Shown here: positions 1-64,000 of the stretch, piece after piece | How positions within the stretch are numbered: the stretch's first letter is position 1 | How the letters are laid out: every line of letters starts with the position of its first letter | From: Fimbriimonadales bacterium | Lineage (GTDB): Bacteria > Armatimonadota > Fimbriimonadia > Fimbriimonadales > JABRVX01 | Assembly (NCBI GenBank): GCA_045862955.1 | Contig: BTVI01000009.1 | Location: forward strand, 34,814-98,813 | Reading direction: 5' to 3' | DNA length: 64,000 nucleotides | The notes under the pieces: model-generated | Seen by the model: the letters and a program-made list of their open reading frames with translations, nothing else | Database searches by the model: none | What the model was told of the DNA's origin: nothing | Translations under genes and position numbers: made by a program

Positions 1-1
1 C

Positions 2-3000
2 CTACTTGGAAAGCCGGAAGTAGCCGTATTCGCAGCTTCCGAACATCTCGAACGCGTAGCCCGGATCCGCATCACGATCCGTGGGCGGCAGGCTAGCACG
101 CACCCACAGCCGGACACCCATCTCCTTACCGGCCTTCAGCGTGAGCCCGACTGCATCACAGCGCGGGATCGCGATCTCCATGCAATACCACCCTTCGGTG
201 TCGCGCCCCCAGGCCCACTTGGTGTCATCTGCCCTGTCGTAAAGTGTGTTGGTCCAGTCCGGCACCCCGCGCTGCTGGACTGGCTCCACGTTGTTCCATA
301 CCATAATGCCTTCGGCTCGTCGCGCTTGGTTGGGGGGTACACCGGCGTCGTCTCGCGGTATCTGAACGTGGAGGCGCAAGTTGTCCGCGCCGTGAAAGTA
401 TCCGTCGGCATTGCAGTCGAGCTGCGGAGACAGCAAGAAGCGGTAGGGGGCACGTGCAGCGATGTAGAGGTATTCGTCATCCCAATTGAGATAAGTCTGC
501 ATGCGGTAGTCCGCTCCTGGCGGTGAGGGCATGGCTTCACGATATATGGATCCGCGTGGGAACGGGGTAACGGCGTTCGGTGTCGAGGCAAAAGCGTCCC
601 ACTCACCGGGAGTTAGCCTACCGTCAATCGTGGGCGACTTCTTCGGACGGTCGTAGGCATAGTCGAACACGGCAAAGGGATACTTCAGGTCGATCTGCTT
701 CGTCAGCATCGGATGCTCGTGCCCGGGCACCGCAGGGTGCATGGTGGATGCCGTCAGATTCTGCAGATCCGATAGCCCATTGCGATAGGAGTTTGGATCG
801 TTAGGATTGGTGCCAGCGCGCTTCTCGTCCCAAACTGCTCGCGGCTCGTCGTCCGGCACGCCGTCGGCGTCCCTGTCGGCAGTGACGATCAGCTTCCCGA
901 AGGCCAGGTTGAGGTAACTATCGAGCGGCATAACGCGGAGGGTGTATGCTAAGAAGTCGTAGTTTTCTCCGAAACGGCCAGCCAGGCCCCACGGCATGTC
1001 GGCGCTCTGATAGCCACGCGTGCCCGAAGCGCCCATCCAACCCTCGGTCAGGTGATGAAACTCGTGGGTACTCAGCCACATATCGCCACCACCCGCGAAG
1101 CAACACCCCGTTGTGTGAGTTAGTTTGCCTCCCCACCACGGAGTCGGCCAGGGATAGGCATAGCAGCAGTTCCCACCGATGACGATAACAGCTCCGAAGT
1201 CGGTCGGCTGCAAACTCTCTTGTGTCGCAAGGGTCAGGACGTCGCGGAACACCTCTTCGCTACTCGAGCCGAGATGGGTGAAGTCTACCGGGCGATCCAC
1301 CTTCAAATACATGCACTTAGGGTCCAGCCGGAACATCGAGTTCGTCCAGTAGAACATGCGCATTCCCTCGTGCGTTCGCACTACCTGGTCGAACCACGCA
1401 TCATCACGTATTGCCGGCGGCGGAGACGTGCCCGAGGGATCGCGCTGGCTCTCGAAGGTTACATGCGCATACGCGATCACGGCTACGGGGACCTGGGAGT
1501 AGGCCATCATTCCCTTCGGTGCGTGTGTCGCGAATCGGTAGCTGATGGAGAGCCCTTCCGCGGGGATGGTGCGCACCGGGGCGGACACAGCGTAGGTGTA
1601 CCGTGTTGCCGGCCTGAGTCCCTTCAACTCCACCCTGTGCTCCGTTCGGAGCTTGCCGTCGCCGAAGATCTCGGCGGATGAGTAGTCCGCAGAAGGTGGT
1701 AGGGTTGCGGCCACGTGGGTGTCCAAAAGGTGCAGCTTCGTGGGTGTGGGCAGGTCGGTTCGCCAGCTGACGGTTGCCGAGTCGGTCCCGATCCGACTGA
1801 CAACCGGCTTGGTCTCGGTTAGCTTGGGTGACAAGATGACAATGCGCTTCTGCCACCCATCGGCGACCACGAGTCGTCCCGCGGAGTCGAGCACGATCTG
1901 CTCGGCGAACACACCTCCCGCCATCGAGCCCTCGTAGGTCGCGATTCGCTTCCCGTCGGCACCGAAGGTCTGAACCCGTTCACCGGTAGAGACGATGAGG
2001 TTGCCGCGTCGGTCAACGGTGACTGCTCGCACGGGCACCTTCAGATCTATCGCATCCGCCATGCCGCTGGTCAGGTCGACGATGTGACAACGGCTGCCAT
2101 CTGCAACATACAGTCTGGAGCCGACGATGCTAAGGTGACGAGGGGAGTCGAGCCCAAGCTCCTCCCCGATTCTGGACCGCACCACGCCTGAGCTGTTAAG
2201 ACAGTATAGGGCGCGACCTGGCGGATCGGACAGCCAGATATCCCCATCGCGAGCCACCGCGATGCCATAGAGAGAACTCGATCCTGGCACCGACCACTCG
2301 CCCGCAGATCGCCCGTCGGCGCGGAACTGTTTGACTCGGTTATCGCCTGCGTCTACCACGTAGATAGTACCCTGGGCGTCGGAAGCAACAGTGACGGGCG
2401 AATGCAACACGCCGTCGCCCAGCTCCTTCATGAGCGCTCCGTCCTGGGTGACTACCTGCACCACTCCTAGCGTACGAACCGGATACGCGATGTTACCGTC
2501 GGGCAACACCGTGACCGACTCCACCCACTCTGGCATCACCTTGCCACGTGGCTTCGCCCGCCAAGCCACTCCCTCTGGTACCGACACGCGAACATCATCG
2601 AACTGGCTGTGGCCCATCGAGGATTGCAGTCCGACGTAGCCCGCGCGGTGGTACATCGGTGCCGAGTCGACGATCTTGCGACCATCCCAGTACACGTCGA
2701 AGGTGCCACGGGAGTTCCAGACATCCATGCGCATCTCGTGCCATGTACCATCGGCATACAAGGACCCGGACGCGCCTCCCGATCCGAGGAAGTATCGTCC
2801 CTTCATCCAGCCGTACATGATAGGAACGTTGCCATCGAAACGTAGCATGTTGCCGCTCTCGCCGGTTCGCTGATCGGCTACGTTCCAATAAAGCCCGCTG
2901 CCCGCGCCGCCGCCAACCAGACGCACACGGGTCTCGATGCGGTGGTCGCAGCGCAGATACAGGTCGCGCACGACTGCTCCCAGATCGTATCCGCCGTGAT

Positions 3001-3190
3001 CTTGGTTCAGAACACCGTCTTTCACATACCAGTGGCCGGCGAAGGCAGACCAATTCTTGGCGAACGCCTCGTCGCCGCCGGAAAAGTCGTCCGAGAAGAT
3101 CGTCGTCCAGCCCACGTCCTGGGGTGCTGTTGGGGCCGAGCTCGCGGCGAAAAACAAAGCATAGCTAACTAATATCGAGAAAATGTGCAT
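2..3190 (-). CDS. Large secreted multidomain protein (ConA/DUF1080-like domain, NHL beta-propeller, FN3-like domain, putative HExxH zinc-binding domain, CBM9-like C-terminus)
   Basis: Signal-peptide-like N-terminus; 'GYVGLQSS..SQFDDVRV'; NHL-type repeats 'IYVVDAGDNRV'; 'ATVSWRTDLPT'; 'THEFHH'; 'PTIDGRLTPGEW..WDDEYLYIA'. GGAGG RBS upstream of ATG 3190/3193. Confidence 0.7.
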   Translation of the reverse strand: MHIFSILVSYALFFAASSAPTAPQDVGWTTIFSDDFSGGDEAFAKNWSAFAGHWYVKDGVLNQDHGGYDLGAVVRDLYLRCDHRIETRVRLVGGGAGSGLYWNVADQRTGESGNMLRFDGNVPIMYGWMKGRYFLGSGGASGSLYADGTWHEMRMDVWNSRGTFDVYWDGRKIVDSAPMYHRAGYVGLQSSMGHSQFDDVRVSVPEGVAWRAKPRGKVMPEWVESVTVLPDGNIAYPVRTLGVVQVVTQDGALMKELGDGVLHSPVTVASDAQGTIYVVDAGDNRVKQFRADGRSAGEWSVPGSSSLYGIAVARDGDIWLSDPPGRALYCLNSSGVVRSRIGEELGLDSPRHLSIVGSRLYVADGSRCHIVDLTSGMADAIDLKVPVRAVTVDRRGNLIVSTGERVQTFGADGKRIATYEGSMAGGVFAEQIVLDSAGRLVVADGWQKRIVILSPKLTETKPVVSRIGTDSATVSWRTDLPTPTKLHLLDTHVAATLPPSADYSSAEIFGDGKLRTEHRVELKGLRPATRYTYAVSAPVRTIPAEGLSISYRFATHAPKGMMAYSQVPVAVIAYAHVTFESQRDPSGTSPPPAIRDDAWFDQVVRTHEGMRMFYWTNSMFRLDPKCMYLKVDRPVDFTHLGSSSEEVFRDVLTLATQESLQPTDFGAVIVIGGNCCYAYPWPTPWWGGKLTHTTGCCFAGGGDMWLSTHEFHHLTEGWMGASGTRGYQSADMPWGLAGRFGENYDFLAYTLRVMPLDSYLNLAFGKLIVTADRDADGVPDDEPRAVWDEKRAGTNPNDPNSYRNGLSDLQNLTASTMHPAVPGHEHPMLTKQIDLKYPFAVFDYAYDRPKKSPTIDGRLTPGEWDAFASTPNAVTPFPRGSIYREAMPSPPGADYRMQTYLNWDDEYLYIAARAPYRFLLSPQLDCNADGYFHGADNLRLHVQIPRDDAGVPPNQARRAEGIMVWNNVEPVQQRGVPDWTNTLYDRADDTKWAWGRDTEGWYCMEIAIPRCDAVGLTLKAGKEMGVRLWVRASLPPTDRDADPGYAFEMFGSCEYGYFRLSK

Positions 3191-3229
3191 CATCGCCTCC
3201 AAAAACTGGCTCGTGCTTCTTCTTGGGCG

Positions 3230-5464
3230 CTATGTTTCCTGCCTGGGCAATAGGTCTACTGCCTCCCGAACGGAAGGCACGACTTCTGGATAGGAGGTCG
3301 CAGGCTCCTCGGGAGACTCCTCGATGAAGCGCTCGGCCACCTCTCGGCAGCTGTCATGGAGCCATTCCATCGAAGGCCTGCGGCCAGCCATGACGCATGT
3401 CCGAAGGTGCTCGATCAGGATCTGCATTCGCGGCCGGTAGTAGTGTTTCACGAGTTCGTACATGTCTCGCCTGGCGTAGTCCAGGAGCGTATCGTAGTGC
3501 TCGAAGTCGATCAGCACCGTGTAGCGAGTGTGTATCTGGCGCCTGGCTTGCTCGCGCGGAAGCCCGAACGGAGGAGCGGTGGCACGCTCGATCTCCGGCT
3601 GAATCCGGTACTCGGGCAGCAGCGCGGCAATCTGCTGAACAGCGTCCAGGCCTTGCAACACCTGCCTTGCCGCCGTCTCGAACTCCCCCCTGTCTTGTGC
3701 GGCCCACATCCGGATGGTTGCTGCCGTCACGACATTGCCGGCATACTCCTTCGAAATGTCTACTAGGTCTCGCTGATAGCACTCCTCCGACTCGAGTAGG
3801 TGTGCTGCGGCAAGTGCGACGTCAGTTGCTTCGCGCAAGGCGGGCACGAAGCCGGCTCGCTTACGCCACCAAGGCTTATCCGGATCGACGGGCGCAAACT
3901 GATAGATAGGCCCGTGCCAGTCATTCATGTCGTACCACGAATATACGGTCTCGACAAGCCTCTCGAGTGCGGGGAGCATTGCATAGGCAGCCTGCTCTCC
4001 ATACCGCCGAACAGCGTAGTCCCTAAGGAAGCCCGCCAGCGACACACCGTCCGGGTTCCAAGCCAACTGACACGCCAGATCGTAGTAGAGTGGGTTGTGA
4101 CGTATCGCCTCGGGCGCATGGTATGACCACTTGGCCGTGGGGTACCGCGTGGCTTCCTCCGCTCCCGCTATAAGACCGGACAAGTCGCCGTGCAAATGGG
4201 TGTTGCCGCCAAAGCAGTGGAAGATGGTCCAGCCCCACGTCTTGCCGAAGAAACCATCGGTCTCGCGGTACAGCTTCGTAAGACCGTCGCTCGTCGTGTA
4301 ATTCGAAGTGAGGTCGTTTAGTACTAGCATCTCCTCCGGAAAGGGTTCGAGCACCGCCCTGATGTGTTCCATCGGCCAGTACTTGCGCTCGACGAAGCCC
4401 CACCCGCTCATCACCCACTTCGCGTGGGTGTTGTGGGCGCGTAGGGCTGCGACCGCGGCTCGCGAGAATGCCCTCTTGGCCTCTTCGCGCTCCTCGAGCG
4501 TGCCGGGCGGTTCCATCTCTGCGTACACATCCAACGCATACAGATCAGATGGTCCCCACAACTGATCTGCCAGTCTTAGCCTAGTGGATAGTAGGTGTTC
4601 GAAGAGGGGATCGGATGGATGCAAGAAGGGCTGGGGCGCATAGTCGAACCACTGCATCTCGAAGTAGCTGGCCTGGGGGTAGACCTCGCGAAAGGTGGGT
4701 GGTACGTGTCCGGTAGTACCCGCTGGCGTCACCACACGAAGTCCTAAGTCGCGCGCGTATTCCGCACACCGCCTGCCCAGCTCCGCATGCACGCGATCTA
4801 CTCGAGAGGGTGGGTCCGCTGAAACACCCATCGTGCGCAGAGTCTCGTAGTCGAGTACCTTGGCGCCGAGTGAGATGTGCAGAACGTTGAAGCCTCGCTT
4901 GACACTCCATTCGATCTCGCGACGCCAATCGTCCCAGCCCCAAAAGCACGAGGTGTAGAATGCCGAGCAGCCCTGGAGGTTCTGACGTCCCTCGAATCTA
5001 GGAATCTTGACTTCATGGATGGCGGGCAACGAGAGGGTGCGACTCCGTGGAACCCGCTCGTGATCGCCGAAGAATCCCACGCGGCAATAATGACCGAGCA
5101 GGTGGTACACCGCATACATGCAGGCCGGCGCCCGTCCGCACGCAATCACTACACAAGGCACTCCCTCGTAGCTCGAGGTCGTCAGCGCAAATCCGTCCCG
5201 GTCTTCGAGCCCATGGGGCAGAACGATGTGCCCTCCATCCAGCAGGTCGCAGATGATGGGATGAGTACCGGGCGAACCTAACACGATGTTGGTACAGGCC
5301 GGTTCGAAACTATCCCATATCGGCAGGCGATGGCCGGTGATAGCATGAACGTACCTGCTCAGCTCCTCGGCTGCACGTCGCTCCAGTGGAGACGCGTAGG
5401 CCGAAAGGGTGATGCAAGCCGTCGGGCCGTCATCCGTGACGATAGGCATCGAATCGGGGGTCAT
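3230..5464 (-). CDS. Alpha-N-acetylglucosaminidase-like glycoside hydrolase (GH89-like)
   Basis: 'FWGWDDWRREIEW', 'FHCFGGNTHLHG', 'APEAIRHNPLYYDL..LAW', 'LLDYARR...LVKHYYRPR' match NAGLU-family motifs; start chosen by GGAG RBS. Confidence 0.75.
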   Translation of the reverse strand: MTPDSMPIVTDDGPTACITLSAYASPLERRAAEELSRYVHAITGHRLPIWDSFEPACTNIVLGSPGTHPIICDLLDGGHIVLPHGLEDRDGFALTTSSYEGVPCVVIACGRAPACMYAVYHLLGHYCRVGFFGDHERVPRSRTLSLPAIHEVKIPRFEGRQNLQGCSAFYTSCFWGWDDWRREIEWSVKRGFNVLHISLGAKVLDYETLRTMGVSADPPSRVDRVHAELGRRCAEYARDLGLRVVTPAGTTGHVPPTFREVYPQASYFEMQWFDYAPQPFLHPSDPLFEHLLSTRLRLADQLWGPSDLYALDVYAEMEPPGTLEEREEAKRAFSRAAVAALRAHNTHAKWVMSGWGFVERKYWPMEHIRAVLEPFPEEMLVLNDLTSNYTTSDGLTKLYRETDGFFGKTWGWTIFHCFGGNTHLHGDLSGLIAGAEEATRYPTAKWSYHAPEAIRHNPLYYDLACQLAWNPDGVSLAGFLRDYAVRRYGEQAAYAMLPALERLVETVYSWYDMNDWHGPIYQFAPVDPDKPWWRKRAGFVPALREATDVALAAAHLLESEECYQRDLVDISKEYAGNVVTAATIRMWAAQDRGEFETAARQVLQGLDAVQQIAALLPEYRIQPEIERATAPPFGLPREQARRQIHTRYTVLIDFEHYDTLLDYARRDMYELVKHYYRPRMQILIEHLRTCVMAGRRPSMEWLHDSCREVAERFIEESPEEPATSYPEVVPSVREAVDLLPRQET

Positions 5465-5654
5465 GTGGTTCTCCGCTGCGCAATCCGGTCTGTGCATCTC
5501 GATTCGACACCGGGCCGAGGCTACCCTTTGGCCGAAGAAGGAAGGGACATCAGACCTGTGCACGCAGGAGAGACCTCAGCCATCCAATAATCCTAGTCCC
5601 AGACCGTTCGCCGATGAACGGTTCGCATCTCGACGCAGAGATCGGAGGATGACG

Positions 5655-6152
5655 ATGGCCGAAACCGAGGCCAATCTGAAGGAAGCTTTCGCGGGTGAGA
5701 GCCAAGCCAACCGCGAGTACGTTGCCTTCGCGCGCAGAGCCGAGCAGGACGGGTTTCCCGGAATCGCCCGTCTATTCCGCACCGCGGCCGAGGCGGAGAC
5801 CATGCACGCGCTCGGGCACCTAGCGGCAATGGATGGGATCGGCAGCACCGCCGACAACCTTCGTGCTGCCATCCAGGGCGAGACATACGAGTTCACTGAG
5901 ATGTACCCACCGATGCTGCAGCAGGCGGAGGCCGAGGGCCATCGTGCCAAGCGCATGTTCAACTACGCGATGAAGGCAGAGGCCGTGCACGCGAAGATCT
6001 ATGCGATGGCGTTGGAAGCCGTCGAGCAGGGCAGAGACCTGGAAGCGGTGGACTTCTACCTGTGCCCTGTGTGTGGTCACATCGAGCTGGGCAAGGCACC
6101 CGACTCGTGTCCGATCTGCGGCGCACCCAAGGAGAAGTTCGTACTGAGCTAG
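5655..6152 (+). CDS. rbr: Rubrerythrin family protein
   Basis: 'NLKEAFAGESQANREY', ExxH diiron motifs, C-terminal CPVCG..CPICG rubredoxin knuckle; GGAGG RBS. Confidence 0.93.
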   Translation: MAETEANLKEAFAGESQANREYVAFARRAEQDGFPGIARLFRTAAEAETMHALGHLAAMDGIGSTADNLRAAIQGETYEFTEMYPPMLQQAEAEGHRAKRMFNYAMKAEAVHAKIYAMALEAVEQGRDLEAVDFYLCPVCGHIELGKAPDSCPICGAPKEKFVLS

Positions 6153-6191
6153 GCGTTAGCACTTCCGCAGCGATGTATGAAGGATGAGTGA

Positions 6192-6671
6192 ATGGCCGGT
6201 GCCCAGCAGCTGAAGTCGGCTATGTACCTGGCAGGATGGGTGATCCTGTGCTTCGGTGTCGCTGCCGTCGGCTCACGCTACATGCCTGGGGAGTGGTACG
6301 AGTCCCTGGCCAAGCCCGACTGGAACCCACCTAACTGGGTCTTCGCGCCGGTGTGGACGGTGCTCTACCTCATGATGGCTACTGCCGCCTGGCGCGTGAC
6401 GATCAAGGGGCCAACCGGCTCTCGCAGGATGCCGTTGTTGCTCTTCGTGCTACAACTGCTGCTCAACGGTGTGTGGTCCTGGTTATTTTTCGGCCTGCGG
6501 AGTCCTGGACTGGCTTTCACGGACATAGTTGCCCTCTGGGTGGTGCTGCTGATCACCGTTGCGTGCTTTTGGCGCGCCGACCGCCTGGCCGGGCTATTGC
6601 TGATACCCTACTTCGCCTGGGTCTCCTTCGCCCTCACCCTCAATCTCGCGATCTGGACCTTGAACCCTTAG
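6192..6671 (+). CDS. tspO: TspO/MBR family tryptophan-rich sensory protein
   Basis: 'WYESLAKPDWNPPNWVFAPVWTVLY', 'QLLLNGVWSWLFF', 'LLIPYFAWVSFA'. Confidence 0.93.
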   Translation: MAGAQQLKSAMYLAGWVILCFGVAAVGSRYMPGEWYESLAKPDWNPPNWVFAPVWTVLYLMMATAAWRVTIKGPTGSRRMPLLLFVLQLLLNGVWSWLFFGLRSPGLAFTDIVALWVVLLITVACFWRADRLAGLLLIPYFAWVSFALTLNLAIWTLNP

Positions 6672-6918
6672 GCCCGCGAGTCGTGGGAGGTAGCGAGCGG
6701 CACCTCTGACCATCGCATTCGTGGAGCGATCCTGGGCCGCCAGTGCGTCACAAGGCTGCTGCGTTCCAAGAGAGAGTGCTTGTTGGGCGTCGAGCGCCGT
6801 CGGAGCTGGAACCGTCGTCTTGCCAGCCTTCCAAGTCCCCTCTGCCGACCGAGCAGTCGTTCCTGGAGCCGGGCCGTCGCTGCGCCTAAGAACACCGTCT
6901 TCGGGCGCCCTCCCGGGT

Positions 6919-7006
6919 GCCGGTGGAGGAAAGAACCAGAAAAGCACAAGTGGGTCGGTGCTGGCGTCTCCGTAGAGGGGGGCCGGTGGAGGAAAAAATC
7001 AGAAAA
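6919..7006 (+). repeat. 25-bp direct repeat pair upstream of the cas operon
   Basis: GCCGGTGGAGGAAAGAACCAGAAAA (6919-6943) and GCCGGTGGAGGAAAAAATCAGAAAA (6982-7006); 23/25 identical, 63-bp period. Confidence 0.7.
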
Positions 7007-7124
7007 CCGCAGGAGGGGACGAGAAGGAATCGGCGAGCGAACGTCGAAAGGTATCGCCATAGATGTATCGGTGTCCCGAGCATGGGCTAGGGTCACGCGA
7101 TTTGCATTCGGAGGGAGTAGGCTA

Positions 7125-8444
7125 ATGCGAAGAGTAGCTTCCGCACCTAGCTTCAGTATCGTTCCGCCCGAACGAAAGGCAATCTGGGAGGGCGAGATCC
7201 ACGTCGTCACGCCGATGTTCGGTGGGTCGGCGACGGCCGGCCAAGTGGACCCCGGGCGCCCCGTGAATGCGAAGATGGTTCGCGGCCACCTGCGCTTCTG
7301 GTGGCGGGCCTGCCGGGCGGCTCAATTCGAGAGCGCGAAGGATCTGTTCGACGCCGAAGCCGCACTTTGGGGCTCGACGGAGACGCCGTCGGCCCTAGAC
7401 CTGGTGCTCGAAGTGCGTTCCTCCGGCAACAGCCGAGCCTGTGCGCGTTACGAGAAGAGGCCCGATGGCACTTACAAATCGCTGCCTGCCTTCGCATCAG
7501 GCTATCCGCCGTACGCACTGTTCCCATTTCAAGGCAAGGCAGAAAGGACCACGATACAAATTCAGCCGGCTGAAGCACTCGAGGGTGTTCGATTTAGCCT
7601 CCGAATCCTTCCCTCGCAAAGCATCAGAAGTGACGCTCTCGACGGCGTTGCTGACGGGGTTCTAGCGGCGTTGTGGGCATGGCTGCTGTTCGGCGGCGTG
7701 GGTGCGAGGACCCGCCGGGGTTGTGGCAGCCTGTACACCAACGGCTGGCCCTTCGAAGGTCTGCAAGCCAATGCCCTCGAGGCGATCTCGAAGCTCAAGT
7801 CTGAGTTTCTCCATTCTGGAGCCCGCTCCCTGCCGATACCAGCGCTGTGTGGAGCAGGCTTGCTGGTCGGGACGCAACTGCAAGGCCACCTCGACGCTTG
7901 GAGCGCTGCAGTGAACACGATGCGCGACTTTCGACAGTCCGTTGGCTTCGCGAGAAATCGTGGTCAGCAACACAATCGTCCTGGTCGCAGTCGCTGGCCA
8001 GAGGCGGATAGTATCCGCGAGTATGCTCATGTTGCAGCGCCCGGGCATCGTCCCAGTCATCCGGCACGTCCTTTCTTCCCGCGCGCGGATCTGGGCATGC
8101 CGATCGTGTTTCACTTCCAAAGCCGCGAAGACCCGTCGGACTACATCGTGGGGCCGAAGGAAGATGGCAAGCAGCGCATGGCCTCCCCTATCATCCTCAA
8201 ACCGCTCGCAGTTTCCGTCAAAGCCGCCTACCCGATCGCGCTACTACTAAATGCCCCTCATGTTTGGGACCGAGAGGCCCCGAAGCCTTACGCGAACAAC
8301 AAACCGCTGGGACATAGCGAGCTCGCGGATGGTAGCAAAGTCGCGAAGGTACCGCCTCTGACTGACATGGGTAACAAGAACGCCCGCGATGCGTTCATGG
8401 CCTTCTTCAAGCAAAAGACCAACGCAAAGGAGGTGAAGCTGTGA
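7125..8444 (+). CDS. cmr1: Type III-B RAMP protein Cmr1
   Basis: 'VVTPMFGG', 'VRGHLRFWWRA', 'FGGVGARTRRGCGSL', 'PRADLGMPIVFHF', 'RMASPIILKP'; ATG 7125 follows GGAG. Confidence 0.92.
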   Translation: MRRVASAPSFSIVPPERKAIWEGEIHVVTPMFGGSATAGQVDPGRPVNAKMVRGHLRFWWRACRAAQFESAKDLFDAEAALWGSTETPSALDLVLEVRSSGNSRACARYEKRPDGTYKSLPAFASGYPPYALFPFQGKAERTTIQIQPAEALEGVRFSLRILPSQSIRSDALDGVADGVLAALWAWLLFGGVGARTRRGCGSLYTNGWPFEGLQANALEAISKLKSEFLHSGARSLPIPALCGAGLLVGTQLQGHLDAWSAAVNTMRDFRQSVGFARNRGQQHNRPGRSRWPEADSIREYAHVAAPGHRPSHPARPFFPRADLGMPIVFHFQSREDPSDYIVGPKEDGKQRMASPIILKPLAVSVKAAYPIALLLNAPHVWDREAPKPYANNKPLGHSELADGSKVAKVPPLTDMGNKNARDAFMAFFKQKTNAKEVKL

Positions 8445-10231
8445 GCTACTTGTTCGCGGTATCGCTGGGTCCGGTACAGGGCTTCATCCAAGCGGCTCGA
8501 AAGACGCGGGACCTTTGGTATGGCTCCGAGATGCTGAGCGAGATGTCACGCGAGGTGGCGAAGATGCTGCGTGACCGTGGCGCCGAGCTGATCTTCCCCT
8601 CGCCACAAGCGCTAGAGATGGACCACAGCGGTGCACAGCCAACGGGGAGTCGGCAGCCTGCAATCGCCAACAAGATACTGGTGGAGGTGAGCACGAACCC
8701 CCAGCCACTGGCAGAAGCCGTCGGGCAGGTGGTAAGCGAGTTCCTCGATAAGCAGCGGAATGCCGCAGTGGCGAAGGCGAAGGGTCACCTCGAGGGCGTA
8801 CTGAAAGAAGAGCCAATGGGCTCGCAGGTAGCTGCCTTCCCTGAGGTGTACTGCGCATGGTGGCCGATGAACGGAGACTACGAGTGCGCTCGCTTGGAGG
8901 TGGACCGGCTGCTAGCAGGGCGCAAAGCCCTTCGCGATTTCGCACCGAACAACGGCATCGCAGGTCGCCCTAAGTCTTCCCTAGATGGAGCCCTCGAGTC
9001 GGTCACGTACGATACGTCGAAGTTTGACCCTGTCAGGCTAAGGGCGATCGGCTTGAGGCCGGGCGAGGAGTTGGATGGCGTATCGCTGATCAAGCGTGTG
9101 AATGCAGGCGAACGCTTCGTGTCCGTGTCCAGAGTGGCTGTGGACCCGTTCGTGCGCCATCTGAAAGAGAACAAGCCTGACGTGCTCAACGCACTCTGCG
9201 ACAGCGCGCAGACACTGACGGGTACCGACTGGGTGCAAAGATTCAAGGCGGAAGGACGGCTCAAACACTACGATGCCTTTCCATACGACACCCAACTCTT
9301 CTACGGTCCGCCGACCAAACTGGAAGCGAGCGAGGCCCCGGAGCTTGCACCGCAAGCAGAGAACTTCTACAAGATTGCCTCCGGCGCCGGCTCGCCGCCC
9401 CTGTACTACGCGGTGCTGCAGGGTGACGGCGACCGAATGGGAAAGGTACTCGGAAGCCTCGGGGTCAAGGAGAAGCATCAGGAGTTCTCTTCCAAGCTTG
9501 TGGATTTCGCATCTGCGGCGGCCGACATCGTCGCGAATCACCACGGCGCACTGGTCTACAGCGGTGGCGATGACGTATTGGCCTTCTTGCCCCTCGACCA
9601 AGCGCTCGAGTGCGCGGATGAGCTTCAGAGAGAGTTTCGCCGCGTTCTGAGTGCATTCGAGGGTGCGACATTCACCTGCGGCATAGCAATCTGCCACTAC
9701 TCCGAACACCTACAGAACGCGCTGCGCTGGGCGAGAGATGCCGAAAGAGCCGGCAAGAAAGTTCGTAACGCCATCGGCATCCACCTTCATACACGTACCG
9801 CTGGCGAGGAGAAGGTGGAAGTAGTGGACGAGTGGGGAGAGGACCCGGCAGTCCAGAATGCCGAAGGCGCGAGAAAGCATGGTGCCACCGTCAGCCGTCT
9901 GCTGGAGTGGGTGAACCTCTTGCGCGAAGACCGCATCCCGGACGGTGCCATCTTTCAGTTACGGGCTCTACATCGTGAGTTTCGTGATAGCGGAGTAACC
10001 GAAGTGGAAGTTCTTCAGAAGGAGGCGATGCGCATCATCGGGAGAAAGCGCGCCGAGAAGGGCACTAAGCCGCTAGACGAAGAAGACAAGAAGCGGATCG
10101 AGAACAGTATGTTCTCCCAGCCAATCGGCGATTTGAACGCAGCTCTCGATAGCGTCGACCGCTTCGTCAACGAGATGATCATCGCCCGCCATATCGCAAG
10201 AGCGAAAGACGTGGTGGAGAAAGGAGCGTAG
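8441..10231 (+). CDS. cmr2: Type III-B Cas10/Cmr2, HD domain absent, cyclase motifs intact
   Basis: Starts directly at 'SLGPVQGFIQAARKTRDLWYGS'; 'LQGDGDRMG' and 'YSGGDDVLA'. Confidence 0.95.
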   Translation: MSYLFAVSLGPVQGFIQAARKTRDLWYGSEMLSEMSREVAKMLRDRGAELIFPSPQALEMDHSGAQPTGSRQPAIANKILVEVSTNPQPLAEAVGQVVSEFLDKQRNAAVAKAKGHLEGVLKEEPMGSQVAAFPEVYCAWWPMNGDYECARLEVDRLLAGRKALRDFAPNNGIAGRPKSSLDGALESVTYDTSKFDPVRLRAIGLRPGEELDGVSLIKRVNAGERFVSVSRVAVDPFVRHLKENKPDVLNALCDSAQTLTGTDWVQRFKAEGRLKHYDAFPYDTQLFYGPPTKLEASEAPELAPQAENFYKIASGAGSPPLYYAVLQGDGDRMGKVLGSLGVKEKHQEFSSKLVDFASAAADIVANHHGALVYSGGDDVLAFLPLDQALECADELQREFRRVLSAFEGATFTCGIAICHYSEHLQNALRWARDAERAGKKVRNAIGIHLHTRTAGEEKVEVVDEWGEDPAVQNAEGARKHGATVSRLLEWVNLLREDRIPDGAIFQLRALHREFRDSGVTEVEVLQKEAMRIIGRKRAEKGTKPLDEEDKKRIENSMFSQPIGDLNAALDSVDRFVNEMIIARHIARAKDVVEKGA

Positions 10232-10233
10232 CC

Positions 10234-11436
10234 ATGGATACTACCTATCTCATCGAACCGAGAGATCCGATCCTCGCGCGGGATGCCAGGCCGTTCTCGG
10301 CCCAGCCAGGTGCGTTCGCACAGAGCCTGCCTTGGCCGCTACCTTCCACTACCACGGGTGCCATCCGCACCTATCTTGGCGGAGACTGGAGTCAGAACCC
10401 CGCAGAGAAGGCGGCCCAGATGCTACACGTATCCGTCCACGGCCCGCTATTGGTTGCTAAGAGGGAGGGCGGACAGTGGCAGGTGTATTATCCAGCTCCG
10501 GCAGACGCTGTTATCTATGATACGCAGGCAGAGGGCGCTGTGGGTGATCCTAATAGGAAGCCGAAGAAGGTGATGAACCTTCTCCCCCTTCCGCGGCTGC
10601 CGGAGGGTGCGGGCTGCAATCTGCCGGATGGACTACTACCAGTTTGTGTTACCGAAGACGTCAAGCCATCGCCGGAGTTCGCTTTCTGGTCGCACGAGTA
10701 CACCACGGCCCAATTAGCTAGCTCAACTCCCGGAGAGGATCCGCCTACCGAGGGCATCAAGGACTTGCCCAAGGACTCCCGAGTGCACGTGAGCATAAAC
10801 CCGGAAACGAAGACGGGTGTCGAAGGACGCCTCTTCGCTACGACCTCGCTAGTCTTCCCTGACGGACCCCTTGTCGACAGAGGCACCAAGGTCGGCTGGC
10901 AAGAGATCGGTATGATATGCAAGGTTGTAGGAGCTCCCAACGGCATCGCTCGCCGATTGCAGCCTCTCGCCGGCGAAAAGCGCCTCGCCTACATCACTCC
11001 TGGAGACGGACTCTGGCCCACGATCCCAAAGGAGCTCGTCGAGGCCTGTTCTAGCAGCACGAAGTTGAAGCTCCAGTTGGTTACCCCTGCCATCTTCGAG
11101 CATGGATGGAAGCCAGGATGGTTGAAAGATGGCTTGTTAGGCACGCCGCCTGGGCTGGACGGAATTAGCCTAAAGTTGGTATCGGCTGCGGTACCCCGAC
11201 GCGGCGCAGTGAGCGGGTGGGATTACAAGGCGAAGGGCCCGAAGCCCTCGCGATTCCTCGCTCCCGCCGGCAGCGTCTACTTCTTCGAAGTCGCGAGTGG
11301 AAGCCTAACAGAACAGGTAGTTCGTTCTCTTTGGCTTTCCTCGGTTTCTGATAGCGAGCAAGACCGCCGCGACGGTTTCGGCCTCGCGATACCTGGAATA
11401 TGGGATTACTATAAGGAGGATACGAGTGGACAGTAG
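10234..11436 (+). CDS. cmr3: Type III-B Cmr3 (Cas5 family)
   Basis: 'IEPRDPILARDARPF', 'LPWPLPST', 'LAGEKR', 'LVTPAIF', 'PAGSVYFF', 'DGFGLA'. Confidence 0.93.
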   Translation: MDTTYLIEPRDPILARDARPFSAQPGAFAQSLPWPLPSTTTGAIRTYLGGDWSQNPAEKAAQMLHVSVHGPLLVAKREGGQWQVYYPAPADAVIYDTQAEGAVGDPNRKPKKVMNLLPLPRLPEGAGCNLPDGLLPVCVTEDVKPSPEFAFWSHEYTTAQLASSTPGEDPPTEGIKDLPKDSRVHVSINPETKTGVEGRLFATTSLVFPDGPLVDRGTKVGWQEIGMICKVVGAPNGIARRLQPLAGEKRLAYITPGDGLWPTIPKELVEACSSSTKLKLQLVTPAIFEHGWKPGWLKDGLLGTPPGLDGISLKLVSAAVPRRGAVSGWDYKAKGPKPSRFLAPAGSVYFFEVASGSLTEQVVRSLWLSSVSDSEQDRRDGFGLAIPGIWDYYKEDTSGQ

Positions 11437-12391
11437 AATACTCTTCATCCACGGCCTGAGCCCCATTCATTCGGGGACCGGTCAGGCCGTCGACGTGATT
11501 GACCTGCCGATCGCACGCGAGAGGACCACCGGCTGGCCCTACCTCCCCGGCTCGAGCATCAAAGGCGTCCTCCGCGATGCATGCAGACTAGCTATGTTAG
11601 AGGACCTCAAAGGGACGGACGGACAAGTCCAGCACTCGGACGAACAATCCGCCGAGGGGGTAGCCAAGAGCTCCGAGGAAAAGCTCCAACTGCATGGAGA
11701 CTACCGCCTCTACAAAGAAGCCTTCGGCCCTGAGGACAAGCCGGAGGAGCATGCAGGAGCACTCGCCTTCGGTGATGCGCGCATCCTCTGCATGCCCGTG
11801 CGCTCCTTCGCTGGCACCTTCGCCTGGACCACCTGCCCAATGGTGCTAAAGAGGGTCCAGCGCGACGACATGAATGCGGGTCTCGGGGAGATGCCGGAGC
11901 TTACTGAGACGCTAAGCTACGAGGAGGGGGCGGTCGCTCGAGACTCGGTTGTGGTCCATCGAGGCAAGGTATACCTGGAAGATCTCGACGTGTCAATCAA
12001 GACAGGTGCGGACGCAGCAGACCTAGCAGACATGCTGAGTGCCGAGCTGTTCGGCGAGTCGGACTGGCAGCAGGCCTTCCGCGAGCGATTCGTAGTGGTC
12101 TCCGACGACCTGTTCAGCTACCTCTGTGAGACGACTACGGAGATTACGGCTAGGGTCAGGTTGCGGCGAGATACTAAGACCGTAGCTACGGGTGCGTTGT
12201 GGTACGAGGAGGCGCTACCCACTGAGTCGATACTGTATTCTCCTCTCATCGCCAACCCCAGGCCTCCCGTAACCCCCGTGGAGCTGTTCAACTTCATCTC
12301 TCCCAAGTTGGATCGGCCGGTGCAGATAGGCGGTAATGCCAGCGTCGGCCGCGGGCTGGCCACATTCAGGCTTCGAGGTGAGCGGTCATGA
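11426..12391 (+). CDS. cmr4: Type III-B Cmr4 (Cas7 backbone endoribonuclease)
   Basis: 'SPIHSGTGQAVDVIDLPIARE' (catalytic Asp retained), 'PGSSIKGVLR', 'LWYEEALP', 'QIGGNASVGRG'. Confidence 0.95.
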   Translation: MDSRILFIHGLSPIHSGTGQAVDVIDLPIARERTTGWPYLPGSSIKGVLRDACRLAMLEDLKGTDGQVQHSDEQSAEGVAKSSEEKLQLHGDYRLYKEAFGPEDKPEEHAGALAFGDARILCMPVRSFAGTFAWTTCPMVLKRVQRDDMNAGLGEMPELTETLSYEEGAVARDSVVVHRGKVYLEDLDVSIKTGADAADLADMLSAELFGESDWQQAFRERFVVVSDDLFSYLCETTTEITARVRLRRDTKTVATGALWYEEALPTESILYSPLIANPRPPVTPVELFNFISPKLDRPVQIGGNASVGRGLATFRLRGERS

Positions 12392-12813
12392 CGAGGCGGC
12401 AAGAATACATGGCGCAAGCGCTAAGAAATGTTCGGGAGGTGGAAAAGCTTTCTGAAAAGCTTTCTGGCCGGATACCCAAGATTTACGGGGGTCTTTGCCA
12501 TAAGCTCCCTGTTCTCGTCAGAGCGTGCGGTCTATGCCAGACTGTAGCTTTCCTGGAGGCAAAGTCCGAGTCGAAAGACAGAGAGCGCGCGGAGGCCTAT
12601 CTGAGGATGTGCGGCCACGTGAAGGAGATGCTCGAGAAGCATGGTGGTGTCAAGGTCGCTGCTCAGACTCTCTCCGAGGCTGTTGCCGGGCTTGAGATCA
12701 GAGAGTACTCATTTGCTACGCGTTGCATCCTACAGGCATGGGTTTTCTACAAGAGATTTGCAGAGTCGATCCTCAAGGTTGCTAACGCCCAGGAGGACGA
12801 GCATGGCAGCTAG
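12388..12813 (+). CDS. cmr5: Type III-B small subunit Cmr5 (Cas11)
   Basis: 141 aa; 'LPVLVRACGLCQTVAFL', 'FYKRFAES'; lies between cmr4 and cmr6. Confidence 0.9.
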   Translation: MTRRQEYMAQALRNVREVEKLSEKLSGRIPKIYGGLCHKLPVLVRACGLCQTVAFLEAKSESKDRERAEAYLRMCGHVKEMLEKHGGVKVAAQTLSEAVAGLEIREYSFATRCILQAWVFYKRFAESILKVANAQEDEHGS

Positions 12814-13924
12814 CTTCGTGGCGTCTCGCCGAGGTCTTGCAGCCGTGCAAGATGGTGCTGTCAGAGACAACCCAGGCCTGGCACTCGAGAGATCACTCTC
12901 GTTGCTCGGTGACGACATGGCGGCCCGCGAAAGCGAGCAACGCTTACGGGACAAAATAACAGAACCGATGCCGGCGGAGCTTGCCCTCTTGTACCTCAAG
13001 GCCTATAAGCGCTGGCGGAGCTGCCTAAACTCCTTGCCAGGGCCTGTTCTCACGCGAGAGGTGCGCACCCTGGACCGTGTCATCGTCGGACTCGGCAGTG
13101 AGAGCGTGTTGGAGACCTCCATCACCCTCAACCGTATCTATGGCGTGCCCATCCTCCCCGGCTCAGCACTGAAAGGTGTCGCTAGGTCCTATTATGAGAA
13201 CGAGCTCAGACCTGCCGACCCCGAAGAACGCAAAAAGCACCGGGAGACGGGTGACGACCTCTTCGGCTGGGAGGCCAAGGAGGGTGAGCAGGGCAAAGAA
13301 AAGGAAGAAGCCAAGTCCGGCTGCGTCACCTTCTTCGATGCATGGTACATACCAGGCTCCACCAAAGACGACAAGCCCCTACGACCAGACGTCATCACCG
13401 TGCACCACCCGGCATACTACCAGAACTCCGGACAAGAGCCCCCTACGGACTTCGACGATCCGACTCCCGTCGGCTTCATCAGCGCTCGTGGCTCGTTCCT
13501 TCTCGCAGTGCAGGGCCCGGACGAGCAGTGGACGAACCTCGCCATGGAGGTCCTCACCCGAGCACTCGCGCACTACGGAGTCGGCGGAAAGACCTCCAGC
13601 GGATACGGTCGTCTCGTCCCCAGCACTACCGCGCAGGGTCCAAGCAGCCAGAGCACTACCGACCGTCCCCAGCCAGCACCGGACCCGCTTTCTGACCCGG
13701 AGGTGGAGCAGGTGAAGACCACCCCGCCCAACCAAGTCAGGAGCCGCATCGCTAACTGGCTCCAGAAGTTCAACCAACGTTGCAAAACCGACGTCGGCAA
13801 GGCTCGGGCACTGGCGGAGGCCATAAGAGAGAGAGTGGAGGCGAGTGGCATAGCGGATCAGCTCGGCATGGACCAACGCAACTATCGCATGATGATCGAG
13901 TGGTTGGAGGCTCAGGGGAAGTAA
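12803..13924 (+). CDS. cmr6: Type III-B Cmr6 with C-terminal extension
   Basis: 'RVIVGLGSESVLETSITL..IYGVPILPGSALKG', 'DVITVHHPAYY', 'PTDFDDPTPVGF', 'GVGGKTSSGYG'; AGGAGG RBS before ATG 12803. Confidence 0.93.
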   Translation: MAASFVASRRGLAAVQDGAVRDNPGLALERSLSLLGDDMAARESEQRLRDKITEPMPAELALLYLKAYKRWRSCLNSLPGPVLTREVRTLDRVIVGLGSESVLETSITLNRIYGVPILPGSALKGVARSYYENELRPADPEERKKHRETGDDLFGWEAKEGEQGKEKEEAKSGCVTFFDAWYIPGSTKDDKPLRPDVITVHHPAYYQNSGQEPPTDFDDPTPVGFISARGSFLLAVQGPDEQWTNLAMEVLTRALAHYGVGGKTSSGYGRLVPSTTAQGPSSQSTTDRPQPAPDPLSDPEVEQVKTTPPNQVRSRIANWLQKFNQRCKTDVGKARALAEAIRERVEASGIADQLGMDQRNYRMMIEWLEAQGK

Positions 13925-13934
13925 GTGAACGGCC

Positions 13935-14858
13935 ATGATGTATCCTACTCCCGTAGGCTGTCTGAATCTAGACATACCGGTGCCTGATCCCGCCGACGCA
14001 CTAGATCTCACCACTCTGGATGTTATCATGCAGGTGGGCGAGAAGCCACTGCGTTTCGTCAACTTCCCAGGCCTTGCGTGGCGATCCGTCTTCGGCTATG
14101 CGCTGAGAACGCTTACGTGCTTATCCGCAAACGACTCTGCTTGTGAGCAAGCCTGCGCCCACCCAAAGCTCTGTCTCTACGGTCGCATCTTCAGCCCACC
14201 TCGTATCGAAGAACCGGCTCGAGGATTCCAGGACCCTCCTCGCCCGTACGTGGTGCAGCTTCCCAAGCCAAAGCATGGAATGGGGCAACCTTTCACGCGG
14301 TACGACCTGCGTATCAACCTGATCGGTCCCGCAACGCATGCTGTTGAGGCTGTCGTTGCCGCACTCCGCCTAGCGTGCGAAAGGGGCATCGGGCCGGACC
14401 GAGCTAGGCTAAGCGTAATCCAAGATGTTCGAACGAGCTGGAGCCGGCCGGAATGCGACCTCGATACCGAAAGCATCACCCTAGAGTTCGTGACACCTAC
14501 ACAACTCCGCGTGGGTGGTAGCCTCGTTACTTCGCCAGAGTTCTCCTACATCGTCCGGGGAATCCTTCGAAGGGTTATCCCACTGTCTGAGCTGTACGGC
14601 ACACCGCTGGAAGTCTCGGCCGACCGACTGATCGCGGCTGCTCACGACGTGAAAATCGATCGCGCGAATATCGCTTGGTACGACATCGAGAGAAAGACCC
14701 GAAGGCCAGACAAGAAAATGGTACTAGACGGCTTCGCTGGCACCGTCCGCTACGTCGGCGATATCGGACAATTCCTGCCGTGGTTGTACCTGGGCTCGGC
14801 TCTCAACGTCGGAAAGCATGCTACCTTCGGCATGGGACACTTCGAGGTGCACCCGTGA
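13935..14858 (+). CDS. cas6: crRNA-processing endoribonuclease Cas6
   Basis: C-terminal G-loop 'LNVGKHATFGMGHF', 'LEFVTPTQLR', 'PRPYVV', Cys cluster 'C..C..CLY'. Confidence 0.9.
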   Translation: MMYPTPVGCLNLDIPVPDPADALDLTTLDVIMQVGEKPLRFVNFPGLAWRSVFGYALRTLTCLSANDSACEQACAHPKLCLYGRIFSPPRIEEPARGFQDPPRPYVVQLPKPKHGMGQPFTRYDLRINLIGPATHAVEAVVAALRLACERGIGPDRARLSVIQDVRTSWSRPECDLDTESITLEFVTPTQLRVGGSLVTSPEFSYIVRGILRRVIPLSELYGTPLEVSADRLIAAAHDVKIDRANIAWYDIERKTRRPDKKMVLDGFAGTVRYVGDIGQFLPWLYLGSALNVGKHATFGMGHFEVHP

Positions 14859-16309
14859 GCGACACGGTATTCGCACTCGGTCTCTCTGGATTGCAGGACT
14901 TCGTGTATGACGTAGAAGCGGAGGATGCAGCGCGCAGACTGCGCATACGCTCAGCCATACTAACGCTCGCGCCAGCTCTCGTCGCATCTCGGTTGCGGCA
15001 GCTGACACAGCCAGGACTCGAACCCTACTACCTGGGTGGAGGCCAGTTACTGACGTCATGCTCATCCCAGGCTCTATCCCAGATCGAACCGGAGTTGCGC
15101 AGTCTCCAAGAGTGGCTACTCGTGCATTCCGCTGGGCGCATCCTACTGTACTGGACATCAGTACCTCGCTCGGACGATGTCAAAAATGATCTGCAAGAAA
15201 TCATCCGCGCAGTCCTCCGAGCAAAATGGCAAAGTGGTAGGCATCAATCCGAGTGGTTGGCTCACGCTTCACGGTTGGACCCACTCGACCCGAAGCGAGG
15301 AGCGCTGGGAGATCCGCAGTGGGAAGCAGACATCGGTAGGGAACTAGTGCGGGCCGGCGGCTTCACTGGCTTCCGGCTGGTCAATGGCGGTGACGGGTGG
15401 CCCGTGGGCCCATGGATGGTCCAGCCGGTGTCCGATGGCGAGTCTGACATTCGTATCCAGCAAGGTGCAGACGACCTCGGCATCGTCATCGGCCTCCCGA
15501 CACATGTTCCCACCTACCAGACCGGAGATATCATTCCCTTCGACCAGATGGCAGCCCAGGGAACCGGTGCGAGCTACCTCGCAGCGCTCAAGTTGGACGG
15601 TGACCACATGGGCAAGAGCATGGCAGCAGCTCTGGCCCAAAGCGCCGATGAGTATCTGAGTCGTAGCCGAGCCGTGCGTGCGTTTTTCGCCGTCACGGTG
15701 CCCAGGCTCTTTCGCGACGAGTTTCCCAACGTGTATCTCATCTACTCCGGCGGAGACGACCTAGCAGCCGTCGGCCACTTCCACGATCTGCTCAGAGCCG
15801 CATACCGAATAAACCAAGAGTACTCCCAGCAAGGGCTAGGCACTCTATCGGCCGGGATCACAGCGTTTCACCGTAAGTCTCCAGTACGCTTGGCCATGGA
15901 CGTCGCGAACAATCTGCTCGAAGGGCACGCCAAGAAAGACAGAAATCGAGTGTGCGTCTTCGGCGAGACACTCACCTGGGACCAACTCGATGTTGTCATA
16001 CGAGAGGCAGAGGTGTTGGCCCAGTCCGTCGAGCAGGAACCGGACGGCCTGCCGCGAGGCATGCTACAGCTACTTATGCAGCTAGACTCGCTTTACACGT
16101 CGCAGATTGACTGGCTGAAGAAAGTTCGCTTTCGTGCATTTCCACTGATCCAGTACTTCCGAGCACGCCGCCTAAAAGCAGAGGGACTCTCTACGGAAGC
16201 CGCTACGATATTCTACAACCTGGAGGGTGGACACGACCCCACTTGGAATCGTATCGGACTGGTGGCTCTGCTCGCAGCATGGCTAACTAAGCCACAGGAG
16301 AACGAATAA
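14855..16309 (+). CDS. cas10: Compact Cas10/Csm1 (484 aa; no HD domain; Palm DGD and GGDD intact)
   Basis: GTG start overlaps the cas6 stop; 'LSGLQDFVY..ARRLRIRS', 'YLGGGQ', 'LKLDGDHMG', 'IYSGGDDL', 'TLSAGI'. Confidence 0.88.
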   Translation: MSDTVFALGLSGLQDFVYDVEAEDAARRLRIRSAILTLAPALVASRLRQLTQPGLEPYYLGGGQLLTSCSSQALSQIEPELRSLQEWLLVHSAGRILLYWTSVPRSDDVKNDLQEIIRAVLRAKWQSGRHQSEWLAHASRLDPLDPKRGALGDPQWEADIGRELVRAGGFTGFRLVNGGDGWPVGPWMVQPVSDGESDIRIQQGADDLGIVIGLPTHVPTYQTGDIIPFDQMAAQGTGASYLAALKLDGDHMGKSMAAALAQSADEYLSRSRAVRAFFAVTVPRLFRDEFPNVYLIYSGGDDLAAVGHFHDLLRAAYRINQEYSQQGLGTLSAGITAFHRKSPVRLAMDVANNLLEGHAKKDRNRVCVFGETLTWDQLDVVIREAEVLAQSVEQEPDGLPRGMLQLLMQLDSLYTSQIDWLKKVRFRAFPLIQYFRARRLKAEGLSTEAATIFYNLEGGHDPTWNRIGLVALLAAWLTKPQENE

Positions 16310-16761
16310 TGAACTCGATGAGGAAAGCCTTCCAACAAGCCGGGGTCGGCGGAGGTGGTCCCCAAGGGGAAAGGCCTCGCTTAGACCATCAAAAGATGAC
16401 GGAGTACTACGATCAAGACGGCTGCATCCGCAGAGAGGTATACGTAGACTGGCCGAAGGAGATAGTAAGGGCTTTGTCCGAAGCCAGAGTCACGCGTAGT
16501 CGGCTGCGAAAGCTCTATGAACAAGTACTGGCGACCAAGGCGCGCCTAAGACTGGGTCACGAGAGTGACACCCAAGTTCTCCGATCTGGACTACTGCAGC
16601 TGCGCCGCGCCGCCGAACATCTCGGTGCCAGACAACCACCTCTACCACGTGTCGCAGTGGACTTCGTCGTCATTCATACGGATCGTGTTCGTGAAGACCC
16701 GAAGCTCTTCATCGGCTTCTTCGAGCTATTCCAAAGTGTCTACGCGTACATGCCGCGATAG
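16309..16761 (+). CDS. csm2: Type III-A small subunit Csm2
   Basis: 'VTRSRLRKLYEQV' and 'FFELFQSVYAY' match the Csm2 pattern; directly after cas10. Confidence 0.85.
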   Translation: MNSMRKAFQQAGVGGGGPQGERPRLDHQKMTEYYDQDGCIRREVYVDWPKEIVRALSEARVTRSRLRKLYEQVLATKARLRLGHESDTQVLRSGLLQLRRAAEHLGARQPPLPRVAVDFVVIHTDRVREDPKLFIGFFELFQSVYAYMPR

Positions 16762-16773
16762 GAGGTAAGTAGA

Positions 16774-17505
16774 ATGCCATCTCATCTCAGCCACTACGTC
16801 GCCCTCAACGCGCGAATGAAAGTTCTCAACGGCCTCAGAGTTGGATCCGGAGCCGAGACCATGGAGATCGGTGCCCTAGACAATCCTATCATCCGACACC
16901 CGTTCTCCAGGCAACCGTATATCCCTGGTTCGTCGCTAAAGGGCAAACTGCGCTCCCTCTTGGAGATCAAAGGCATCACGACTACCAATCACCCGGCCAA
17001 GCCGCAACGCAGACAAGGCCCTTGCGGATGCGGGAAGTGCGTTGTATGCTGGTTGTTCGGCTCCGGCGACGTGCGCAACACCGCTGAGCCCACACGTCTG
17101 ATCTTCCGAGATGCCTTCCTAACTGCCCAGCATCGTGATAAGCTGAGCAGCCTGCTGGAGCAAGGCGTCCTTTATAGCGAAACCAAGTCCGAAGTCGTCA
17201 TGGACCGCGTCACCGGCAAGGTTGCCAGTGTGGGCCCGCGCACCATGGATCGCATCATGGCAGGCACCGAGCTCGACTTGTGCATCTCGATCCGCGTCTT
17301 CGAGGGTGATGATGTCGAAGAAATCAAAGAAGTCCTCATCGCCGCTCTCAAGATGCTGCATCGAGACACCCTAGGCGGCTCTGGCACCCGAGGCTACGGA
17401 TGGGTGGGCTTCCCGAAGGTAGTGTTCGGAAGCGAAGACATCACTTCCGAGATTCACACCCCCGAAGAGCTCGAGAGAATGAGCCAAATTAGTCTCGATA
17501 AGTGA
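16774..17505 (+). CDS. csm3: Type III-A Csm3 (Cas7 backbone endoribonuclease)
   Basis: 'GLRVGSG..EIGALDNPIIR' (catalytic Asp), 'PYIPGSSLKGKLRSLLE', Zn cluster 'CGCGKCVVC', 'LGGSGTRGYG'. Confidence 0.93.
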   Translation: MPSHLSHYVALNARMKVLNGLRVGSGAETMEIGALDNPIIRHPFSRQPYIPGSSLKGKLRSLLEIKGITTTNHPAKPQRRQGPCGCGKCVVCWLFGSGDVRNTAEPTRLIFRDAFLTAQHRDKLSSLLEQGVLYSETKSEVVMDRVTGKVASVGPRTMDRIMAGTELDLCISIRVFEGDDVEEIKEVLIAALKMLHRDTLGGSGTRGYGWVGFPKVVFGSEDITSEIHTPEELERMSQISLDK

Positions 17506-18377
17506 TGAACTGGTACGAAGTCCAAATCACGCCGCTCGCGCCATTCCGCACCCCGTGGCGTAACGATACCATCTGGGGACGCCTCACATGGGCCGTCGCC
17601 CAAGAGGCTATCGCCTCCTGGAATATCCATCGCTGGCTCCAGGCCTACCGCGACGGAAACCCTCCGCTGGTGGTTGCCGACGGATTTCCTAGGACCGGCT
17701 TTCCCCTGCCCGCAGCATGGCACACCCTACCAACGAAGGACGATCACAAACCACCCGAGGTCATAACTTTCGAGGAGCTAACACGCCTCTCCAAAGGCAA
17801 CGGCCACCCCATCGAGAGCGGGCAGCCCCTAAGACCTTCTTCGCGACTACATGTCTCTCTCTCCCGAAGCACCGGCTGCGCAGTAGACGGAAGTCTCTAC
17901 GTGGCAGATGCATACCTGCCTCCAGAAGACGTGCCCATCAGCGTCGTCACGCTGCTAGATCACGGCCTGACTCCTAGAGACCTCGAGGCCCTGTGGCAGC
18001 ATGTGGCCAGCGAAGGCTGGGGCAAAGGGCGCTCGACTGGCTATGGTGCATTTCGGTTAGACGGCGTGACACCTCTCGAGCCGCCGGCGCAAGACGCAAA
18101 CGGCTTCGTCACACTGGGACACATCATACCAAACGATGACCTACCACTCGATGGTCTGTGGCGATGGAGCGGCATCAAGACGGTCCCACACGATCCCGAT
18201 ACCGGTCTCACGATGTTCCCTCCGCTGTTTTCTGTCGCACTCAGACCAGGAGCTTGTTTTCGAGAAAAACCCCCACGCCAGTGGACCGGACGAATGCTCC
18301 TTCACCCACTAGAGGGACATCCCAACTACACACGATATGGACTCGCCCCAGCGTGGCCTATCACCTGGCCGGACTAG
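17502..18377 (+). CDS. csm4: Type III-A Csm4 (Cas5 family)
   Basis: 'TPWRNDTIWGRL', 'PLVVADGFP', 'GWGKGRSTGYGAF', 'LRPGACF', 'RYGLA'. Confidence 0.85.
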   Translation: MMNWYEVQITPLAPFRTPWRNDTIWGRLTWAVAQEAIASWNIHRWLQAYRDGNPPLVVADGFPRTGFPLPAAWHTLPTKDDHKPPEVITFEELTRLSKGNGHPIESGQPLRPSSRLHVSLSRSTGCAVDGSLYVADAYLPPEDVPISVVTLLDHGLTPRDLEALWQHVASEGWGKGRSTGYGAFRLDGVTPLEPPAQDANGFVTLGHIIPNDDLPLDGLWRWSGIKTVPHDPDTGLTMFPPLFSVALRPGACFREKPPRQWTGRMLLHPLEGHPNYTRYGLAPAWPITWPD

Positions 18378-18443
18378 CTCCACCACATCGCGCACATTGA
18401 CAAGCACATAACGATCTCGCCAGAGGCCAATTCCTAGCAATCG

Positions 18444-18469
18444 GGGGTCGGGCGGCCCCGCCCGACCCC
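18444..18469 (+). terminator. GC-rich hairpin between csm4 and cas1 (possible terminator or processing stem)
   Basis: GGGGTCGGGCG-gccc-CGCCCGACCCC, 11-bp perfect stem; no clear U-tract. Confidence 0.5.
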
Positions 18470-18492
18470 ACCTTAGCCAGATCGGTTCCAAG

Positions 18493-19482
18493 ATGATTCT
18501 CATAGCAGACGAACTAGGAGCACGAATCAAATACGCTCAAGGCCAACTCCTCATCCATGATAAAGATGACAACGTCCTAACTAAAGCCGAGCTCATCCAC
18601 GTCGAAGAGGTCGTCCTCGTCGGCGCAGTGGGTATCTCCGGACCAGCCATCGAAGCTATCGTCGCTAACGGAATAGACCTCTATTACATCGCATACGACG
18701 GCGAGCCCGCAGCACGACTCGTCCCCGATGGTTCTACCTATGCCGAGCTCAGACTCGCACAGTACAGAGCCACGAACGATGACAAGCAGAAGCTCTACTA
18801 CGCCAAGGCATTCGTGGGAGCAAAACTCGCCAATCAGAAGATACTGCTCCAACGCGCCTTTCGTACCTGGCACCAAGAGCACAGCCTCGAACCACTCGAT
18901 CGCGCAATCCAACAGATAGATGGCGCGCCAGACATCGCAACCCTTATGGGTATCGAGGGCGCAGCTGCACAAGCCTACTTCACCCTCATCGGACACATCA
19001 TCCCGCCCGAATGGGGCTTCCGAGGCCGAAAGCGACGCCCGCCACCGGACCCCGTCAACGCAATGCTCTCCTTCGGATATACTTACGTGGGTAACCTCGT
19101 CACGAGAGCCGCTCGAGCCGCACGACTCGATATATACCTTGGCCTGCTCCACGCAGAAAGAGAAGGCAGACCGTCCCTCCCCCTCGACCTGCTCGAGGAG
19201 TTTCGACCATTTACGGCAGACGCAACCATGCTCCGCATCGTACGGCAGAAAATGCTGAAGCCTACCGACTTCGAAACCACGCCAGATGGCGGATGCCGAA
19301 TGTCAGAACCCGCGCGAGCCGAGTTCATCCAGACACTCGAAAACCGCCTCGCCGACGAGTTCACTCACCCTACCAAAAGGCAGCGTTGCAACTTTCGACA
19401 AGCCATGCTGATACAAGCAAGAGAACTCGCACATTCGCTGCTCGCCGATAAGCCCACCTACCAAGCACTGGTGCTACGATGA
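18493..19482 (+). CDS. cas1: CRISPR-associated endonuclease Cas1
   Basis: 'LMGIEGAAAQAYF', 'RRPPPDPVNAMLSFGY', 'GLLH', 'LDLLEEFRP'. Confidence 0.96.
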   Translation: MILIADELGARIKYAQGQLLIHDKDDNVLTKAELIHVEEVVLVGAVGISGPAIEAIVANGIDLYYIAYDGEPAARLVPDGSTYAELRLAQYRATNDDKQKLYYAKAFVGAKLANQKILLQRAFRTWHQEHSLEPLDRAIQQIDGAPDIATLMGIEGAAAQAYFTLIGHIIPPEWGFRGRKRRPPPDPVNAMLSFGYTYVGNLVTRAARAARLDIYLGLLHAEREGRPSLPLDLLEEFRPFTADATMLRIVRQKMLKPTDFETTPDGGCRMSEPARAEFIQTLENRLADEFTHPTKRQRCNFRQAMLIQARELAHSLLADKPTYQALVLR

Positions 19483-19769
19483 AACCAGGAACGCAGTTCG
19501 TGCTACTCTGCTACGACATCGTAGACAATAAACGCCGAGCCAAACTCCAAAAGGTAGCAGACGCTTTCGGCGAACGCGTCAACGACTCGGTATACGAGTG
19601 CTGGCTGAACCCTACCCAAGAGGCCTCGCTCGTCAAGAAAGTCAAACGATTAGTGAACGAGCGCGAAGATGCGGTCTACTTCTACCGCCTCTGCGCCGCA
19701 TGCCTCCAAAGAAAGTCCTCTATCGGACTTCACGTTGAAACGCAACCCGAAAGGGTCCGAATCGTGTAA
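19479..19769 (+). CDS. cas2: CRISPR-associated protein Cas2
   Basis: 'LLCYDIVDNKRR', 'GERVNDSVYEC'; 96 aa; overlaps the cas1 stop. Confidence 0.95.
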   Translation: MKPGTQFVLLCYDIVDNKRRAKLQKVADAFGERVNDSVYECWLNPTQEASLVKKVKRLVNEREDAVYFYRLCAACLQRKSSIGLHVETQPERVRIV

Positions 19770-20149
19770 CAATAGGGGGAGTCTAGGCCGTGCGCCGAAA
19801 CCCCTCATTGCGGTCTGCGGGACTCTTCGGCCCCTGCCTAGTTGAACCTGGCTTGCCGAAGAGTCCCGCAGAATCGACCACTTTTGAGAGTCTTTTTATG
19901 TACGGATTGCAACGAAAAGGACCTGGTATAGGTCTTCGACCTCTCGGACCGGGACTCGACTGGGCCAAAATCTGGCTTCGAATCGGCGCGAATCCCCTAG
20001 TCCTCTTGGTAAGCTCTACTTCCTTTTGGCCCGATTTGCGGGACTCTCCCCCCTTTTCGAGCTGTTTTGAGAGTCCCGCACCGGTTCAAAGGTTGACTTC
20101 TCACCACTTTTTGGGGAAGAATCGAACCTGGATGGGGCAAAGAGATGCG
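19770..20149 (+). promoter_or_regulatory. CRISPR leader 1 with two inverted-repeat pairs and a putative sigma70 promoter
   Basis: TGCGGGACTCT/AGAGTCCCGCA pairs at 19816/19860 and 20037/20070; TTGACT-N18-AAGAAT near the repeat; homologous to the leader at 63440-63782. Confidence 0.8.
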
Positions 20150-23100
20150 GTCGCAGCAACCTCCCCGCTAACAAGGGGACTGAAACGTTAATAGTACAAC
20201 CCCATAACTCTAAGGCTTTCTAATTATAACGTCGCAGCAACCTCCCCGCTAACAAGGGGACTGAAACGTCCGATTCGAAGCCATCGGACTGCGCAATCGA
20301 GAGTACGTCGTCGCAGCAACCTCCCCGCTAACAAGGGGACTGAAACAGGCTCGACGGGGAACTTGTCGTCTTGCCAGATGTACGTCGCAGCAACCTCCCC
20401 GCTAACAAGGGGACTGAAACTCCAAACACGACATAGGTCAGACTGATTCCTACCGAATTGATGAAGTCGCAGCAACCTCCCCGCTAACAAGGGGACTGAA
20501 ACGCACCTGACGGTGGGCGGTTACGGCCGATCGCCAGTCCGAGTCGCAGCAACCTCCCCGCTAACAAGGGGACTGAAACGCCAGCAGCTCGGCCCGGAGC
20601 TTCTCTAACATGTGTCTTCTGTCGCAGCAACCTCCCCGCTAACAAGGGGACTGAAACTTCTGATTCTCCTTCAGGATTGTCGTGATGACGTTGTCAAGGG
20701 TTGCGTCGCAGCAACCTCCCCGCTAACAAGGGGACTGAAACGCGGTGTTACAGGAGGACTGGGACGGCCAGGAGTTTTTGGAGTCGCAGCAACCTCCCCG
20801 CTAACAAGGGGACTGAAACGCACACCGCGTCTCCGCCAAAGCCGTGTCCCATGTTGGTTACGTCGCAGCAACCTCCCCGCTAACAAGGGGACTGAAACCG
20901 CGATAATCCTGCAAACCACTTGCAGAACCGATTCGCCAACGTCGCAGCAACCTCCCCGCTAACAAGGGGACTGAAACGAGGGGTGGTTCTTCAAGTCACG
21001 TGACGAGTGGGCTGAAGAGACCGGTATGAGTCGCAGCAACCTCCCCGCTAACAAGGGGACTGAAACAGGGACCGTGCCATCCGTGGTTGCGTACACGGTT
21101 GCGTGTCGCAGCAACCTCCCCGCTAACAAGGGGACTGAAACTTCTGGCGGTCAATCCCGGAAAGGCGGCTAAGGTCAGGGTCGCAGCAACCTCCCCGCTA
21201 ACAAGGGGACTGAAACCGACTGCACGCTGCCGTGGTTCAGGATCCCCAGCAGGTTGGGCGCGGGTCGCAGCAACCTCCCCGCTAACAAGGGGACTGAAAC
21301 CAAGAAGGGGCACGCGCGAGGCTGCGCAAGCTTGGCGTGCTGGTCGCAGCAACCTCCCCGCTAACAAGGGGACTGAAACGCGTGCTACCCAGTAGGACCT
21401 ATCAGCGAGCGGGCCGTTAGGTATCGGGTCGCAGCAACCTCCCCGCTAACAAGGGGACTGAAACAACAACGTTGGAACTGGCTTAGGACGTTGACGTCCT
21501 AGACTTGTCGCAGCAACCTCCCCGCTAACAAGGGGACTGAAACGGCGAAGTAGGCCTCGAAGTAGTGGAGGCATGCCTCCGGGTCGCAGCAACCTCCCCG
21601 CTAACAAGGGGACTGAAACAAAACTTGGAGACGGTATGTTTAGTATCCTAATCAATTCGTCGCAGCAACCTCCCCGCTAACAAGGGGACTGAAACATAAA
21701 GTGTCCGAGTTCCTCCAAAACAGCTAGCGCGGCCTCCTCGTCGCAGCAACCTCCCCGCTAACAAGGGGACTGAAACAACGCATCGTGGATTTTCTTGACA
21801 ACAACCGCAGGCAGAAAGTCGCAGCAACCTCCCCGCTAACAAGGGGACTGAAACTGGAGGAGCTAGGGCGACTTTGGACGGCCCCGCTGGATCGTCGCAG
21901 CAACCTCCCCGCTAACAAGGGGACTGAAACGGGAGCTCGAGGGAGCTCGCGCGGGAGCTCGCGCGGGGGGAGCGTCGCAGCAACCTCCCCGCTAACAAGG
22001 GGACTGAAACGTAGCACGTACCGTCTACGACCTTGCGGCCGCAGCCGGGTCGCAGCAACCTCCCCGCTAACAAGGGGACTGAAACCTCGTTCGCCTTGGC
22101 GAGGGCGCTGTCGGCCTGAGCCTTAAGGGTCGCAGCAACCTCCCCGCTAACAAGGGGACTGAAACAACCTAGCTACTAGCCGCTCGAAGTCGTGGCCCTT
22201 GCGCCTATTGGGTCGCAGCAACCTCCCCGCTAACAAGGGGACTGAAACTCACGGACGCCCCACCTTCCTGCCCCCGGCGGGCCCACCGTCGCAGCAACCT
22301 CCCCGCTAACAAGGGGACTGAAACGTAGCGCGGTCCCACCACAGGGAGTGGGCGAGCCGTCCAACGGTGTCGCAGCAACCTCCCCGCTAACAAGGGGACT
22401 GAAACTATCCGTATGTGATCACGGCGTGCCCGGATGGAGAGGGGTCATGTCGCAGCAACCTCCCCGCTAACAAGGGGACTGAAACGGCTGCTTGAGCTTA
22501 AGCTCAAGCTAGCCGCCCTAGGCGTGAACCCGGGTCGCAGCAACCTCCCCGCTAACAAGGGGACTGAAACGTTCCACAGGTGCTTTGTGACGATTACTGG
22601 CTCAGTTACAGCTGTCGCAGCAACCTCCCCGCTAACAAGGGGACTGAAACCCATCCTTTTGGTGTGCCGCCTCGCCCCCGGCGCAGGCGATGGGGGTCGC
22701 AGCAACCTCCCCGCTAACAAGGGGACTGAAACCTCTTGCTAGGTATGCCATGCCAAACAGTATCGCCGCAGGTCGCAGCAACCTCCCCGCTAACAAGGGG
22801 ACTGAAACTTAGGCCGTTCCGCCAGCGGCGGTAGAGGACCTCCTCGTACATAAAGTGGTCGCAGCAACCTCCCCGCTAACAAGGGGACTGAAACCAACTC
22901 CCGTAGTTCTGCCGGCGCTAATCCCTTCACACTGTCCGTCGCAGCAACCTCCCCGCTAACAAGGGGACTGAAACGGGGCGGCGTGGAGTACCACTCCGCG
23001 TGGAGACTGGTGGACGTGTCGCAGCAACCTCCCCGCTAACAAGGGGACTGAAACGCATGCGCGCGCGATGACACAAGGACGCACGAGAATGCGTCGCAGC

Positions 23101-23286
23101 AACCTCCCCGCTAACAAGGGGACTGAAACAAATCTGCCGAAACCTCTTCTATCGGCGGATATTATGATCTTGGTCGCAGCAACCTCCCCGCTAACAAGGG
23201 GACTGAAACATTGACCGAACGCCTGCCAACACGGCCTATTGTTTGGACCGTCGCAGCAACCTCCCCGCTAACAAGGGGACTAGAAC
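20150..23286 (+). CRISPR. CRISPR array 1: 40 repeats of 37 bp, 39 spacers of 37-52 bp
   Basis: Repeat GTCGCAGCAACCTCCCCGCTAACAAGGGGACTGAAAC counted by eye; last copy (23250) ends ACTAGAAC; orientation from leader position and GAAAC 3' end. Confidence 0.98.
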
Positions 23287-23335
23287 TATATACACCATGC
23301 AGCGCTGCACTAACTAACAGTGGGGGTTGTAGGCG

Positions 23336-23662
23336 ATGAACTACGCGCAACGTTGCCCTAAGTGTGGGCAGATGAACGCATCGTGGGTGACTATATGTAT
23401 TAGGTGTGCGACGCCGCTACCTAAAATAGGGATGCCACCCGCCCGGAGCAAACAGCGTGGGGGGCGTTTTTGGCTCGTCCTCGCTGCTATCCTGTTCCCG
23501 ATGTTCGGCCTAATCGGGGGCGGAATAGCTATGCTCCTCGGAGACGAAGATCTCAAAGAGACCGGCTATATGATGGTAGTCGCCGCGGTAATTGTGGTGC
23601 TCGTGGTAATAGTGGCCGCCGTGATACTGCTCGCCGTAATAGCTAACACACTCCCACAATAG
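23336..23662 (+). CDS. Small zinc-ribbon membrane protein (two predicted TM helices)
   Basis: CPKC..CIRC followed by two long hydrophobic stretches. Confidence 0.7.
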   Translation: MNYAQRCPKCGQMNASWVTICIRCATPLPKIGMPPARSKQRGGRFWLVLAAILFPMFGLIGGGIAMLLGDEDLKETGYMMVVAAVIVVLVVIVAAVILLAVIANTLPQ

Positions 23663-24278
23663 GTAGCCGATTGTCTACATGTATATAGTCGCTTATGCTT
23701 ATCTATACCGGAAATGTTCTACCTGTATGTAAGCGAAGACCTACTATGCCTCACGCATTCTAGGGGGGCTAGAAGGGGAAGAGATAGACAAAGGGGGGAA
23801 TTACACAGGTTTGGTGCACCGTAGTGGTCCTGAATAAAGGCCGGATGGAGTATACTGAAGAAGATGAGGGGTGTAGGCGGGGTACACATAAACAGGGAAT
23901 CGTGCCGATTCTTGTTTGTACCGGGCGTGACTGCACAGTTTTCGGGTACCGAAATTGAAAGGCAGCGTTTCAAAACGGATTGCACACTGAACGAGGGTAA
24001 GTGGAACCTACCGGGTTTGGTGAGGACTATGTTTGATACGGAATTAGGGCCGGGGGGACACCCGCCGATAGCAGAAGGGCAGGCTCTTCGCCGTACCTAT
24101 ACGCTCCGTGACGAAGACAGTGTCCTTGCGTTGTCCGCAGCGTATCCCGGAGGTTGACGCCCCGTCACGGACGAGGCTGGAGATGCCGCCTCGTACTGCT
24201 CTCGCGCAACGGTTTGTAGATGCTTGGGCTTCGTGTGCTCGGACAGTTTGGAAGGGGAGCGACACAGAGCGAATACCT

Positions 24279-24850
24279 GGGAGGTAAAAAAACGAGACAC
24301 GGTCTGACCACGATTGGCCTTTCTTTTTGCGCTCGTAGCTAGTGCACAGTTCTCGGGTAGAGGCCGGACAGAGGACTGCAGGCCCGTATTACGAACCGGA
24401 TAAGGGTAAATGGCAAGGCGTGGGGCGTAACTATGTCGCCGGTTCGTATCACGTCAACCTGGGGATCACGACGATTACGGCCTCTTTGGACGCAATGACT
24501 GGGACGGATATCACCATTTCCGGAGACTGGTCAGCCGGAATAGAGTGGCCGGGCCTATGCAAGGCATCGGTTACTTTCCGAGGCTCGGAAACCATCTCGG
24601 AGCACGCCTCGACGAAGGTTTCGGTACCTATCCCGCCATGTGGTTGGGGAGAGACGGAGATCTACAAAGAAGGCTGAAAGCAGCGCTGTTATTGCCAGGT
24701 GTACTATACCTATTCAGTGCAGGAGCCTTCGAGAACTCGTGTGGAATGGCGCTACTGGACTGAGACGAGCTCTGGAAAGCTGAAGGATCAGTCTAGGTGC
24801 CAGAAGGCAGATGCGAATGTTGGTCTCATACCTGGTTCTGGGGCTGATGA
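24279..24850 (+). pseudogene. Probable frameshifted remnant of a secreted protein
   Basis: GGAGGT RBS followed by ACG instead of ATG; signal-like sequence breaks frame near 'AQFSG'; protein-like segment at 24342-24677. Boundaries approximate. Confidence 0.35.
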
Positions 24851-24862
24851 GAAGGTAAAGCC

Positions 24863-25759
24863 ATGATGGTTCCGGTGTGGTTGTTCTACTTAGTGGTAGT
24901 TCAGGCTCTTTTGCCGTCCGATTTAGCTACTCGTCTGGACATTCTTGCTGGGGATGATGGAACCATCGTTGCCGGCATGAATAGCCAGCAGCTCGCTAAG
25001 ATATCCTGGGCTTATAGCTTGGAACAGGTGGCGAAAGAGCAGGGGATGGTGCTGCTAAGAGGGGAAAACGGGATCTCTTGGCTCAAACCGAAAAAGGAAA
25101 AAGAGAGTGAAGAGGATCTGGAGTTTCTGCTCTCTTACCTGCCTTCGAACCTACTCGGAAAGGGTCTTCCCCTTGGAGAGTTTCCACAGGAGGTGCAAAA
25201 TTGGGTGGTGGAGAGGCTTGCCGCCGAAGAAAATCCGATTCTGCAGTCTACGGATATCCTGCTGGAAATAGGCTATGCACCGTACGTAGAGGTACGTAAG
25301 GGGTCTGAGGTAATCGAGCGGGTATTCCTGTTGCCGCATCTTGAAAACAGTGATAACGACACTGGTTTCGGTGCTGGTGGTGGTGGGGGATACCGTTTGT
25401 ACCTAGTTACTCCCTTAGCAGAAGAGGGAAAGGTATACGAGACGCTCGTAGGGCCGGTTGTGTTTTTTGGGAGGCCGCCCAATTTGAATGACGTCTCTAT
25501 GTATGCCGCGTGGTTGTATACACCATTGACGAGGGAGGCCATTCGGAGTGCCGCCCAGAAATTCCAGTCGGCATTCTGGGGAATCTCGGATAGTGTCAAA
25601 TTTACTGCCGCGGATATGTCCCCGGCGCAGAGGGAGGAACTCTTCTCACAAATGGAGTTCGAACCCCTGGAGACGTATACCTACCAGTTCGTACCCAGTT
25701 TTCGTGTTCAAGTAATCTGTCCAGAGCTCCAATCAATAAGGAGCTTCTTTCTACCTTAG
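24863..25759 (+). CDS. Hypothetical protein with hydrophobic N-terminus (possibly exported)
   Basis: 298-aa ORF with AAGGT RBS, acidic composition, lower GC than flanks; family not recognised. Confidence 0.65.
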   Translation: MMVPVWLFYLVVVQALLPSDLATRLDILAGDDGTIVAGMNSQQLAKISWAYSLEQVAKEQGMVLLRGENGISWLKPKKEKESEEDLEFLLSYLPSNLLGKGLPLGEFPQEVQNWVVERLAAEENPILQSTDILLEIGYAPYVEVRKGSEVIERVFLLPHLENSDNDTGFGAGGGGGYRLYLVTPLAEEGKVYETLVGPVVFFGRPPNLNDVSMYAAWLYTPLTREAIRSAAQKFQSAFWGISDSVKFTAADMSPAQREELFSQMEFEPLETYTYQFVPSFRVQVICPELQSIRSFFLP

Positions 25760-26165
25760 TCCTTATAAGGCCGGGCGGGGGTCCACTGTGTGGTGGCCCG
25801 GGCCCGGTAAAGCGCTCATGGTAACGATCCTCATCAAGAGTAATAACGGAGAGGTCGCGGCCTAGCTTTACCATAGGGGAAAGAGGTAGAGAACGAACCT
25901 CTTCGTCGGGGGCTGTCTTAACCCGGTAGTTCCCTGTGTGCGTTTAACACCTCCGGCTACTTGGGTACATGGTAAGTTGGTTTATGAGGCGCCGCCGCAG
26001 GCGGAAGATGGTCTGCAGGCGCTGCAAGACGACAGTGTTCTTCTCGTTCAACGGGATATGCCTCTACTGTAAGGCCGTCATTCCGATGGAGCCCGAACTG
26101 CAAGAAAGTCGCACTGGCCACCCCACTAACAACGCATCTTGACTCGGATCCTAGGAAGGGTTTTT

Positions 26166-26548
26166 CCATGCCTAGACGTTTCGGCTGTCGTCTGCCACCA
26201 CGCTCTCACCCAGCGCCCCCCGAGCAGCCGAACGTCGAGGCACCCAACGTCCGCGGATGGTGATAGCACCCTCACCCCAGCCCTCTCCCTCTAAAGAGGG
26301 AGAGGGAGGGAGACACCACCCCCCAGCTGCCTCGGCGCGGTCCTCGGGTCCGAGGCATGCCTTCCCATGCCTAGACGTTTGGGCTGTCGTCTGCCACCAC
26401 GCTCTCACCCAGCGCCCCCCGAGCAGCCGAACGTCGAGGCACCCAACGTCCGCGGATGGTGATAGCACCCTCACCCCAGCCCTCTCCCTCTGAAGAGGGA
26501 GAGGGAGGGAGATACCACCCCCCAGCTGCCTCGGCGCGGTCCTCGGGT
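26166..26548. repeat. Tandem 184-bp direct repeat (period 199) containing a REP-like palindrome
   Basis: 26166-26349 and 26365-26548 are near-identical; each contains CCCTCACCCCAGCCCTCTCCCTCT..AGAGGGAGAGGG. Confidence 0.9.
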
Positions 26549-26553
26549 TCACT

Positions 26554-27154
26554 TCATACCCTCGGTGCTGCTAGTCGCCGGACGCGGGCCGGGCCATGGA
26601 AAGGTTCCTTGTCGCTGCGGTGCCCTTCCACGAACAGCGCGAACAGCGCCTCCGACATCGCGAGCAGCTCCTTCACCCCCACCGAGTTCTCGAACCGGGA
26701 AAGCGTCGGCTGGCTGGCAATGCCGTCTTTGCCCACAGCGACCTGGAACATCGGGTCGCCCCGAAGCGAGTCGAAGTCGTTGCAGTCCTCGTACCCCATC
26801 GCGATTGCGAAAACACGCTCAGCAGCATAACGTCATGCTGAGCCTGTCGAAGCAGCGGGCAGGGGTGTGCCTCCAACGCTTTCCCCGCCGCCCGCTCGGC
26901 AGGCACGCCCCGAGCCGCTGCGTCCGTCCCAATCGTCTGTCCACCTGCTTCAGAAGTAGCAGCCCGGCGTCCGAAGACACCTTCCCGGCATCGAAAGCGA
27001 GCGCGATCTCACGATTGTCAAAAGGAAGAACGAAGTCGGCGGTCGAAGTGCTCATCTGGGGTGCCTCCTGTCGCAGGTTAGCGGTTTCAACTACCTACTC
27101 GACAAGAAACGGAGTGCACCCCTCTTGAACCTGTCACGAATGATCCGGGCTAGG
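26554..27154 (-). mobile_element. IS1380-family transposase remnant (frameshifted and truncated) with probable left end
   Basis: 'FDAGKVSSDAGLLLL' (26819-27055) and 'GYEDCNDFDSLRGDP..ASQPTLSRFEN' (26554-26799) lie in different frames; CCCGGATCATTC end-like sequence on the minus strand near 27148. Confidence 0.8.
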
Positions 27155-27156
27155 TA

Positions 27157-27193
27157 GTCGCAGCAACCTCCCCGCTAACAAGGTGCCTCAAAC
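27157..27193 (+). CRISPR. Orphan degenerate CRISPR repeat
   Basis: GTCGCAGCAACCTCCCCGCTAACAAGGTGCCTCAAAC, 34/37 identical to the array 1 repeat. Confidence 0.9.
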
Positions 27194-27275
27194 GGCTTCG
27201 ACGACGGGAGCACATTAGTTTGGTCTGGCGTTTGGCGTCGCGCCTGTCCTCGGCGTCGAAGCCGTTTCAGGCACC
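27182..27275 (+). repeat. Inverted repeat overlapping the 3' end of the orphan repeat
   Basis: 27182-27203 pairs with 27254-27275 at 21 of 22 positions. Confidence 0.88.
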
Positions 27276-27526
27276 CGCACACGCAGCGGCCGCCAGATTG
27301 GTGCAGGCACACGCCTCGACGTGGTACGCCTCACCGGCCGCGTGGCATGCGAATCGGCCATCCGAGGCACCAATCCGCCATGCTGTCGAGGCATAAAAGC
27401 CGCTCAGGTACTCGGTCCAAGCTCGTGCTTAGGTCGCCTCTGTAACCCTAGACGCCGAGCAAGCCCGCGCATCATACTTTCCAAGGCATGCTGTGCTACA
27501 ATATGTTCGAAGCATAGGAGATCTAT

Positions 27527-28828
27527 ATGGCACGTGTCCTTATCCTAACCGTCGGCGGCAGCTCTCAGCCGATCGTTACCGCGATCCGAGAACTAAAGCC
27601 AGACCGCGTGTTGTTCATTTGCTCCGCAGAAAGCAAGAAGCAGGTGATGGGAGAGGGATCACCCTGCCAGCATCATAAAGGCGATGATGTCCAATCTTGC
27701 CCTAACATCGTCGAGCAGGCTGGCCTGCGAGACCGCTTCGTTGCCGAGAGGGACGTTCTCGTGCTAGAGCACGTCGACTCGCTGGAGTACTGCTACGAGA
27801 CCATCGCGACCACAATCCGCAACCTGATAAACGAGGAGCCATCCTCCGAAGTGCTTGCCGACTTCACGGGTGGCACGAAGACGATGTCGGTGGCACTCGC
27901 CATGGCAGGGTTCGACCTAGGAGTAACACTTTATATCGAAGCCGGCCCGCGCGCAGACCTCCATAGAGTTCGAGGTGGGGAGGCGCCGCTGCTGGTGGGA
28001 ACTGCGGCGCTACGGGCAGAGCGCGTTCTGAATCAATGGGTTCCAGGCTTGCTCGAACAGTATAACTACGCGGGAGCGGTGGCACAGCTGGACCGGTTGC
28101 TGCGGTCCGCCTCTCTCAGCGCCGATCTGCAGTCCATCGTAAGTCGCCATAGGGAAGTATGCAAGGCTTTCGAGGCATGGGACTGTCTGGACTACGAAAT
28201 TGCACTAGGCTTCTTAGAATTACACATGAAAGAACCGGTGCTGAAGGGGTTCGGCATCTTCCTGCGCAAGGTGATATCAGCGCGGCAAGCGATGTGCTCA
28301 CCTGGTTCGATTCGTAGCACTGGCAAGTGCACAGGATATGAGATTGTCGAGGACCTCGTCCGAAACGCGGAGCGGCGCGCAGCAGCCTTGCGGTATGACG
28401 ATGCGGTCGCGCGTCTGTACCGAGCTCTAGAGCTGACGGCGCAGGTGCGCCTTCGCACCGCCCACGACCTCGACACCAGCAACGTGAGTGTAGAGCGACT
28501 ACCGTCGGCGCTTCGGCAGCGCTACGAGAACCGACGCTCCGGGACCGGGCGGGTTCAGGTAGGACTCGTGGACGCCTTCGACCTCTTAGAGGAACTGGAG
28601 GACGAGGCTTCGGCCGAGGCGTGGCGTGAGAGCCGAGAGAAGGTTATGGACGTGCTAAACGTGCGCAACAACAGCTTGATGGCGCACGGGCTGAAGCCCA
28701 TCTCGGAGGAGGAGTACAGGTGCGTCCGCGATAGCCTGATGGAACTGATCGAGCGCGTGATCGGACGTGCGACCAACCGTGACCCGGCGATCACCGCTCC
28801 GCAACTCCCGACGGAACTGGTCATCTGA
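27527..28828 (+). CDS. CARF-HEPN ribonuclease, Csm6/TIGR02710-like
   Basis: CARF motifs 'LTVGGSSQP' and 'ADFTGGTKTMS'; 'RYDDAVARLYRALEL'; HEPN RxxxxxxH 'RNNSLMAH'; AGGAG RBS and upstream TGCTACAAT extended -10. Confidence 0.88.
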   Translation: MARVLILTVGGSSQPIVTAIRELKPDRVLFICSAESKKQVMGEGSPCQHHKGDDVQSCPNIVEQAGLRDRFVAERDVLVLEHVDSLEYCYETIATTIRNLINEEPSSEVLADFTGGTKTMSVALAMAGFDLGVTLYIEAGPRADLHRVRGGEAPLLVGTAALRAERVLNQWVPGLLEQYNYAGAVAQLDRLLRSASLSADLQSIVSRHREVCKAFEAWDCLDYEIALGFLELHMKEPVLKGFGIFLRKVISARQAMCSPGSIRSTGKCTGYEIVEDLVRNAERRAAALRYDDAVARLYRALELTAQVRLRTAHDLDTSNVSVERLPSALRQRYENRRSGTGRVQVGLVDAFDLLEELEDEASAEAWRESREKVMDVLNVRNNSLMAHGLKPISEEEYRCVRDSLMELIERVIGRATNRDPAITAPQLPTELVI

Positions 28829-28926
28829 CAATTCGTGACGCCAGGTGCACGTAGACTCTCTCCGTCCTTCATGAAACAGGAAACGCTGATTCGTGCATCG
28901 AACTCGAGGCTAACAAGGTCTGGAAG

Positions 28927-29979
28927 ATGAAAACGTGCATCGTCACAGTGGGCACCTCGCTGCTCACGAACAGGAACAACCCTTGGGCAGACAGGAAGAA
29001 GGATGATCCACTTCCTAATACGGCCGACGCCTCGGCATGGCTGCGTGACCGTGCGGACACGGCCGCGGCATCCGCTGAGACCAACACACTGCGAATGTTA
29101 GGTCTCGAAGTAGGCGATGCCATCGCCTTCCTATACTCGGCCACTCCGGAAGGGCGCTGGTGCGCTGAGGTATTAGAGAAGCACTATAGGGATCGGGGCT
29201 TCGCCACGGAAGCCCACGAAGTCAGCGGCCTGAACTACAAGACCGGTGATGTGACGGACCGAGGTCTGCGCGCTCTCGTGCATCTCATCTTCGACCTGCA
29301 TCGTAGGGCAAACGAGTGCGGCTCCGAGGTCTTCTTCTGTGCCACGGGCGGCTTCAAAGCAGAGACTGCATATATGTATCTGGCTGCGACGCTGCTAGGC
29401 TGCCGTGTGTGTTACATCCATGAGTTTTATAGGGACCTCGTCTGGCTCCCCGCTCTGCCCGCTAAGCTCGACCTTTCGATCGTGCGCGACAACGAGGGCT
29501 TCTTCTCCAAGGCTTCCGATGTCGTGCCTAGTCGAATCATCCAGGGCGAAGGCTGGCTTCAGCGATCTCCCGAGCTTCGCACTCTGGTCGAAGAGGCCGA
29601 CGACATCCTGCAACTCAACGCCGCTGGGATGCTCCTCTGGGAGCTGTATCGCGGCGCAGAGGGAGCGAATGCGGTCTCCGGTGAGCAGGGCAGGAAGGAC
29701 TACCTGTCAGAGACGGAAAAACACAACTGGACCTCGCACAATCACAAGCTGAGACAACTGGACGAGTGCGACTTCGTAGTCCGCTATGAGTATCCTGTTG
29801 AGAGCGTGGCCCACAGTCGCAGAAAGGGTCTGATTAGACAGGACTTCGAGAAGAGAGCGGTTTTCGTGAGGGCTTTTGACGGCAACAAGAGTGTCCCTCT
29901 GAAGGTGATAACCATCCCGATGACACGAGACCTCTTCAGCGCTGCTGCCCGTTACATCGGGGAGATCTTCGAGAAGTAA
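28927..29979 (+). CDS. APE2256-family CARF protein with extra C-terminal domain
   Basis: 'IVTVGTSLL', 'SAETNTL', 'SATPEGRWCA', 'ATGGFKAE', 'YIHE....LVWLP'; about 90-aa C-terminal extension. Confidence 0.82.
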   Translation: MKTCIVTVGTSLLTNRNNPWADRKKDDPLPNTADASAWLRDRADTAAASAETNTLRMLGLEVGDAIAFLYSATPEGRWCAEVLEKHYRDRGFATEAHEVSGLNYKTGDVTDRGLRALVHLIFDLHRRANECGSEVFFCATGGFKAETAYMYLAATLLGCRVCYIHEFYRDLVWLPALPAKLDLSIVRDNEGFFSKASDVVPSRIIQGEGWLQRSPELRTLVEEADDILQLNAAGMLLWELYRGAEGANAVSGEQGRKDYLSETEKHNWTSHNHKLRQLDECDFVVRYEYPVESVAHSRRKGLIRQDFEKRAVFVRAFDGNKSVPLKVITIPMTRDLFSAAARYIGEIFEK

Positions 29980-29984
29980 CTGTC

Positions 29985-31892
29985 TCAGCGCGCCCGAGGT
30001 AGTAATACGGACCAGTCCGGCTGCCACCACTGAGCCTCTCCGTGACGCACTAGTGCATCGAGCAGCCCGGTGTGGTCTAAGTCACTCTCCGTTGCCAGCA
30101 CGAACAACTGGCATCGTGCGCGGCTGAGCGCCACACACTTGATTCTGGCAGCGCTCAACCCCGAGGTGACGAAACGCTCGGAGTTTACGAGACAGAAGAA
30201 GACGACATCTGCCTCCGCCCCCTGGGCTCTGTGCACGGTTAGGGCCGAGCACTGCTCATCACGGATGTCGGGTGTCAGCAACGCGAGTCGTTGCGCCGTG
30301 TTGCGATAAGGAGATAGCATCAGGCAGCTCAGGTCGGGCTGCCTGGTTCGAAGGATGCGCGCCAACTCGGCAGCAATCGCCGCAGACTTCGGACACTCGT
30401 TTCTCTCCACCCTTGTAGGCATGCGTGCACCCGGAGGGATCGCTGCGACATCAGGGGATATCAGCACCACATGACAGGTGGGCCAGCCCGGCATGGACGG
30501 GAGCTTCCTTGTCAGGCTATCTGGTGTCTTCAGCTCACCCCCGTAGTAAAGATGAGACGTGGCATCGGCGATCGGACGTGCCATCCTTCGCTGGACATTG
30601 AGCAACGTCACGCCTGTCCGCTTCTCGTGCGCGGTCCCTAGCTGTAGCAACTCGGCTGGTTCTCTAAGGTCGAACAAGCTACGACCGAACCAAGGTCGAA
30701 GGTCTCTGCCGCAAACTCTCCTGTTACCAACCGTTACGATGAAGTCCTCTTTCAGGACGGGAGGTAGCTGCATTGGGTCGCCGCACACTACGAGGCGGTC
30801 GTGTGGCATAGATGATAGGGCCGTGGCCTCTGCGATGCATACCATGCTCGCTTCGTCTATACATAGCAGGTCGGGGTTCCATGACCCGATCTCATCCTCA
30901 TTGAGGACCCGCCACGTGTTCGTAACGACGCACTTGGCTTCACCTAGGAGCCTGTTCAGTATCTGCCGTCTCTGGGCCTCGAGAGCGGAAAGCTGCTCTC
31001 TGCACTGATGCAGTCGGCGCTGAACTCCAATGTCCGTCAGCAGCGAGCCCTCCGTCTTGTACTCGAGGTTCTCGATCTCGCGCCGCAGCGCGCTAATCTG
31101 GCGGTCCAGTTCCTCTAGTTCGTCGTTGAAGCGAAGTAAGTGACGACGCTCAGGCGATGTGAGCTCGGGGTTGACGACTGTACCGAGACGCAGAATGTCA
31201 CCGTCTTGACGAGCGACGCTCTCGCGACCGAATCCATCGTCGGCGGCTAACGCTAGGAGATCTGCCGCAGCATTAGCCAGGGTTACGAGCATCACTCTCT
31301 TGCCACGTCGTACCTCGAGCGCAGCTAGTGTGCCCAAAACATGCGTCTTACCGGTACCAGGTGGGCCCCAGATCCAACTCAGCTTGCTCTCTGCCTCGGC
31401 GATAGCTTTCGCCTGACGGCGTGTGAGGGGACTGCCGGCGCTTACTTCGCGCAAAAAACCGGACTGCTGTGCCGATTTACCCAATAGAAGATCGACGATG
31501 GGTTGTGACGGAGCCTCAGCGCCTGCCACTATCGAAGCCAGAGCCGCCACCCGACCTCGGTGAAGGTCCCGTTTTCGAAGGAGCAGGCGCTCGCCACTAA
31601 CTAACTCGTATGGTGCCTCGAAGCGCAGCGTTAGGGTGCGCTCGGAGGGGCGTATGCGACCAATCGAACGGTCGGGGTCCCACGGTACGGATTCTGGAGT
31701 GAACGTGCCGTGTTCGTACTCCTCTTCTTCCGCTCCACCCCAGTCCGCCGTGGCGGGATCATAGTTCACGCGGTAAAAGAGCTTGTCGTCGGTGTCCGCC
31801 GCAGCTACGTAGACCTTCGCGAGTCTGGAGTCGCGTTTCTGCAGTGCGCACGCTCCGAGCAACATCTCGGCGTAGGCACGACGCAACTCCAT
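29985..31892 (-). CDS. SF1 helicase, UPF1/DNA2-like (AAA_11/AAA_12 type)
   Basis: 'WGPPGTGKT', 'IDEASM', 'GDPMQLPPV', 'QRRM', 'SPY', 'TVHRAQGAEAD', 'VALSRAR'; coiled-coil insert in the first RecA domain. Confidence 0.9.
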   Translation of the reverse strand: MELRRAYAEMLLGACALQKRDSRLAKVYVAAADTDDKLFYRVNYDPATADWGGAEEEEYEHGTFTPESVPWDPDRSIGRIRPSERTLTLRFEAPYELVSGERLLLRKRDLHRGRVAALASIVAGAEAPSQPIVDLLLGKSAQQSGFLREVSAGSPLTRRQAKAIAEAESKLSWIWGPPGTGKTHVLGTLAALEVRRGKRVMLVTLANAAADLLALAADDGFGRESVARQDGDILRLGTVVNPELTSPERRHLLRFNDELEELDRQISALRREIENLEYKTEGSLLTDIGVQRRLHQCREQLSALEAQRRQILNRLLGEAKCVVTNTWRVLNEDEIGSWNPDLLCIDEASMVCIAEATALSSMPHDRLVVCGDPMQLPPVLKEDFIVTVGNRRVCGRDLRPWFGRSLFDLREPAELLQLGTAHEKRTGVTLLNVQRRMARPIADATSHLYYGGELKTPDSLTRKLPSMPGWPTCHVVLISPDVAAIPPGARMPTRVERNECPKSAAIAAELARILRTRQPDLSCLMLSPYRNTAQRLALLTPDIRDEQCSALTVHRAQGAEADVVFFCLVNSERFVTSGLSAARIKCVALSRARCQLFVLATESDLDHTGLLDALVRHGEAQWWQPDWSVLLPRAR

Positions 31893-31893
31893 G

Positions 31894-32730
31894 CTACCTC
31901 CTTACGCACTTGCGTGCGATGGCACCGCGTAAGGTGGCACGCCAAGCCTCTATCTCCTGAGGAGAATCGGATGGAATGGGTGGCACCCAAGCGATACTTA
32001 CATGCTCTGCAAGCAGCGCAGCCGCCGTGGCGCTAACATACGATGCCGCCAATACCTCACAGGCCTGGGCCACCTCGTGCCAAGATCGTCCGGCTCTTGC
32101 GAACTCCGAGGCGGCTTCCGAGTAGTGACCGAACTCCAGAAGCACCAGCGCTTGCCGTGCCGCTTCTTTGCCCTCGAAGTGGGACACATTCGGGAGAATG
32201 TGGTACTGCGGGTCTATCCCGAGCCCGGGTGGCAGGAGTTCTGCGCTCTCGACATAGGCCTGGCGAAGTCGCAGTGCCGCAGCTGCAGCCCCCAGAGCCG
32301 CAGCAGTAGCTTTGCGACCGCTTGTAACGTCCACGGTAACTTCTTCGGGATTCCCACCACCCCATCGCAGGTACTCGGACCGCACGACGTCCATCACCAA
32401 ACCACTGTCCATGCCATCGCCGATGCTCAGAGTCCGCAGCACCTCTGGCCTGTGTTTCGACAGCGACAGGGCATCCGGCGCTAGGGATTCGGTCTGGTGT
32501 GTCGTTAGCAGGACGCAGACCCTAGGACTCGTGGCGGCAATTGCCAGAGCAGGTGAGAACGGCTGGGTCCCGACCGCAGTTATGAGGAGGTCGCACCGCG
32601 GACGTTGCCTACACTGCGAGGCGAATCTCTTACGATAATGGGGAAAGACGTGCTGTCGGTAATGCCGAGTCCTCTCCTCCAGATCGGCCGTTTGCTTGAG
32701 CTCTTGGACGGCAACTTCGAGCGACTTCAT
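31894..32730 (-). CDS. Csm6-like CARF protein lacking the HEPN domain
   Basis: 'ITAVGTQP', 'VDVTSGRKATAAAL', 'AYVES', 'ILPN', short helical tail; ends at 278 aa with no HEPN-like RxxxxH segment. Confidence 0.78.
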   Translation of the reverse strand: MKSLEVAVQELKQTADLEERTRHYRQHVFPHYRKRFASQCRQRPRCDLLITAVGTQPFSPALAIAATSPRVCVLLTTHQTESLAPDALSLSKHRPEVLRTLSIGDGMDSGLVMDVVRSEYLRWGGGNPEEVTVDVTSGRKATAAALGAAAAALRLRQAYVESAELLPPGLGIDPQYHILPNVSHFEGKEAARQALVLLEFGHYSEAASEFARAGRSWHEVAQACEVLAASYVSATAAALLAEHVSIAWVPPIPSDSPQEIEAWRATLRGAIARKCVRR

Positions 32731-32977
32731 TTCATGCGTGGTTCGCCGACTGCTAGCAGTGTTCCTCCCTGTGCGTGCAGCGCACGGTTGGCGGATCCGT
32801 TCGCAGGGCAGCGCGGGCCCGATGTAGGGCGGCGAGAGTGTTCTGTGCCCGGCCTACATGGCGATACCAAGTCGTACTGCGAACGGGGTTCGAATTCCTG
32901 ATCCGATTCCTTCGCCCAGCGGCTCGGGCGGTCGCCGAGTCCACGGGGGCTTGGATGCGAATCCCACCGTCTGAACC

Positions 32978-33053
32978 TGGCGCGGCCGGAGGGATTCGAA
33001 CCCCCGACCACCTGATCCGAAGTCAGGTGCTCTATCCACTGAGCTACGGCCGC
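32978..33053 (-). tRNA. tRNA-Arg(TCG)
   Basis: GCGGCCGTAGCTCAGTGGATAGAGCA-CCTGA CTTCGGA TCAGG-..GGTTCGAATCC..GGCCGCGCCA; 76 nt with encoded CCA. Confidence 0.96.
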
Positions 33054-33243
33054 GCAGGGGGGACCGAGCGGTCCCGGCCCATTGTAGCCTGAAAGTGTCC
33101 CGAAAGCAGACCGACCGCGCCATTGAGCCTGTTGTGGCGGCACGGCGGGGGCGTCGGGGCGCCCCCGCCGTCGGGTTCTGAGGCCTGCCGGTTGGACGAT
33201 GAGCGAGGCGCATCATCCGCCAGCCTGCGCAGCACACGACCCG

Positions 33244-33708
33244 TCAGGGCGAGAAGTGGATCTGGCAGTCGCCTTGGACTACCGGGCCAGACAGCGAGTA
33301 CCGTCGTACGCCGAACAGGCTGTAGACGACAAACTCGATGCCGTCATGCGCCTGCCTGCCAGGGTCACTCACATATACCGTCCCGAGAGCGGGAGTACCG
33401 TTCCAGGTGCCAAGCATGTGCACGCCAATCCATCTCTCGCTTGGCGCCGAGATGATTACGCGCCACTCAGCCCCGATGAACACAGAATTTGCAGGGCCGC
33501 CAATGGAGTTAGACTCCTTGAACACGAACTTGCTCAAATATGCGCGGCCATGCGAGAAGTCAGCCGCAATCCAATAGTCCACGTACCCGAACTTGCCACG
33601 CTGCCCCTCGAACCACGCCTTGCCGTAGCTCACAAACGAGGGACCTACTGCAAGTACCGACACCGCCGCAAGAAGTAGGAGTGCCGTGAGGGCGGATCGC
33701 AGTCTCAT
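33244..33708 (-). CDS. Secreted hypothetical protein (paralog of 34098-34568)
   Basis: Signal peptide; shares 'SYGKAWF.GQ.G.FGYVDYW', 'YLSKFVF', 'G.WNGTPA' and 'GDC' with the neighbour. Confidence 0.8.
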   Translation of the reverse strand: MRLRSALTALLLLAAVSVLAVGPSFVSYGKAWFEGQRGKFGYVDYWIAADFSHGRAYLSKFVFKESNSIGGPANSVFIGAEWRVIISAPSERWIGVHMLGTWNGTPALGTVYVSDPGRQAHDGIEFVVYSLFGVRRYSLSGPVVQGDCQIHFSP

Positions 33709-34028
33709 GATGTTCTCACCCCTTCATGGTGATGGTCTTGTTGCCGAGTTCGCCGTTCACGGACGAACTGACCCATGCATTCTAACACGGATTCTTGCGG
33801 TCGGCAACTATGCCGGGTTCGGCATCTTGGCGTCGCGTCGCATGCGATGCAGCGTGCCTCCGAATGTGGTGCGATTAGCCTTAGGGCTCCTAACCGCCAG
33901 CGTGCTCTTGCTCCGGTGTGTAGTCTGGAGTAACAGGCGAGCAACTGGCGTCCAGATCTCGAGGCCGGTTCGAGCGTGCTTGCTAGCACGGTCGGGAGCC
34001 GCCTGCATCGCGCGGAGAGTCGACCTGT

Positions 34029-34064
34029 AAGCGAGTGGGGGTGCCTAGGCGCCCCCACTCGCTT
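34029..34064. terminator. Hairpin downstream of 34098-34568 (probable terminator)
   Basis: AAGCGAGTGGGGG...CCCCCACTCGCTT inverted repeat. Confidence 0.6.
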
Positions 34065-34097
34065 CAGTGACGAACCACTTCGAAGCAGATCATAGGC

Positions 34098-34568
34098 TCA
34101 CTGCGAGAGGATGAGCTTGCAGTCCCCCGCAACCGTGATTCCCGCGATGGAGTACATAGGAACGCCATATCCCATCTTCGAGACCGAGAACTCGATACGG
34201 TCCTGTCCCCCGTATGCACCCTCGTGCAGCACGAAATAGCCGTATGCCGGTGTGCCGTTCCAAGCTCCGTACACTAACAGCGCAAACACACGGCGCACGG
34301 GATCCACCAACACAGTAGCCCACCTCGAGGCAACGAACTGGAGATTCGCCGGCGAACCTACGCCATCGGTCTGTCTGAACACGAACTTGCTCAGATACAC
34401 ATGGCCCGCCTGAACATCCCAGCCCAGCCAGTAGTCCACGTACCCGAACCTTCCACCCTGACCGTCGAACCAGGCCTTTCCGTAGCTAGTAACACTACGC
34501 AATTGCGCCGACGCCGGTAGAACGGCTAGCGATAGCAGCAGTGCTACTATCAACACTCGATACCTCAT
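34098..34568 (-). CDS. Secreted hypothetical protein (paralog of 33244-33708)
   Basis: Start 'MRYRVLIVALLL' after AAGGGGG; high similarity to the neighbour. Confidence 0.8.
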   Translation of the reverse strand: MRYRVLIVALLLSLAVLPASAQLRSVTSYGKAWFDGQGGRFGYVDYWLGWDVQAGHVYLSKFVFRQTDGVGSPANLQFVASRWATVLVDPVRRVFALLVYGAWNGTPAYGYFVLHEGAYGGQDRIEFSVSKMGYGVPMYSIAGITVAGDCKLILSQ

Positions 34569-34629
34569 CGTTTCCCCCTTGTTATCCAGTCCTAGATTGT
34601 GTGTCGTCTTGCCACCTGCAAACGCCCGC

Positions 34630-34824
34630 TTAGGTACGGTCAAGGTAGACCCGGAAACCCCCGGTCGTGATAACGCCATTCCAGAAGTGCTGAGGACGTA
34701 GAAACTGCTTGTATATTACGACCTCGACGTAGTCCATGCCGGAGACAATCCCCAACGGCTCTACCGCAAACGCAGGCACGATTGCAAACAGCGTCAGAGC
34801 TGCGGCGATCATCCATGCGCGCAT
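34630..34824 (-). CDS. Small secreted hypothetical protein or gene fragment
   Basis: GAGGT RBS, clear signal peptide 'MRAWMIAAALTLFAIVPAFA'; 64 aa. Confidence 0.45.
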   Translation of the reverse strand: MRAWMIAAALTLFAIVPAFAVEPLGIVSGMDYVEVVIYKQFLRPQHFWNGVITTGGFRVYLDRT

Positions 34825-35022
34825 AGTTTGACCTCATTTCGAAGAATGTGATACGTTGCACAACCTACCTCTCGGCAGATTGGCTTTCGAGTATACCGTG
34901 ACTATTTGCTGATCGCAACTGTGCAGGGTGAGAAACGCGAGCAAATGCTGGAGGTAAGCAACCTGGCAAGTTGCTAGCTAGCGAGCAGTAGGCAGGGAGT
35001 GCCCAGTTCTAGAAGCTCTGAC

Positions 35023-36036
35023 CTAGACGATAATCGCCCGGTGCAACTCTCCCGTCGAGGACACTGCACAGCCCGAGCCGACCAGACACGACTGCAAGAT
35101 AGTGGCCCGACCGACGCTAACATCGTCCCAAATCACGCAATCGGTGACAACGGCTCCCTCGGCTACCGAGCAGTTCAGACCCAAGACGCTGCGCTCGACC
35201 TTTGCACCTGGGCCGACGTTGCAGCCGCTGCCCAGCAGGCACGGTGCCATCAGGGTGGCATCCGGGTGCACATCAACATCCTCAGCAGCCCATACCCCCG
35301 GCAGCACCTCGGCATACCCCGAGTTTAGCGTGATGCGCCCTGCGAGAGCGTCCCGGTGCGTCTGATGGTAGTATGCTAGACCCCCGATGTCACACCAGTA
35401 GCCGTCGGCTTCCCATCCGAAGAAGGGCCGACCCGCGTCCAGCAGTGCGGGCAGAAGATCTCTCCCGAGACCGTACACCTTGCCCTCGGGAATCAGGTCG
35501 AGGACCCTCGGTTCGAACACATATACGCCGGTGTTCGCCATCCGCGACTTTGCTTGTGACGGCGACGGCTTCTCTTGGAAGCCCACGATCCTACCCGCCT
35601 CTACCACCGCGACCCCGTACTCCGACGCGTCCTCCACGGGGTACAGGGCAATCGTAGCATCCGCTCGACGGTCCTTATGATATGCCATGAGGCTGCTTAG
35701 ATCCATGTCGGTAACGTCATCGGCGCCTATCACCAAAAAGGTGTCGTCCCAAAAGTCCCTCACACGCCCGACGCTGCCGGCATCACCCCACAACTGATCC
35801 TCGCGCGAGTAGGTGATACGAGCACCCCATCGAGAGCCATCGCCGAAGTATGACTCGATGACGTCTGCCATGTAGTGGAGGTTGACCATGATGTCGGTGA
35901 GACCGTGACGCACCAGCAGCTCGAGGATGTGCTCCATCACCGGACGATTCATAACGGGCACCATCGGCTTAGGCACCCGGCGCGTGAGCGGGTCGAGTCG
36001 CGACCCCACCCCCGCTGCAAGGAGCATCGCCTTCAT
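35023..36036 (-). CDS. NDP-sugar pyrophosphorylase (mannose-1-phosphate guanylyltransferase-like)
   Basis: 'LLAAGVGSRLDPLT..PKPMVP', 'FQEKP', 'YWCDIG', C-terminal left-handed beta-helix. Confidence 0.9.
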   Translation of the reverse strand: MKAMLLAAGVGSRLDPLTRRVPKPMVPVMNRPVMEHILELLVRHGLTDIMVNLHYMADVIESYFGDGSRWGARITYSREDQLWGDAGSVGRVRDFWDDTFLVIGADDVTDMDLSSLMAYHKDRRADATIALYPVEDASEYGVAVVEAGRIVGFQEKPSPSQAKSRMANTGVYVFEPRVLDLIPEGKVYGLGRDLLPALLDAGRPFFGWEADGYWCDIGGLAYYHQTHRDALAGRITLNSGYAEVLPGVWAAEDVDVHPDATLMAPCLLGSGCNVGPGAKVERSVLGLNCSVAEGAVVTDCVIWDDVSVGRATILQSCLVGSGCAVSSTGELHRAIIV

Positions 36037-37154
36037 ACTGCGGCTACGGACTCCTTGCAGAACTGTAGGACACACTCTGCCGCGAACCGCACTTGATCCT
36101 CGGAAAGATGCGCGTGGATGGGTACCGATAGGACCTCACGGCAGGCCTGCTCCGTCACTGGGAAGTCGCCCTCGCAATAGCCATACGAAGTGTAAGCCTC
36201 CTGCAAGTGCAAGCCAGCTGGATAGTAGACGGCGCAGCCCACGTCTCGCTCCTTCAGGTACGTCTGGAGTTGGTCTCTGCGTGGGTGCCGGATCGTGAAC
36301 TGATGATAGGTGTGCGCATTGCCCTGGAGAGTGGCCGGGAGAACCACGTCACAACCCGAGAGCAGCTCGAAGTAGATCTCGGCATTTCTCATGCGCCGGC
36401 GGTTCCACTCATCCAGCATTTGGTGCTTCACCCGCAGCACGGCCGCTTGCATCTCGTCCAACCGACTCGCGTATCCAATCTCGCGATACATGTAGTCGCC
36501 TGCAGGCATGCCATGCATACGCAAGGCGAGGCAGTGTTCGTAGATGCCTTCGTCGTTCGTGACGATCATGCCGCCGTCACCCATCGCACCCAAGTTCTTG
36601 GTAGGGAAGAAGCTGAGAGTCGCCGCATGTCCGAACGTACCCATGGCCTTGCCATTGTGTGTGGCGCCAATCGCCTGCGCGCCGTCTTCCAGCACGAACA
36701 GGCCGTGCTCGGCAGCGATCTCGCACAACGACTCCATGTCGGCGAGCTGACCGAAAAGATGCACGGGAAGGATCGCTTTCGTCCTCGGGCCGACCTTCTC
36801 CCGAACACGCTCCGGGTCCAGCAGGAAGGTATCCGGGTCTATGTCCGCAAACACCGGAGTCGCGCCGATCTGTGCAATCACCTCCACCGTCGCAACGAAG
36901 GTGAACGGTGTCGTAATCACCTCGTCACCCGGTCCCACACCGAGAGCCTGCAGCGCGATCTTCAGTGCGTCCGTTCCAGACGCCACTCCCACCCCGTAGC
37001 GCACGCCGCAGCGCGCGGCGATCTCTTGCTCCAGTGCTTGAACGTTCGGGCCGAGGATGAAGCGGCCAGAGTCCAGCACATCTCTGAGTGCTGCCTCCAA
37101 GCTCTCTCGCAACTCGGCGTGCTGCGCATTGAGATCCACCAAAGGCACTTTCAT
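36033..37154 (-). CDS. DegT/DnrJ/EryC1/StrS sugar aminotransferase
   Basis: 'ASGTDAL', 'EDGAQAIG', 'SFFPTKNLGAMGDGG'. Confidence 0.93.
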   Translation of the reverse strand: MKVPLVDLNAQHAELRESLEAALRDVLDSGRFILGPNVQALEQEIAARCGVRYGVGVASGTDALKIALQALGVGPGDEVITTPFTFVATVEVIAQIGATPVFADIDPDTFLLDPERVREKVGPRTKAILPVHLFGQLADMESLCEIAAEHGLFVLEDGAQAIGATHNGKAMGTFGHAATLSFFPTKNLGAMGDGGMIVTNDEGIYEHCLALRMHGMPAGDYMYREIGYASRLDEMQAAVLRVKHQMLDEWNRRRMRNAEIYFELLSGCDVVLPATLQGNAHTYHQFTIRHPRRDQLQTYLKERDVGCAVYYPAGLHLQEAYTSYGYCEGDFPVTEQACREVLSVPIHAHLSEDQVRFAAECVLQFCKESVAAV

Positions 37155-38260
37155 CGAATGCCCTCCCCTAGGTTGCTGTGCGCCGTCACCACGCTGCCTG
37201 CACCTAACACGACGTTTCGCAGGTGCGCCGCCTCTCCGATCTTGCAGCTTCGGTCAATCAGACAACCCTCTACGATTGCGTCCTGCCCCACGGTCACCCC
37301 TGGCAACAAAACGCTTGCCGACACCCTCGCACCGCTCTCTACCCGGCAGTCTTCTCCCAGCGCACTGTAGTCGTCCACGGTGGCACCTTCGGCCACCATG
37401 CACTTCGGACCGATTGCGCAACCAGGCGTCACGGTTGCTCCTACCCACTCCGCGCCTTCCCCTGCGTACACGCCGTCACGCTTTTCGCCTGCAGGGGGCA
37501 ACGCGACGGTAACGGCTCCGCTGAGGATCGCGCGCGTGGCGGCGAGGAGCTGTGCGGGCCTGCCGACATCTGTCCAATACCCTCCCGTGATGTGACCTAA
37601 AACGAGCGCCCCACTCGCGATAAGGGAAGGGAAGAACTCGCGCTCGATGTTGCATCGCCTAAGCGGAATGCTCTCCGCCACCTCGCCGCGAAACACGTAC
37701 AGGCCAGCGTTGATGTTGTCCGTGCCTTCTTGCTTCTCGCCCCGATCTGCTGCCTTCTTCTGCTCCTGTGTCGGCTCCAAGAAGGCCAGAACGCGCCGTC
37801 GCTCATCCGTTGGCACGACCCCGTACGGGTGCGGACGCTGGACCGTATATAGCGTGAGGGTGGCGGCCGCGTCCGACTCCTCGTGGTCGCGAAGAATCGC
37901 GGGCAGATCGAAGTCGTGCAGCACGTCGCCGTTGAACACCACGCAATCCATGGTAGGCAGGCCCTCGATGGCGTTCCGCACGGCCCCGCCGGTGTCCATC
38001 GGCTCGGTCTCTTCCTTGTAAATCATGTGCACGCCGAAGCGCGAACCGTCGCCGAAGTGAGCCTCGATCTGGTGGGCGAGATAGTTGGTGGCAAACACGA
38101 TCTCCGTGATCCCCGCGGAGCGCAGAAGACCCACCTGGTATTCGAGGAAGGGGCGATTTGCCAGGGGCATCAGAGGCTTCGGTTGGGTAAGCGTGAGGGG
38201 GCGCAGTCTGGTGCCGAATCCACCGGCAATGATCACACCCCGATATCGTCCGTTGACCAT
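37151..38260 (-). CDS. NDP-sugar pyrophosphorylase family protein
   Basis: 'IAGGFGTRLRPLT..PKPL', 'FNGDVL', 'INAGLY', 'YWTDVG', beta-helix tail; start approximate. Confidence 0.9.
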   Translation of the reverse strand: MVNGRYRGVIIAGGFGTRLRPLTLTQPKPLMPLANRPFLEYQVGLLRSAGITEIVFATNYLAHQIEAHFGDGSRFGVHMIYKEETEPMDTGGAVRNAIEGLPTMDCVVFNGDVLHDFDLPAILRDHEESDAAATLTLYTVQRPHPYGVVPTDERRRVLAFLEPTQEQKKAADRGEKQEGTDNINAGLYVFRGEVAESIPLRRCNIEREFFPSLIASGALVLGHITGGYWTDVGRPAQLLAATRAILSGAVTVALPPAGEKRDGVYAGEGAEWVGATVTPGCAIGPKCMVAEGATVDDYSALGEDCRVESGARVSASVLLPGVTVGQDAIVEGCLIDRSCKIGEAAHLRNVVLGAGSVVTAHSNLGEGIR

Positions 38261-38591
38261 CTGCCGATTGTAGCACCTCACCAACGGCGCTCGGACGGCA
38301 TACCTGGGGACTGCCGCGCCCCGATGGTCATGGGGGTCGGGTCCCAGGTAGTGTAGCGGGTTTTCTTAGCATAGCTAAGTATTTTCCTCCCAAGGTCTGG
38401 ACTTTGCTCAGTTCCTTGATTATCATGGGCGAGTTCGCGACACTATACCGAACGCTTCACTGGTATGTTTACTCGCCCACCAGCCTAGGAATGGTACTTG
38501 CGACATCGCATTCGTTCAGGCACTGAATGATTGCCCGAATGCCGACCGGTTTCGCTTCCTATAGGATCGAAACCAACAGAAAGGTGGGACC

Positions 38592-39134
38592 ATGAACGTA
38601 CGTACTCTCGTTATTGCATCCGCCCTCGCCGTCGGTGCGGTAGCTCAGGCTCAGACCCGCGCCAGCTTTCTGTCGCTGGACGACTTCAGCGACATCTTCG
38701 TGACCCCAGGAGCGGGGTCGTTCGAATACATTCTCAGCCTAGGACCTAATCCGACCATCACCTACCTCGGCGTCGAATACGACGTGGACCTGGTCTTCGG
38801 CCTCTGGGCCATTTCGGATTCCGGTGACCTGGCAGCTTCCGGGGCCAACCAGAACGGATGGTCTTACCACGAGAGCTTCAACAATCTCGCGGGATGGAAG
38901 AACCCCAGCAAGTCCGCCGCCGTACATCCGAACGGCAGCCTCAGCTTCAGCTACACCGCGATAGATACGAGCAAGATTGACCAGTTCGGCCTGCACATTC
39001 GGGTCGTCGGAGCCCTGCCGGACGGTGCGGATACCGCTCATTTCGAGCTGGTGCCCGAACCAAGCAGTCTCGCAGCTGCGCTCGTAGGACTCGGCGCGCT
39101 CGGCACTCTTCGCAGAATGCGCACTCGGCGATAG
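38592..39134 (+). CDS. PEP-CTERM sorting-domain protein
   Basis: Signal peptide and C-terminal 'VPEPSSLAAALVGLGALGTLRRMRTRR'. Confidence 0.92.
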   Translation: MNVRTLVIASALAVGAVAQAQTRASFLSLDDFSDIFVTPGAGSFEYILSLGPNPTITYLGVEYDVDLVFGLWAISDSGDLAASGANQNGWSYHESFNNLAGWKNPSKSAAVHPNGSLSFSYTAIDTSKIDQFGLHIRVVGALPDGADTAHFELVPEPSSLAAALVGLGALGTLRRMRTRR

Positions 39135-39195
39135 GCCAGTCCGAGTCGCATACGATATCGGTGGGTCGGGGGCAGAAGAACCCCCGCCCACCCCT

Positions 39196-40455
39196 CTATC
39201 GCCTTCTAGATGCCGACCTCGCGTGAAACTCCAGACCTTCCAGGCGGGCGAGTGCCACTGTGTCCTCCAGCAACTCCGCCGCGTCGCGCTCCACTCGCAG
39301 CCAGGTCCGCGCGCGCAGGAACGTCATCACCGATAGGCCCGCCGAGTGCCTAGCCGACCCACCCGTGGGCAGCACGTGGTTCGGTCCGGCGCCGTAATCC
39401 CCGAACGCCTCGGCGGTCGAAGTCCCGATGAACATTGTGCCGTACCGTCTGCAAGTTAGGGCTGCCTCCGACAGCGCCGGCTCCGCCAAGTGAAGGTGTA
39501 GGTGCTCGGGCGCAATGCGGTCTGTGAGCGACACCGCCTCGTCTAGCGATCCGGCTACGCACGCGAAGCCGTTAGATAACGCAGCCCGGGCGATGTCGGC
39601 CACGGGCGATCCGCTGAGGTATCTCGCCAGGGCCTGCTCCACTCCCTCCACCAGTTCGCCATCCAACGCGATCAGGATCGCGCAGGCATCGGGGTCGTGC
39701 TCCGCTTGAGCCAACAGATCGAGCGCGACCGTCTCGGCGTCGGCGCTGCCGTCGGCGATCACGGCCAGCTCCGACGGCCCCGCCAACATGTCTATCGCCA
39801 CGGACGAGGAGACCAGGTGCTTAGCCGCGGTCACCCACTTGTTTCCGGGTCCGACGATCACATCGCACGGAGGCACCCCTGCCACCCCGAAGGCGAGCGC
39901 TGCCACGGCTTGTGCGCCACCCACCGCGAGCAACCCGTTCGCACCCGCCACCGCCGCAGCCGCCAGGGTGATCGGCGGCGGCTTGGGCGATGCCACCCAC
40001 ACGTGCTCCACCCCTGCCACCCGGGCGGTCACCGCTGTCATCAGCACGGACGACGGCAAGGGGAAGCGACCACCCGGAGCGTAGCATCCGGCCGATTGCA
40101 CCGGTATCCACCGGTGGCCCGCGCTCCCACCCTCGATCGGCGTGTCCAGAGCGACGAGGCACGCGCGCTGCGCCTCGGCAAAGTGCCGGATCCGCTCAGC
40201 CACCCGCCGTAGAAGCGCAGCGTCTTCCCGGGGGATCGAGCCGAGCGCATGGTCCAGTTCGTCCCGAGACTTGACTAGCCGTTCTCCCGGCGCGATGTCA
40301 CCGAGTCGCTCGGCAAGCTCCCTGACTGCCGTCTCCCCACGATGCCTGACGTCTTCTACGATCCGCTCTGAATCGGCAAGAGCCGCGGCGTCCAGCGCAC
40401 TCCTCTGCAAAGCCACGACTTCCGATGGCTGCACCAAGCGAAGCAGTCGGCTCAT
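39196..40455 (-). CDS. hisD: Histidinol dehydrogenase
   Basis: 'GCYAPGGRFPLPSS', 'GPGNKWV', 'IDMLAGPSE', 'QAEHDP', 'GDYGAGPNHVLPT'. Confidence 0.96.
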   Translation of the reverse strand: MSRLLRLVQPSEVVALQRSALDAAALADSERIVEDVRHRGETAVRELAERLGDIAPGERLVKSRDELDHALGSIPREDAALLRRVAERIRHFAEAQRACLVALDTPIEGGSAGHRWIPVQSAGCYAPGGRFPLPSSVLMTAVTARVAGVEHVWVASPKPPPITLAAAAVAGANGLLAVGGAQAVAALAFGVAGVPPCDVIVGPGNKWVTAAKHLVSSSVAIDMLAGPSELAVIADGSADAETVALDLLAQAEHDPDACAILIALDGELVEGVEQALARYLSGSPVADIARAALSNGFACVAGSLDEAVSLTDRIAPEHLHLHLAEPALSEAALTCRRYGTMFIGTSTAEAFGDYGAGPNHVLPTGGSARHSAGLSVMTFLRARTWLRVERDAAELLEDTVALARLEGLEFHARSASRRR

Positions 40456-41714
40456 GCATCAGCGTCCTTTCTCTCTCCGCCCCGCCGCGTGACCCGCAGC
40501 GCCCGTCGGTCGAGCACGCGCTCCACGTCTTCGAGGGACCTGCCCGCACGCGAAAGCATAACCATCGTGAAGTAGAGCACGTCCGCGGCCTCCCCTACTA
40601 CCTCGTCGGGCGTCTCGGCGCTCGCGAGCTCGGCGGCCTCTTCGCGGAGCTTCGCCTCCAGCAGCGACGGATCGTCCAGCAGCCTGCGCGTGTAGGAACC
40701 CTCCGGCGCCTCTGCCAGTCGCGAACGAACCGTCGTTTCCAACGCGTCTAGCCCGCAGACCGGCCCCCAGCATGTGCGGTGACCCGTGTGGCAGAAACCT
40801 CCCCTCTGCCGGACCACGAAGCGCAGCGTATCGCGATCGCAGTCCACATCCACTCGCACGAGCTCTTGCTTGTTTCCAGAAGTCGCTCCCTTCACCCACA
40901 GCCCACGCTTTCGGGAGCAATACACGCCTGTGCGAGTGCGCACCGCCTCTCGCAGGCTCTCCATGCGCGAGTAAGCAAGGCCTAGAGCGACACCACGCTG
41001 GTCCGCCACCACCGTCGGCCACACGCCGTCCGGGCGGTCGGTTGTGAGCGGCGCCGCGATGGCCTCCGCCAAGTCCATCGCTCCGGTGTACAGCGCCATT
41101 CCCACCTGTGCGTCGGCGCCCATCCGGTCGAGTGCGGCGATGTCCAACGTGGTAGTCACCCCTCCCGCGATGGTTACTTTCGCTTGTCCAGCGGCCTCCA
41201 CGATCTCCCTGGCAGTGTCCAACGGCAGGCCTTGCATTCGCCCCTCGTGCTCCACGAAGGTGACGAGGAATCCGCCTACCAGGCCGCTAAGCTCTCGAAT
41301 GCGCTCCAAAACCATCCGCCCCGTGCCTTCCCGCCACCCTTTCACCACCACTTCGCCGTGGCGCGCATCCAGAGCGGCGATCACTCTCTCAGGGGGCAGT
41401 TTGGAGAGCACCTCTGGGGTTGCGGCGGTGCCGATAACTACCTTGCTCGCGCCTTCGTCCAACCACCGCAGCGCCGTATCCACATCCCGAATGCCGCCGC
41501 CCACTCGGCACCGCGCGACTTCGAGCAGGCGCCGGATCACCTCCGTATTCTCGCCTTGGCCCAGTGCCGCGTCGAGGTCCACAACAGCGATCTCGCCAGC
41601 CACAGCGAAGCGCTCTGCGATCGGCAGCGGGTCGCCCGCTTCCAGCACCTTCTCGCGGCCACCGACGAGCTGCACCGCCTGCCCGTCCATCAGGTCTATC
41701 GAGGGGATGATCAT
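40452..41714 (-). CDS. HisA-HisI-HisE fusion protein
   Basis: 'IIPSIDL..G..V', 'VGGGIR' (HisA); 'SRKRGLWVKGATSGN', 'DCDRD', 'FCHTG...CW' (HisI); 'SYTRRL', 'KLREEAAEL', 'EAADVLYF' (HisE). Confidence 0.9.
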   Translation of the reverse strand: MIIPSIDLMDGQAVQLVGGREKVLEAGDPLPIAERFAVAGEIAVVDLDAALGQGENTEVIRRLLEVARCRVGGGIRDVDTALRWLDEGASKVVIGTAATPEVLSKLPPERVIAALDARHGEVVVKGWREGTGRMVLERIRELSGLVGGFLVTFVEHEGRMQGLPLDTAREIVEAAGQAKVTIAGGVTTTLDIAALDRMGADAQVGMALYTGAMDLAEAIAAPLTTDRPDGVWPTVVADQRGVALGLAYSRMESLREAVRTRTGVYCSRKRGLWVKGATSGNKQELVRVDVDCDRDTLRFVVRQRGGFCHTGHRTCWGPVCGLDALETTVRSRLAEAPEGSYTRRLLDDPSLLEAKLREEAAELASAETPDEVVGEAADVLYFTMVMLSRAGRSLEDVERVLDRRALRVTRRGGERKDADA

Positions 41715-42466
41715 AGCCTCACCCTCATTCCCGCAGCGGCAAGCTCGCGCTTCACGTCCGCCACGGTCGTGTCTCCATCGTGAAAGATGGATGCCGCCAG
41801 CACCGCATCTGCGCCAGCCTGAAGCGCTTCCACCAGATGCTGCGGCGTGTCGGCTCCTCCCGATGCGATCACGGGCACGTGTACGGCCTTCGATATTGCG
41901 GAAAGCAAGGCCAGATCATAGCCCCACCGTGTTCCATCCCGATCCCAACTGGTTAGCAGTATCTCGCCTGCGCCGAGCGACACCGCCTGCTTCGCCCAAT
42001 CCACGGCGTCCATTCCCGTCCGGTGCGTACCCGAAAGCACTACCACCTCCCAGCTGCCGTCGCCTCGCTCGGCCGCGTCCAAAGCCAGTACTGCGCACTG
42101 ACTGCCGAATCGGGTGGCGATCTCGTGTAGGATTCGTGGCTCGCTCACCGCCGCGGTGTTCACCGAGACCTTATCCGCGCCCGCCTCTAGCAAAGCCTCT
42201 ACGTCGGTCGTGGACCGAATCCCCCCACCTACGGTGAGCGGAATGCCGATACGAGCGCGAACCCCTCGAACCGTCTCCACCGCCGTCTTTCGGCCTTCGG
42301 GCGTGGCGCTCACGTCCAAAATCACCAGCTCGTCCGCGCCCTGACGCTCGTACTCCTCCGCCAGCTCTTCGGGCGAGCCGGCGTCGCGCAGCGCGGAGAA
42401 CCGGACGCCCTTCACCACGCGCCCGTCCCGCACGTCTAAGCATGGGATGATCCGAGACGTAAGCAT
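41711..42466 (-). CDS. hisF: Imidazole glycerol phosphate synthase cyclase subunit
   Basis: 'RIIPCLDV..GRVVKG', 'GADKVSVNTAA', 'GEILLTS.DRDGT', 'AASIFH'. Confidence 0.96.
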   Translation of the reverse strand: MLTSRIIPCLDVRDGRVVKGVRFSALRDAGSPEELAEEYERQGADELVILDVSATPEGRKTAVETVRGVRARIGIPLTVGGGIRSTTDVEALLEAGADKVSVNTAAVSEPRILHEIATRFGSQCAVLALDAAERGDGSWEVVVLSGTHRTGMDAVDWAKQAVSLGAGEILLTSWDRDGTRWGYDLALLSAISKAVHVPVIASGGADTPQHLVEALQAGADAVLAASIFHDGDTTVADVKRELAAAGMRVRL

Positions 42467-42532
42467 ATGCCGACGAGCATACCAGCCGGGGACGGGCAGG
42501 AAGCCGGGTCCCGGTCGGGGAACATGCATCCC

Positions 42533-43753
42533 ATGAAAGTCATCCAGCCGACCTTCGGCCAGACCATCACCGCGCAGACAGCATTCGAGCCCGGAGTGTA
42601 TCCACTCGGCGGCGACAAGGCGGGCCCGGTGCTCACAATCACCCTCTCCGACGCCTATCTCGACCTTTCGGGCGTCGCGCTCATCGGCGTACACCATGAG
42701 CCGCACCGCTTCAAGGGAGTCGGCATCCTGCTGAAGGGCTGCAAGGGATTGCGGCTCAGTGGCGTCACCGTCGCTCGCTATCACCGAGGAATCGTCTTAG
42801 AGGATTGCGAAGACGTCACGCTCGTGGACTGTCATGCCGACCACAACGGCTGTCACCGCTTCTACAGCACCGAAGAGACGTATGACAAACGCGACTTCCT
42901 GAACATCTTCGACTACAAGGTGTGGGGAAAGTATGGTGCTGGCATCTACCTCTCGAAGTGCAAGCGCTGCACCATCCACCGCTCCTCAGCGTGTAACCAA
43001 CTGAACGGCATCATCTTGGATCGGTGCGATGAGTGTTTGGTGCAAGGATGCGAGTGCACGGAGAACCTCGGGTGGGGTGTAAGGCTCTATCGCAGCTCGC
43101 ACAATCGCATCGTGGGGAACGATCTTTCCCATTGCATCAGCGGCGAGACTCCCTACTACAGTGTCGGCAATGACAGTGCCGGTGTGTGTATCTGCCATGC
43201 ATGCCACTTCAATGTGATAGCCGACAACGACCTGCAATACGGGGGCGACGGCTTCTTCCTAACAGCCGACCTAGGCACCGACCAGTCCAACGACAACCTG
43301 ATCATCGGTAACGACGGCTCCTACTCCCCTCATAATGCATTCGAGTCCACCTTCTGTCTGCGTAACCGTTTCTATGGCAACACGGCTTCCCACTCGAACT
43401 ATGGGTTCTGGATGGGCTTCTCGTGTGACAACCACGTGGTGGATAATGAAATCCTGGGCAATCGCCGCGCCGGCATCGCTATCGAACACGCTGAAGGAAA
43501 CCTGATCGCCGGAAACGAGATCGGATATAACCACGAGCAGGGCATACTGCTCATGCGCAGGAGGAAGAAAGGGCCGCCCTCGCGACGTTACCGCATCGAG
43601 GCAAACCACTTCGAGTGGAACGGAGTGGGAGTCGAGCTCTCGGAGAGCACCGAGGTCACGCTTTATCGGAACACATTCCTCGGTACCGGCAAGCCGTGGA
43701 CGGAAGACAAGGGGTGCAAACGCAATCAGTTCCGCGAGAACGACATCCACTAA
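42533..43753 (+). CDS. Right-handed parallel beta-helix (NosD/CASH-like) protein
   Basis: Repeating G-I-x-L...N-x-I-x-x-N units; start 42524 or 42533. Confidence 0.8.
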   Translation: MKVIQPTFGQTITAQTAFEPGVYPLGGDKAGPVLTITLSDAYLDLSGVALIGVHHEPHRFKGVGILLKGCKGLRLSGVTVARYHRGIVLEDCEDVTLVDCHADHNGCHRFYSTEETYDKRDFLNIFDYKVWGKYGAGIYLSKCKRCTIHRSSACNQLNGIILDRCDECLVQGCECTENLGWGVRLYRSSHNRIVGNDLSHCISGETPYYSVGNDSAGVCICHACHFNVIADNDLQYGGDGFFLTADLGTDQSNDNLIIGNDGSYSPHNAFESTFCLRNRFYGNTASHSNYGFWMGFSCDNHVVDNEILGNRRAGIAIEHAEGNLIAGNEIGYNHEQGILLMRRRKKGPPSRRYRIEANHFEWNGVGVELSESTEVTLYRNTFLGTGKPWTEDKGCKRNQFRENDIH

Positions 43754-43783
43754 CACACACAGCCGGTACCAACTGACAGCGCG

Positions 43784-44524
43784 ATGAATCGACGCACCTA
43801 CACTGTCGAGGCCTTCGTCGCGCACAGACGAGATCTGGGTGAGACGGACAAGCTCTTAGTACTGTTTTCTCGCGAGATGGGGCGCATTTCGGCCATCGCG
43901 CGCGGCGCTCGCAAGCCAGGCAGTTCTCTTGCGGGCAGCACGGACGCACTCTGCTTTGCCAAGTACCATTTAGCAAAGGGTCGCCAATTCGACTACGTGA
44001 CCCAGGCGCAGCCGCTGCGCACCTTCGCCCACCTTCGCTCGGACCTACTTCGTACCGCGTGCGCACTCGAGCTGGCCGAGATCATCGAGAGAGCGATGGG
44101 CGACCACCAGCCGAACGAGGCAGCCTACGATCTCGCGCTGCTCACCATGGAGCTGCTGGATGGGGCATCCGATCCCGCAGCGGTCTCCGCCTGGTCAGAA
44201 CTTCACCTAATGCGTGTCCTCGGCTATCATCCGAGGCTCGACGACTGCGCATCGTGTCATCGCCCACTCCCGCCTCGAGCCGCATTCAGCCCGGGAGCAG
44301 GCGGCCTGATGTGCCGAGCATGTTCCCGAGGTCGGCGCGACGCGCTCGGACTGTCTGCGGAGGCCGTGGCCGAGCTACGCGCTCTGGCCGCAGCCGACTC
44401 GCCACCCCCCGCACTCAAAGCTTGTGGTGCGCTTCGCCGCGTGTACCGAACCGTCTGGCAGCACGTGCTGGACAGCGACCTTCGGTCCGCAAACTTTCTG
44501 GACGACCTACTCTCGATCGGCTGA
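43784..44524 (+). CDS. recO: DNA repair protein RecO
   Basis: 'DLGETDKL..FSRE.G.I.AIARGARKP', CxxC..CxxC zinc finger. Confidence 0.92.
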   Translation: MNRRTYTVEAFVAHRRDLGETDKLLVLFSREMGRISAIARGARKPGSSLAGSTDALCFAKYHLAKGRQFDYVTQAQPLRTFAHLRSDLLRTACALELAEIIERAMGDHQPNEAAYDLALLTMELLDGASDPAAVSAWSELHLMRVLGYHPRLDDCASCHRPLPPRAAFSPGAGGLMCRACSRGRRDALGLSAEAVAELRALAAADSPPPALKACGALRRVYRTVWQHVLDSDLRSANFLDDLLSIG

Positions 44525-44568
44525 ACAGGGCCCGAACGTTCTCAGCCCTAGGTACAATCCCCAAACCG

Positions 44569-45450
44569 ATGCAGCAGCGTCTTCCCGACTGGCTCAAGAT
44601 CCGGCTTCCGCGCATGGAAACCGTGCAGCAGGTGGAGCAGATGGTCCGATCTGCGCACTTGCACACCGTGTGCGAAAGCGCACGCTGTCCGAATCTGCAC
44701 GAGTGCTGGTCGAAGAAAACTGCGACATTCATGATCCTGGGCGACATCTGCACCCGCTCTTGCGGCTTCTGCGCCATCAAGGTGGGTCGCCCCCTCGCTC
44801 CCGATCCGGACGAGCCCAGGCGCGTGGCAGAAACCGCAAAGCAGATGGGTCTTCGCCATGTGGTGGTCACCTCGGTGGCCCGAGACGACTTGCCGGACGA
44901 GGGGGCGCAGCAGTTCGCAGACACGATCCGAGCGCTTCACTCGGCCATGCCCGACAGCATCGTCGAGGTGCTCACCCCGGACTTCAAGGCCGCCGAGTGG
45001 CGCATTCGCCTAGTCACCGATGCTGGCCCCGAGATCTTCAACCACAACGTGGAGACCGTGCCTCGCCTGCAGACGGTAGTTCGTCCGCAGGCGGGCTTCG
45101 AGCGCAGCCTCGAGACGCTGCGAACGGCCAAGCGCCTCGCGCCGCACATCTACACCAAGTCCGGCATCATGCTGGGCTTAGGCGAGACCCATGCAGAGAT
45201 CGTGAAAACCCTTCGCGCCCTTCGCGCTGCCGGAGTGGATGCGGTCACCATCGGCCAATACCTTCGACCCACCATGAACCACTTGCCGGTCGTGGAGTAT
45301 GTCGAGCCCGCCCGCTTCAAGGAGTACGAGACCCTCGGCGAGGAGATGGGCTTCGCGTTCGTGGCCTCGGGCCCGTTCGTGCGTAGTTCCTACAACGCTG
45401 CGGCGTTCTCCAAGAAGATGATGGCGGAGCGCATGTCGAAGACTGGGTAA
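44569..45450 (+). CDS. lipA: Lipoyl synthase
   Basis: 'CESARCPNLHEC', 'CTRSCGFC', 'HNVETV', 'VRSSY'. Confidence 0.97.
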   Translation: MQQRLPDWLKIRLPRMETVQQVEQMVRSAHLHTVCESARCPNLHECWSKKTATFMILGDICTRSCGFCAIKVGRPLAPDPDEPRRVAETAKQMGLRHVVVTSVARDDLPDEGAQQFADTIRALHSAMPDSIVEVLTPDFKAAEWRIRLVTDAGPEIFNHNVETVPRLQTVVRPQAGFERSLETLRTAKRLAPHIYTKSGIMLGLGETHAEIVKTLRALRAAGVDAVTIGQYLRPTMNHLPVVEYVEPARFKEYETLGEEMGFAFVASGPFVRSSYNAAAFSKKMMAERMSKTG

Positions 45451-45457
45451 CAGACCC

Positions 45458-48400
45458 ATGCCTCGGTGGTTCAGCATCGTCCCGGTCCTGATAGCGGGCG
45501 CACCGATCCTATGTGCGCTCTGGTTCGCGTACGTGGTCGCCCAGCGCGTCATAGAGGGGGCCGAGGCACGTCTGGTTCCAGCTGCCGTGCGAACAGTAGA
45601 GCGGGAATATGGCCTCGTGGTGCGCTACGGCGATGTCACCCCCGACCTGCGCTCCGGAACGCTCGAGGCCACCGACGTCGAAGTATTAGCCCAAGACGGC
45701 CACCCTATCGTCTACGCGCCTAACCTCAGCCTGCAGTTCACCGGCATAGACCGGCCGCGCAGCTATGTACGGGTCGAAGCGGATGGCGCAGCGCTGCACG
45801 TGGTTCGCCTAGAGGACGGCTCCTTCGAACTCCATCGCCTGCTCGCACGCCCAGAGAGGAAGCCGAGCGAGCTGCCGCTGGACCTAGCTCTTCGCAACGC
45901 CACCCTGTTCTACACCGACCGAGGTGACCGCGAGCCCCGGCAACTCGAGGTGCGAAACGTCTCCGCCAACCTGCAAATCCTCGGTCGCGCCGGTCGGGTC
46001 AGCGCGAGAGGCCTGACCGACTCCACCGCCGAGATGACGGTCAACGCAGAGTGGACGGCAGGGCAGGGGCGCATGAGCGCCGCAGCCGACTGCCTGCGTG
46101 GCGCGGAGGCACTGGCTGCACTGCGATCCCAGGTGGGCGTCCACGTAGCCGACAACATCTCGCTCTCCGATGCGCAGGGTCCCGTCGAGCTTTCCCTAAC
46201 GTGGGGTGGGGGACGAACAGACTGGATCGCCGCAGGCGAAGCGAAGGCGCGCAGAGTTTCCTACCAGGGCAGCACCGCAACCGACCTGAACGCGTCGTTC
46301 GTTGCCACCCCGCGTGACTGGTGCGCGCGTGGCACCCTTCGCGCACTGGGCGGCTCGGCCGCAGTCGCCGCGCGCGTGCAAACCGATCGCTCTGGTCCCC
46401 ACGTAGATGCCTGGGTCTCCGGCTCGGGACCTAGCGCAGAGCAGCTTTGGACGCTGGCGGGTCGCAAGGGTCCATCTCCGGTCCGAGGCAGCTTCTCGGG
46501 CGCCGTCAACATCCGCGGCGATCCAGCCGCACCATCGGTGGTTGGCACGTGGCGCTTGGCGAGCGCGGAGGCGCAGGGGCGCCGCGTCACCGGGCTTACC
46601 GGAGAAGTGGTCTACATGACCGACAAGACCCTCGGTCTTCGGAATCTGAACGGGAGGTGGCGAGGTTCCCGTGTACGGGGAGAGGCGGTGGTAGACCTCC
46701 GAACGAACGAGGTCAGAGCCGCAGCAAGCGTCGCAGGCCTTGCGCTCGAGAGCTTTGCCGAGGCCGCTCAGCAGGGCCTCTCCGGACGCGCCGACGTGTC
46801 GGCGGTGATTACCGGAGGCGACGATACCCTCCGCGTCGCAGCGAACTTCACCGCCCCCGCGCTGAATCTGACCCGCCGTTTGGGAGAGGACGAGGTTTGG
46901 TCCGAGAACCTAGGCGTAGCCGAAGCACGTCTGACCTGGAGAGCCGGCAGCCTCGCCATGCCTCTCGGGCGCGTATCTGGTCCTCTAGGCTTGCTGCAAT
47001 CCTCGGGATACTACGCAGGCGACACTCGAGAGCTGTCGTTCGACTACGACGTCGTGGGACTTCCACTCGATGCACTGCGTGCCTTTCTCGACGTCGAGGG
47101 CTCCGCATTCGCTTCCGGATCGGTCACGGGCTCGTTGGACGCACCTCGTGTGATCGGGCGCGCCGAAGTGTACGGACCGGAGCTAGCCGGCTTCGATGCA
47201 GCACTCCTGGGTGGGCGGTTCGCCTATGCGGAGGGGCTCCTGCAGATGGAGGACGTGCAGCTTCGGCGAGGGGCAGCCCTGGTGGATGTGGCCGGCGAGG
47301 TGGACTTCCGCCATCCTGACCTCGGCCCCCTGCTCGCGCTCCAGGTCTCCGGGGATCAGATCGAATCCGCTCGGGTGCTAGAGGCCCTGAACACGGACGT
47401 GCCGCTGCGCGGGTTAGCATCCGTGCTCGCTCGCATCTCTGGCCCGCTGTCCGACGTCGAAGTGGCGGGCTCTGCCCGTGTGGCCGAAGGCGTACTCGAC
47501 CGACTCGCACTGGATGAAGCCCGTGCGGCATTCCGATACGGCGGTGGCGAGTTGGAAGTTTCCGAGGCGGAGGCGCGCGTCGGTGGGGGCGTGCTGAGGG
47601 GTTCTGCACGGATAGGCACAGACGCCATCGAAGCCCATCTCGACCTTATCGGTGCGGACCTCGCTGCCGTCAACGGCTACCTCGACCCCGCTACGCCGCT
47701 GTCCGGAACTGCCGACCTGACTGCCACCGTTCATGGCTCGCTCACGGAGCCCTCCTTCACGCTTTCCGGCAGGCTTCACGACCCCGCGGTGGCCGACCTT
47801 CGGTTCACCTCCGGCACACTCGATGGAAGGTCGGAGGGTGGCGAATGGAGCGGGTCTCTCCGTCTAACCCACGAGAACCGCAGTGCTGTCGCCGAGCTCC
47901 GGGCGTACCGTCTGAGCGACCGATCGGTGGATGCAACGGGTGCCGTCACCCTCAGCCTCGATGATGCTCGATTCTTCGCGCGCCGCCTCGTGCCGGAGAG
48001 CGACAGCGATACCTGGCGGCGCCTAAGCAAGCTTCATGGACTGGCACACCTTTCGATCGGTCTTCAGGGCGATGTGAAGCGTCCGTCACTACCCTTCGAC
48101 CTGCAGATCGATGACCTGATCGTTGGCACCCGGGAGGCTGGTCGGCTCGAAGCACGGGGCACTGCTACCGACGAAATGTATAACTTTGACGCCATAAACT
48201 GGAACTCTTCTGTCGGTACGCTGCAGGGAGCCGGAAGCTTCACGCGGGGAGCGGACATCCGTGCTGTCATAGATGTCTCGAACCTCGACGCCGGCTTGCT
48301 CGCTGAACTCGACCCTGCCTTTGCTTCGGTGCACGGGCACGTGGACCTGACCGCGCAGATGTCCGGTGACTCCCAGCGGCCGGACGTTGATCTCACCGTC

Positions 48401-49963
48401 GCACTCACAGATTTCGGCACCGAAAAAGCGAGCCTAGACGCGGCGCTCTTCTCGCTAATCGAGGTGCGCGACGGCTCGATCCGCACCGACGGTGCTGTGC
48501 TGCAGAAGGAGGGCTATGTCGCCCGCCTCTCCGGCCGAGTGCCCTTCCGCTATGACCCCTTCGGCATCCCTTCCGACGGCGAGCTACAGGCCAGCCTGAC
48601 CATCCCGGAGCAGGACCTCGCGGGGCTACGGGTGTTCCTTCCCGCGCTCGACGCAGAGCGCACCAAGGGCAAGCTGTACGGTGAGCAGGTCGAAGGCTCC
48701 GGTGCGAGGCCGATCCGGATTGCATTGTCCGGCACACTGGACAACCCGCGGCTCGACGGTTCGGCGTATCTTAGCGGCGAGGAGGTCGCTCTCCAGGGCT
48801 TCGATGAGAGCCTGCGAGACCTGACCGCCGAGGTCCGGCTGAGGGGAGACGAGATTCGTCTCGAGAGCCTGAAGGGCACAACTGCGTCGGGGGGCGCTTT
48901 CTCTGCATGGGCAGCAGCGAACCTCGACGATGAGGCCGATGGCGCCCTCAGCGGCGAACTCCAGCTAGATGAGCTTCAGGTGCGATCCACGGTGGGGAGA
49001 CCCGACGAGCACCTGCGAATGATTCTCGATGGCTCGCTCGCGTTCGGCGGACGGTTGCGCCGGCCCTCGGTCAACGGCACGATAGCCATCTCGGACGCGT
49101 CGCTGCCCATTCCAGCCGGATGGGACCAATCAGCGACCGCACCGAAGCTCCCGTTCGATGCGGACCTGGACATAGGCGTGGTCTTCGCGCCGAGCACCGT
49201 GCTGACCACTTCGCGAATGGAAGCCCGCGTGCAAGGGGCGGCCCGCTTGGAGCGAACGCTGAGCCTCCCGAAAGCCACGGCATCACTCACCGCTCTCGAC
49301 GGTCGTATCCGATTGCCCGCCAGCCGGCTCCGAATCGAGCCCGGCAGCCGCTTCAGTCTCACCTACGATGCCCAGCGCGACGGCCCCGCCATCGCCGCCG
49401 CCAACGTGGACATGCGTGCGCGCACCCAACTCACCGCCGCCGGCCCCATCGGCATCCCGAACGAGTACACCATCGACCTACACATCACCGGCTCGCTGCT
49501 CGAGGAAGGCGGCCTCAGGATGAACGCGACCTCGTCGCCTCCCGACCTCACAGAACAGCGCATCCTCGCGCTCCTGGGCCACCAAGGCTTCCTCGACACC
49601 TTCGCCGGAGGCGACATCGAAGGCACCCTGCGTAACGAGCTGATGAACATCTTCGGAGCTACGGTACTCCCAGCATTCTTCGATGTTGTCGGCCCGGGTA
49701 TTGCCCAAAGCGTCGGGCTCGAAGCGCTTACGCTCACGTATTCGCGGTTCGAGCCGCTCACACTCAACGTGTCGAAGTCCCTGTTCGACGGTCTCTCGGC
49801 TTCGTACCGGCGCTCGCTCCAGGGCATCGAGCAGCGGTATCAGGTAAAGTTGATGTGGCGGCTGCCCATCCGCGAGCAGTTCCGGGGAACGTTCAATTTG
49901 GGCTGGTCGTACGACGAGCAGAGAGTTCATCGCTTGAGCCTGGAGTGGGGAACTCGGTTCTAG
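45458..49963 (+). CDS. tamB: TamB/AsmA-like translocation and assembly module protein
   Basis: 1501 aa, N-terminal TM, repeated beta-taco segments, 'SSPPDLTEQRILALL', C-terminal Phe; upstream of bamA. Confidence 0.8.
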   Translation: MPRWFSIVPVLIAGAPILCALWFAYVVAQRVIEGAEARLVPAAVRTVEREYGLVVRYGDVTPDLRSGTLEATDVEVLAQDGHPIVYAPNLSLQFTGIDRPRSYVRVEADGAALHVVRLEDGSFELHRLLARPERKPSELPLDLALRNATLFYTDRGDREPRQLEVRNVSANLQILGRAGRVSARGLTDSTAEMTVNAEWTAGQGRMSAAADCLRGAEALAALRSQVGVHVADNISLSDAQGPVELSLTWGGGRTDWIAAGEAKARRVSYQGSTATDLNASFVATPRDWCARGTLRALGGSAAVAARVQTDRSGPHVDAWVSGSGPSAEQLWTLAGRKGPSPVRGSFSGAVNIRGDPAAPSVVGTWRLASAEAQGRRVTGLTGEVVYMTDKTLGLRNLNGRWRGSRVRGEAVVDLRTNEVRAAASVAGLALESFAEAAQQGLSGRADVSAVITGGDDTLRVAANFTAPALNLTRRLGEDEVWSENLGVAEARLTWRAGSLAMPLGRVSGPLGLLQSSGYYAGDTRELSFDYDVVGLPLDALRAFLDVEGSAFASGSVTGSLDAPRVIGRAEVYGPELAGFDAALLGGRFAYAEGLLQMEDVQLRRGAALVDVAGEVDFRHPDLGPLLALQVSGDQIESARVLEALNTDVPLRGLASVLARISGPLSDVEVAGSARVAEGVLDRLALDEARAAFRYGGGELEVSEAEARVGGGVLRGSARIGTDAIEAHLDLIGADLAAVNGYLDPATPLSGTADLTATVHGSLTEPSFTLSGRLHDPAVADLRFTSGTLDGRSEGGEWSGSLRLTHENRSAVAELRAYRLSDRSVDATGAVTLSLDDARFFARRLVPESDSDTWRRLSKLHGLAHLSIGLQGDVKRPSLPFDLQIDDLIVGTREAGRLEARGTATDEMYNFDAINWNSSVGTLQGAGSFTRGADIRAVIDVSNLDAGLLAELDPAFASVHGHVDLTAQMSGDSQRPDVDLTVALTDFGTEKASLDAALFSLIEVRDGSIRTDGAVLQKEGYVARLSGRVPFRYDPFGIPSDGELQASLTIPEQDLAGLRVFLPALDAERTKGKLYGEQVEGSGARPIRIALSGTLDNPRLDGSAYLSGEEVALQGFDESLRDLTAEVRLRGDEIRLESLKGTTASGGAFSAWAAANLDDEADGALSGELQLDELQVRSTVGRPDEHLRMILDGSLAFGGRLRRPSVNGTIAISDASLPIPAGWDQSATAPKLPFDADLDIGVVFAPSTVLTTSRMEARVQGAARLERTLSLPKATASLTALDGRIRLPASRLRIEPGSRFSLTYDAQRDGPAIAAANVDMRARTQLTAAGPIGIPNEYTIDLHITGSLLEEGGLRMNATSSPPDLTEQRILALLGHQGFLDTFAGGDIEGTLRNELMNIFGATVLPAFFDVVGPGIAQSVGLEALTLTYSRFEPLTLNVSKSLFDGLSASYRRSLQGIEQRYQVKLMWRLPIREQFRGTFNLGWSYDEQRVHRLSLEWGTRF

Positions 49964-50092
49964 GCGATCTTCCTCTCCGTTCCGGCTACCTAATGGGGTG
50001 TTCGGTGTCGGCAGATGTGAATTCCGACACGAGGTGCCTGTGGACGGGTCTAATGCGTCAGTGGCCTGGAAACGGCTCGACACGGAGGAGCA

Positions 50093-50632
50093 TTGCCCGC
50101 AGAGAAGGCGGACTTCGAGTCGCTCGTGGCCCTGTATGAGCAGCGCATCTTCAACGTCGTCTACCGGATGGTCGGCGACTACGATGAGGCAGCGGACCTT
50201 ACGCAGGACGCGTTCGTCCGCGCCTATCGGGCATTCGAGAGCTTTCGAGGAGACGCGCAGCCTTACACGTGGCTATACAGAATCGCAGTCAACCTGGTTA
50301 GAGATCATGCGGCCAAAAAGAAGCGCAAGCAGGCCGCCGAGATGTCGCTCGATGCCGGATTGGGAGAGAGCCGGGGTGGCTGGGACGTACCCGACCACGC
50401 CCACGGCCCCGACCGCATCGTGGCGAACGAAGAGCTTCGTGCACAGCTCGAGGCAGCTGTCCAAGCTCTGCCCGATGGCTATCGAGAGTGCGTTATTTTG
50501 AGGGAGTTCGAGAACCTCTCGTATCAGCAAATTGCCGATGCGTTGGGTATCACGGTCGAGGCGGTGAGGAGCCGTCTCGCCCGAGCAAGAGGGATGATCC
50601 GTAGGAGAATAGGGCCTTACCTCTCGTGGTAA
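50093..50632 (+). CDS. ECF sigma factor (RpoE-like)
   Basis: 'AADLTQDAFVRAY', 'TWLYRIAVN', 'LSYQQIA..LGI...AVRSRL.RAR'; TTG start after GGAGGAG. Confidence 0.92.
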   Translation: MPAEKADFESLVALYEQRIFNVVYRMVGDYDEAADLTQDAFVRAYRAFESFRGDAQPYTWLYRIAVNLVRDHAAKKKRKQAAEMSLDAGLGESRGGWDVPDHAHGPDRIVANEELRAQLEAAVQALPDGYRECVILREFENLSYQQIADALGITVEAVRSRLARARGMIRRRIGPYLSW

Positions 50633-50649
50633 GGCATGCAGGAGGAGCT

Positions 50650-52584
50650 ATGGTCCGAGAAGGGATTCGTGGACTCGGTCTGGCAGCGGCACTTGCAGGG
50701 GTGCTGGCTGCCGGCACCCCGGTCCAGGCCATGGAGTGGTCCGACCCGCTTCGCGGAGCGCGGTTCGAGAGCGACATAGCCTCTGCGACCCCCGCAGGGC
50801 TGTTCTCCACGCCATCTTGGCAAGTGCGCCCAGGGGCCGGGCCGCAACCGTTCCAAGGGCGAAACTCGGCAGCGGGCACCGTGACCGAGGTGGCCATCAA
50901 CGGGCTGAAGAACATCGCCGTGGAAACCGTGCAGGCGGCCATGAAGCTGAAGGTAGGGGAGGAGTTCTCCGACACTCTCCTGCTTCAGGATGCCGCAGCC
51001 ATCCAAGGCCTCGGCCTCTTTCAGAACGTGTTGCCCTACGCCGAGCCGACCCCCGGCGGCGTTCGAGTGGTGGTGGACTTGGTCGAGAACCCCGTGATCG
51101 AGAAGATCCGATTCGTCGGCGATATCGTCGTGCCGGAGGAAGAGCTGCGAAAGGTGATGACCCTGCAGCCGGGGCGCGTGCTGAACGTCAACGCTCTGCG
51201 GACCGACGCAGGCAACCTCCGGCGCTATCTAGACGGCAAGGGGTACTTCAGCCAGATCGAATCCGCCGAGTTCTCGCAATCGGAGCCCGGCACCTTCGAG
51301 ATCAAGATCGTCGTGATGCGTGTTGCCGGTGTACGCCTGGAAGGGCTGCGCGCCACCAAGGAGAAGGTCGTCCGGCGAGAGCTTCGCACCAAGCCGGGGG
51401 AGTTCTTCAATCTTGAGACTTGGCGCAAGGATATCCTCCGCGTCTACAACCTCGGCTTCTTCGACGCGGTGGATGCACTCGAGCCCAATGCTCCAACCAT
51501 CGACACCGTGGAGCTAGGACTGAAGTTTCAAGAGCGCCGGACCGGCAGCGTCAACCTGGGTGTTAGCTATGCCGACCGCCAGAGCTTCGCCGGTTTTATA
51601 CAAGTTGAAGAAGCAAACTTGTTCGGTTCTGGGCAGTCAGCCTACCTGAAATTGATGCGGGCCAACCGGGCCGGCCAAGTGGATATAGACGTCGGCTACT
51701 CGAATCCCTGGCTCGACTCGCGCCGAACCGGCATGAGCGTTAACCTGTATGACAAGCAAGTTTATCGTTTCAGCCGCAACTTCTTCGGCGGCGAGACCGA
51801 CCCCAACGCGACCGAACGATACGACGAGCGGCGTTCGGGCGGCGTGCTAACCTTTAGCCGCCCATTCGGTGAAGCGTTGACAGCGTTCGCCTCGGGTCGT
51901 CTGGAGGGCGTGCGGACCAGCGACGTGCCCACTACGGACGAGGACAAGTTCATCCTGCAGGACGGCGACGTGTCCGCACTGACCCTCGGCGCGGTACATA
52001 ACACGAGAGACTTGGACATAGACCCTGCGTCCGGACACTACTTCAAGAGCACTCTCGAGACGGGCATCTCCAACATTACCAAGGTCGCAGGCGCTGTCTC
52101 GGGTGAGGACGTGTTGGGCAGAAACGCCTTCACCAAGTTCCAGATTGATATGCGATGGTACTACTCGGGTGAGGGACGGCGGCTGCGCCCCGATGACAGC
52201 AGGCATGTGTGGGCGCTGCGCCTATACGCAGGAACCCTAGTCGGCAAAATCCCCTTCTTCGAGCAATACTTTGCCGGCGGTGCGGATAGCATCCGTGGCT
52301 ACTCGGAAGACCGATTCTGGGGCAACCATGTGGCGTTCGCCAACCTCGAATACCGCATTCCCATCCAGAAAGGCATGTCTGCCGTTGCCTTTGTGGACTA
52401 TGGCAGCGCTTGGGGTGGATACGGCACGGTAAACACTTTCACGCAGAGCAGAACGTTCGACGGCAAACTCGGATATGGCATCGGCTTGCACTTCCGCACC
52501 CCTCTGGGCCCGATACGACTGGACCTAGCCATTAACGAGGACGGCAAGAGCAAGACGCACTTCATGATAGGTCACACGTTCTGA
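50650..52584 (+). CDS. bamA: Omp85/BamA family outer membrane protein
   Basis: Three POTRA-like domains, 'GGADSIRGY', 'TPLGPIRLD', C-terminal Phe. Confidence 0.9.
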   Translation: MVREGIRGLGLAAALAGVLAAGTPVQAMEWSDPLRGARFESDIASATPAGLFSTPSWQVRPGAGPQPFQGRNSAAGTVTEVAINGLKNIAVETVQAAMKLKVGEEFSDTLLLQDAAAIQGLGLFQNVLPYAEPTPGGVRVVVDLVENPVIEKIRFVGDIVVPEEELRKVMTLQPGRVLNVNALRTDAGNLRRYLDGKGYFSQIESAEFSQSEPGTFEIKIVVMRVAGVRLEGLRATKEKVVRRELRTKPGEFFNLETWRKDILRVYNLGFFDAVDALEPNAPTIDTVELGLKFQERRTGSVNLGVSYADRQSFAGFIQVEEANLFGSGQSAYLKLMRANRAGQVDIDVGYSNPWLDSRRTGMSVNLYDKQVYRFSRNFFGGETDPNATERYDERRSGGVLTFSRPFGEALTAFASGRLEGVRTSDVPTTDEDKFILQDGDVSALTLGAVHNTRDLDIDPASGHYFKSTLETGISNITKVAGAVSGEDVLGRNAFTKFQIDMRWYYSGEGRRLRPDDSRHVWALRLYAGTLVGKIPFFEQYFAGGADSIRGYSEDRFWGNHVAFANLEYRIPIQKGMSAVAFVDYGSAWGGYGTVNTFTQSRTFDGKLGYGIGLHFRTPLGPIRLDLAINEDGKSKTHFMIGHTF

Positions 52585-52614
52585 CACGACACTAACTGGG
52601 AGGAGAACTCATAT

Positions 52615-53250
52615 ATGAACAGCTTTGGAAAGGGTGCGATCTTCGGCGCCCTGATTGCGGTGGCCTTCATGAGCGTGGTAGCGTTTCAGGGGGCTGCCCC
52701 AAAGAACGGCTCGATTGACCTCGACAGGGTCGTGAGAGAGAGCAAGATCGGCAAGGAAGCAGAGGCTCAGTTCAATCGCGATACGCGCCTCCGCAATGAG
52801 CTGCTTCAGCACTTCGACGCGTTCCGCTGCTATGATGAGAACCAGCGAAAGGAAGTACGAGACCTGTGGCTAGCACCCACCCGAACGGCGGAGCAGGAAC
52901 AGCGGCTCGACCTGCTCAAGACACAAGGCCAGGCCATGCAGAAGGAGCTTGCCGACCTGCAAATGAAGGCCGAGAAGGACCGTACGAAGGAGGAGAGCGA
53001 CCGACTGCGCGAACTAACCCGGCGAGCTATCGACATGGACCGCAACTACCTACCGCTCCTCAACGACGAGCTGCGCACCGAGCTGCAGAACTGGCGTCAG
53101 AAGTCGCTGACCGACATCATCAACAAGGTGAAAGCGGCGGTGCAGAAGATCGGTAGGGAGCAGGGCTTCTCGGTGATCTTCGACGCGCAGTACGCGCCAT
53201 ACACCCCTACCGACATCTCCGACCTCGTGCTGAAGGAGATTGATAAGTAG
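52615..53250 (+). CDS. OmpH/Skp family chaperone
   Basis: 'SIDLDRVV..S', coiled coil, 'KIGREQGFSVIFD', 'DISDLVLKE'. Confidence 0.85.
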   Translation: MNSFGKGAIFGALIAVAFMSVVAFQGAAPKNGSIDLDRVVRESKIGKEAEAQFNRDTRLRNELLQHFDAFRCYDENQRKEVRDLWLAPTRTAEQEQRLDLLKTQGQAMQKELADLQMKAEKDRTKEESDRLRELTRRAIDMDRNYLPLLNDELRTELQNWRQKSLTDIINKVKAAVQKIGREQGFSVIFDAQYAPYTPTDISDLVLKEIDK

Positions 53251-53256
53251 GTCTGT

Positions 53257-54261
53257 ATGGCGTCGGTCTCGCGTCTCGGGGCCGCAGCGGTCACCGCCTC
53301 TGTAATCGTGCTCGCCGGATGTGGCAAGGCGACCGAGCCCGCGGTCTATATCGACCTCGATAGAGTCTGGAAGGCCAGGGCGTTCCAGCCCGAGGTCTCA
53401 GCTACTGCATTACACGAGTTCCGCGTCCCGCAGGAGAAGGTCGCGCACAACGTGCGCAGCCGATTCGTGCTCGAGCCTCTGACCACCACACCCGGCTTCC
53501 GAGAGGAGCTCGAGGCGAGAAGGAAGCTGGCGCTGGACATCACTGCCCGGCTAAGGCTCGAGATGGAGCAGGAGCTACGCGATGCCGCTTCCCTGCGCAT
53601 CGCCCGAGACGTGGAACGCAAGAAGGCGGACCTCGTCCAAGTAGCGGACGCCGAAGCCGCGACAGCCTATGACCGTATCCGGCCTAGACTGAGGGAACTG
53701 GCAGAAGCGTATGCCGAACGAAAGGCGCGACTGCTGGTTCGTCGCGCAGTGCTCTCTGCCGAGGGCGGGTCTAGCCCACGTCCCGACCAAGTCCTCGAGG
53801 AGCTGAAGGCTGTCGTCGCCGAGATCGATCGCCTCGACGCAGAGCAAGAAGCGCAAGTACGGTCGTTGCAGCAGCAAGCACAAATCACTGCCACGACCGC
53901 CAAAAGAAGTGTACAAGTCTTGGCCGACGAATATGCACAAAGCCGGGTTCGAGAGGAGCTTGCCGCTATAGAGCGGAAGCTGAGCACGGAGTCGTTCGAC
54001 CTGCGCCTCGTTCTGCCGGACGCACCGCTGACCCCCGAGGTCTCGACGCTTCGAGAGGTACTCGTGCTCGACGCCGTTCCCGTCCCGGAACCTCCGGCTC
54101 GCCGAGGAACGGACGTTGCCGCTCACTGGGCAGCCGGCGAGCGCGAGTCCCTTCTCCGCCAGGCGCGCCTATGGGCCAGAGCCAAAGGATGGCGGCTGTC
54201 GGACACACCGCGAGGGGCCCGAGACGTGACCGCCGACTTCCTAAAGGAGTTCGCTCCATGA
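53257..54261 (+). CDS. Coiled-coil lipoprotein, possibly divergent OmpH-like
   Basis: Lipobox 'LAGC', 'YIDLDRV', long helical region, 'DVTADFL'. Confidence 0.6.
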   Translation: MASVSRLGAAAVTASVIVLAGCGKATEPAVYIDLDRVWKARAFQPEVSATALHEFRVPQEKVAHNVRSRFVLEPLTTTPGFREELEARRKLALDITARLRLEMEQELRDAASLRIARDVERKKADLVQVADAEAATAYDRIRPRLRELAEAYAERKARLLVRRAVLSAEGGSSPRPDQVLEELKAVVAEIDRLDAEQEAQVRSLQQQAQITATTAKRSVQVLADEYAQSRVREELAAIERKLSTESFDLRLVLPDAPLTPEVSTLREVLVLDAVPVPEPPARRGTDVAAHWAAGERESLLRQARLWARAKGWRLSDTPRGARDVTADFLKEFAP

Positions 54262-55283
54262 CCTACCGCCTGCGCGAGATCGCAGAGGCAGCGGGTGGCA
54301 CCGTGGTCGGCGACCCCGATACGGAAGTTACAGGCATCAGCTCTCCCGACCAAGCCTCGGAAACAGACCTCGTCTTCGCGGGCGATCCGGAGTGGCTTGC
54401 TCGTGCAGAGGGCTCGGCTGCCGCCGCGATCCTCGCCCCGAAGGGCTCGAGTTCCACCAAGCCGCTGGTGCTCGTAGACGACGTTCGCAACGCCCTACAG
54501 CACCTTCTCCCGCTCTTCGAGGGCGACTTCCGCCCTCCGGTGGGAGTACATCCGCTCGCCTTCGTCCACCCCGAAGCCCACCTTGCACAAGGCGTTCGCG
54601 TTGGGCCTTTCGCCTGCGTGATGGCTAAGGCGCGGATGGCAGAGGACGTCGTATTGCACCCGTTCGCCTACGTCGGAGAAGGTTGCTCCATCGGGCCTGG
54701 CACGGAGCTGTTTCCGCGTGCCACCCTGATGCCCGGAACGCGCGTAGGCAGTCGCTGCCGTCTCCACGCAGGCTGCGTAATCGGTGAAGCGGGATTCGGC
54801 TACCGCTTCGAGGCAGGGGCGCACCAGCGCATTCCGCAGGTCGGGCATGTCGAGATTGGCGACGACTGCGATATCGGCGCCAACGTGACCGTTGACCGTG
54901 CCATGGTCGGCTTTACTGTCATCGGCCCCGGCACTAAGGTGGACAACCTCGTTCAGATTGGCCACAACGTTCGGATCGGAGCGAACTGCATAATCGTCTC
55001 CCAGACCGGAATCTCGGGAAGCTGTGAGATCGGCGACGGCGTCGTCCTCGGCGGGCAGACCGGTGTGTCCGACCACGTTCGTATCGGTCCGGGTGTCCGT
55101 ACGGGAGGGCAGACCGGCGTTGCAGCTTCCATCACCGAGCCGGGCGACTACTGGGGCACGCCCGCGCGACCCCGCCGCGAGACACTGCGCACGATGGCCG
55201 CGGCGGCGCGCGTGCCGGAGCTGATCAAGGAGCTCCGCGCCCTCCGGGCACGTGTCGAGGAACTGGAAAAGCAGAGTGGCTGA
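54258..55283 (+). CDS. lpxD: UDP-3-O-acylglucosamine N-acyltransferase
   Basis: 'GFGY', 'IPQVG.V.IGD', 'GTKVDNLVQIGHNV'. Confidence 0.95.
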   Translation: MTYRLREIAEAAGGTVVGDPDTEVTGISSPDQASETDLVFAGDPEWLARAEGSAAAAILAPKGSSSTKPLVLVDDVRNALQHLLPLFEGDFRPPVGVHPLAFVHPEAHLAQGVRVGPFACVMAKARMAEDVVLHPFAYVGEGCSIGPGTELFPRATLMPGTRVGSRCRLHAGCVIGEAGFGYRFEAGAHQRIPQVGHVEIGDDCDIGANVTVDRAMVGFTVIGPGTKVDNLVQIGHNVRIGANCIIVSQTGISGSCEIGDGVVLGGQTGVSDHVRIGPGVRTGGQTGVAASITEPGDYWGTPARPRRETLRTMAAAARVPELIKELRALRARVEELEKQSG

Positions 55284-56103
55284 TCGGTACACGATCTCCA
55301 CGACGGTCGCCTGGCGCGGACCGGGTGTTCATACGGGTGAGACGTGCGCTGTGACCGTCCATCCCGTCGCATCGGGCATACAGGTTTCGTGTGGGGGACG
55401 ACCACACCCCCTCCGCTTTGCCGAGATAGTAGACGTTGCGCGGTGCACTGGACTACGCTTCGACGACCGCACGATCCTGACCGTCGAGCACCTCCTCTCC
55501 GCACTCAACGGCCTCGGCATCACCGACGCGTTGCTGGAAGTCGAAGGACCCGAGGTTCCAATCTTGGACGGGAGCGCGCTGCCCTTTGCGCAGGGACTGT
55601 GGGAAGCTGGACGCCAGCACCTGGGTGGGCAGACGCGCGTCGAGATTGAGCCTGTCGAACTGGCAATGGACGAGTCGCGCGTTCGCGTTGCGGCGGGCAC
55701 CGGCACGCTCGCGGTAAGGATTGACTATGATCACGCCGCGATCGGTAGCCAAAGCATGTCCATTACACTCACGCCGGACGCCTACCTGAACGAGGTCGCC
55801 CCTGCGCGAACCTTCGGCCTGCTCGAAGATGCCGAGCGGCTCCGGGCGTTGGGCCTGGCCTTGGGCGCAAGCCTCGACAACACTCTGGTATTCTCCACGG
55901 ACGGCCCGCTGACGCCGCCCCGATTCCCCGACGAACCGGTGCGGCATAAGGTGCTGGACCTCATCGGCGATCTCGCCCTCTCGGGCCACAGCATCTATGA
56001 TTTGGCGGTGCAAGCGGAGCGCCCCGGTCATGTCGTCAACGTCGCAGCAGCGATGCGGCTTCGCGCCAACAACGAGGAAGGGAGGATGGGTATTGAAGAC
56101 TGA
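55276..56103 (+). CDS. lpxC: UDP-3-O-acyl-GlcNAc deacetylase
   Basis: 'GPGVHTG', 'TVEHLLSAL', 'EVPILDGSA', 'ARTFG', 'RHKVLDLIGDL'. Confidence 0.95.
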   Translation: MADRYTISTTVAWRGPGVHTGETCAVTVHPVASGIQVSCGGRPHPLRFAEIVDVARCTGLRFDDRTILTVEHLLSALNGLGITDALLEVEGPEVPILDGSALPFAQGLWEAGRQHLGGQTRVEIEPVELAMDESRVRVAAGTGTLAVRIDYDHAAIGSQSMSITLTPDAYLNEVAPARTFGLLEDAERLRALGLALGASLDNTLVFSTDGPLTPPRFPDEPVRHKVLDLIGDLALSGHSIYDLAVQAERPGHVVNVAAAMRLRANNEEGRMGIED

Positions 56104-56554
56104 CATCGTGATGGACGTCGAGGCAATTCGCAGCCTGTTGCCGCATAGGTACCCACTGTTGCTGGTGGACCGAATCCTGGAACTGGAGCCCGGGAAGCGC
56201 GCGGTCGGACTGAAAAACGTAACCGTCAACGAGGACTTCTTCAACGGTCACTTCCCGGGCCAGGCGATCATGCCCGGCGTGTTAGTGCTAGAGGCTATGG
56301 CGCAGGCAGGTGCTGTCATCATGCTATCCCATCCGGAGCATGCCAAGAAGCTGGCGGTAATCACCGGCTGCGAAAACGTGCGCTTCCGACGTCCGGTAGT
56401 CCCGGGTGACACGCTGGTCACCGAGGTGAACCTACTCTGGTTCAGACGTAACATCGGTAAGATTAGGATGGTAGGCAAAGTGAACGAGGAGATCGCCGCA
56501 GAAGGCGAGTTGACTTTCGCACTAACCGAGCGTAATGGAGCAGAGGAGGCCTAA
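56093..56554 (+). CDS. fabZ: 3-hydroxyacyl-ACP dehydratase
   Basis: 'LPHRYPLLLVDR', 'GHFPG..IMPGVL.LEAMAQ'; start TTG 56093 or ATG 56111. Confidence 0.96.
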   Translation: MKTDIVMDVEAIRSLLPHRYPLLLVDRILELEPGKRAVGLKNVTVNEDFFNGHFPGQAIMPGVLVLEAMAQAGAVIMLSHPEHAKKLAVITGCENVRFRRPVVPGDTLVTEVNLLWFRRNIGKIRMVGKVNEEIAAEGELTFALTERNGAEEA

Positions 56555-56563
56555 CACGGTACC

Positions 56564-57352
56564 GTGACAGACATCCACCCATCGGCAATCGTGCACCCCC
56601 GTGCCGAACTGGGGGAAGGGGTCAAGATCGGACCCTACTGCATCGTCGAAGAGGACGCCGTCCTCGGCGATGGAACGTCGCTCGCCTCCAATGTGTACAT
56701 CGGTCGCTGGACCATTATGGGTAAGAACAATGAGGTTTGGCCCGGCGCGGTTCTCGGCGGACCGCCGCAGGATCGCAAGTACAAGGGCGAGCGCAGCTAC
56801 CTGCGTATCGGTAATCAGAATGTGATACGTGAATTCGTCACTCTTCACCGTGCTTCGGGTGAAGACTGCGCCACGGTGGTAGGAGACGATAACTACCTCA
56901 TGGCGTATTGCCACCTCGGACACAACGTGACTGTCGGTAGTCACGTGACGATGGCCAATGGTGTCGGTGTATCGGGGCACGTTACGATCGAAGACCTGGC
57001 GAACATCGGCGGTCTGACCGGCGTGCATCAGTTCGTCCGAATCGGCAAGGTAGCAATGGTAGGTGGTATGTCACGAATCGTAAGAGACGTGCCACCGTTC
57101 ATGTTGACCGAGGGAAACCCTGCCAACGTGAGAGATATCAATGCAGTGGGTCTCCGCCGGTACGGCGCTACGCCCGATGCGCGCCTCTCCCTGCACAAAG
57201 CGTGTAAGCTGCTGTTCCGCTCCCAAATGGGTCTGAACCATGCCATCGAGGTCGTGCGTAGAGAGGTACCACCCTGCGAAGAACTCGAGTACCTGCTGCA
57301 GTTCGTGGACAGCGGGCGACAGGGTAGATACGGGCGACAGGACCAACGCTAG
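56564..57352 (+). CDS. lpxA: Acyl-ACP--UDP-GlcNAc O-acyltransferase
   Basis: 'PQDRKY', 'IREFVT.HR', 'MAYCHLGHN', 'VHQFVRIG'. Confidence 0.96.
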   Translation: MTDIHPSAIVHPRAELGEGVKIGPYCIVEEDAVLGDGTSLASNVYIGRWTIMGKNNEVWPGAVLGGPPQDRKYKGERSYLRIGNQNVIREFVTLHRASGEDCATVVGDDNYLMAYCHLGHNVTVGSHVTMANGVGVSGHVTIEDLANIGGLTGVHQFVRIGKVAMVGGMSRIVRDVPPFMLTEGNPANVRDINAVGLRRYGATPDARLSLHKACKLLFRSQMGLNHAIEVVRREVPPCEELEYLLQFVDSGRQGRYGRQDQR

Positions 57353-58482
57353 TGTTCCATCCGCTCGTCTGGATCACGGCGGGCGAAGCCTCCGGAGACG
57401 TGGTTGGCTCTCTGCTCTGCGCAACGCTGAAGACGACCCGACCTGACCTACGAATCCATGCCGTAGGCGGTTCGAGACTTCGCGCCGCTGCTGACGAATT
57501 GCTCGCAGACTCCTCCGAGTGGGGCGCCATCGGAATCGTCCGATCACTGCCGAAGGTGCCGCGTGTCTACGCTGCCTACCGACGCCTTCTCAAGCGCGCT
57601 TCCCGAGAATCTCCCCACCTCCACATACCCATAGACTTCGGCGCGTTCAACATCCCGCTCGCACGTCGGCTGAGAGCTCGCGGCTCGCGGGTGCTCTACT
57701 ACATGCCTCCGGGTTCCTGGCGCAAGGACCGCCAGGGCACCGACCTGCCGGCAATCGCCGACGTGATCGCCACGCCATTCGAATGGTCTGCGCGCTTGCT
57801 GCAACTGGCCGGCGCGCGCGCCGAGTTCGTCGGCCACCCGCTCCGCGACCTGGCCCCCGCCCCCACCGACACGTCGCGGGACCGCGTGCTGGCTCTTCTG
57901 CCCGGAAGCCGCGATCACGAAATCCGCGCTAACCTCCCGGTAATGGCCTCGGCTTGCGACCACCTCGCCCGCCAAATCCCCGATCTGCGCTTCGAAGTCG
58001 CGCCCGCTCCCACCGTCCGGCCTGAGGCAATCCGACGAGCCTGGAGCACCGAAACACGCCTACCACTGACGCTCGCCGAGCGAGGCCCGATGGATCTCCT
58101 CGCCCGCGCCCGTGCCGCCATCGTCTGCTCCGGCAGTGCGACCCTCGAGGCTGCCGTGTGCCGCTGCCCCATCGTAGTGATGTACCGTGGGGACTGGCTC
58201 ATGCACCTCGAATGGCGAATCCGAAGGCCGCGTTTCGAGTTCGTCGCCCTCCCTTCCATCGTGCTGGGGCGGCAGCTGTGTCCGGAGCTGCTCCAAGCCG
58301 AAGCTACACCCGAGCGCATCGCCCAGGAGTGCATCGCGCTACTCCAGGATGGCCCTACCCGCCAGGCCCAGCTGGATGGGTTCGAAGAAGTCATCGCCCG
58401 CCTCGGCCCTCCCGGAGCGACCGAGAGGACCGCGCATCTCGCCCTGTCTCTTCTGCCCGAAGCCGGGGCTGCAGGTTGCTAG
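57352..58482 (+). CDS. lpxB: Lipid-A-disaccharide synthase
   Basis: 'AGEASGD', 'PFE', 'FVGHPL', 'LLPGSR..E', 'SGSATLE', 'PELLQ'. Confidence 0.93.
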   Translation: MFHPLVWITAGEASGDVVGSLLCATLKTTRPDLRIHAVGGSRLRAAADELLADSSEWGAIGIVRSLPKVPRVYAAYRRLLKRASRESPHLHIPIDFGAFNIPLARRLRARGSRVLYYMPPGSWRKDRQGTDLPAIADVIATPFEWSARLLQLAGARAEFVGHPLRDLAPAPTDTSRDRVLALLPGSRDHEIRANLPVMASACDHLARQIPDLRFEVAPAPTVRPEAIRRAWSTETRLPLTLAERGPMDLLARARAAIVCSGSATLEAAVCRCPIVVMYRGDWLMHLEWRIRRPRFEFVALPSIVLGRQLCPELLQAEATPERIAQECIALLQDGPTRQAQLDGFEEVIARLGPPGATERTAHLALSLLPEAGAAGC

Positions 58483-58517
58483 GCCGGGTTGCGATATGCT
58501 ACCGTGATGCTGAAGTG

Positions 58518-60263
58518 ATGTCTGTCGAGCGTCGAGTCATCCGCATGGTGCTGGCCGAGTGGCGCCCGCTGGCCCTCGCGTTGCTCTGCACGGCGGGCGT
58601 TGCGGGCATCACCTTCGCCATCGCCAAGCTGATCGAGTACTTCGTAGACCTGGCCACTCACCAAGATATTGCCGGCCTGGATCGCCTCATGCTCTTCGTC
58701 GCCGCGGTCGCCCTCGCAAACTTCGTGTTCGCCCGCGGGCAGATGTACTACATGGCGCTGGCAGCCCAGAGCATGACGAAGAAGCTGCGTGCACGCATCT
58801 TCGAGCACCTCCAGCAGATGCCGATTTCTTACTTCCAGCGCAAGCATGCGGGTTCGCTACAGAGCACCATCACGAACGACGCGGTGGTGGTGGAGAACGG
58901 AATGCGGCTGGTGCGAGACTTCGTGAGCGCCCCGCTGATGCTAGTGGGTGGCTGCGTGTACCTGCTCGTCTTGAACTGGCGCCTCGCACTGGCCGCTCTC
59001 GTGGCCATGCCTTTCATGTTGCTCATCGTGGTCAATCGCGGTAGAAAGGTTCGCCGCATCACGCGGGAGCTTCAGGACCGTATCGGGGGCTTCGTCCATG
59101 TCCTGGAGGAATCCCTCCGCGGCGTCAGGGTGATCAAGGCGTTCGGGATGGAGAGCCATCAGATCGAACGCTTCGACGATGCGAACGAGAGCGCTTTCCG
59201 CACCGCCATGTATGCCCAGAAGAAGATCTCCACCATCAAACCGATGCTGGAGCTCATAGGCACCGTCGGGATCGCACTGGTACTGTGGATCGGGGGGCGA
59301 GACGTCGCGCGAGGCGTGATGACGGGCGGTGAGCTGATGGGCTTCCTCTTCGTCGCGCACCAGATGGTGACCGCGGCAGGCGGCGTCGGTAATATGAACG
59401 CCACACGCGCCCAGGTTCTCGCCGCCGCGGACCGAATCCACCGGGAAGTCCTGGATGTTCAGAGCGACGTTCGTGACAAGCCCGATGCGAAGCCGCTCCC
59501 ACCTATCGCCGGTCACATCGAGTTCGACAACGTATCGTTCCGCTATCCCGACGGCACGCAGGCGCTCTCCGGAGTCTCCTTCACCGTGAAGCCCGGAGAG
59601 ACCGTTGCCATCGTGGGCGAGAGCGGTGCCGGAAAAAGCACCCTTGCAGACCTTCTCCTGCGCTTCTACGACCCCACCGAAGGCCGCATCTTCGTGGACT
59701 CCTACGACCTGCGGGACGTCACTGCTCAATCGCTGCGTGCACAGATAGGCGTCGTGCCGCAGTCCACGCTGCTCTTCTCCGGAACCATTGCAGACAACAT
59801 CCGCATGGGCAGGCCGGACGCTACCGACCAGGAAGTCACGCAGGCTGCCGAAGCCGCTCACCTCGCGCACCTCTTCCGCGGACGGGCCAACGGTATCCCC
59901 GAAGGATTGCAGGCGAGCGCGACCGACCTTTCCGGAGGCGAGCGCCAGCGGGTTGCCATCGCGCGAGCTCTCGTTCGCAACCCTCGCATCCTGTTGCTAG
60001 ACGAGGCCACGTCGGCCCTCGACTCCGTCTCGGAACGCTCCATACAAGAAGCCATCGAGGGCAACCGCCACCAGCGCACGCTCATCGTCATCGCCCACCG
60101 CCTTAGCACCGCTGCACGAGCCGACCGCATCATCGTGTTGCGCGCTGGTCGCCTGATGGAGGAAGGCACCCACTCGGAGCTGCTCGCCCGAAACGGGGAG
60201 TACGCCCGTCTCTACGCCGCTTACATAGACGGTACCGCACGAGCCGTCCTGCCCGCAGACTGA
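58518..60263 (+). CDS. MsbA-like ABC exporter (fused permease-ATPase)
   Basis: TM domain plus 'GESGAGKST', 'LSGGERQR', 'LLDEATSALD'; follows lpxB. Confidence 0.88.
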   Translation: MSVERRVIRMVLAEWRPLALALLCTAGVAGITFAIAKLIEYFVDLATHQDIAGLDRLMLFVAAVALANFVFARGQMYYMALAAQSMTKKLRARIFEHLQQMPISYFQRKHAGSLQSTITNDAVVVENGMRLVRDFVSAPLMLVGGCVYLLVLNWRLALAALVAMPFMLLIVVNRGRKVRRITRELQDRIGGFVHVLEESLRGVRVIKAFGMESHQIERFDDANESAFRTAMYAQKKISTIKPMLELIGTVGIALVLWIGGRDVARGVMTGGELMGFLFVAHQMVTAAGGVGNMNATRAQVLAAADRIHREVLDVQSDVRDKPDAKPLPPIAGHIEFDNVSFRYPDGTQALSGVSFTVKPGETVAIVGESGAGKSTLADLLLRFYDPTEGRIFVDSYDLRDVTAQSLRAQIGVVPQSTLLFSGTIADNIRMGRPDATDQEVTQAAEAAHLAHLFRGRANGIPEGLQASATDLSGGERQRVAIARALVRNPRILLLDEATSALDSVSERSIQEAIEGNRHQRTLIVIAHRLSTAARADRIIVLRAGRLMEEGTHSELLARNGEYARLYAAYIDGTARAVLPAD

Positions 60264-61042
60264 TGCTCCGCGCAGACGCCCTATCATGCGGATATGCGAA
60301 GCGACCGGTGGTCACCGACGTCAGCCTGGAACTGAAACCCGGCGAGCTGATGTCCCTCATCGGTCCGAACGGCGTGGGCAAATCCACCCTGCTTCGCACG
60401 CTCACCGGGTACCTGCCTGCGCTCGCGGGACGCGTGGTGCTGGACGGACGTTCCATCCACGCGATGAGCGCCGCAGAGAGGGGCCGCCTGATCGCCTACG
60501 TGCCCCAGAGCGAGCCGCCAGTGTTCGACTTCACCGTCTCCGAGGTCGTCCGAATGGGCCGAACCCCTCACGGCGACGAAGACCGCGCCGACAGGATCGT
60601 TGACGCCGCTCTGCACGCCCTGGAGCTCGGCCCCATCCGAAACCGGCCCGTAACGCAGCTCAGCGGTGGCGAGCTGCAAAGGACGCTCATCGCGAGAGCT
60701 CTGGCTCAGGACACCCCTCTCATGCTGTTGGACGAGCCCACCGCACACCTGGACCTCGGCCACCAAGCGCGAGCGATGTCTCTGCTCCGAAATCTGTGCG
60801 AGCGGAGCGACCGCCCTGTGGGCGTGCTCTGCGTGCTGCAAGACCTCAACCTCGCATCCGAGTTCTCGGACCGGGTGGCCCTGCTGACTCCCGAGGGTAG
60901 CCTCTTCATCGGGACACCGCAAGACATCCTGACTGAACGACGCCTGCGCGAACTATATGGACCGGCTGTCATGCTCTTGGAGCGACCGGGCGAGCGACCG
61001 CTCGTCGCGGTTTCGCGGCACGCAGCCGGGATGGGAGGCTGA
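60263..61042 (+). CDS. ABC ATPase, iron-siderophore/cobalamin type
   Basis: 'GPNGVGKSTLL', 'LSGGELQR..IARALAQ', 'LDEPTAHLD'. Confidence 0.88.
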   Translation: MLRADALSCGYAKRPVVTDVSLELKPGELMSLIGPNGVGKSTLLRTLTGYLPALAGRVVLDGRSIHAMSAAERGRLIAYVPQSEPPVFDFTVSEVVRMGRTPHGDEDRADRIVDAALHALELGPIRNRPVTQLSGGELQRTLIARALAQDTPLMLLDEPTAHLDLGHQARAMSLLRNLCERSDRPVGVLCVLQDLNLASEFSDRVALLTPEGSLFIGTPQDILTERRLRELYGPAVMLLERPGERPLVAVSRHAAGMGG

Positions 61043-61045
61043 AAG

Positions 61046-61558
61046 ATGGGGCGCATACGCATCGTCTCGGCGGACATCACCGAGCTGCAGGTTGATGCCA
61101 TCGTCAACGCCGCTAACTCGTCGTTGCTGGGTGGAGGAGGCGTGGACGGTGCCATCCACCGAGCCGCCGGGCCCGACTTGCTGGCCGAGTGCTCCCGCCT
61201 CGGAGGTTGCGAGACCGGAGACGCCAAGATCACGAGTGGCTATCGCCTGCCGGCACGCTTCGTGATCCACGCGGTCGGTCCGGTGTGGCGCGGTGGCGGA
61301 CGAGGAGAGGAGGAACTCCTGGCATCGTGCTATCGCCGCTCGCTAGAACTGGCGGTAGAAGCCGGTGCCCGCACCGTGGCCTTTCCATCCATCAGTACTG
61401 GCGCGTACGGCTTCCCGCCCGACCGCGCCGCCCGCATTGCTTATCGCACCGTCACCGACTTCCTACAAAAGCATCCACAAATCGAAGAGGTCTTGCTGGT
61501 TTGCTTTGGTGAGAGCGCGAGAGAAGCGTACGAGCGGGCCGTGGAGGACCTCGAGTGA
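61046..61558 (+). CDS. Macro domain protein (O-acetyl-ADP-ribose deacetylase, YmdB-like)
   Basis: '[26 protein letters not shown]', '[13 protein letters not shown]'. Confidence 0.94.
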
Positions 61559-62403
61559 GGATCCTGATCACGGGCGCGGCCGGGATGCTGGGCTCGGAGC
61601 TGGCGGCGCTCGCCGGGCCCGATGCGCTTGCCACCGACAAGACCGAACTGGACATTCTGCAGGCAGACAGGGTGCGTGCTGTCCTCCGAGAGCATCACCC
61701 GCAGTGGATCGTCGACTGCGCCGCATTCACCCGCGTGGACGACTGCGAGGGCAATCCAGATGCGTTCCGCCTGAACGCGGAGGGACCCGAAGTGCTGGCG
61801 CGCTCCTGCCGCGAAGCCGACGCTAAGCTGCTCCACATCAGCACCGACTACGTGTTCGACGGCGAGAAGGGCTCTCCGTACACGGAGGACGACGAGCCCA
61901 ACCCACTCAACGACTACGGACGAGGCAAGCTGGAAGGCGAGCGCCGAGCGATGGAAGCTCATCCCGAGGGCGTGACCATCGTGAGAACCGCGTGGATGTT
62001 CGGGGCCAACGGTCCATGCTTCCCCAAAACCATCTTGAACGCTGCTCGGCAAGCACGCCCCCTGCGCGTCGTGGCAGACCAGACCGGCTCCCCCACATTC
62101 GCATCGGATCTGGCCCGAGCGATCCTCCTTCTTCTGCATCTGGGCCCGCCACCCGGGGTGTTCCACATCGCGAATACGGGCACGGCAACGTGGCACCAAG
62201 TGGCCTTGGCCACCCTAGAGGCCGCGGGCATCGAGGCCGAGGTGGAGGCCATCCGAACCGAAGACTGGCCCACGCGCGCCCGCCGGCCCCGCTACAGCGT
62301 GCTGGACTGCAGCAAAGCTCATCGCTTGGGCCTCCCACCTCTCCGCCCCTGGCGCGAAGCCCTCACCGAGTTCGTGCAGAGCCTATTGCACGCTAGCCCC
62401 TAG
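61555..62403 (+). CDS. rfbD: dTDP-4-dehydrorhamnose reductase
   Basis: 'ITGAAGMLG', 'ISTDYVFDG', 'YGRGKL.GE', 'DQTGSPT'. Confidence 0.94.
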
Positions 62404-62962
62404 GTCCGCCACGGCTGCCCGGCTTCGTGACCGGTACTCCCTCGCGGCACAGGGGACAGTCGCTGGGTACGAAGCTGGGAGCCTGCAGGGTGGCGAGCGC
62501 ATGCAACCGCGCCGGGAGCTCCACCGGACGCTCGGTTCGCGAAAGAAGTACCGCCACTCCCATCAGTCTCGTGTGCGCGAGCACGGGCAAGCACTCCTGC
62601 AGCGAAAGACCCGTCGTCAGCACGTCGTCCACCAACAGCACGCGCGCCCCGTCGGGAATCACCGCGCCACGACGCAACTCCCGTCCACCGCCCCCCGCCC
62701 GCTCCAGGTACCTCGCTTGAACGCCGAGGGCGCTCGCAGCCTCGAAGGCCACCAGCGCCCCACCGATCGTCGGGCCGACTACCAGTTCGATTCCCTTGTC
62801 CGCAAAGGGCTGCACCAGCTGAAGGCACAACGGCCGCAGCACCGCAGGCTGCTCCAACAGCCGGAACTTCTCGAAGTACACGTCGCTGTGCAGTCCCGAA
62901 GACAGTTCGAAGTGCCCGTGTAGCACGGCCCCTGCCTTCGTCAGCTCTTCCAATACGTCCAT
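62393..62962 (-). CDS. pyrE: Orotate phosphoribosyltransferase
   Basis: 'GHFELSSGLHS..YFEK', 'VDDVLTTG.S', 'CPLC..G.P..KPGSR'. Confidence 0.93.
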   Translation of the reverse strand: MDVLEELTKAGAVLHGHFELSSGLHSDVYFEKFRLLEQPAVLRPLCLQLVQPFADKGIELVVGPTIGGALVAFEAASALGVQARYLERAGGGGRELRRGAVIPDGARVLLVDDVLTTGLSLQECLPVLAHTRLMGVAVLLSRTERPVELPARLHALATLQAPSFVPSDCPLCREGVPVTKPGSRGGPRG

Positions 62963-63098
62963 CCTCCGCTCCCATGCCAGAGTACCTCGGGCCGACACCT
63001 CGGTGACTTCGCTGCCCCGACGATGCCCGCATGTCCTGTGTGTCGCAGGGGTCGGATTGTGGCTCGTGACGGCGCGGGATGGAAGGCTTTCCAGGGAC

Positions 63099-63175
63099 CT
63101 GAAACGGCTCCGTTGCCCCCGGCGATTTCCAAATCGTGCGAGTGTCGATCGCCGGGGGCAACGGAGCCGTTTCAG
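63099..63175 (-). repeat. 28-bp perfect inverted repeat overlapping the terminal repeat of array 2
   Basis: CTGAAACGGCTCCGTTGCCCCCGGCGAT (63099-63126) and its reverse complement (63148-63175). Confidence 0.92.
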
Positions 63176-63439
63176 TCCCCTTGTTAGCGGGGTGGTCACT
63201 GCGACCCGGGGTGGCAACCCGGGCAAGAAGCGCGGCAACAAGAAGGTGGGTTTCAGTCCCCTTGTTAGCGGGGTGGTCACTGCGACGGCCTGCAAACCTT
63301 CGTCAACAATTGGCGGGCCGAGTAGGTTTCAGTCCCCTTGTTAGCGGGGTGGTCACTGCGACGAACACGCAACCCAACTTTGTAAGAATATTTGCAAGTT
63401 TCGTTTCAGTCCCCTTGTTAGCGGGGTGGTCACTGCGAC
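63169..63439 (-). CRISPR. CRISPR array 2: 4 repeats, 3 spacers (44, 39, 40 bp)
   Basis: Repeat GTCGCAGTGACCACCCCGCTAACAAGGGGACTGAAAC on the minus strand at 63169, 63250, 63326 and 63403; 34/37 identical to the array 1 repeat. Confidence 0.96.
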
Positions 63440-63782
63440 AGCCGCCCTCGACCCTCGTCAGGTTCAATCTTAGCACGTCATTCGGCGATTTGTCAACCTT
63501 TGAACTTGTGCGGGACTCTCCCAAAGCCCCAAAAAGGGGGTAGAGTCCCGCAATGTAGCGCATCATACCAACCTTACTCTGGCAAAAAACCGTTCGATGC
63601 TTACGTTTCGTGCCGCCTCGACACGACAGCTCGCAACCGGAACAGGACACAAAAGGACACCGCCCGCAAACAGGGTCCCAAAATGGCAGTGGCTTTGTAA
63701 GTACGATCGGGCTTTTTCGCCGATTCTGCGGGACTCTCATTGCGGTTTGAACCTAAATCCGATCGGCCTCGAGAGTCCCGCA
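63440..63782 (-). promoter_or_regulatory. CRISPR leader 2 with sigma70 promoter and inverted-repeat pairs
   Basis: Minus-strand TTGACA-N18-TAAGAT; motif pairs at 63509/63542 and 63727/63772; colinear with leader 1. Confidence 0.82.
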
Positions 63783-64000
63783 GTCGCGACAGCCCCTCAT
63801 TCGAGCCAGATCCAGAGCCGAGCTAGATTCCCCCTCACCATTACTGCCGATCGTGATGCCACGTTGCATCGTTGGGACCCTGCCACACCCCACCGGCGGG
63901 CACAGGGGGCGATGCTCGCAGGACAGGGAGCCGCCCAAAGGTGCAGAATCGAGTTTCGGCCGACACGAGCGTCGCCCAAACAGGTCCAAGCAACACGGGA

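Follow-up and report, generated by a model that had tools for sequence, protein, structure and literature searches.

Can a complex derived from type III-A dispense with both Csm5 and the HD domain of Cas10 and still sense RNA and signal? The question is raised by a four-gene module lying in the 64,000-nt stretch of DNA analysed here (the window), in which a 484-residue Cas10 is followed by csm2, csm3 and csm4 (1,168 residues altogether, 3.5 kb) and by no csm5. Signalling type III complexes are considered to include Csm5, or the equivalent Cmr subunit, in their core, and the described single-Cas7 systems, among those found, have lost signalling. We put at roughly 70% the probability that the complex encoded by the module binds and cuts target RNA and makes cyclic oligoadenylate (cOA) for CARF effectors.

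Anatomy of the module and absence of csm5

All the genes of the module are on the forward strand. The cas6 gene (positions 13935–14858, 307 residues; PF10040, E-value 4e-16) is overlapped at its stop codon (GTGA) by the GTG start of cas10 at position 14855, with GAGGTG 5 nt upstream of this start. The compact cas10 (14855–16309) codes for Palm1, a cysteine-free remnant of the Zn finger, Palm2 with the DGD and GGDD motifs, and D4, without HD. It is followed by csm2 (16309–16761, 150 residues; PF03750, E-value 0.004, below the cut-off), csm3 (16774–17505, 243 residues; TIGR02582, 189 bits for a cut-off of 90) and a divergent csm4 (17502–18377, 291 residues; PADLOC Csm4, E-value 2.6e-38; TIGR01903, 27 bits for a cut-off of 55), whose frames are all intact. 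The 115-bp gap (18378–18492) between csm4 and the cas1 and cas2 genes (18493–19769, profile matches) contains, at the place where csm5 would be, a GC hairpin with an 11-bp stem (18444–18469, forward strand, z-score −2.7, no U-run). The junctions are spanned by contigs from independent studies (X6, 13000–20178; X9, 14603–19732), which rules out an assembly artefact. RNA-labelled runs yielded only short contigs of low depth, which are no evidence of transcription. The first-pass annotation of this DNA had described a minimal III-A-like module with a 484-residue Cas10 whose start overlaps the cas6 stop, intact csm2, csm3 and csm4, a 115-bp gap with a hairpin before cas1 and no csm5, and the coordinates agree with it on all these points.

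As for the identity of the subunits, Csm2 begins with a tail rich in G, Q and R and contains the motif YDxxGxIxxE, and two of the five orthologues tested (L080 and L081) pass the TIGR01870 cut-off, two fall just below it and one gives no match. Csm3, the sole Cas7 of the module, was aligned to solved Csm3: it contains a four-Cys motif and keeps the catalytic Asp36, which is invariant in 10/10 sequences.

The absence of csm5 extends from the window to the 97.6%-complete genome, where TIGR01899 (Csm5) gives two sub-threshold matches, on cmr4 and csm3, where the only RAMP genes above cut-off are cmr1, cmr4, cmr6 and csm3, and where a custom profile built from 52 Csm5 sequences yields only motif-length matches of at most 31 bits. 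Nor does TIGR01899 give anything above cut-off in the six carrier genomes searched, including the complete chromosome of Fontivita pretiosa. In all nine loci that can be read past csm4 (the window, L018, L020, L022, L080, L081, L082, L161 and L165; L079, L083 and L084 were left out because their contigs end too early), csm4 is followed by cas1 or by a CARF gene and in no case by csm5. The custom profile was positive in none of five compact loci versus 66 of 83 other loci; 51 of these 83 belonged to its training set, and 15 of the remaining 32 were positive.

Compact Cas10 and its clade

The compact Cas10 belongs to the Csm1 family (TIGR02578, 179.9 bits for a cut-off of 170), and the best matches of its predicted structure among solved chains are also Csm1, residue 1 of the model aligning with residues 231–249 of these chains. 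The cas10 open frame has only 88 codons upstream of the start, all of them within cas6 (572 residues from stop to stop), so that an HD region of about 240 residues cannot fit, as anticipated. An upstream TTG start (14675) was rejected because it lies inside cas6, because homologues start at Palm1 and because 60 extra residues are too few for an HD domain. A genome-wide search for a stand-alone HD returned only generic HD proteins on other contigs, no Cas3 HD above cut-off and none of Csm1 type (best score of 22 bits versus a median of 157 in controls). Cas10 contains no CxxC pair, also as previously noticed: the first pair is deleted, and LGDPQWEAD occupies the place of the second pair of full-length relatives.

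DGD (D248, D250) and GGDD (residues 299–302), rightly described as intact, are invariant in the 12 aligned Cas10 sequences. With the site residues of E. italicus Csm1 reported in the literature as a reference, alignments indicate that ten of them are kept: S258, Q261, S280, Y307, K385, D530, S556, Y580, D584 and K648 correspond to S11, Q14, S33, Y59, K124, D248, S271, Y297, D302 and K360 of the compact Cas10, respectively. The Palm1 Asp, which in E. italicus (D256) binds the donor triphosphate, is missing from all 12 compact sequences (the motif is regular in 11 of them, with Gly or Ala instead) and kept in 77 of 78 long relatives; judging from its sequence, the Cmr2 of the window likewise has no Asp at this place. 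The Zn-finger region, which in Csm1 is part of the anti-tag pocket, is rebuilt in the compact Cas10. Each domain of the model agrees with Csm1, but the overall rmsd is 16–17 Å and the pTM 0.63, so that no closed composite active site can be read from it.

Twelve homologues of 474–513 residues, named from three phyla, make one monophyletic clade (SH-aLRT 99–100), set apart in a search of 1.84 billion representatives by a gap in scores between 582 bits (full-length) and 180 bits; G060 was left out, as it holds just an 85-codon cas10 fragment. Relaxed selection, which would have spoken against a functional module, was not seen: dN/dS lies between 0.06 and 0.28 in 7/7 gene pairs. No match to this Cas10 was found in a genome of the same genus (G001) or in one of the same family (G002), the clade profile matched only one of 400 other genomes of the phylum, and viral contigs contained no relative. 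The wider csm5-less lineage grouped with the compact clade includes HD-bearing members, whose Csm2 has a cold-shock or zinc domain where the compact Csm2 has its tail. When the Cas10 tree is rooted on Cmr2, the compact clade falls outside the whole of Csm1 and apart from the HD-bearing csm5-less group; without an outgroup, the two join (support 87); with wider sampling, the sister of the compact clade is another HD-less group (support 92). Given these conflicting trees, an order of events in which Csm5 was lost first and HD later is plausible only.

Two of the three oddities stressed by the first-pass annotation are commoner than it implied: a literature survey reports that 35% of III-A Cas10s are without a recognisable HD (HD being present in 65% of III-A loci), and we found 45 other HD-less Csm1-like clusters of 431–579 residues, 21 of them with fewer than two CxxC. 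The third, the lack of csm5 throughout the lineage, does stand out; together with the dedicated Cas6e of relatives, it is what is unusual here. One major survey discarded Cas10s shorter than 500 residues as non-functional, a filter that would exclude 10 of the 12 compact sequences and thus creates a blind spot.

Comparison with known systems and genomic context

Compared to canonical III-A Csm systems (S. epidermidis, S. thermophilus, L. lactis, E. italicus, T. onnurineus), the module has the same cas10-csm2-csm3-csm4 order, best profile and structure matches to Csm1, the Palm2 and Csm3 catalytic residues and a CARF-HEPN partner. It differs in that its Cas10 is about 270 residues shorter than the solved Csm1 chains (756–816 residues), in the lack of HD, Zn cysteines, Palm1 Asp and Csm5, in DGD replacing DxDNLG and in the use of I-E repeats and Cas6e by six relatives. 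Altogether, a Csm1-family Cas10 with an intact GGDD, Csm2, Csm3 with its catalytic Asp and Csm4 are present, HD and Csm5 are not, and since Csm5 is missing we file the module as a III-A-derived variant rather than as canonical III-A. We take variant VIII-2 of Thermotoga lettingae and Ferroglobus to be subtype III-F; the definition of III-H used here, and part of that of III-F, comes from the literature. Like VIII-2 (PMC3973734) and III-H (PMC10910872, PMC12669027), the module combines one Cas7, one Cas5, a Cas10 and a small subunit; III-H, however, keeps an active HD and has a dead polymerase and no cOA effectors (PMC10910872, PMC12669027), of which the module, with GGDD and CARF genes but neither an active HD nor an inactivated Palm, is the mirror image. 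Its own sequences group with Csm1 and Csm3, the Csm3 trees being quick trees.

HD-less Cmr2 proteins of type III-B also start at Palm1, with DGD, no Palm1 Asp and a signalling-only logic, but the compact Cas10 scores only 44.8 bits with TIGR02577 (cut-off 79.4), its partners are Csm2, Csm3 and Csm4, and Cmr keeps its cap subunits whereas the module does not; the Cmr set of the window belongs to a separate, upstream cas10. The module has one Cas7 and a Csm4-type Cas5, not the several Cas7 paralogues and Csx10 of III-D, and a marginal match to PF18182, used to test for mCpol (27 versus 26.4 bits), a lone cyclase domain with no Cas7/Cas5 effector genes, concerns a protein that has Palm1 and D4 and sits with csm2–4. 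Another comparison is with the HD-less Csm modules of I-B, I-A-like and I-G loci (L207–L209, Cas10 of 500–580 residues). They display a cas10-csm2-csm3-csm4-CARF order without csm5 in 3/3 cases but form a separate clade, in which most members keep the Palm1 Asp and about half CxxC, and none of these three loci has a Cas6 adjacent to, and specific to, its Csm module. The literature searched, which did not extend to the figures or the Zenodo data of the 2025 classification, contains no description of the variant; judged against these papers, the four-gene module is a new III-A-derived variant.

The surroundings, absent from the first-pass annotation, comprise a complete type III-B module, cmr1-cas10(cmr2)-cmr3-cmr4-cmr5-cmr6, directly upstream (6780–13924, forward strand; cmr2 of 596 residues, also without HD; true cmr1 start likely near 7125), and CARF genes 9–14 kb downstream. 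The latter are a TIGR02710 CARF-HEPN gene (27527–28828, forward strand; RNNSLMAH motif, 216 bits for a cut-off of 83.9, PF09670), coding for a candidate cOA-activated RNase, and an APE2256-family CARF gene with a C-terminal extension (28927–29979, forward strand), ring-nuclease or Cami1-like. Convergent to this pair, on the reverse strand, lie an SF1 helicase gene (29985–31892) and a CARF-like gene (31894–32730; weak match, E-value 6e-4). The Cmr module alone could explain the CARF genes of the window; in 8/8 relatives, a CARF gene directly follows csm4.

Guides, signalling and alternative readings

The window cas6, common to the Csm and Cmr modules, is the only one of its kind found in the genome. 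In the CRISPR array (20150–23300, forward strand), the 37-nt repeat, present in 40–41 copies, contains a 5-bp hairpin, and its predicted tag of 8 nt is ACTGAAAC; the spacers match none of 50,697 phage records, and the first ones differ between strains. Six relatives rely on arrays of type I-E and have their own Cas6e, which forms a clade (6/6, SH-aLRT 99) separate from 26 Cascade-linked Cas6e, and both kinds occur together in L022 and L080. This separate Csm-linked Cas6e, present as a second copy beside that of Cascade in two loci, suggests that Cas6 bound to an untrimmed 3' hairpin may replace Csm5.

In Cascade, Cas6e is left on the 3' hairpin of the guide. Here, Cas6 would cut the repeat at the base of its hairpin, leaving an 8-nt 5' tag to be held by Csm4 and Cas10, and Csm3 would polymerise along the spacer. 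Since Csm5 is not there to bring in the nucleases that trim, the repeat-derived 3' hairpin is likely retained on the guide and would end the filament. In S. epidermidis, complexes devoid of Csm5 still form and carry a 71-nt untrimmed crRNA, and the Cas7-Cas5 complex of type VII (Cas7-Cas5-Cas14) carries both repeat tags, as proposed here; unlike type VII and I-E Cascade, the module has a Cas10 cyclase and a predicted RNA-cutting Csm3, and for it Cas6 retention is just a proposal. In the I-E-linked relatives, the module-specific Cas6e would probably remain on the hairpin as a Cascade-style cap. A predicted complex of Csm3 and Csm-linked Cas6e, modelled without RNA, scored 0.01, a value that weighs on neither side. 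A dedicated Cas6e might just as well release its product and work with multiple turnover. Retention of Cas6 and a bare 3' hairpin are equally probable endings, with the odds somewhat against either. More tentative still is the idea of a Cascade-like type III effector, a four-gene RNA sensor of 1,168 residues in which Cas6 (Cas6e in I-E-linked members) would replace Csm5 on the untrimmed hairpin, and which would represent the furthest reduced branch of a csm5-less lineage not yet classified, exploiting I-E, I-B and I-G guide pools and deserving its own variant or subtype.

Target binding would activate the Palm domains, most likely for the synthesis of cA4, the product suggested by the effector family alone, which would act on the TIGR02710 CARF-HEPN and APE2256/Cami1-like proteins; in the window, the module would share Cas6, array and effectors with the adjacent Cmr complex. 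Conservation across phyla, purifying selection, the retention of catalytic residues and the linkage to CARF genes support the compact signalling-only complex put forward at first reading, and a signalling-only Csm making cA4 is most likely what these sequences encode. Against it stand the missing Palm1 Asp, the rebuilt Zn-finger region, the distance of the CARF genes in the window and, in S. epidermidis, the impaired immunity of Csm5 mutants blocked in maturation. Selection seems to have produced in this clade a natural knockout of Csm5 and HD in which signalling is kept. With it, three questions become testable: what sets the length of the filament when there is no cap, how the Zn finger and the Palm1 Asp contribute to activation by the target, and whether type I-E guides can serve a type III complex. 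The module is present in Fontivita pretiosa B-254, a named strain whose chromosome is complete, and 3.5 kb would make a small cOA-based RNA sensor for diagnostics.

An active four-subunit signalling complex might instead carry guides trimmed by host exonucleases up to the last Csm3, with no cap and with Cas6 leaving after cleavage. The nucleases would perhaps be recruited by the N-terminal tail of Csm2, which in the compact clade is G/R/Q-rich (median of 0.43 over the first 30 residues in 9 loci versus 0.20 in 51 csm5-positive loci, on automatic gene calls of which a few are wrong), the place of this tail being taken by the cold-shock or zinc domain in HD-bearing csm5-less relatives; spacers of 37 to 52 nt are, moreover, as variable as in trimmed systems. 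We consider this scheme unlikely: in S. epidermidis, trimming depends on Csm5, and the separate Cas6e clade travelling with the module would be left unexplained.

It is less probable still that cOA synthesis by the Palm site has been lost, or replaced by that of another messenger, and that the complex is mainly an RNA cutter relying on Csm3, as the loss of the Palm1 Asp and Zn finger and the invariance of the Csm3 Asp might suggest. The ten other site residues and the CARF gene following csm4 in relatives argue otherwise; the Cmr2 of the window lacks the Palm1 Asp too, and these loci showed no partner genes of SAM-AMP type.

The first-pass annotation also envisaged a borrowed capping subunit, which could come from the other type III system of the host (Cmr1, Cmr6 or a III-D Cas7), consistent with the complete Cmr module adjacent here and with other RAMP genes elsewhere in 5/5 relative genomes tested. 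This now seems very improbable: no Csm5 is found in the carrier genomes, and the partner varies. It is of Cmr type in G000, G014, G063 and G109, whereas G061 has a locus with four RAMPs; G062, whose completeness is not stated, has only a second csm5-less Csm, and just two RAMPs, both of Csm3 type, are seen in that genome. Moreover, Cmr modules occur commonly in this order in any case, and none adjoins the module in any relative.

Finally, a decaying III-A remnant or an assembly artefact, to which the sub-threshold Csm2 and Csm4 scores and the sporadic csm5 losses in Thermoflexus (L028 and L100) could point, is already largely refuted: the module is not decay, as one gene set recurs across phyla under purifying selection and independent contigs cross its junctions.

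A compact Csm module lacking csm5

The cas10 gene of the Csm module (window positions 14855–16309, 484 aa) starts at a GTG overlapping the stop codon of cas6 and scores 179.9 bits on the Csm1 profile (cut-off 170). The model of its product aligns with solved Csm1 chains only from residue 231–249, so that the whole HD region is absent; in an alignment with full-length relatives, the first CxxC is deleted and the second reads LGDPQWEAD. Downstream lie csm2, csm3, csm4, 115 bp with an 11-bp hairpin, cas1, cas2 and an array of 40–41 repeats. The first-pass annotation, which described a 484-aa Cas10 overlapping cas6, with neither HD domain nor CxxC pairs, and a hairpin-bearing gap before cas1, is correct at every checkable point.

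The absence of csm5 that it reported for the window extends to the source genome (97.6% complete), where no csm5 scored above the TIGR01899 cut-off. Nothing further came from a custom Csm5 profile, all eight of whose checked seeds proved to be Csm5; the only RAMPs over cut-off are cmr1, cmr4, cmr6 and csm3. Relatives also lack csm5. The compact clade comprises twelve Cas10 homologues of 474–513 aa that span the entire window query, and in all nine loci that can be read beyond csm4, this gene is followed by cas1 (window) or by a CARF gene (eight relatives), never by csm5; in none of six genomes carrying the compact module does TIGR01899 score a csm5 over cut-off. The control set was 83 loci with a different Cas10 and 3.5 kb or more of downstream sequence, of which 66 had Csm5. 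Of these 83, 51 went into building the Csm5 profile, and the other 32 gave 15 positives. Because it failed the Csm5 test, the module is filed not as canonical III-A but as a III-A-derived variant.

The first-pass annotation had left a choice between a compact signalling-only complex and one borrowing its cap subunit. Borrowing has some footing, other RAMP genes being present in all five relative genomes tested. However, these systems differ in kind between genomes, and one genome (G062) shows two Csm3 and no other RAMP. The signalling-only complex is the favoured reading.

Active sites and predicted signalling

Aligned by sequence with the E. italicus Csm1 site described in PMC11734703, compact Cas10 retains ten ATP- and metal-binding positions. 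In Csm3, the catalytic Asp is invariant. The Palm1 Asp is missing from all twelve compact Cas10s and likewise from the window Cmr2; it is retained in 77 of 78 long relatives and in 33 of the 45 other short ones. This change makes a silent or altered cyclase possible. The AlphaFold model of the window Cas10 (pLDDT 73, pTM 0.63) displays the Csm1 domains, but its overall rmsd of 16–17 Å versus Csm1 means that it does not confirm a closed active site.

A TIGR02710 CARF–HEPN gene follows csm4 in seven relatives, although in the partial loci L082 and L165 it was identified from sequence alone. An APE2256-family protein is additional in L080 and the sole effector in L161, where its best PDB match is 8phb, which we take to be Cami1. 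Cami1 is activated by cA4 (PMC11229360), and the effector partners point to cA4 as the product of the predicted cyclase. The module is predicted to work as a signalling-only Csm, with a probability of roughly 0.7.

In the window, the Csm module is immediately preceded by a complete Cmr module whose Cas10 has no HD domain. Genes for a TIGR02710 CARF–HEPN protein, a CARF protein of the APE2256 family and a CARF–helicase pair (a CARF-like protein and an SF1 helicase, 29985–32730, minus strand) lie 9–14 kb downstream. Other contigs of the genome (C72 and C51) carry a type I-E operon that includes a cas6e of its own, together with two arrays of 24 and 26 repeats. With both Cas10s lacking HD and no cas3 found in the assembly, the genome yielded no CRISPR DNase. 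A 199-bp direct repeat and short broken frames resembling an IS1380-type transposase remnant (26163–27055) separate the main array from the CARF genes. Further on are two tandem paralogous proteins with signal-like N-termini (33244–33708 and 34098–34679, minus strand, the second without a Pfam match) and a reverse-oriented mini-array of four repeats (63169–63458), which vary from the main repeat but share its 3' hairpin and tag.

A dedicated Cas6e and the guide 3' end

In six relatives, a cas6e gene closes the operon: L018 (2887–3528), L020 (13562–14209), the Fontivita pretiosa locus L022 (14677–15330), L080 (16104–16760), L081 (14712–15395) and L161 (7411–8061). All six operons lie beside type I-E arrays, with spacers of 31–36 nt and one outlier of 42, and in four cas1e is next to cas6e. 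The six proteins group as a single clade (SH-aLRT 99) that excludes 26 Cascade-linked Cas6e, taken as the best-scoring matches to the Csm-linked profile, and this subfamily was found only behind the compact Csm module. L022 and L080 retain a Cascade cas6e plus the second, Csm-linked copy; in genome G109 (99% complete), the Csm-linked enzyme is the sole Cas6e found.

Keeping two enzymes for one repeat implies that the additional one has a role linked to the Csm complex. In Cascade, Cas6e remains on the 3' hairpin, and Csm-linked Cas6e might similarly stay there as a cap; alternatively, it might hand over the guide and then be released. A minimal Cas10–Csm3–Csm4 complex of S. thermophilus reportedly keeps activity (Mogila 2019). 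Published precedents support the putative cap: S. epidermidis complexes with Csm5 deleted carry a 71-nt untrimmed crRNA (PMC5389561), Csm5 blocks filament extension (PMC10289348) and type VII Cas7–Cas5 holds both repeat tags (PMC10910872). A Cas6-capped form of the complex is our boldest reading, tentative and rather doubtful. Host trimming of the guide without any cap may occur instead, with a fairly low probability. In the window itself, the Cas6 is of the ordinary kind and the repeat is 37 nt long; HD-bearing relatives share this layout, so the window may show an older context.

Conservation, novelty and the wider csm5-less lineage

A profile search against 1.84 billion representatives returned five full-length and two partial clusters before scores fell to 180 bits, so that the compact clade is small and sharply bounded. 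Named members belong to Planctomycetota (F. pretiosa, whose chromosome is complete), Hydrogenedentota and Chthonomonadales. The window probably comes from Armatimonadota, since the Cas10 of G109, a genome of its phylum, corresponds to P0006, assigned by one source to Chthonomonadales. Relaxed selection was not seen: dN/dS is 0.06–0.28 for the four genes between the window and L079, another compact locus, and 0.08–0.14 for three genes between L022 and L082. A decaying remnant or assembly artefact is ruled out by these values and by contigs of other studies, which cross both junctions with less than 1% difference.

The module is real, selected, rare and apparently undescribed: no description of a compact csm5-less variant was found in the literature searched, parts of which were available, and it might still appear in the figures or Zenodo files of the 2025 classification. 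Type III systems with a single Cas7 are known (PMC3973734, PMC10910872); that of PMC10910872 combines an active HD with a dead polymerase. HD loss by itself is common: the domain occurs in 65% of III-A loci in a survey that excluded Cas10 below 500 aa (PMC11229360) and is often dispensable (PMC9762709, PMC11040160, PMC13737744). Lineage-wide Csm5 loss with a dedicated Cas6e makes it possible to test directly how a type III complex is completed.

Twelve of the 17 control loci without Csm5 were read; two are Thermoflexus losses and one was uninformative. The other nine are organised as cas10-csm2-csm3-csm4-(CARF)-cas1 and encode a full-length Cas10, truncated in L088 where the contig ends, most bearing an HD motif; no csm5 was found anywhere in five of their genomes, which are of unstated completeness. 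Csm5-less III-A-like loci with such a Cas10, whose Csm2 often has an N-terminal cold-shock or zinc domain, include L024, L027, L031, L033, L088, L098, L112, L166 and L210, from Planctomycetota and others, besides L029 and L090. In Csm3 trees, the compact clade and HD-bearing csm5-less loci form one branch (95 and 94, two trees), joined at 82 by three HD-less modules (L207, L208, L209; Cas10 of 530–567 aa, csm2-csm3-csm4, an APE2256-type gene, no csm5) that type I-B or I-A-like operons carry between their cas4 and cas1 genes. A YDxxGxLxxE motif occurs in Csm2 of 6/9 compact, 6/13 HD-bearing csm5-less and 0/51 Csm5-containing loci. Cas10 trees agree only in part (87 without outgroup), and differ with a Cmr2 root or wider sampling. 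A single csm5 loss followed by repeated HD loss is our own reading, not a result.

G062 holds a compact and an HD-bearing csm5-less module in one genome (L021, L165, L166). Of nine Csm2 scanned from csm5-less loci with full-length Cas10, four have a cold-shock domain; a treble-clef zinc domain is present in two, and two more have a Cys-rich N-terminus by sequence. In L033, a single frame (11615–12844) joins a cold-shock domain, a Csm2-sized middle and part of Csm3, by fusion or sequencing frameshift; the csm5-less III-A-like loci L029 (Dethiobacter) and L090 combine a treble-clef domain with two tandem Csm2 domains. L028 (Thermoflexus sp.) and L100 are isolated losses among csm5-containing sister loci, the L028 genome having csm5 elsewhere. 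Finally, six Csm1 proteins of 431–485 aa (P0059, P0068, P0071, P0095, P0163, P0167) form a separate HD-less, CxxC-less group within the csm5-containing side of the tree.

Follow-up and report, generated by a model that had tools for sequence, protein, structure and literature searches.

Thermus thermophilus Csm6 (TtCsm6; TTHB152; PDB 5FSH, 8JBB, 8JBC, 8JH1) is a CARF-HEPN RNase that is activated by cA4. According to the part of PMC10897365 used here, cA4 binding by TtCsm6 needs K137 and T81, and its cleavage needs Y161. Known cOA effectors comprise nucleases, proteases, other enzymes, transcription regulators and membrane proteins (PMC12669027, in the portion covered), and neither section 8 nor Supplementary Table 2 of that paper, as far as covered, contains a helicase output. 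Supplementary Table 2 (in part) includes CalpL-CalpT-CalpS, where a sensor hands its signal to a separate gene product, as we propose below for a CARF protein and a helicase; CalpL-CalpT-CalpS, however, uses a SAVED-Lon protease and a sigma factor. We found zero occurrences of the word helicase in the covered portion of the PMC11229360 listing and no helicase among the CARF labels in 32 of 57 places in the PMC10910872 supplements. In the excerpts of PMC6546367 considered, helicases occur with nucleases, not with CARFs. A CARF and helicase effector module was not found in the full-text literature searched, a body of text outside whose coverage most subscription papers lie.

The window analyzed here is a stretch of 64,000 nucleotides from a Fimbriimonadales bacterium. 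It encodes a HEPN-less Csm6-like CARF protein of 278 aa (31894..32730, minus strand; assigned by ORF, PADLOC profile, AlphaFold model and residue mapping) and a UPF1/SMUBP-2/Sen1-like SF1B helicase of 635 aa (29985..31892, minus strand; assigned by Pfam, motif alignment and profile match). One base separates the two ORFs, and the ORF coordinates thus agree with an initial annotation of this DNA that had placed the CARF gene 1 bp before the helicase gene. The annotation had also located the ribosome-binding site of the helicase in the 3' end of the CARF gene. Indeed, the Shine-Dalgarno-like AAGGAGGT at 31896..31903 (minus strand, i.e., read from 31903 to 31896) overlaps the CARF stop codon and lies upstream of the helicase ATG. 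This arrangement across the CARF stop makes translational coupling of CARF and helicase likely. Both genes are present as one copy each in the host genome. The gap between AAGGAGGT and the helicase ATG is 3 nt, which is a short spacing. A promoter and terminator scan gave no signal above chance, and the expression data from four runs consisted only of scattered contigs of depth 2–4, none of which spanned the CARF-helicase junction.

The window contains a III-B operon (cmr1-6, 6780-13924) with Cas10/Cmr2 (8441..10231, plus strand), a compact III-A operon (to 18377) with Cas10/Csm1 (14675..16309, plus strand) and a CRISPR array of 40 repeats of 37 nt (20150..23286, plus strand); cas6, cas1 and cas2 are also found in this locus. 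As annotated initially, both Cas10 proteins have an intact GGDD, at residue 375 in one and at residue 359 in the other. An HD pair was not found in the first 120 residues of either, and from GGDD without an HD pair we infer that the system probably depends on cOA effectors. Two further CARF genes adjoin the pair, encoding a TIGR02710 CARF-HEPN RNase (27527..28828, plus strand) and a Cami1-like CARF7 (APE2256) protein with CARF7-DUF2103 as best match (28927..29979, plus strand). The initial annotation had counted them to the context of the pair; they are, however, convergent neighbours on the opposite strand and hence not in the operon of the pair. A tRNA-Arg(TCG) gene (32978..33053, minus strand) lies just upstream of the pair. 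We considered integration at this tRNA and rejected it, as the 3' end of the tRNA occurs just once in the genome. Carriage of the pair by a phage or plasmid was discarded as well, with no match in viral contigs or plasmids.

The 278-aa protein is made up of N-terminal helices, a CARF core and a helical tail. Pfam gave no match for it, and no Pfam or custom HEPN match was found in this query, in line with the initial annotation of a CARF protein without HEPN domain. PADLOC CARF1 profiles matched residues 25–210 (E 2e-17). A word-indexed search with the protein yielded no more than two close relatives (278 and 283 aa). A five-sequence CARF profile gave 373 matches at E ≤0.001 against 1.84 billion representatives, of which the best 150 were used, and a tree of the CARF region (FastTree) was built from 150 of 152 sequences, two being left out for their short matches. 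Among these best 150 of 373 matches, a single clade of 66 members (support 0.975) is nested among Csm6-like CARF-HEPN RNases. The Csm6 HEPN domain is absent in 66/66 clade members, whereas it is present in 71 of the 152 sequences overall among the matches listed; Pfam on 89 scanned proteins agrees with this distribution. Another 14 HEPN-less sequences, mostly short, fall outside the clade. An RxH-like string occurs in the last 160 residues of six of the 66 clade members, unaligned, compared with 68 of 70 HEPN-bearing sisters. Since HEPN is missing throughout the clade, its loss must be old. Clade members are mostly about 275–410 aa long and have kept the helical tail; the window protein is among the shortest.

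The initial annotation had described a likeness to TtCsm6, and this was borne out twice. The clade profile found TtCsm6 as its first match (residues 5–342, E 3e-24), and the AlphaFold model of the window CARF (pLDDT 82.5) retrieved TtCsm6 as the top eight Foldseek matches (E 2e-13). Both proteins have N-terminal helices, a CARF core and a helical middle region. We mapped the functional residues of TtCsm6 by hand on the clade via a profile alignment with TtCsm6. G58 and T59 are kept in 65 and 60 of the 66 members, respectively, T81 is T or S in 65/66, T133 is T or S in 66/66, and K137 and Y161 are each kept in 65/66. In the window protein, the CARF core residues are G54-T55-Q56, T77, D134-x-T136-x-G138-x-K140 and Y159, so that the TtCsm6 positions G58/T59, T81, T133/G135/K137 and Y161 are all represented. 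Conservation of these residues in a HEPN-less clade means that the pocket was under selection long after HEPN had been lost. In contrast to TtCsm6, S60 is replaced by Q in 64/66 members, N164 and the R172/R173 loop are not conserved, and E179, kept in 57/66, is absent from the window protein. Moreover, the clade match stops at Csm6 residue 342, i.e., the HEPN part with R415/N416/H422 is missing in 66/66, and an obligate helicase gene comes next. With no HEPN domain, the window CARF is not a Csm6, and RNase activity triggered by cOA is improbable for it.

The clade also has the Crn1-type motif I (G-T/S), motif II (T-x-G-x-K) and the cleavage-linked Tyr. Like Crn1-type ring nucleases (Sso2081, Sis0455), to which there were weak fold matches (E ~1e-3), the window protein is a CARF without effector domain. 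It might accordingly be a stand-alone ring nuclease, with a helicase that is co-expressed, ungated by cOA and resets the system, e.g., by freeing Cas10 complexes from target RNA. Conservation of the motif I and II residues and of Y161 speaks for this alternative in part. Two clade members (P0041 and P0053) are fused behind a Csx1, with their flanking genes outside the visible sequence. Fusion behind Csx1 is a position that ring nucleases take. Furthermore, the TtCsm6 CARF resembles Crn1 (PMC10897365, in the part used), and among the 24 ORFs scanned in the window locus, a set that covers the small ORFs in part, we recognised no further ring nuclease. The clade proteins, however, are larger than Crn1 and mostly retain a Csm6-type helical tail, they derive from Csm6 and they are always coupled to a helicase. 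We know of no need for a partner gene in stand-alone ring nucleases. The known ones are small, with a ceiling of 250 aa used in PMC12409355 (portion covered), and the CARF of the clade often stands beside Cami1-like proteins that are reported in the same portion to degrade cA4 themselves. From the mismatch in size and the obligate partner we conclude that the window CARF is not a Crn1, and we regard a stand-alone ring nuclease with an ungated helicase as unlikely.

Among 401 genomes of the window's phylum, two contained clear CARF relatives (G174 and G241, 31–33% identity), each with a helicase directly behind the CARF in a 4-nt overlap. Weak CARF matches in G235 and G152 came with no helicase match, and the G235 protein carries HEPN, in keeping with a place in the sister group. 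When only the CARF alignment was used for scanning, we obtained 42 loci, i.e., 24 from genomes and 18 from metagenomes, and the helicase directly follows the CARF in 37 of them. At L026 and L043 a helicase start is found at a TGATG overlap, then the contig ends; at L023, L058 and L060 the contig already breaks off within the CARF. The helicase is thus the next gene in 39/39 loci whose contig includes the CARF stop, and the pair seen in the window recurs in every informative locus. Taking the candidate start nearest to the CARF stop as the helicase start, we found it at −11 to +2 nt from the CARF stop in 32 of 37 loci, with a 1- or 4-nt overlap in 25. When the window, L007 and L008 were included, the 45 loci formed 30 clusters at 90% CARF identity, 27 of which have the helicase. 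Named hosts belong to Armatimonadota, Acidobacteriota, Vulcanimicrobiota/Eremiobacterota, Myxococcales/Bradymonadia, Deltaproteobacteria and Obscuribacterales.

We also searched in the opposite direction, starting from the helicase. In the 401 genomes of the window's phylum, full-length matches were found only in the same three genomes, all of them in the alignment. Searching 201 genomes of a second phylum gave nine matches, two of them new: in G495 a CARF lies directly upstream of the helicase, which makes it the only new informative clade member from the helicase-first searches, and in G490 the region is cut by a contig end. In 301 genomes of a third phylum, the matches were three pairs already known and six distant proteins with frames of 1071–1406 aa. 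Four of these six were examined as the nearest relatives outside a pair; all four are tandem double helicases, and a CARF is lacking within 8–13 kb of them. No third partner gene turned out to be conserved, either in the Pfam scan, which covered 128 of the 215 ORFs around the pairs, or in follow-ups on 25 proteins. Similarly, there was no CARF-helicase fusion among 8000 candidates of 717–2045 aa, in a weak search that also missed known fusions of 722 and 763 aa.

Trees of CARF and helicase from 24 pairs have 14 of 21 splits in common. Of the well-supported splits, those common to both trees amount to 10/10 for the CARF and 11/13 for the helicase, and the distances correlate with r 0.90 (0/2000 permutations). 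This agreement shows long co-inheritance, not physical contact, as linkage and host ancestry alone can be a sufficient source of matching trees. CARF and helicase form a real, old and rare two-gene module. The initial annotation had noted that HEPN-bearing close homologs would make the window CARF a recent truncation, and the short length of the window protein within its clade would fit a csm6 gene that was truncated recently and merely happens to adjoin an unrelated helicase. HEPN loss is, however, common to the whole clade of 66 members, and together with the 39/39 linkage and the matching trees this rules the truncation out.

The helicase partner is a member of the UPF1-like group. UPF1, SMUBP-2 and Sen1 travel 5' to 3' on RNA. 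Sen1, SMUBP-2 and UPF1 are also the best structures found with the helicase family profile (E 5e-46 to 3e-41), and the window protein, with Pfam domains AAA_11/AAA_12, aligns to SMUBP-2 from residue 99. It has the motor motifs and a helical insertion after Walker A (about residues 250–315), as do the UPF1-like SF1B helicases, i.e., Sen1 (8FTM), SMUBP-2 (4B3F), UPF1, CoCoNuT CnuH and Mokosh MkoA. The 174 residues that precede Walker A are a putative stalk plus 1B barrel, and a tail of 44 residues ends the protein. Walker A (GPPGTGKT), DEAS and motifs III–VI are all present, and Walker A, DE, GDxxQ, QxR, TxHxxQGxEA and VAxxR are invariant in 24/24 aligned intact helicases. The paired helicases have 170–224 residues before Walker A and 30–71 after motif VI. 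No nuclease domain or conserved catalytic-looking cluster was found in these flanking segments, which leave no room for a nuclease. The intact motor without fused nuclease described in the initial annotation therefore stands. MkoA was the best PADLOC match of the window helicase, for the motor only (E 7e-35). Compared with the UPF1-like helicases named above, CnuH and MkoA included, the paired helicases are not fused to a nuclease, a kinase or any extra domain; their upstream partner is a Csm6-type CARF. They also differ from CoCoNuT types II/III, as the Pfam scan of 128 out of the 215 ORFs around the pairs turned up neither McrB/McrC nor a downstream wHTH-nuclease CnuE.

Of 24 host genomes, 19 gave a Cas10 palm match above the cut-off compared with 81 of 201 in the window's phylum, a background that is not phylum-matched to the hosts; GGDEF proteins can also score with the profile used. 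Six hosts have the Cas10 on the contig of the pair within ~12 kb, and five had no match over the cut-off. Cas or CARF-effector neighbours occur in 20 of 30 distinct loci: on the basis of 128 of 215 neighbouring ORFs scanned, core cas genes or Csx1 flank the pair in 18 clusters, and an APE2256-type CARF does so in two more. Of the ten clusters without cas neighbours, four are contigs no longer than ~5 kb and another four are preceded by JAB or E1-Ubl-E2-JAB genes; in the remaining two (L007, L028), the genes alongside are unrelated. The CARF might be read as a CRISPR-independent sensor, which would fit with the four distinct loci that follow a JAB or E1-Ubl-E2-JAB operon and lack a cas gene in the vicinity, and with three hosts (G409, G410, G418) that have neither a Cas10 over the cut-off nor a cas neighbour. 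RtcR-type CARFs have been proposed to bind fragments (PMC11090510, in part). The clade, however, descends from Csm6 and not from RtcR, the host genomes are bins from metagenomes for which no completeness is reported, and most of them have a Cas10. We thus consider a CRISPR-independent role quite improbable.

Effectors neighbouring the pair are Csx1, Can2/Card1 and Cami1-like proteins, which are cA4 binders (PMC12669027 Supplementary Table 2, portion covered), and effectors within one locus usually have a common activator (PMC11229360, portion covered). A nuclease effector comes directly after the helicase on the same strand at L019 and L022 (Card1 in both), L034 (Card1-like), L037 (Csx1) and L033 (APE2256-type CARF). 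The pair might hence be a cOA-gated helper that is not a toxin by itself, in which the helicase would open up structured RNA or R-loops, or free them of proteins, and thereby improve the work of co-resident nucleases (Csx1, Can2/Card1, Cami1) or of the Cas10 complex. The two other effectors in the window locus fit with such a helper, as do the related CoCoNuT helicases, which are proposed to act with separate nuclease partners (PMC11090510, in part). Nevertheless, the gene downstream of the pair varies by locus and is often convergent or unrelated, and at L007, L025, L027, L049 and L050 the pair is far from any effector gene. A helper function is therefore an option to which we give little weight.

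Our preferred reading, held with slightly better than even confidence, is that the pair is a cA4-gated, self-limiting RNA translocase or ATPase that acts as an effector in trans, i.e., a type III ancillary module. The step from a conserved pair to a cOA-gated effector is one that we infer, and the same applies to ligand, contact, direction of control, substrate and outcome. The ligand would be cA4, since this is the molecule bound by the closest relative of solved structure and since the effectors found alongside belong to cA4 families. In Csm6, the helical tail relays the signal to HEPN. In the predicted effector, cA4 would bind to a CARF dimer, which would then activate the helicase in trans, with the Csm6-type helical tail docking the helicase and activating or releasing it. 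The helicase would move 5' to 3' on RNA, as do UPF1, SMUBP-2 and Sen1, and might slow growth by removing proteins from transcripts or by using up ATP. Slow cleavage by the CARF of its own cA4 activator would limit the response. Several of the results given above count against this reading, namely the ten clusters without cas neighbours, the five hosts with no Cas10 match over the cut-off, the two clade members fused behind Csx1, the TtCsm6 residues that are not conserved and, from a weak search, the lack of a CARF-helicase fusion; the broken helicases described below count against it as well.

Pairing with a CARF would give a bacterial UPF1-like helicase a defined trigger and make its function directly testable. 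A two-gene CARF and helicase module would add a new class of cOA output and would be a case in which a separate protein has taken the place of an effector domain. It could be the first type III effector with a helicase output, where a Csm6 sensor that has lost its RNase gates a UPF1/Sen1-like RNA motor in trans, and where expression shutdown or ATP drain would proceed without nucleic-acid cutting, reversibly and switchable by cA4; we hold this to be as apt to fail as to prove correct. If the gating is real, the pair would be an RNA motor that is switchable by a small molecule. Surveys of complete genomes may have missed the module because it is rare and mostly found in uncultured phyla. Finally, in 7 of 37 loci, from three lineages (L021; L038, L039; L044-L047), the helicase gene is interrupted by a stop or frameshift, and these broken helicases may be assembly errors, decay or an escape from toxicity.

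In one sub-branch (loci L049, L026, L027, L050, L054 and L025, fetched from other genomes and metagenomes), the pair of HEPN-less, Csm6-like CARF gene and UPF1-like helicase gene lies immediately downstream of an operon encoding E1 (ThiF), ubiquitin-like, E2 and JAB proteins. The association is found at positions 5187–7980 of L049, and in L025 and L054 the JAB gene alone is visible, at the contig start. In this sub-branch the CARF start meets the JAB stop, and no cas genes were found nearby. The genome of the window itself gave only a distant match to E1.

Other genes adjoin the pair elsewhere. TPR and AEP-TOTE primase genes do so in L019, L022, L030 and L041, and these are in turn adjoined by cas1 wherever the contig extends that far. 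In L040, the pair and cas1 are adjoined by a 914-aa protein with a Csx20 match at its N-terminus (5959–8700) and by an 828-aa protein without a family match (8846–11329). A further sub-branch (L037, L041, L042 and L096) carries a large helicase gene and a DUF1998/MZB gene divergent from the pair; the large helicase of L037 matches DISARM DrmA. Moreover, in two members of the HEPN-less CARF clade, P0041 (722 aa) and P0053 (763 aa), this CARF is located C-terminal to a fused Csx1-like CARF2-HEPN protein.

Among the unpaired relatives of the helicase that were examined, the closest (L107:5467–9183, L108:3854–8071, L109:4387–7989 and L110:5044–8256) are frames of 1071–1406 aa that combine a UPF1-like helicase with another helicase domain downstream of it, which is UvrD-like.

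Upstream of the tRNA in the window, two similar-looking small proteins are encoded on the reverse strand (33,244–33,708 and 34,098–34,679); both have signal-peptide-like starts and were without a match in Pfam. Inside the CRISPR locus, a 298-aa ORF on the forward strand (24,863–25,759), around which the GC content is lower (0.52–0.55), had no match in Pfam, NCBIfam or PADLOC.

In the stretch that separates the array from the effector genes, a 199-nt unit occurs twice in tandem (26,163–26,560), and its two copies are 95% similar to each other. A single CRISPR repeat, identical at 34 of 37 bases, stands outside the array on the forward strand (27,157–27,193), 3.9 kb beyond it and 334 nt ahead of the CARF-HEPN gene. 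This lone repeat may be a former array end separated by an insertion, or it may be a regulatory crRNA-like element.
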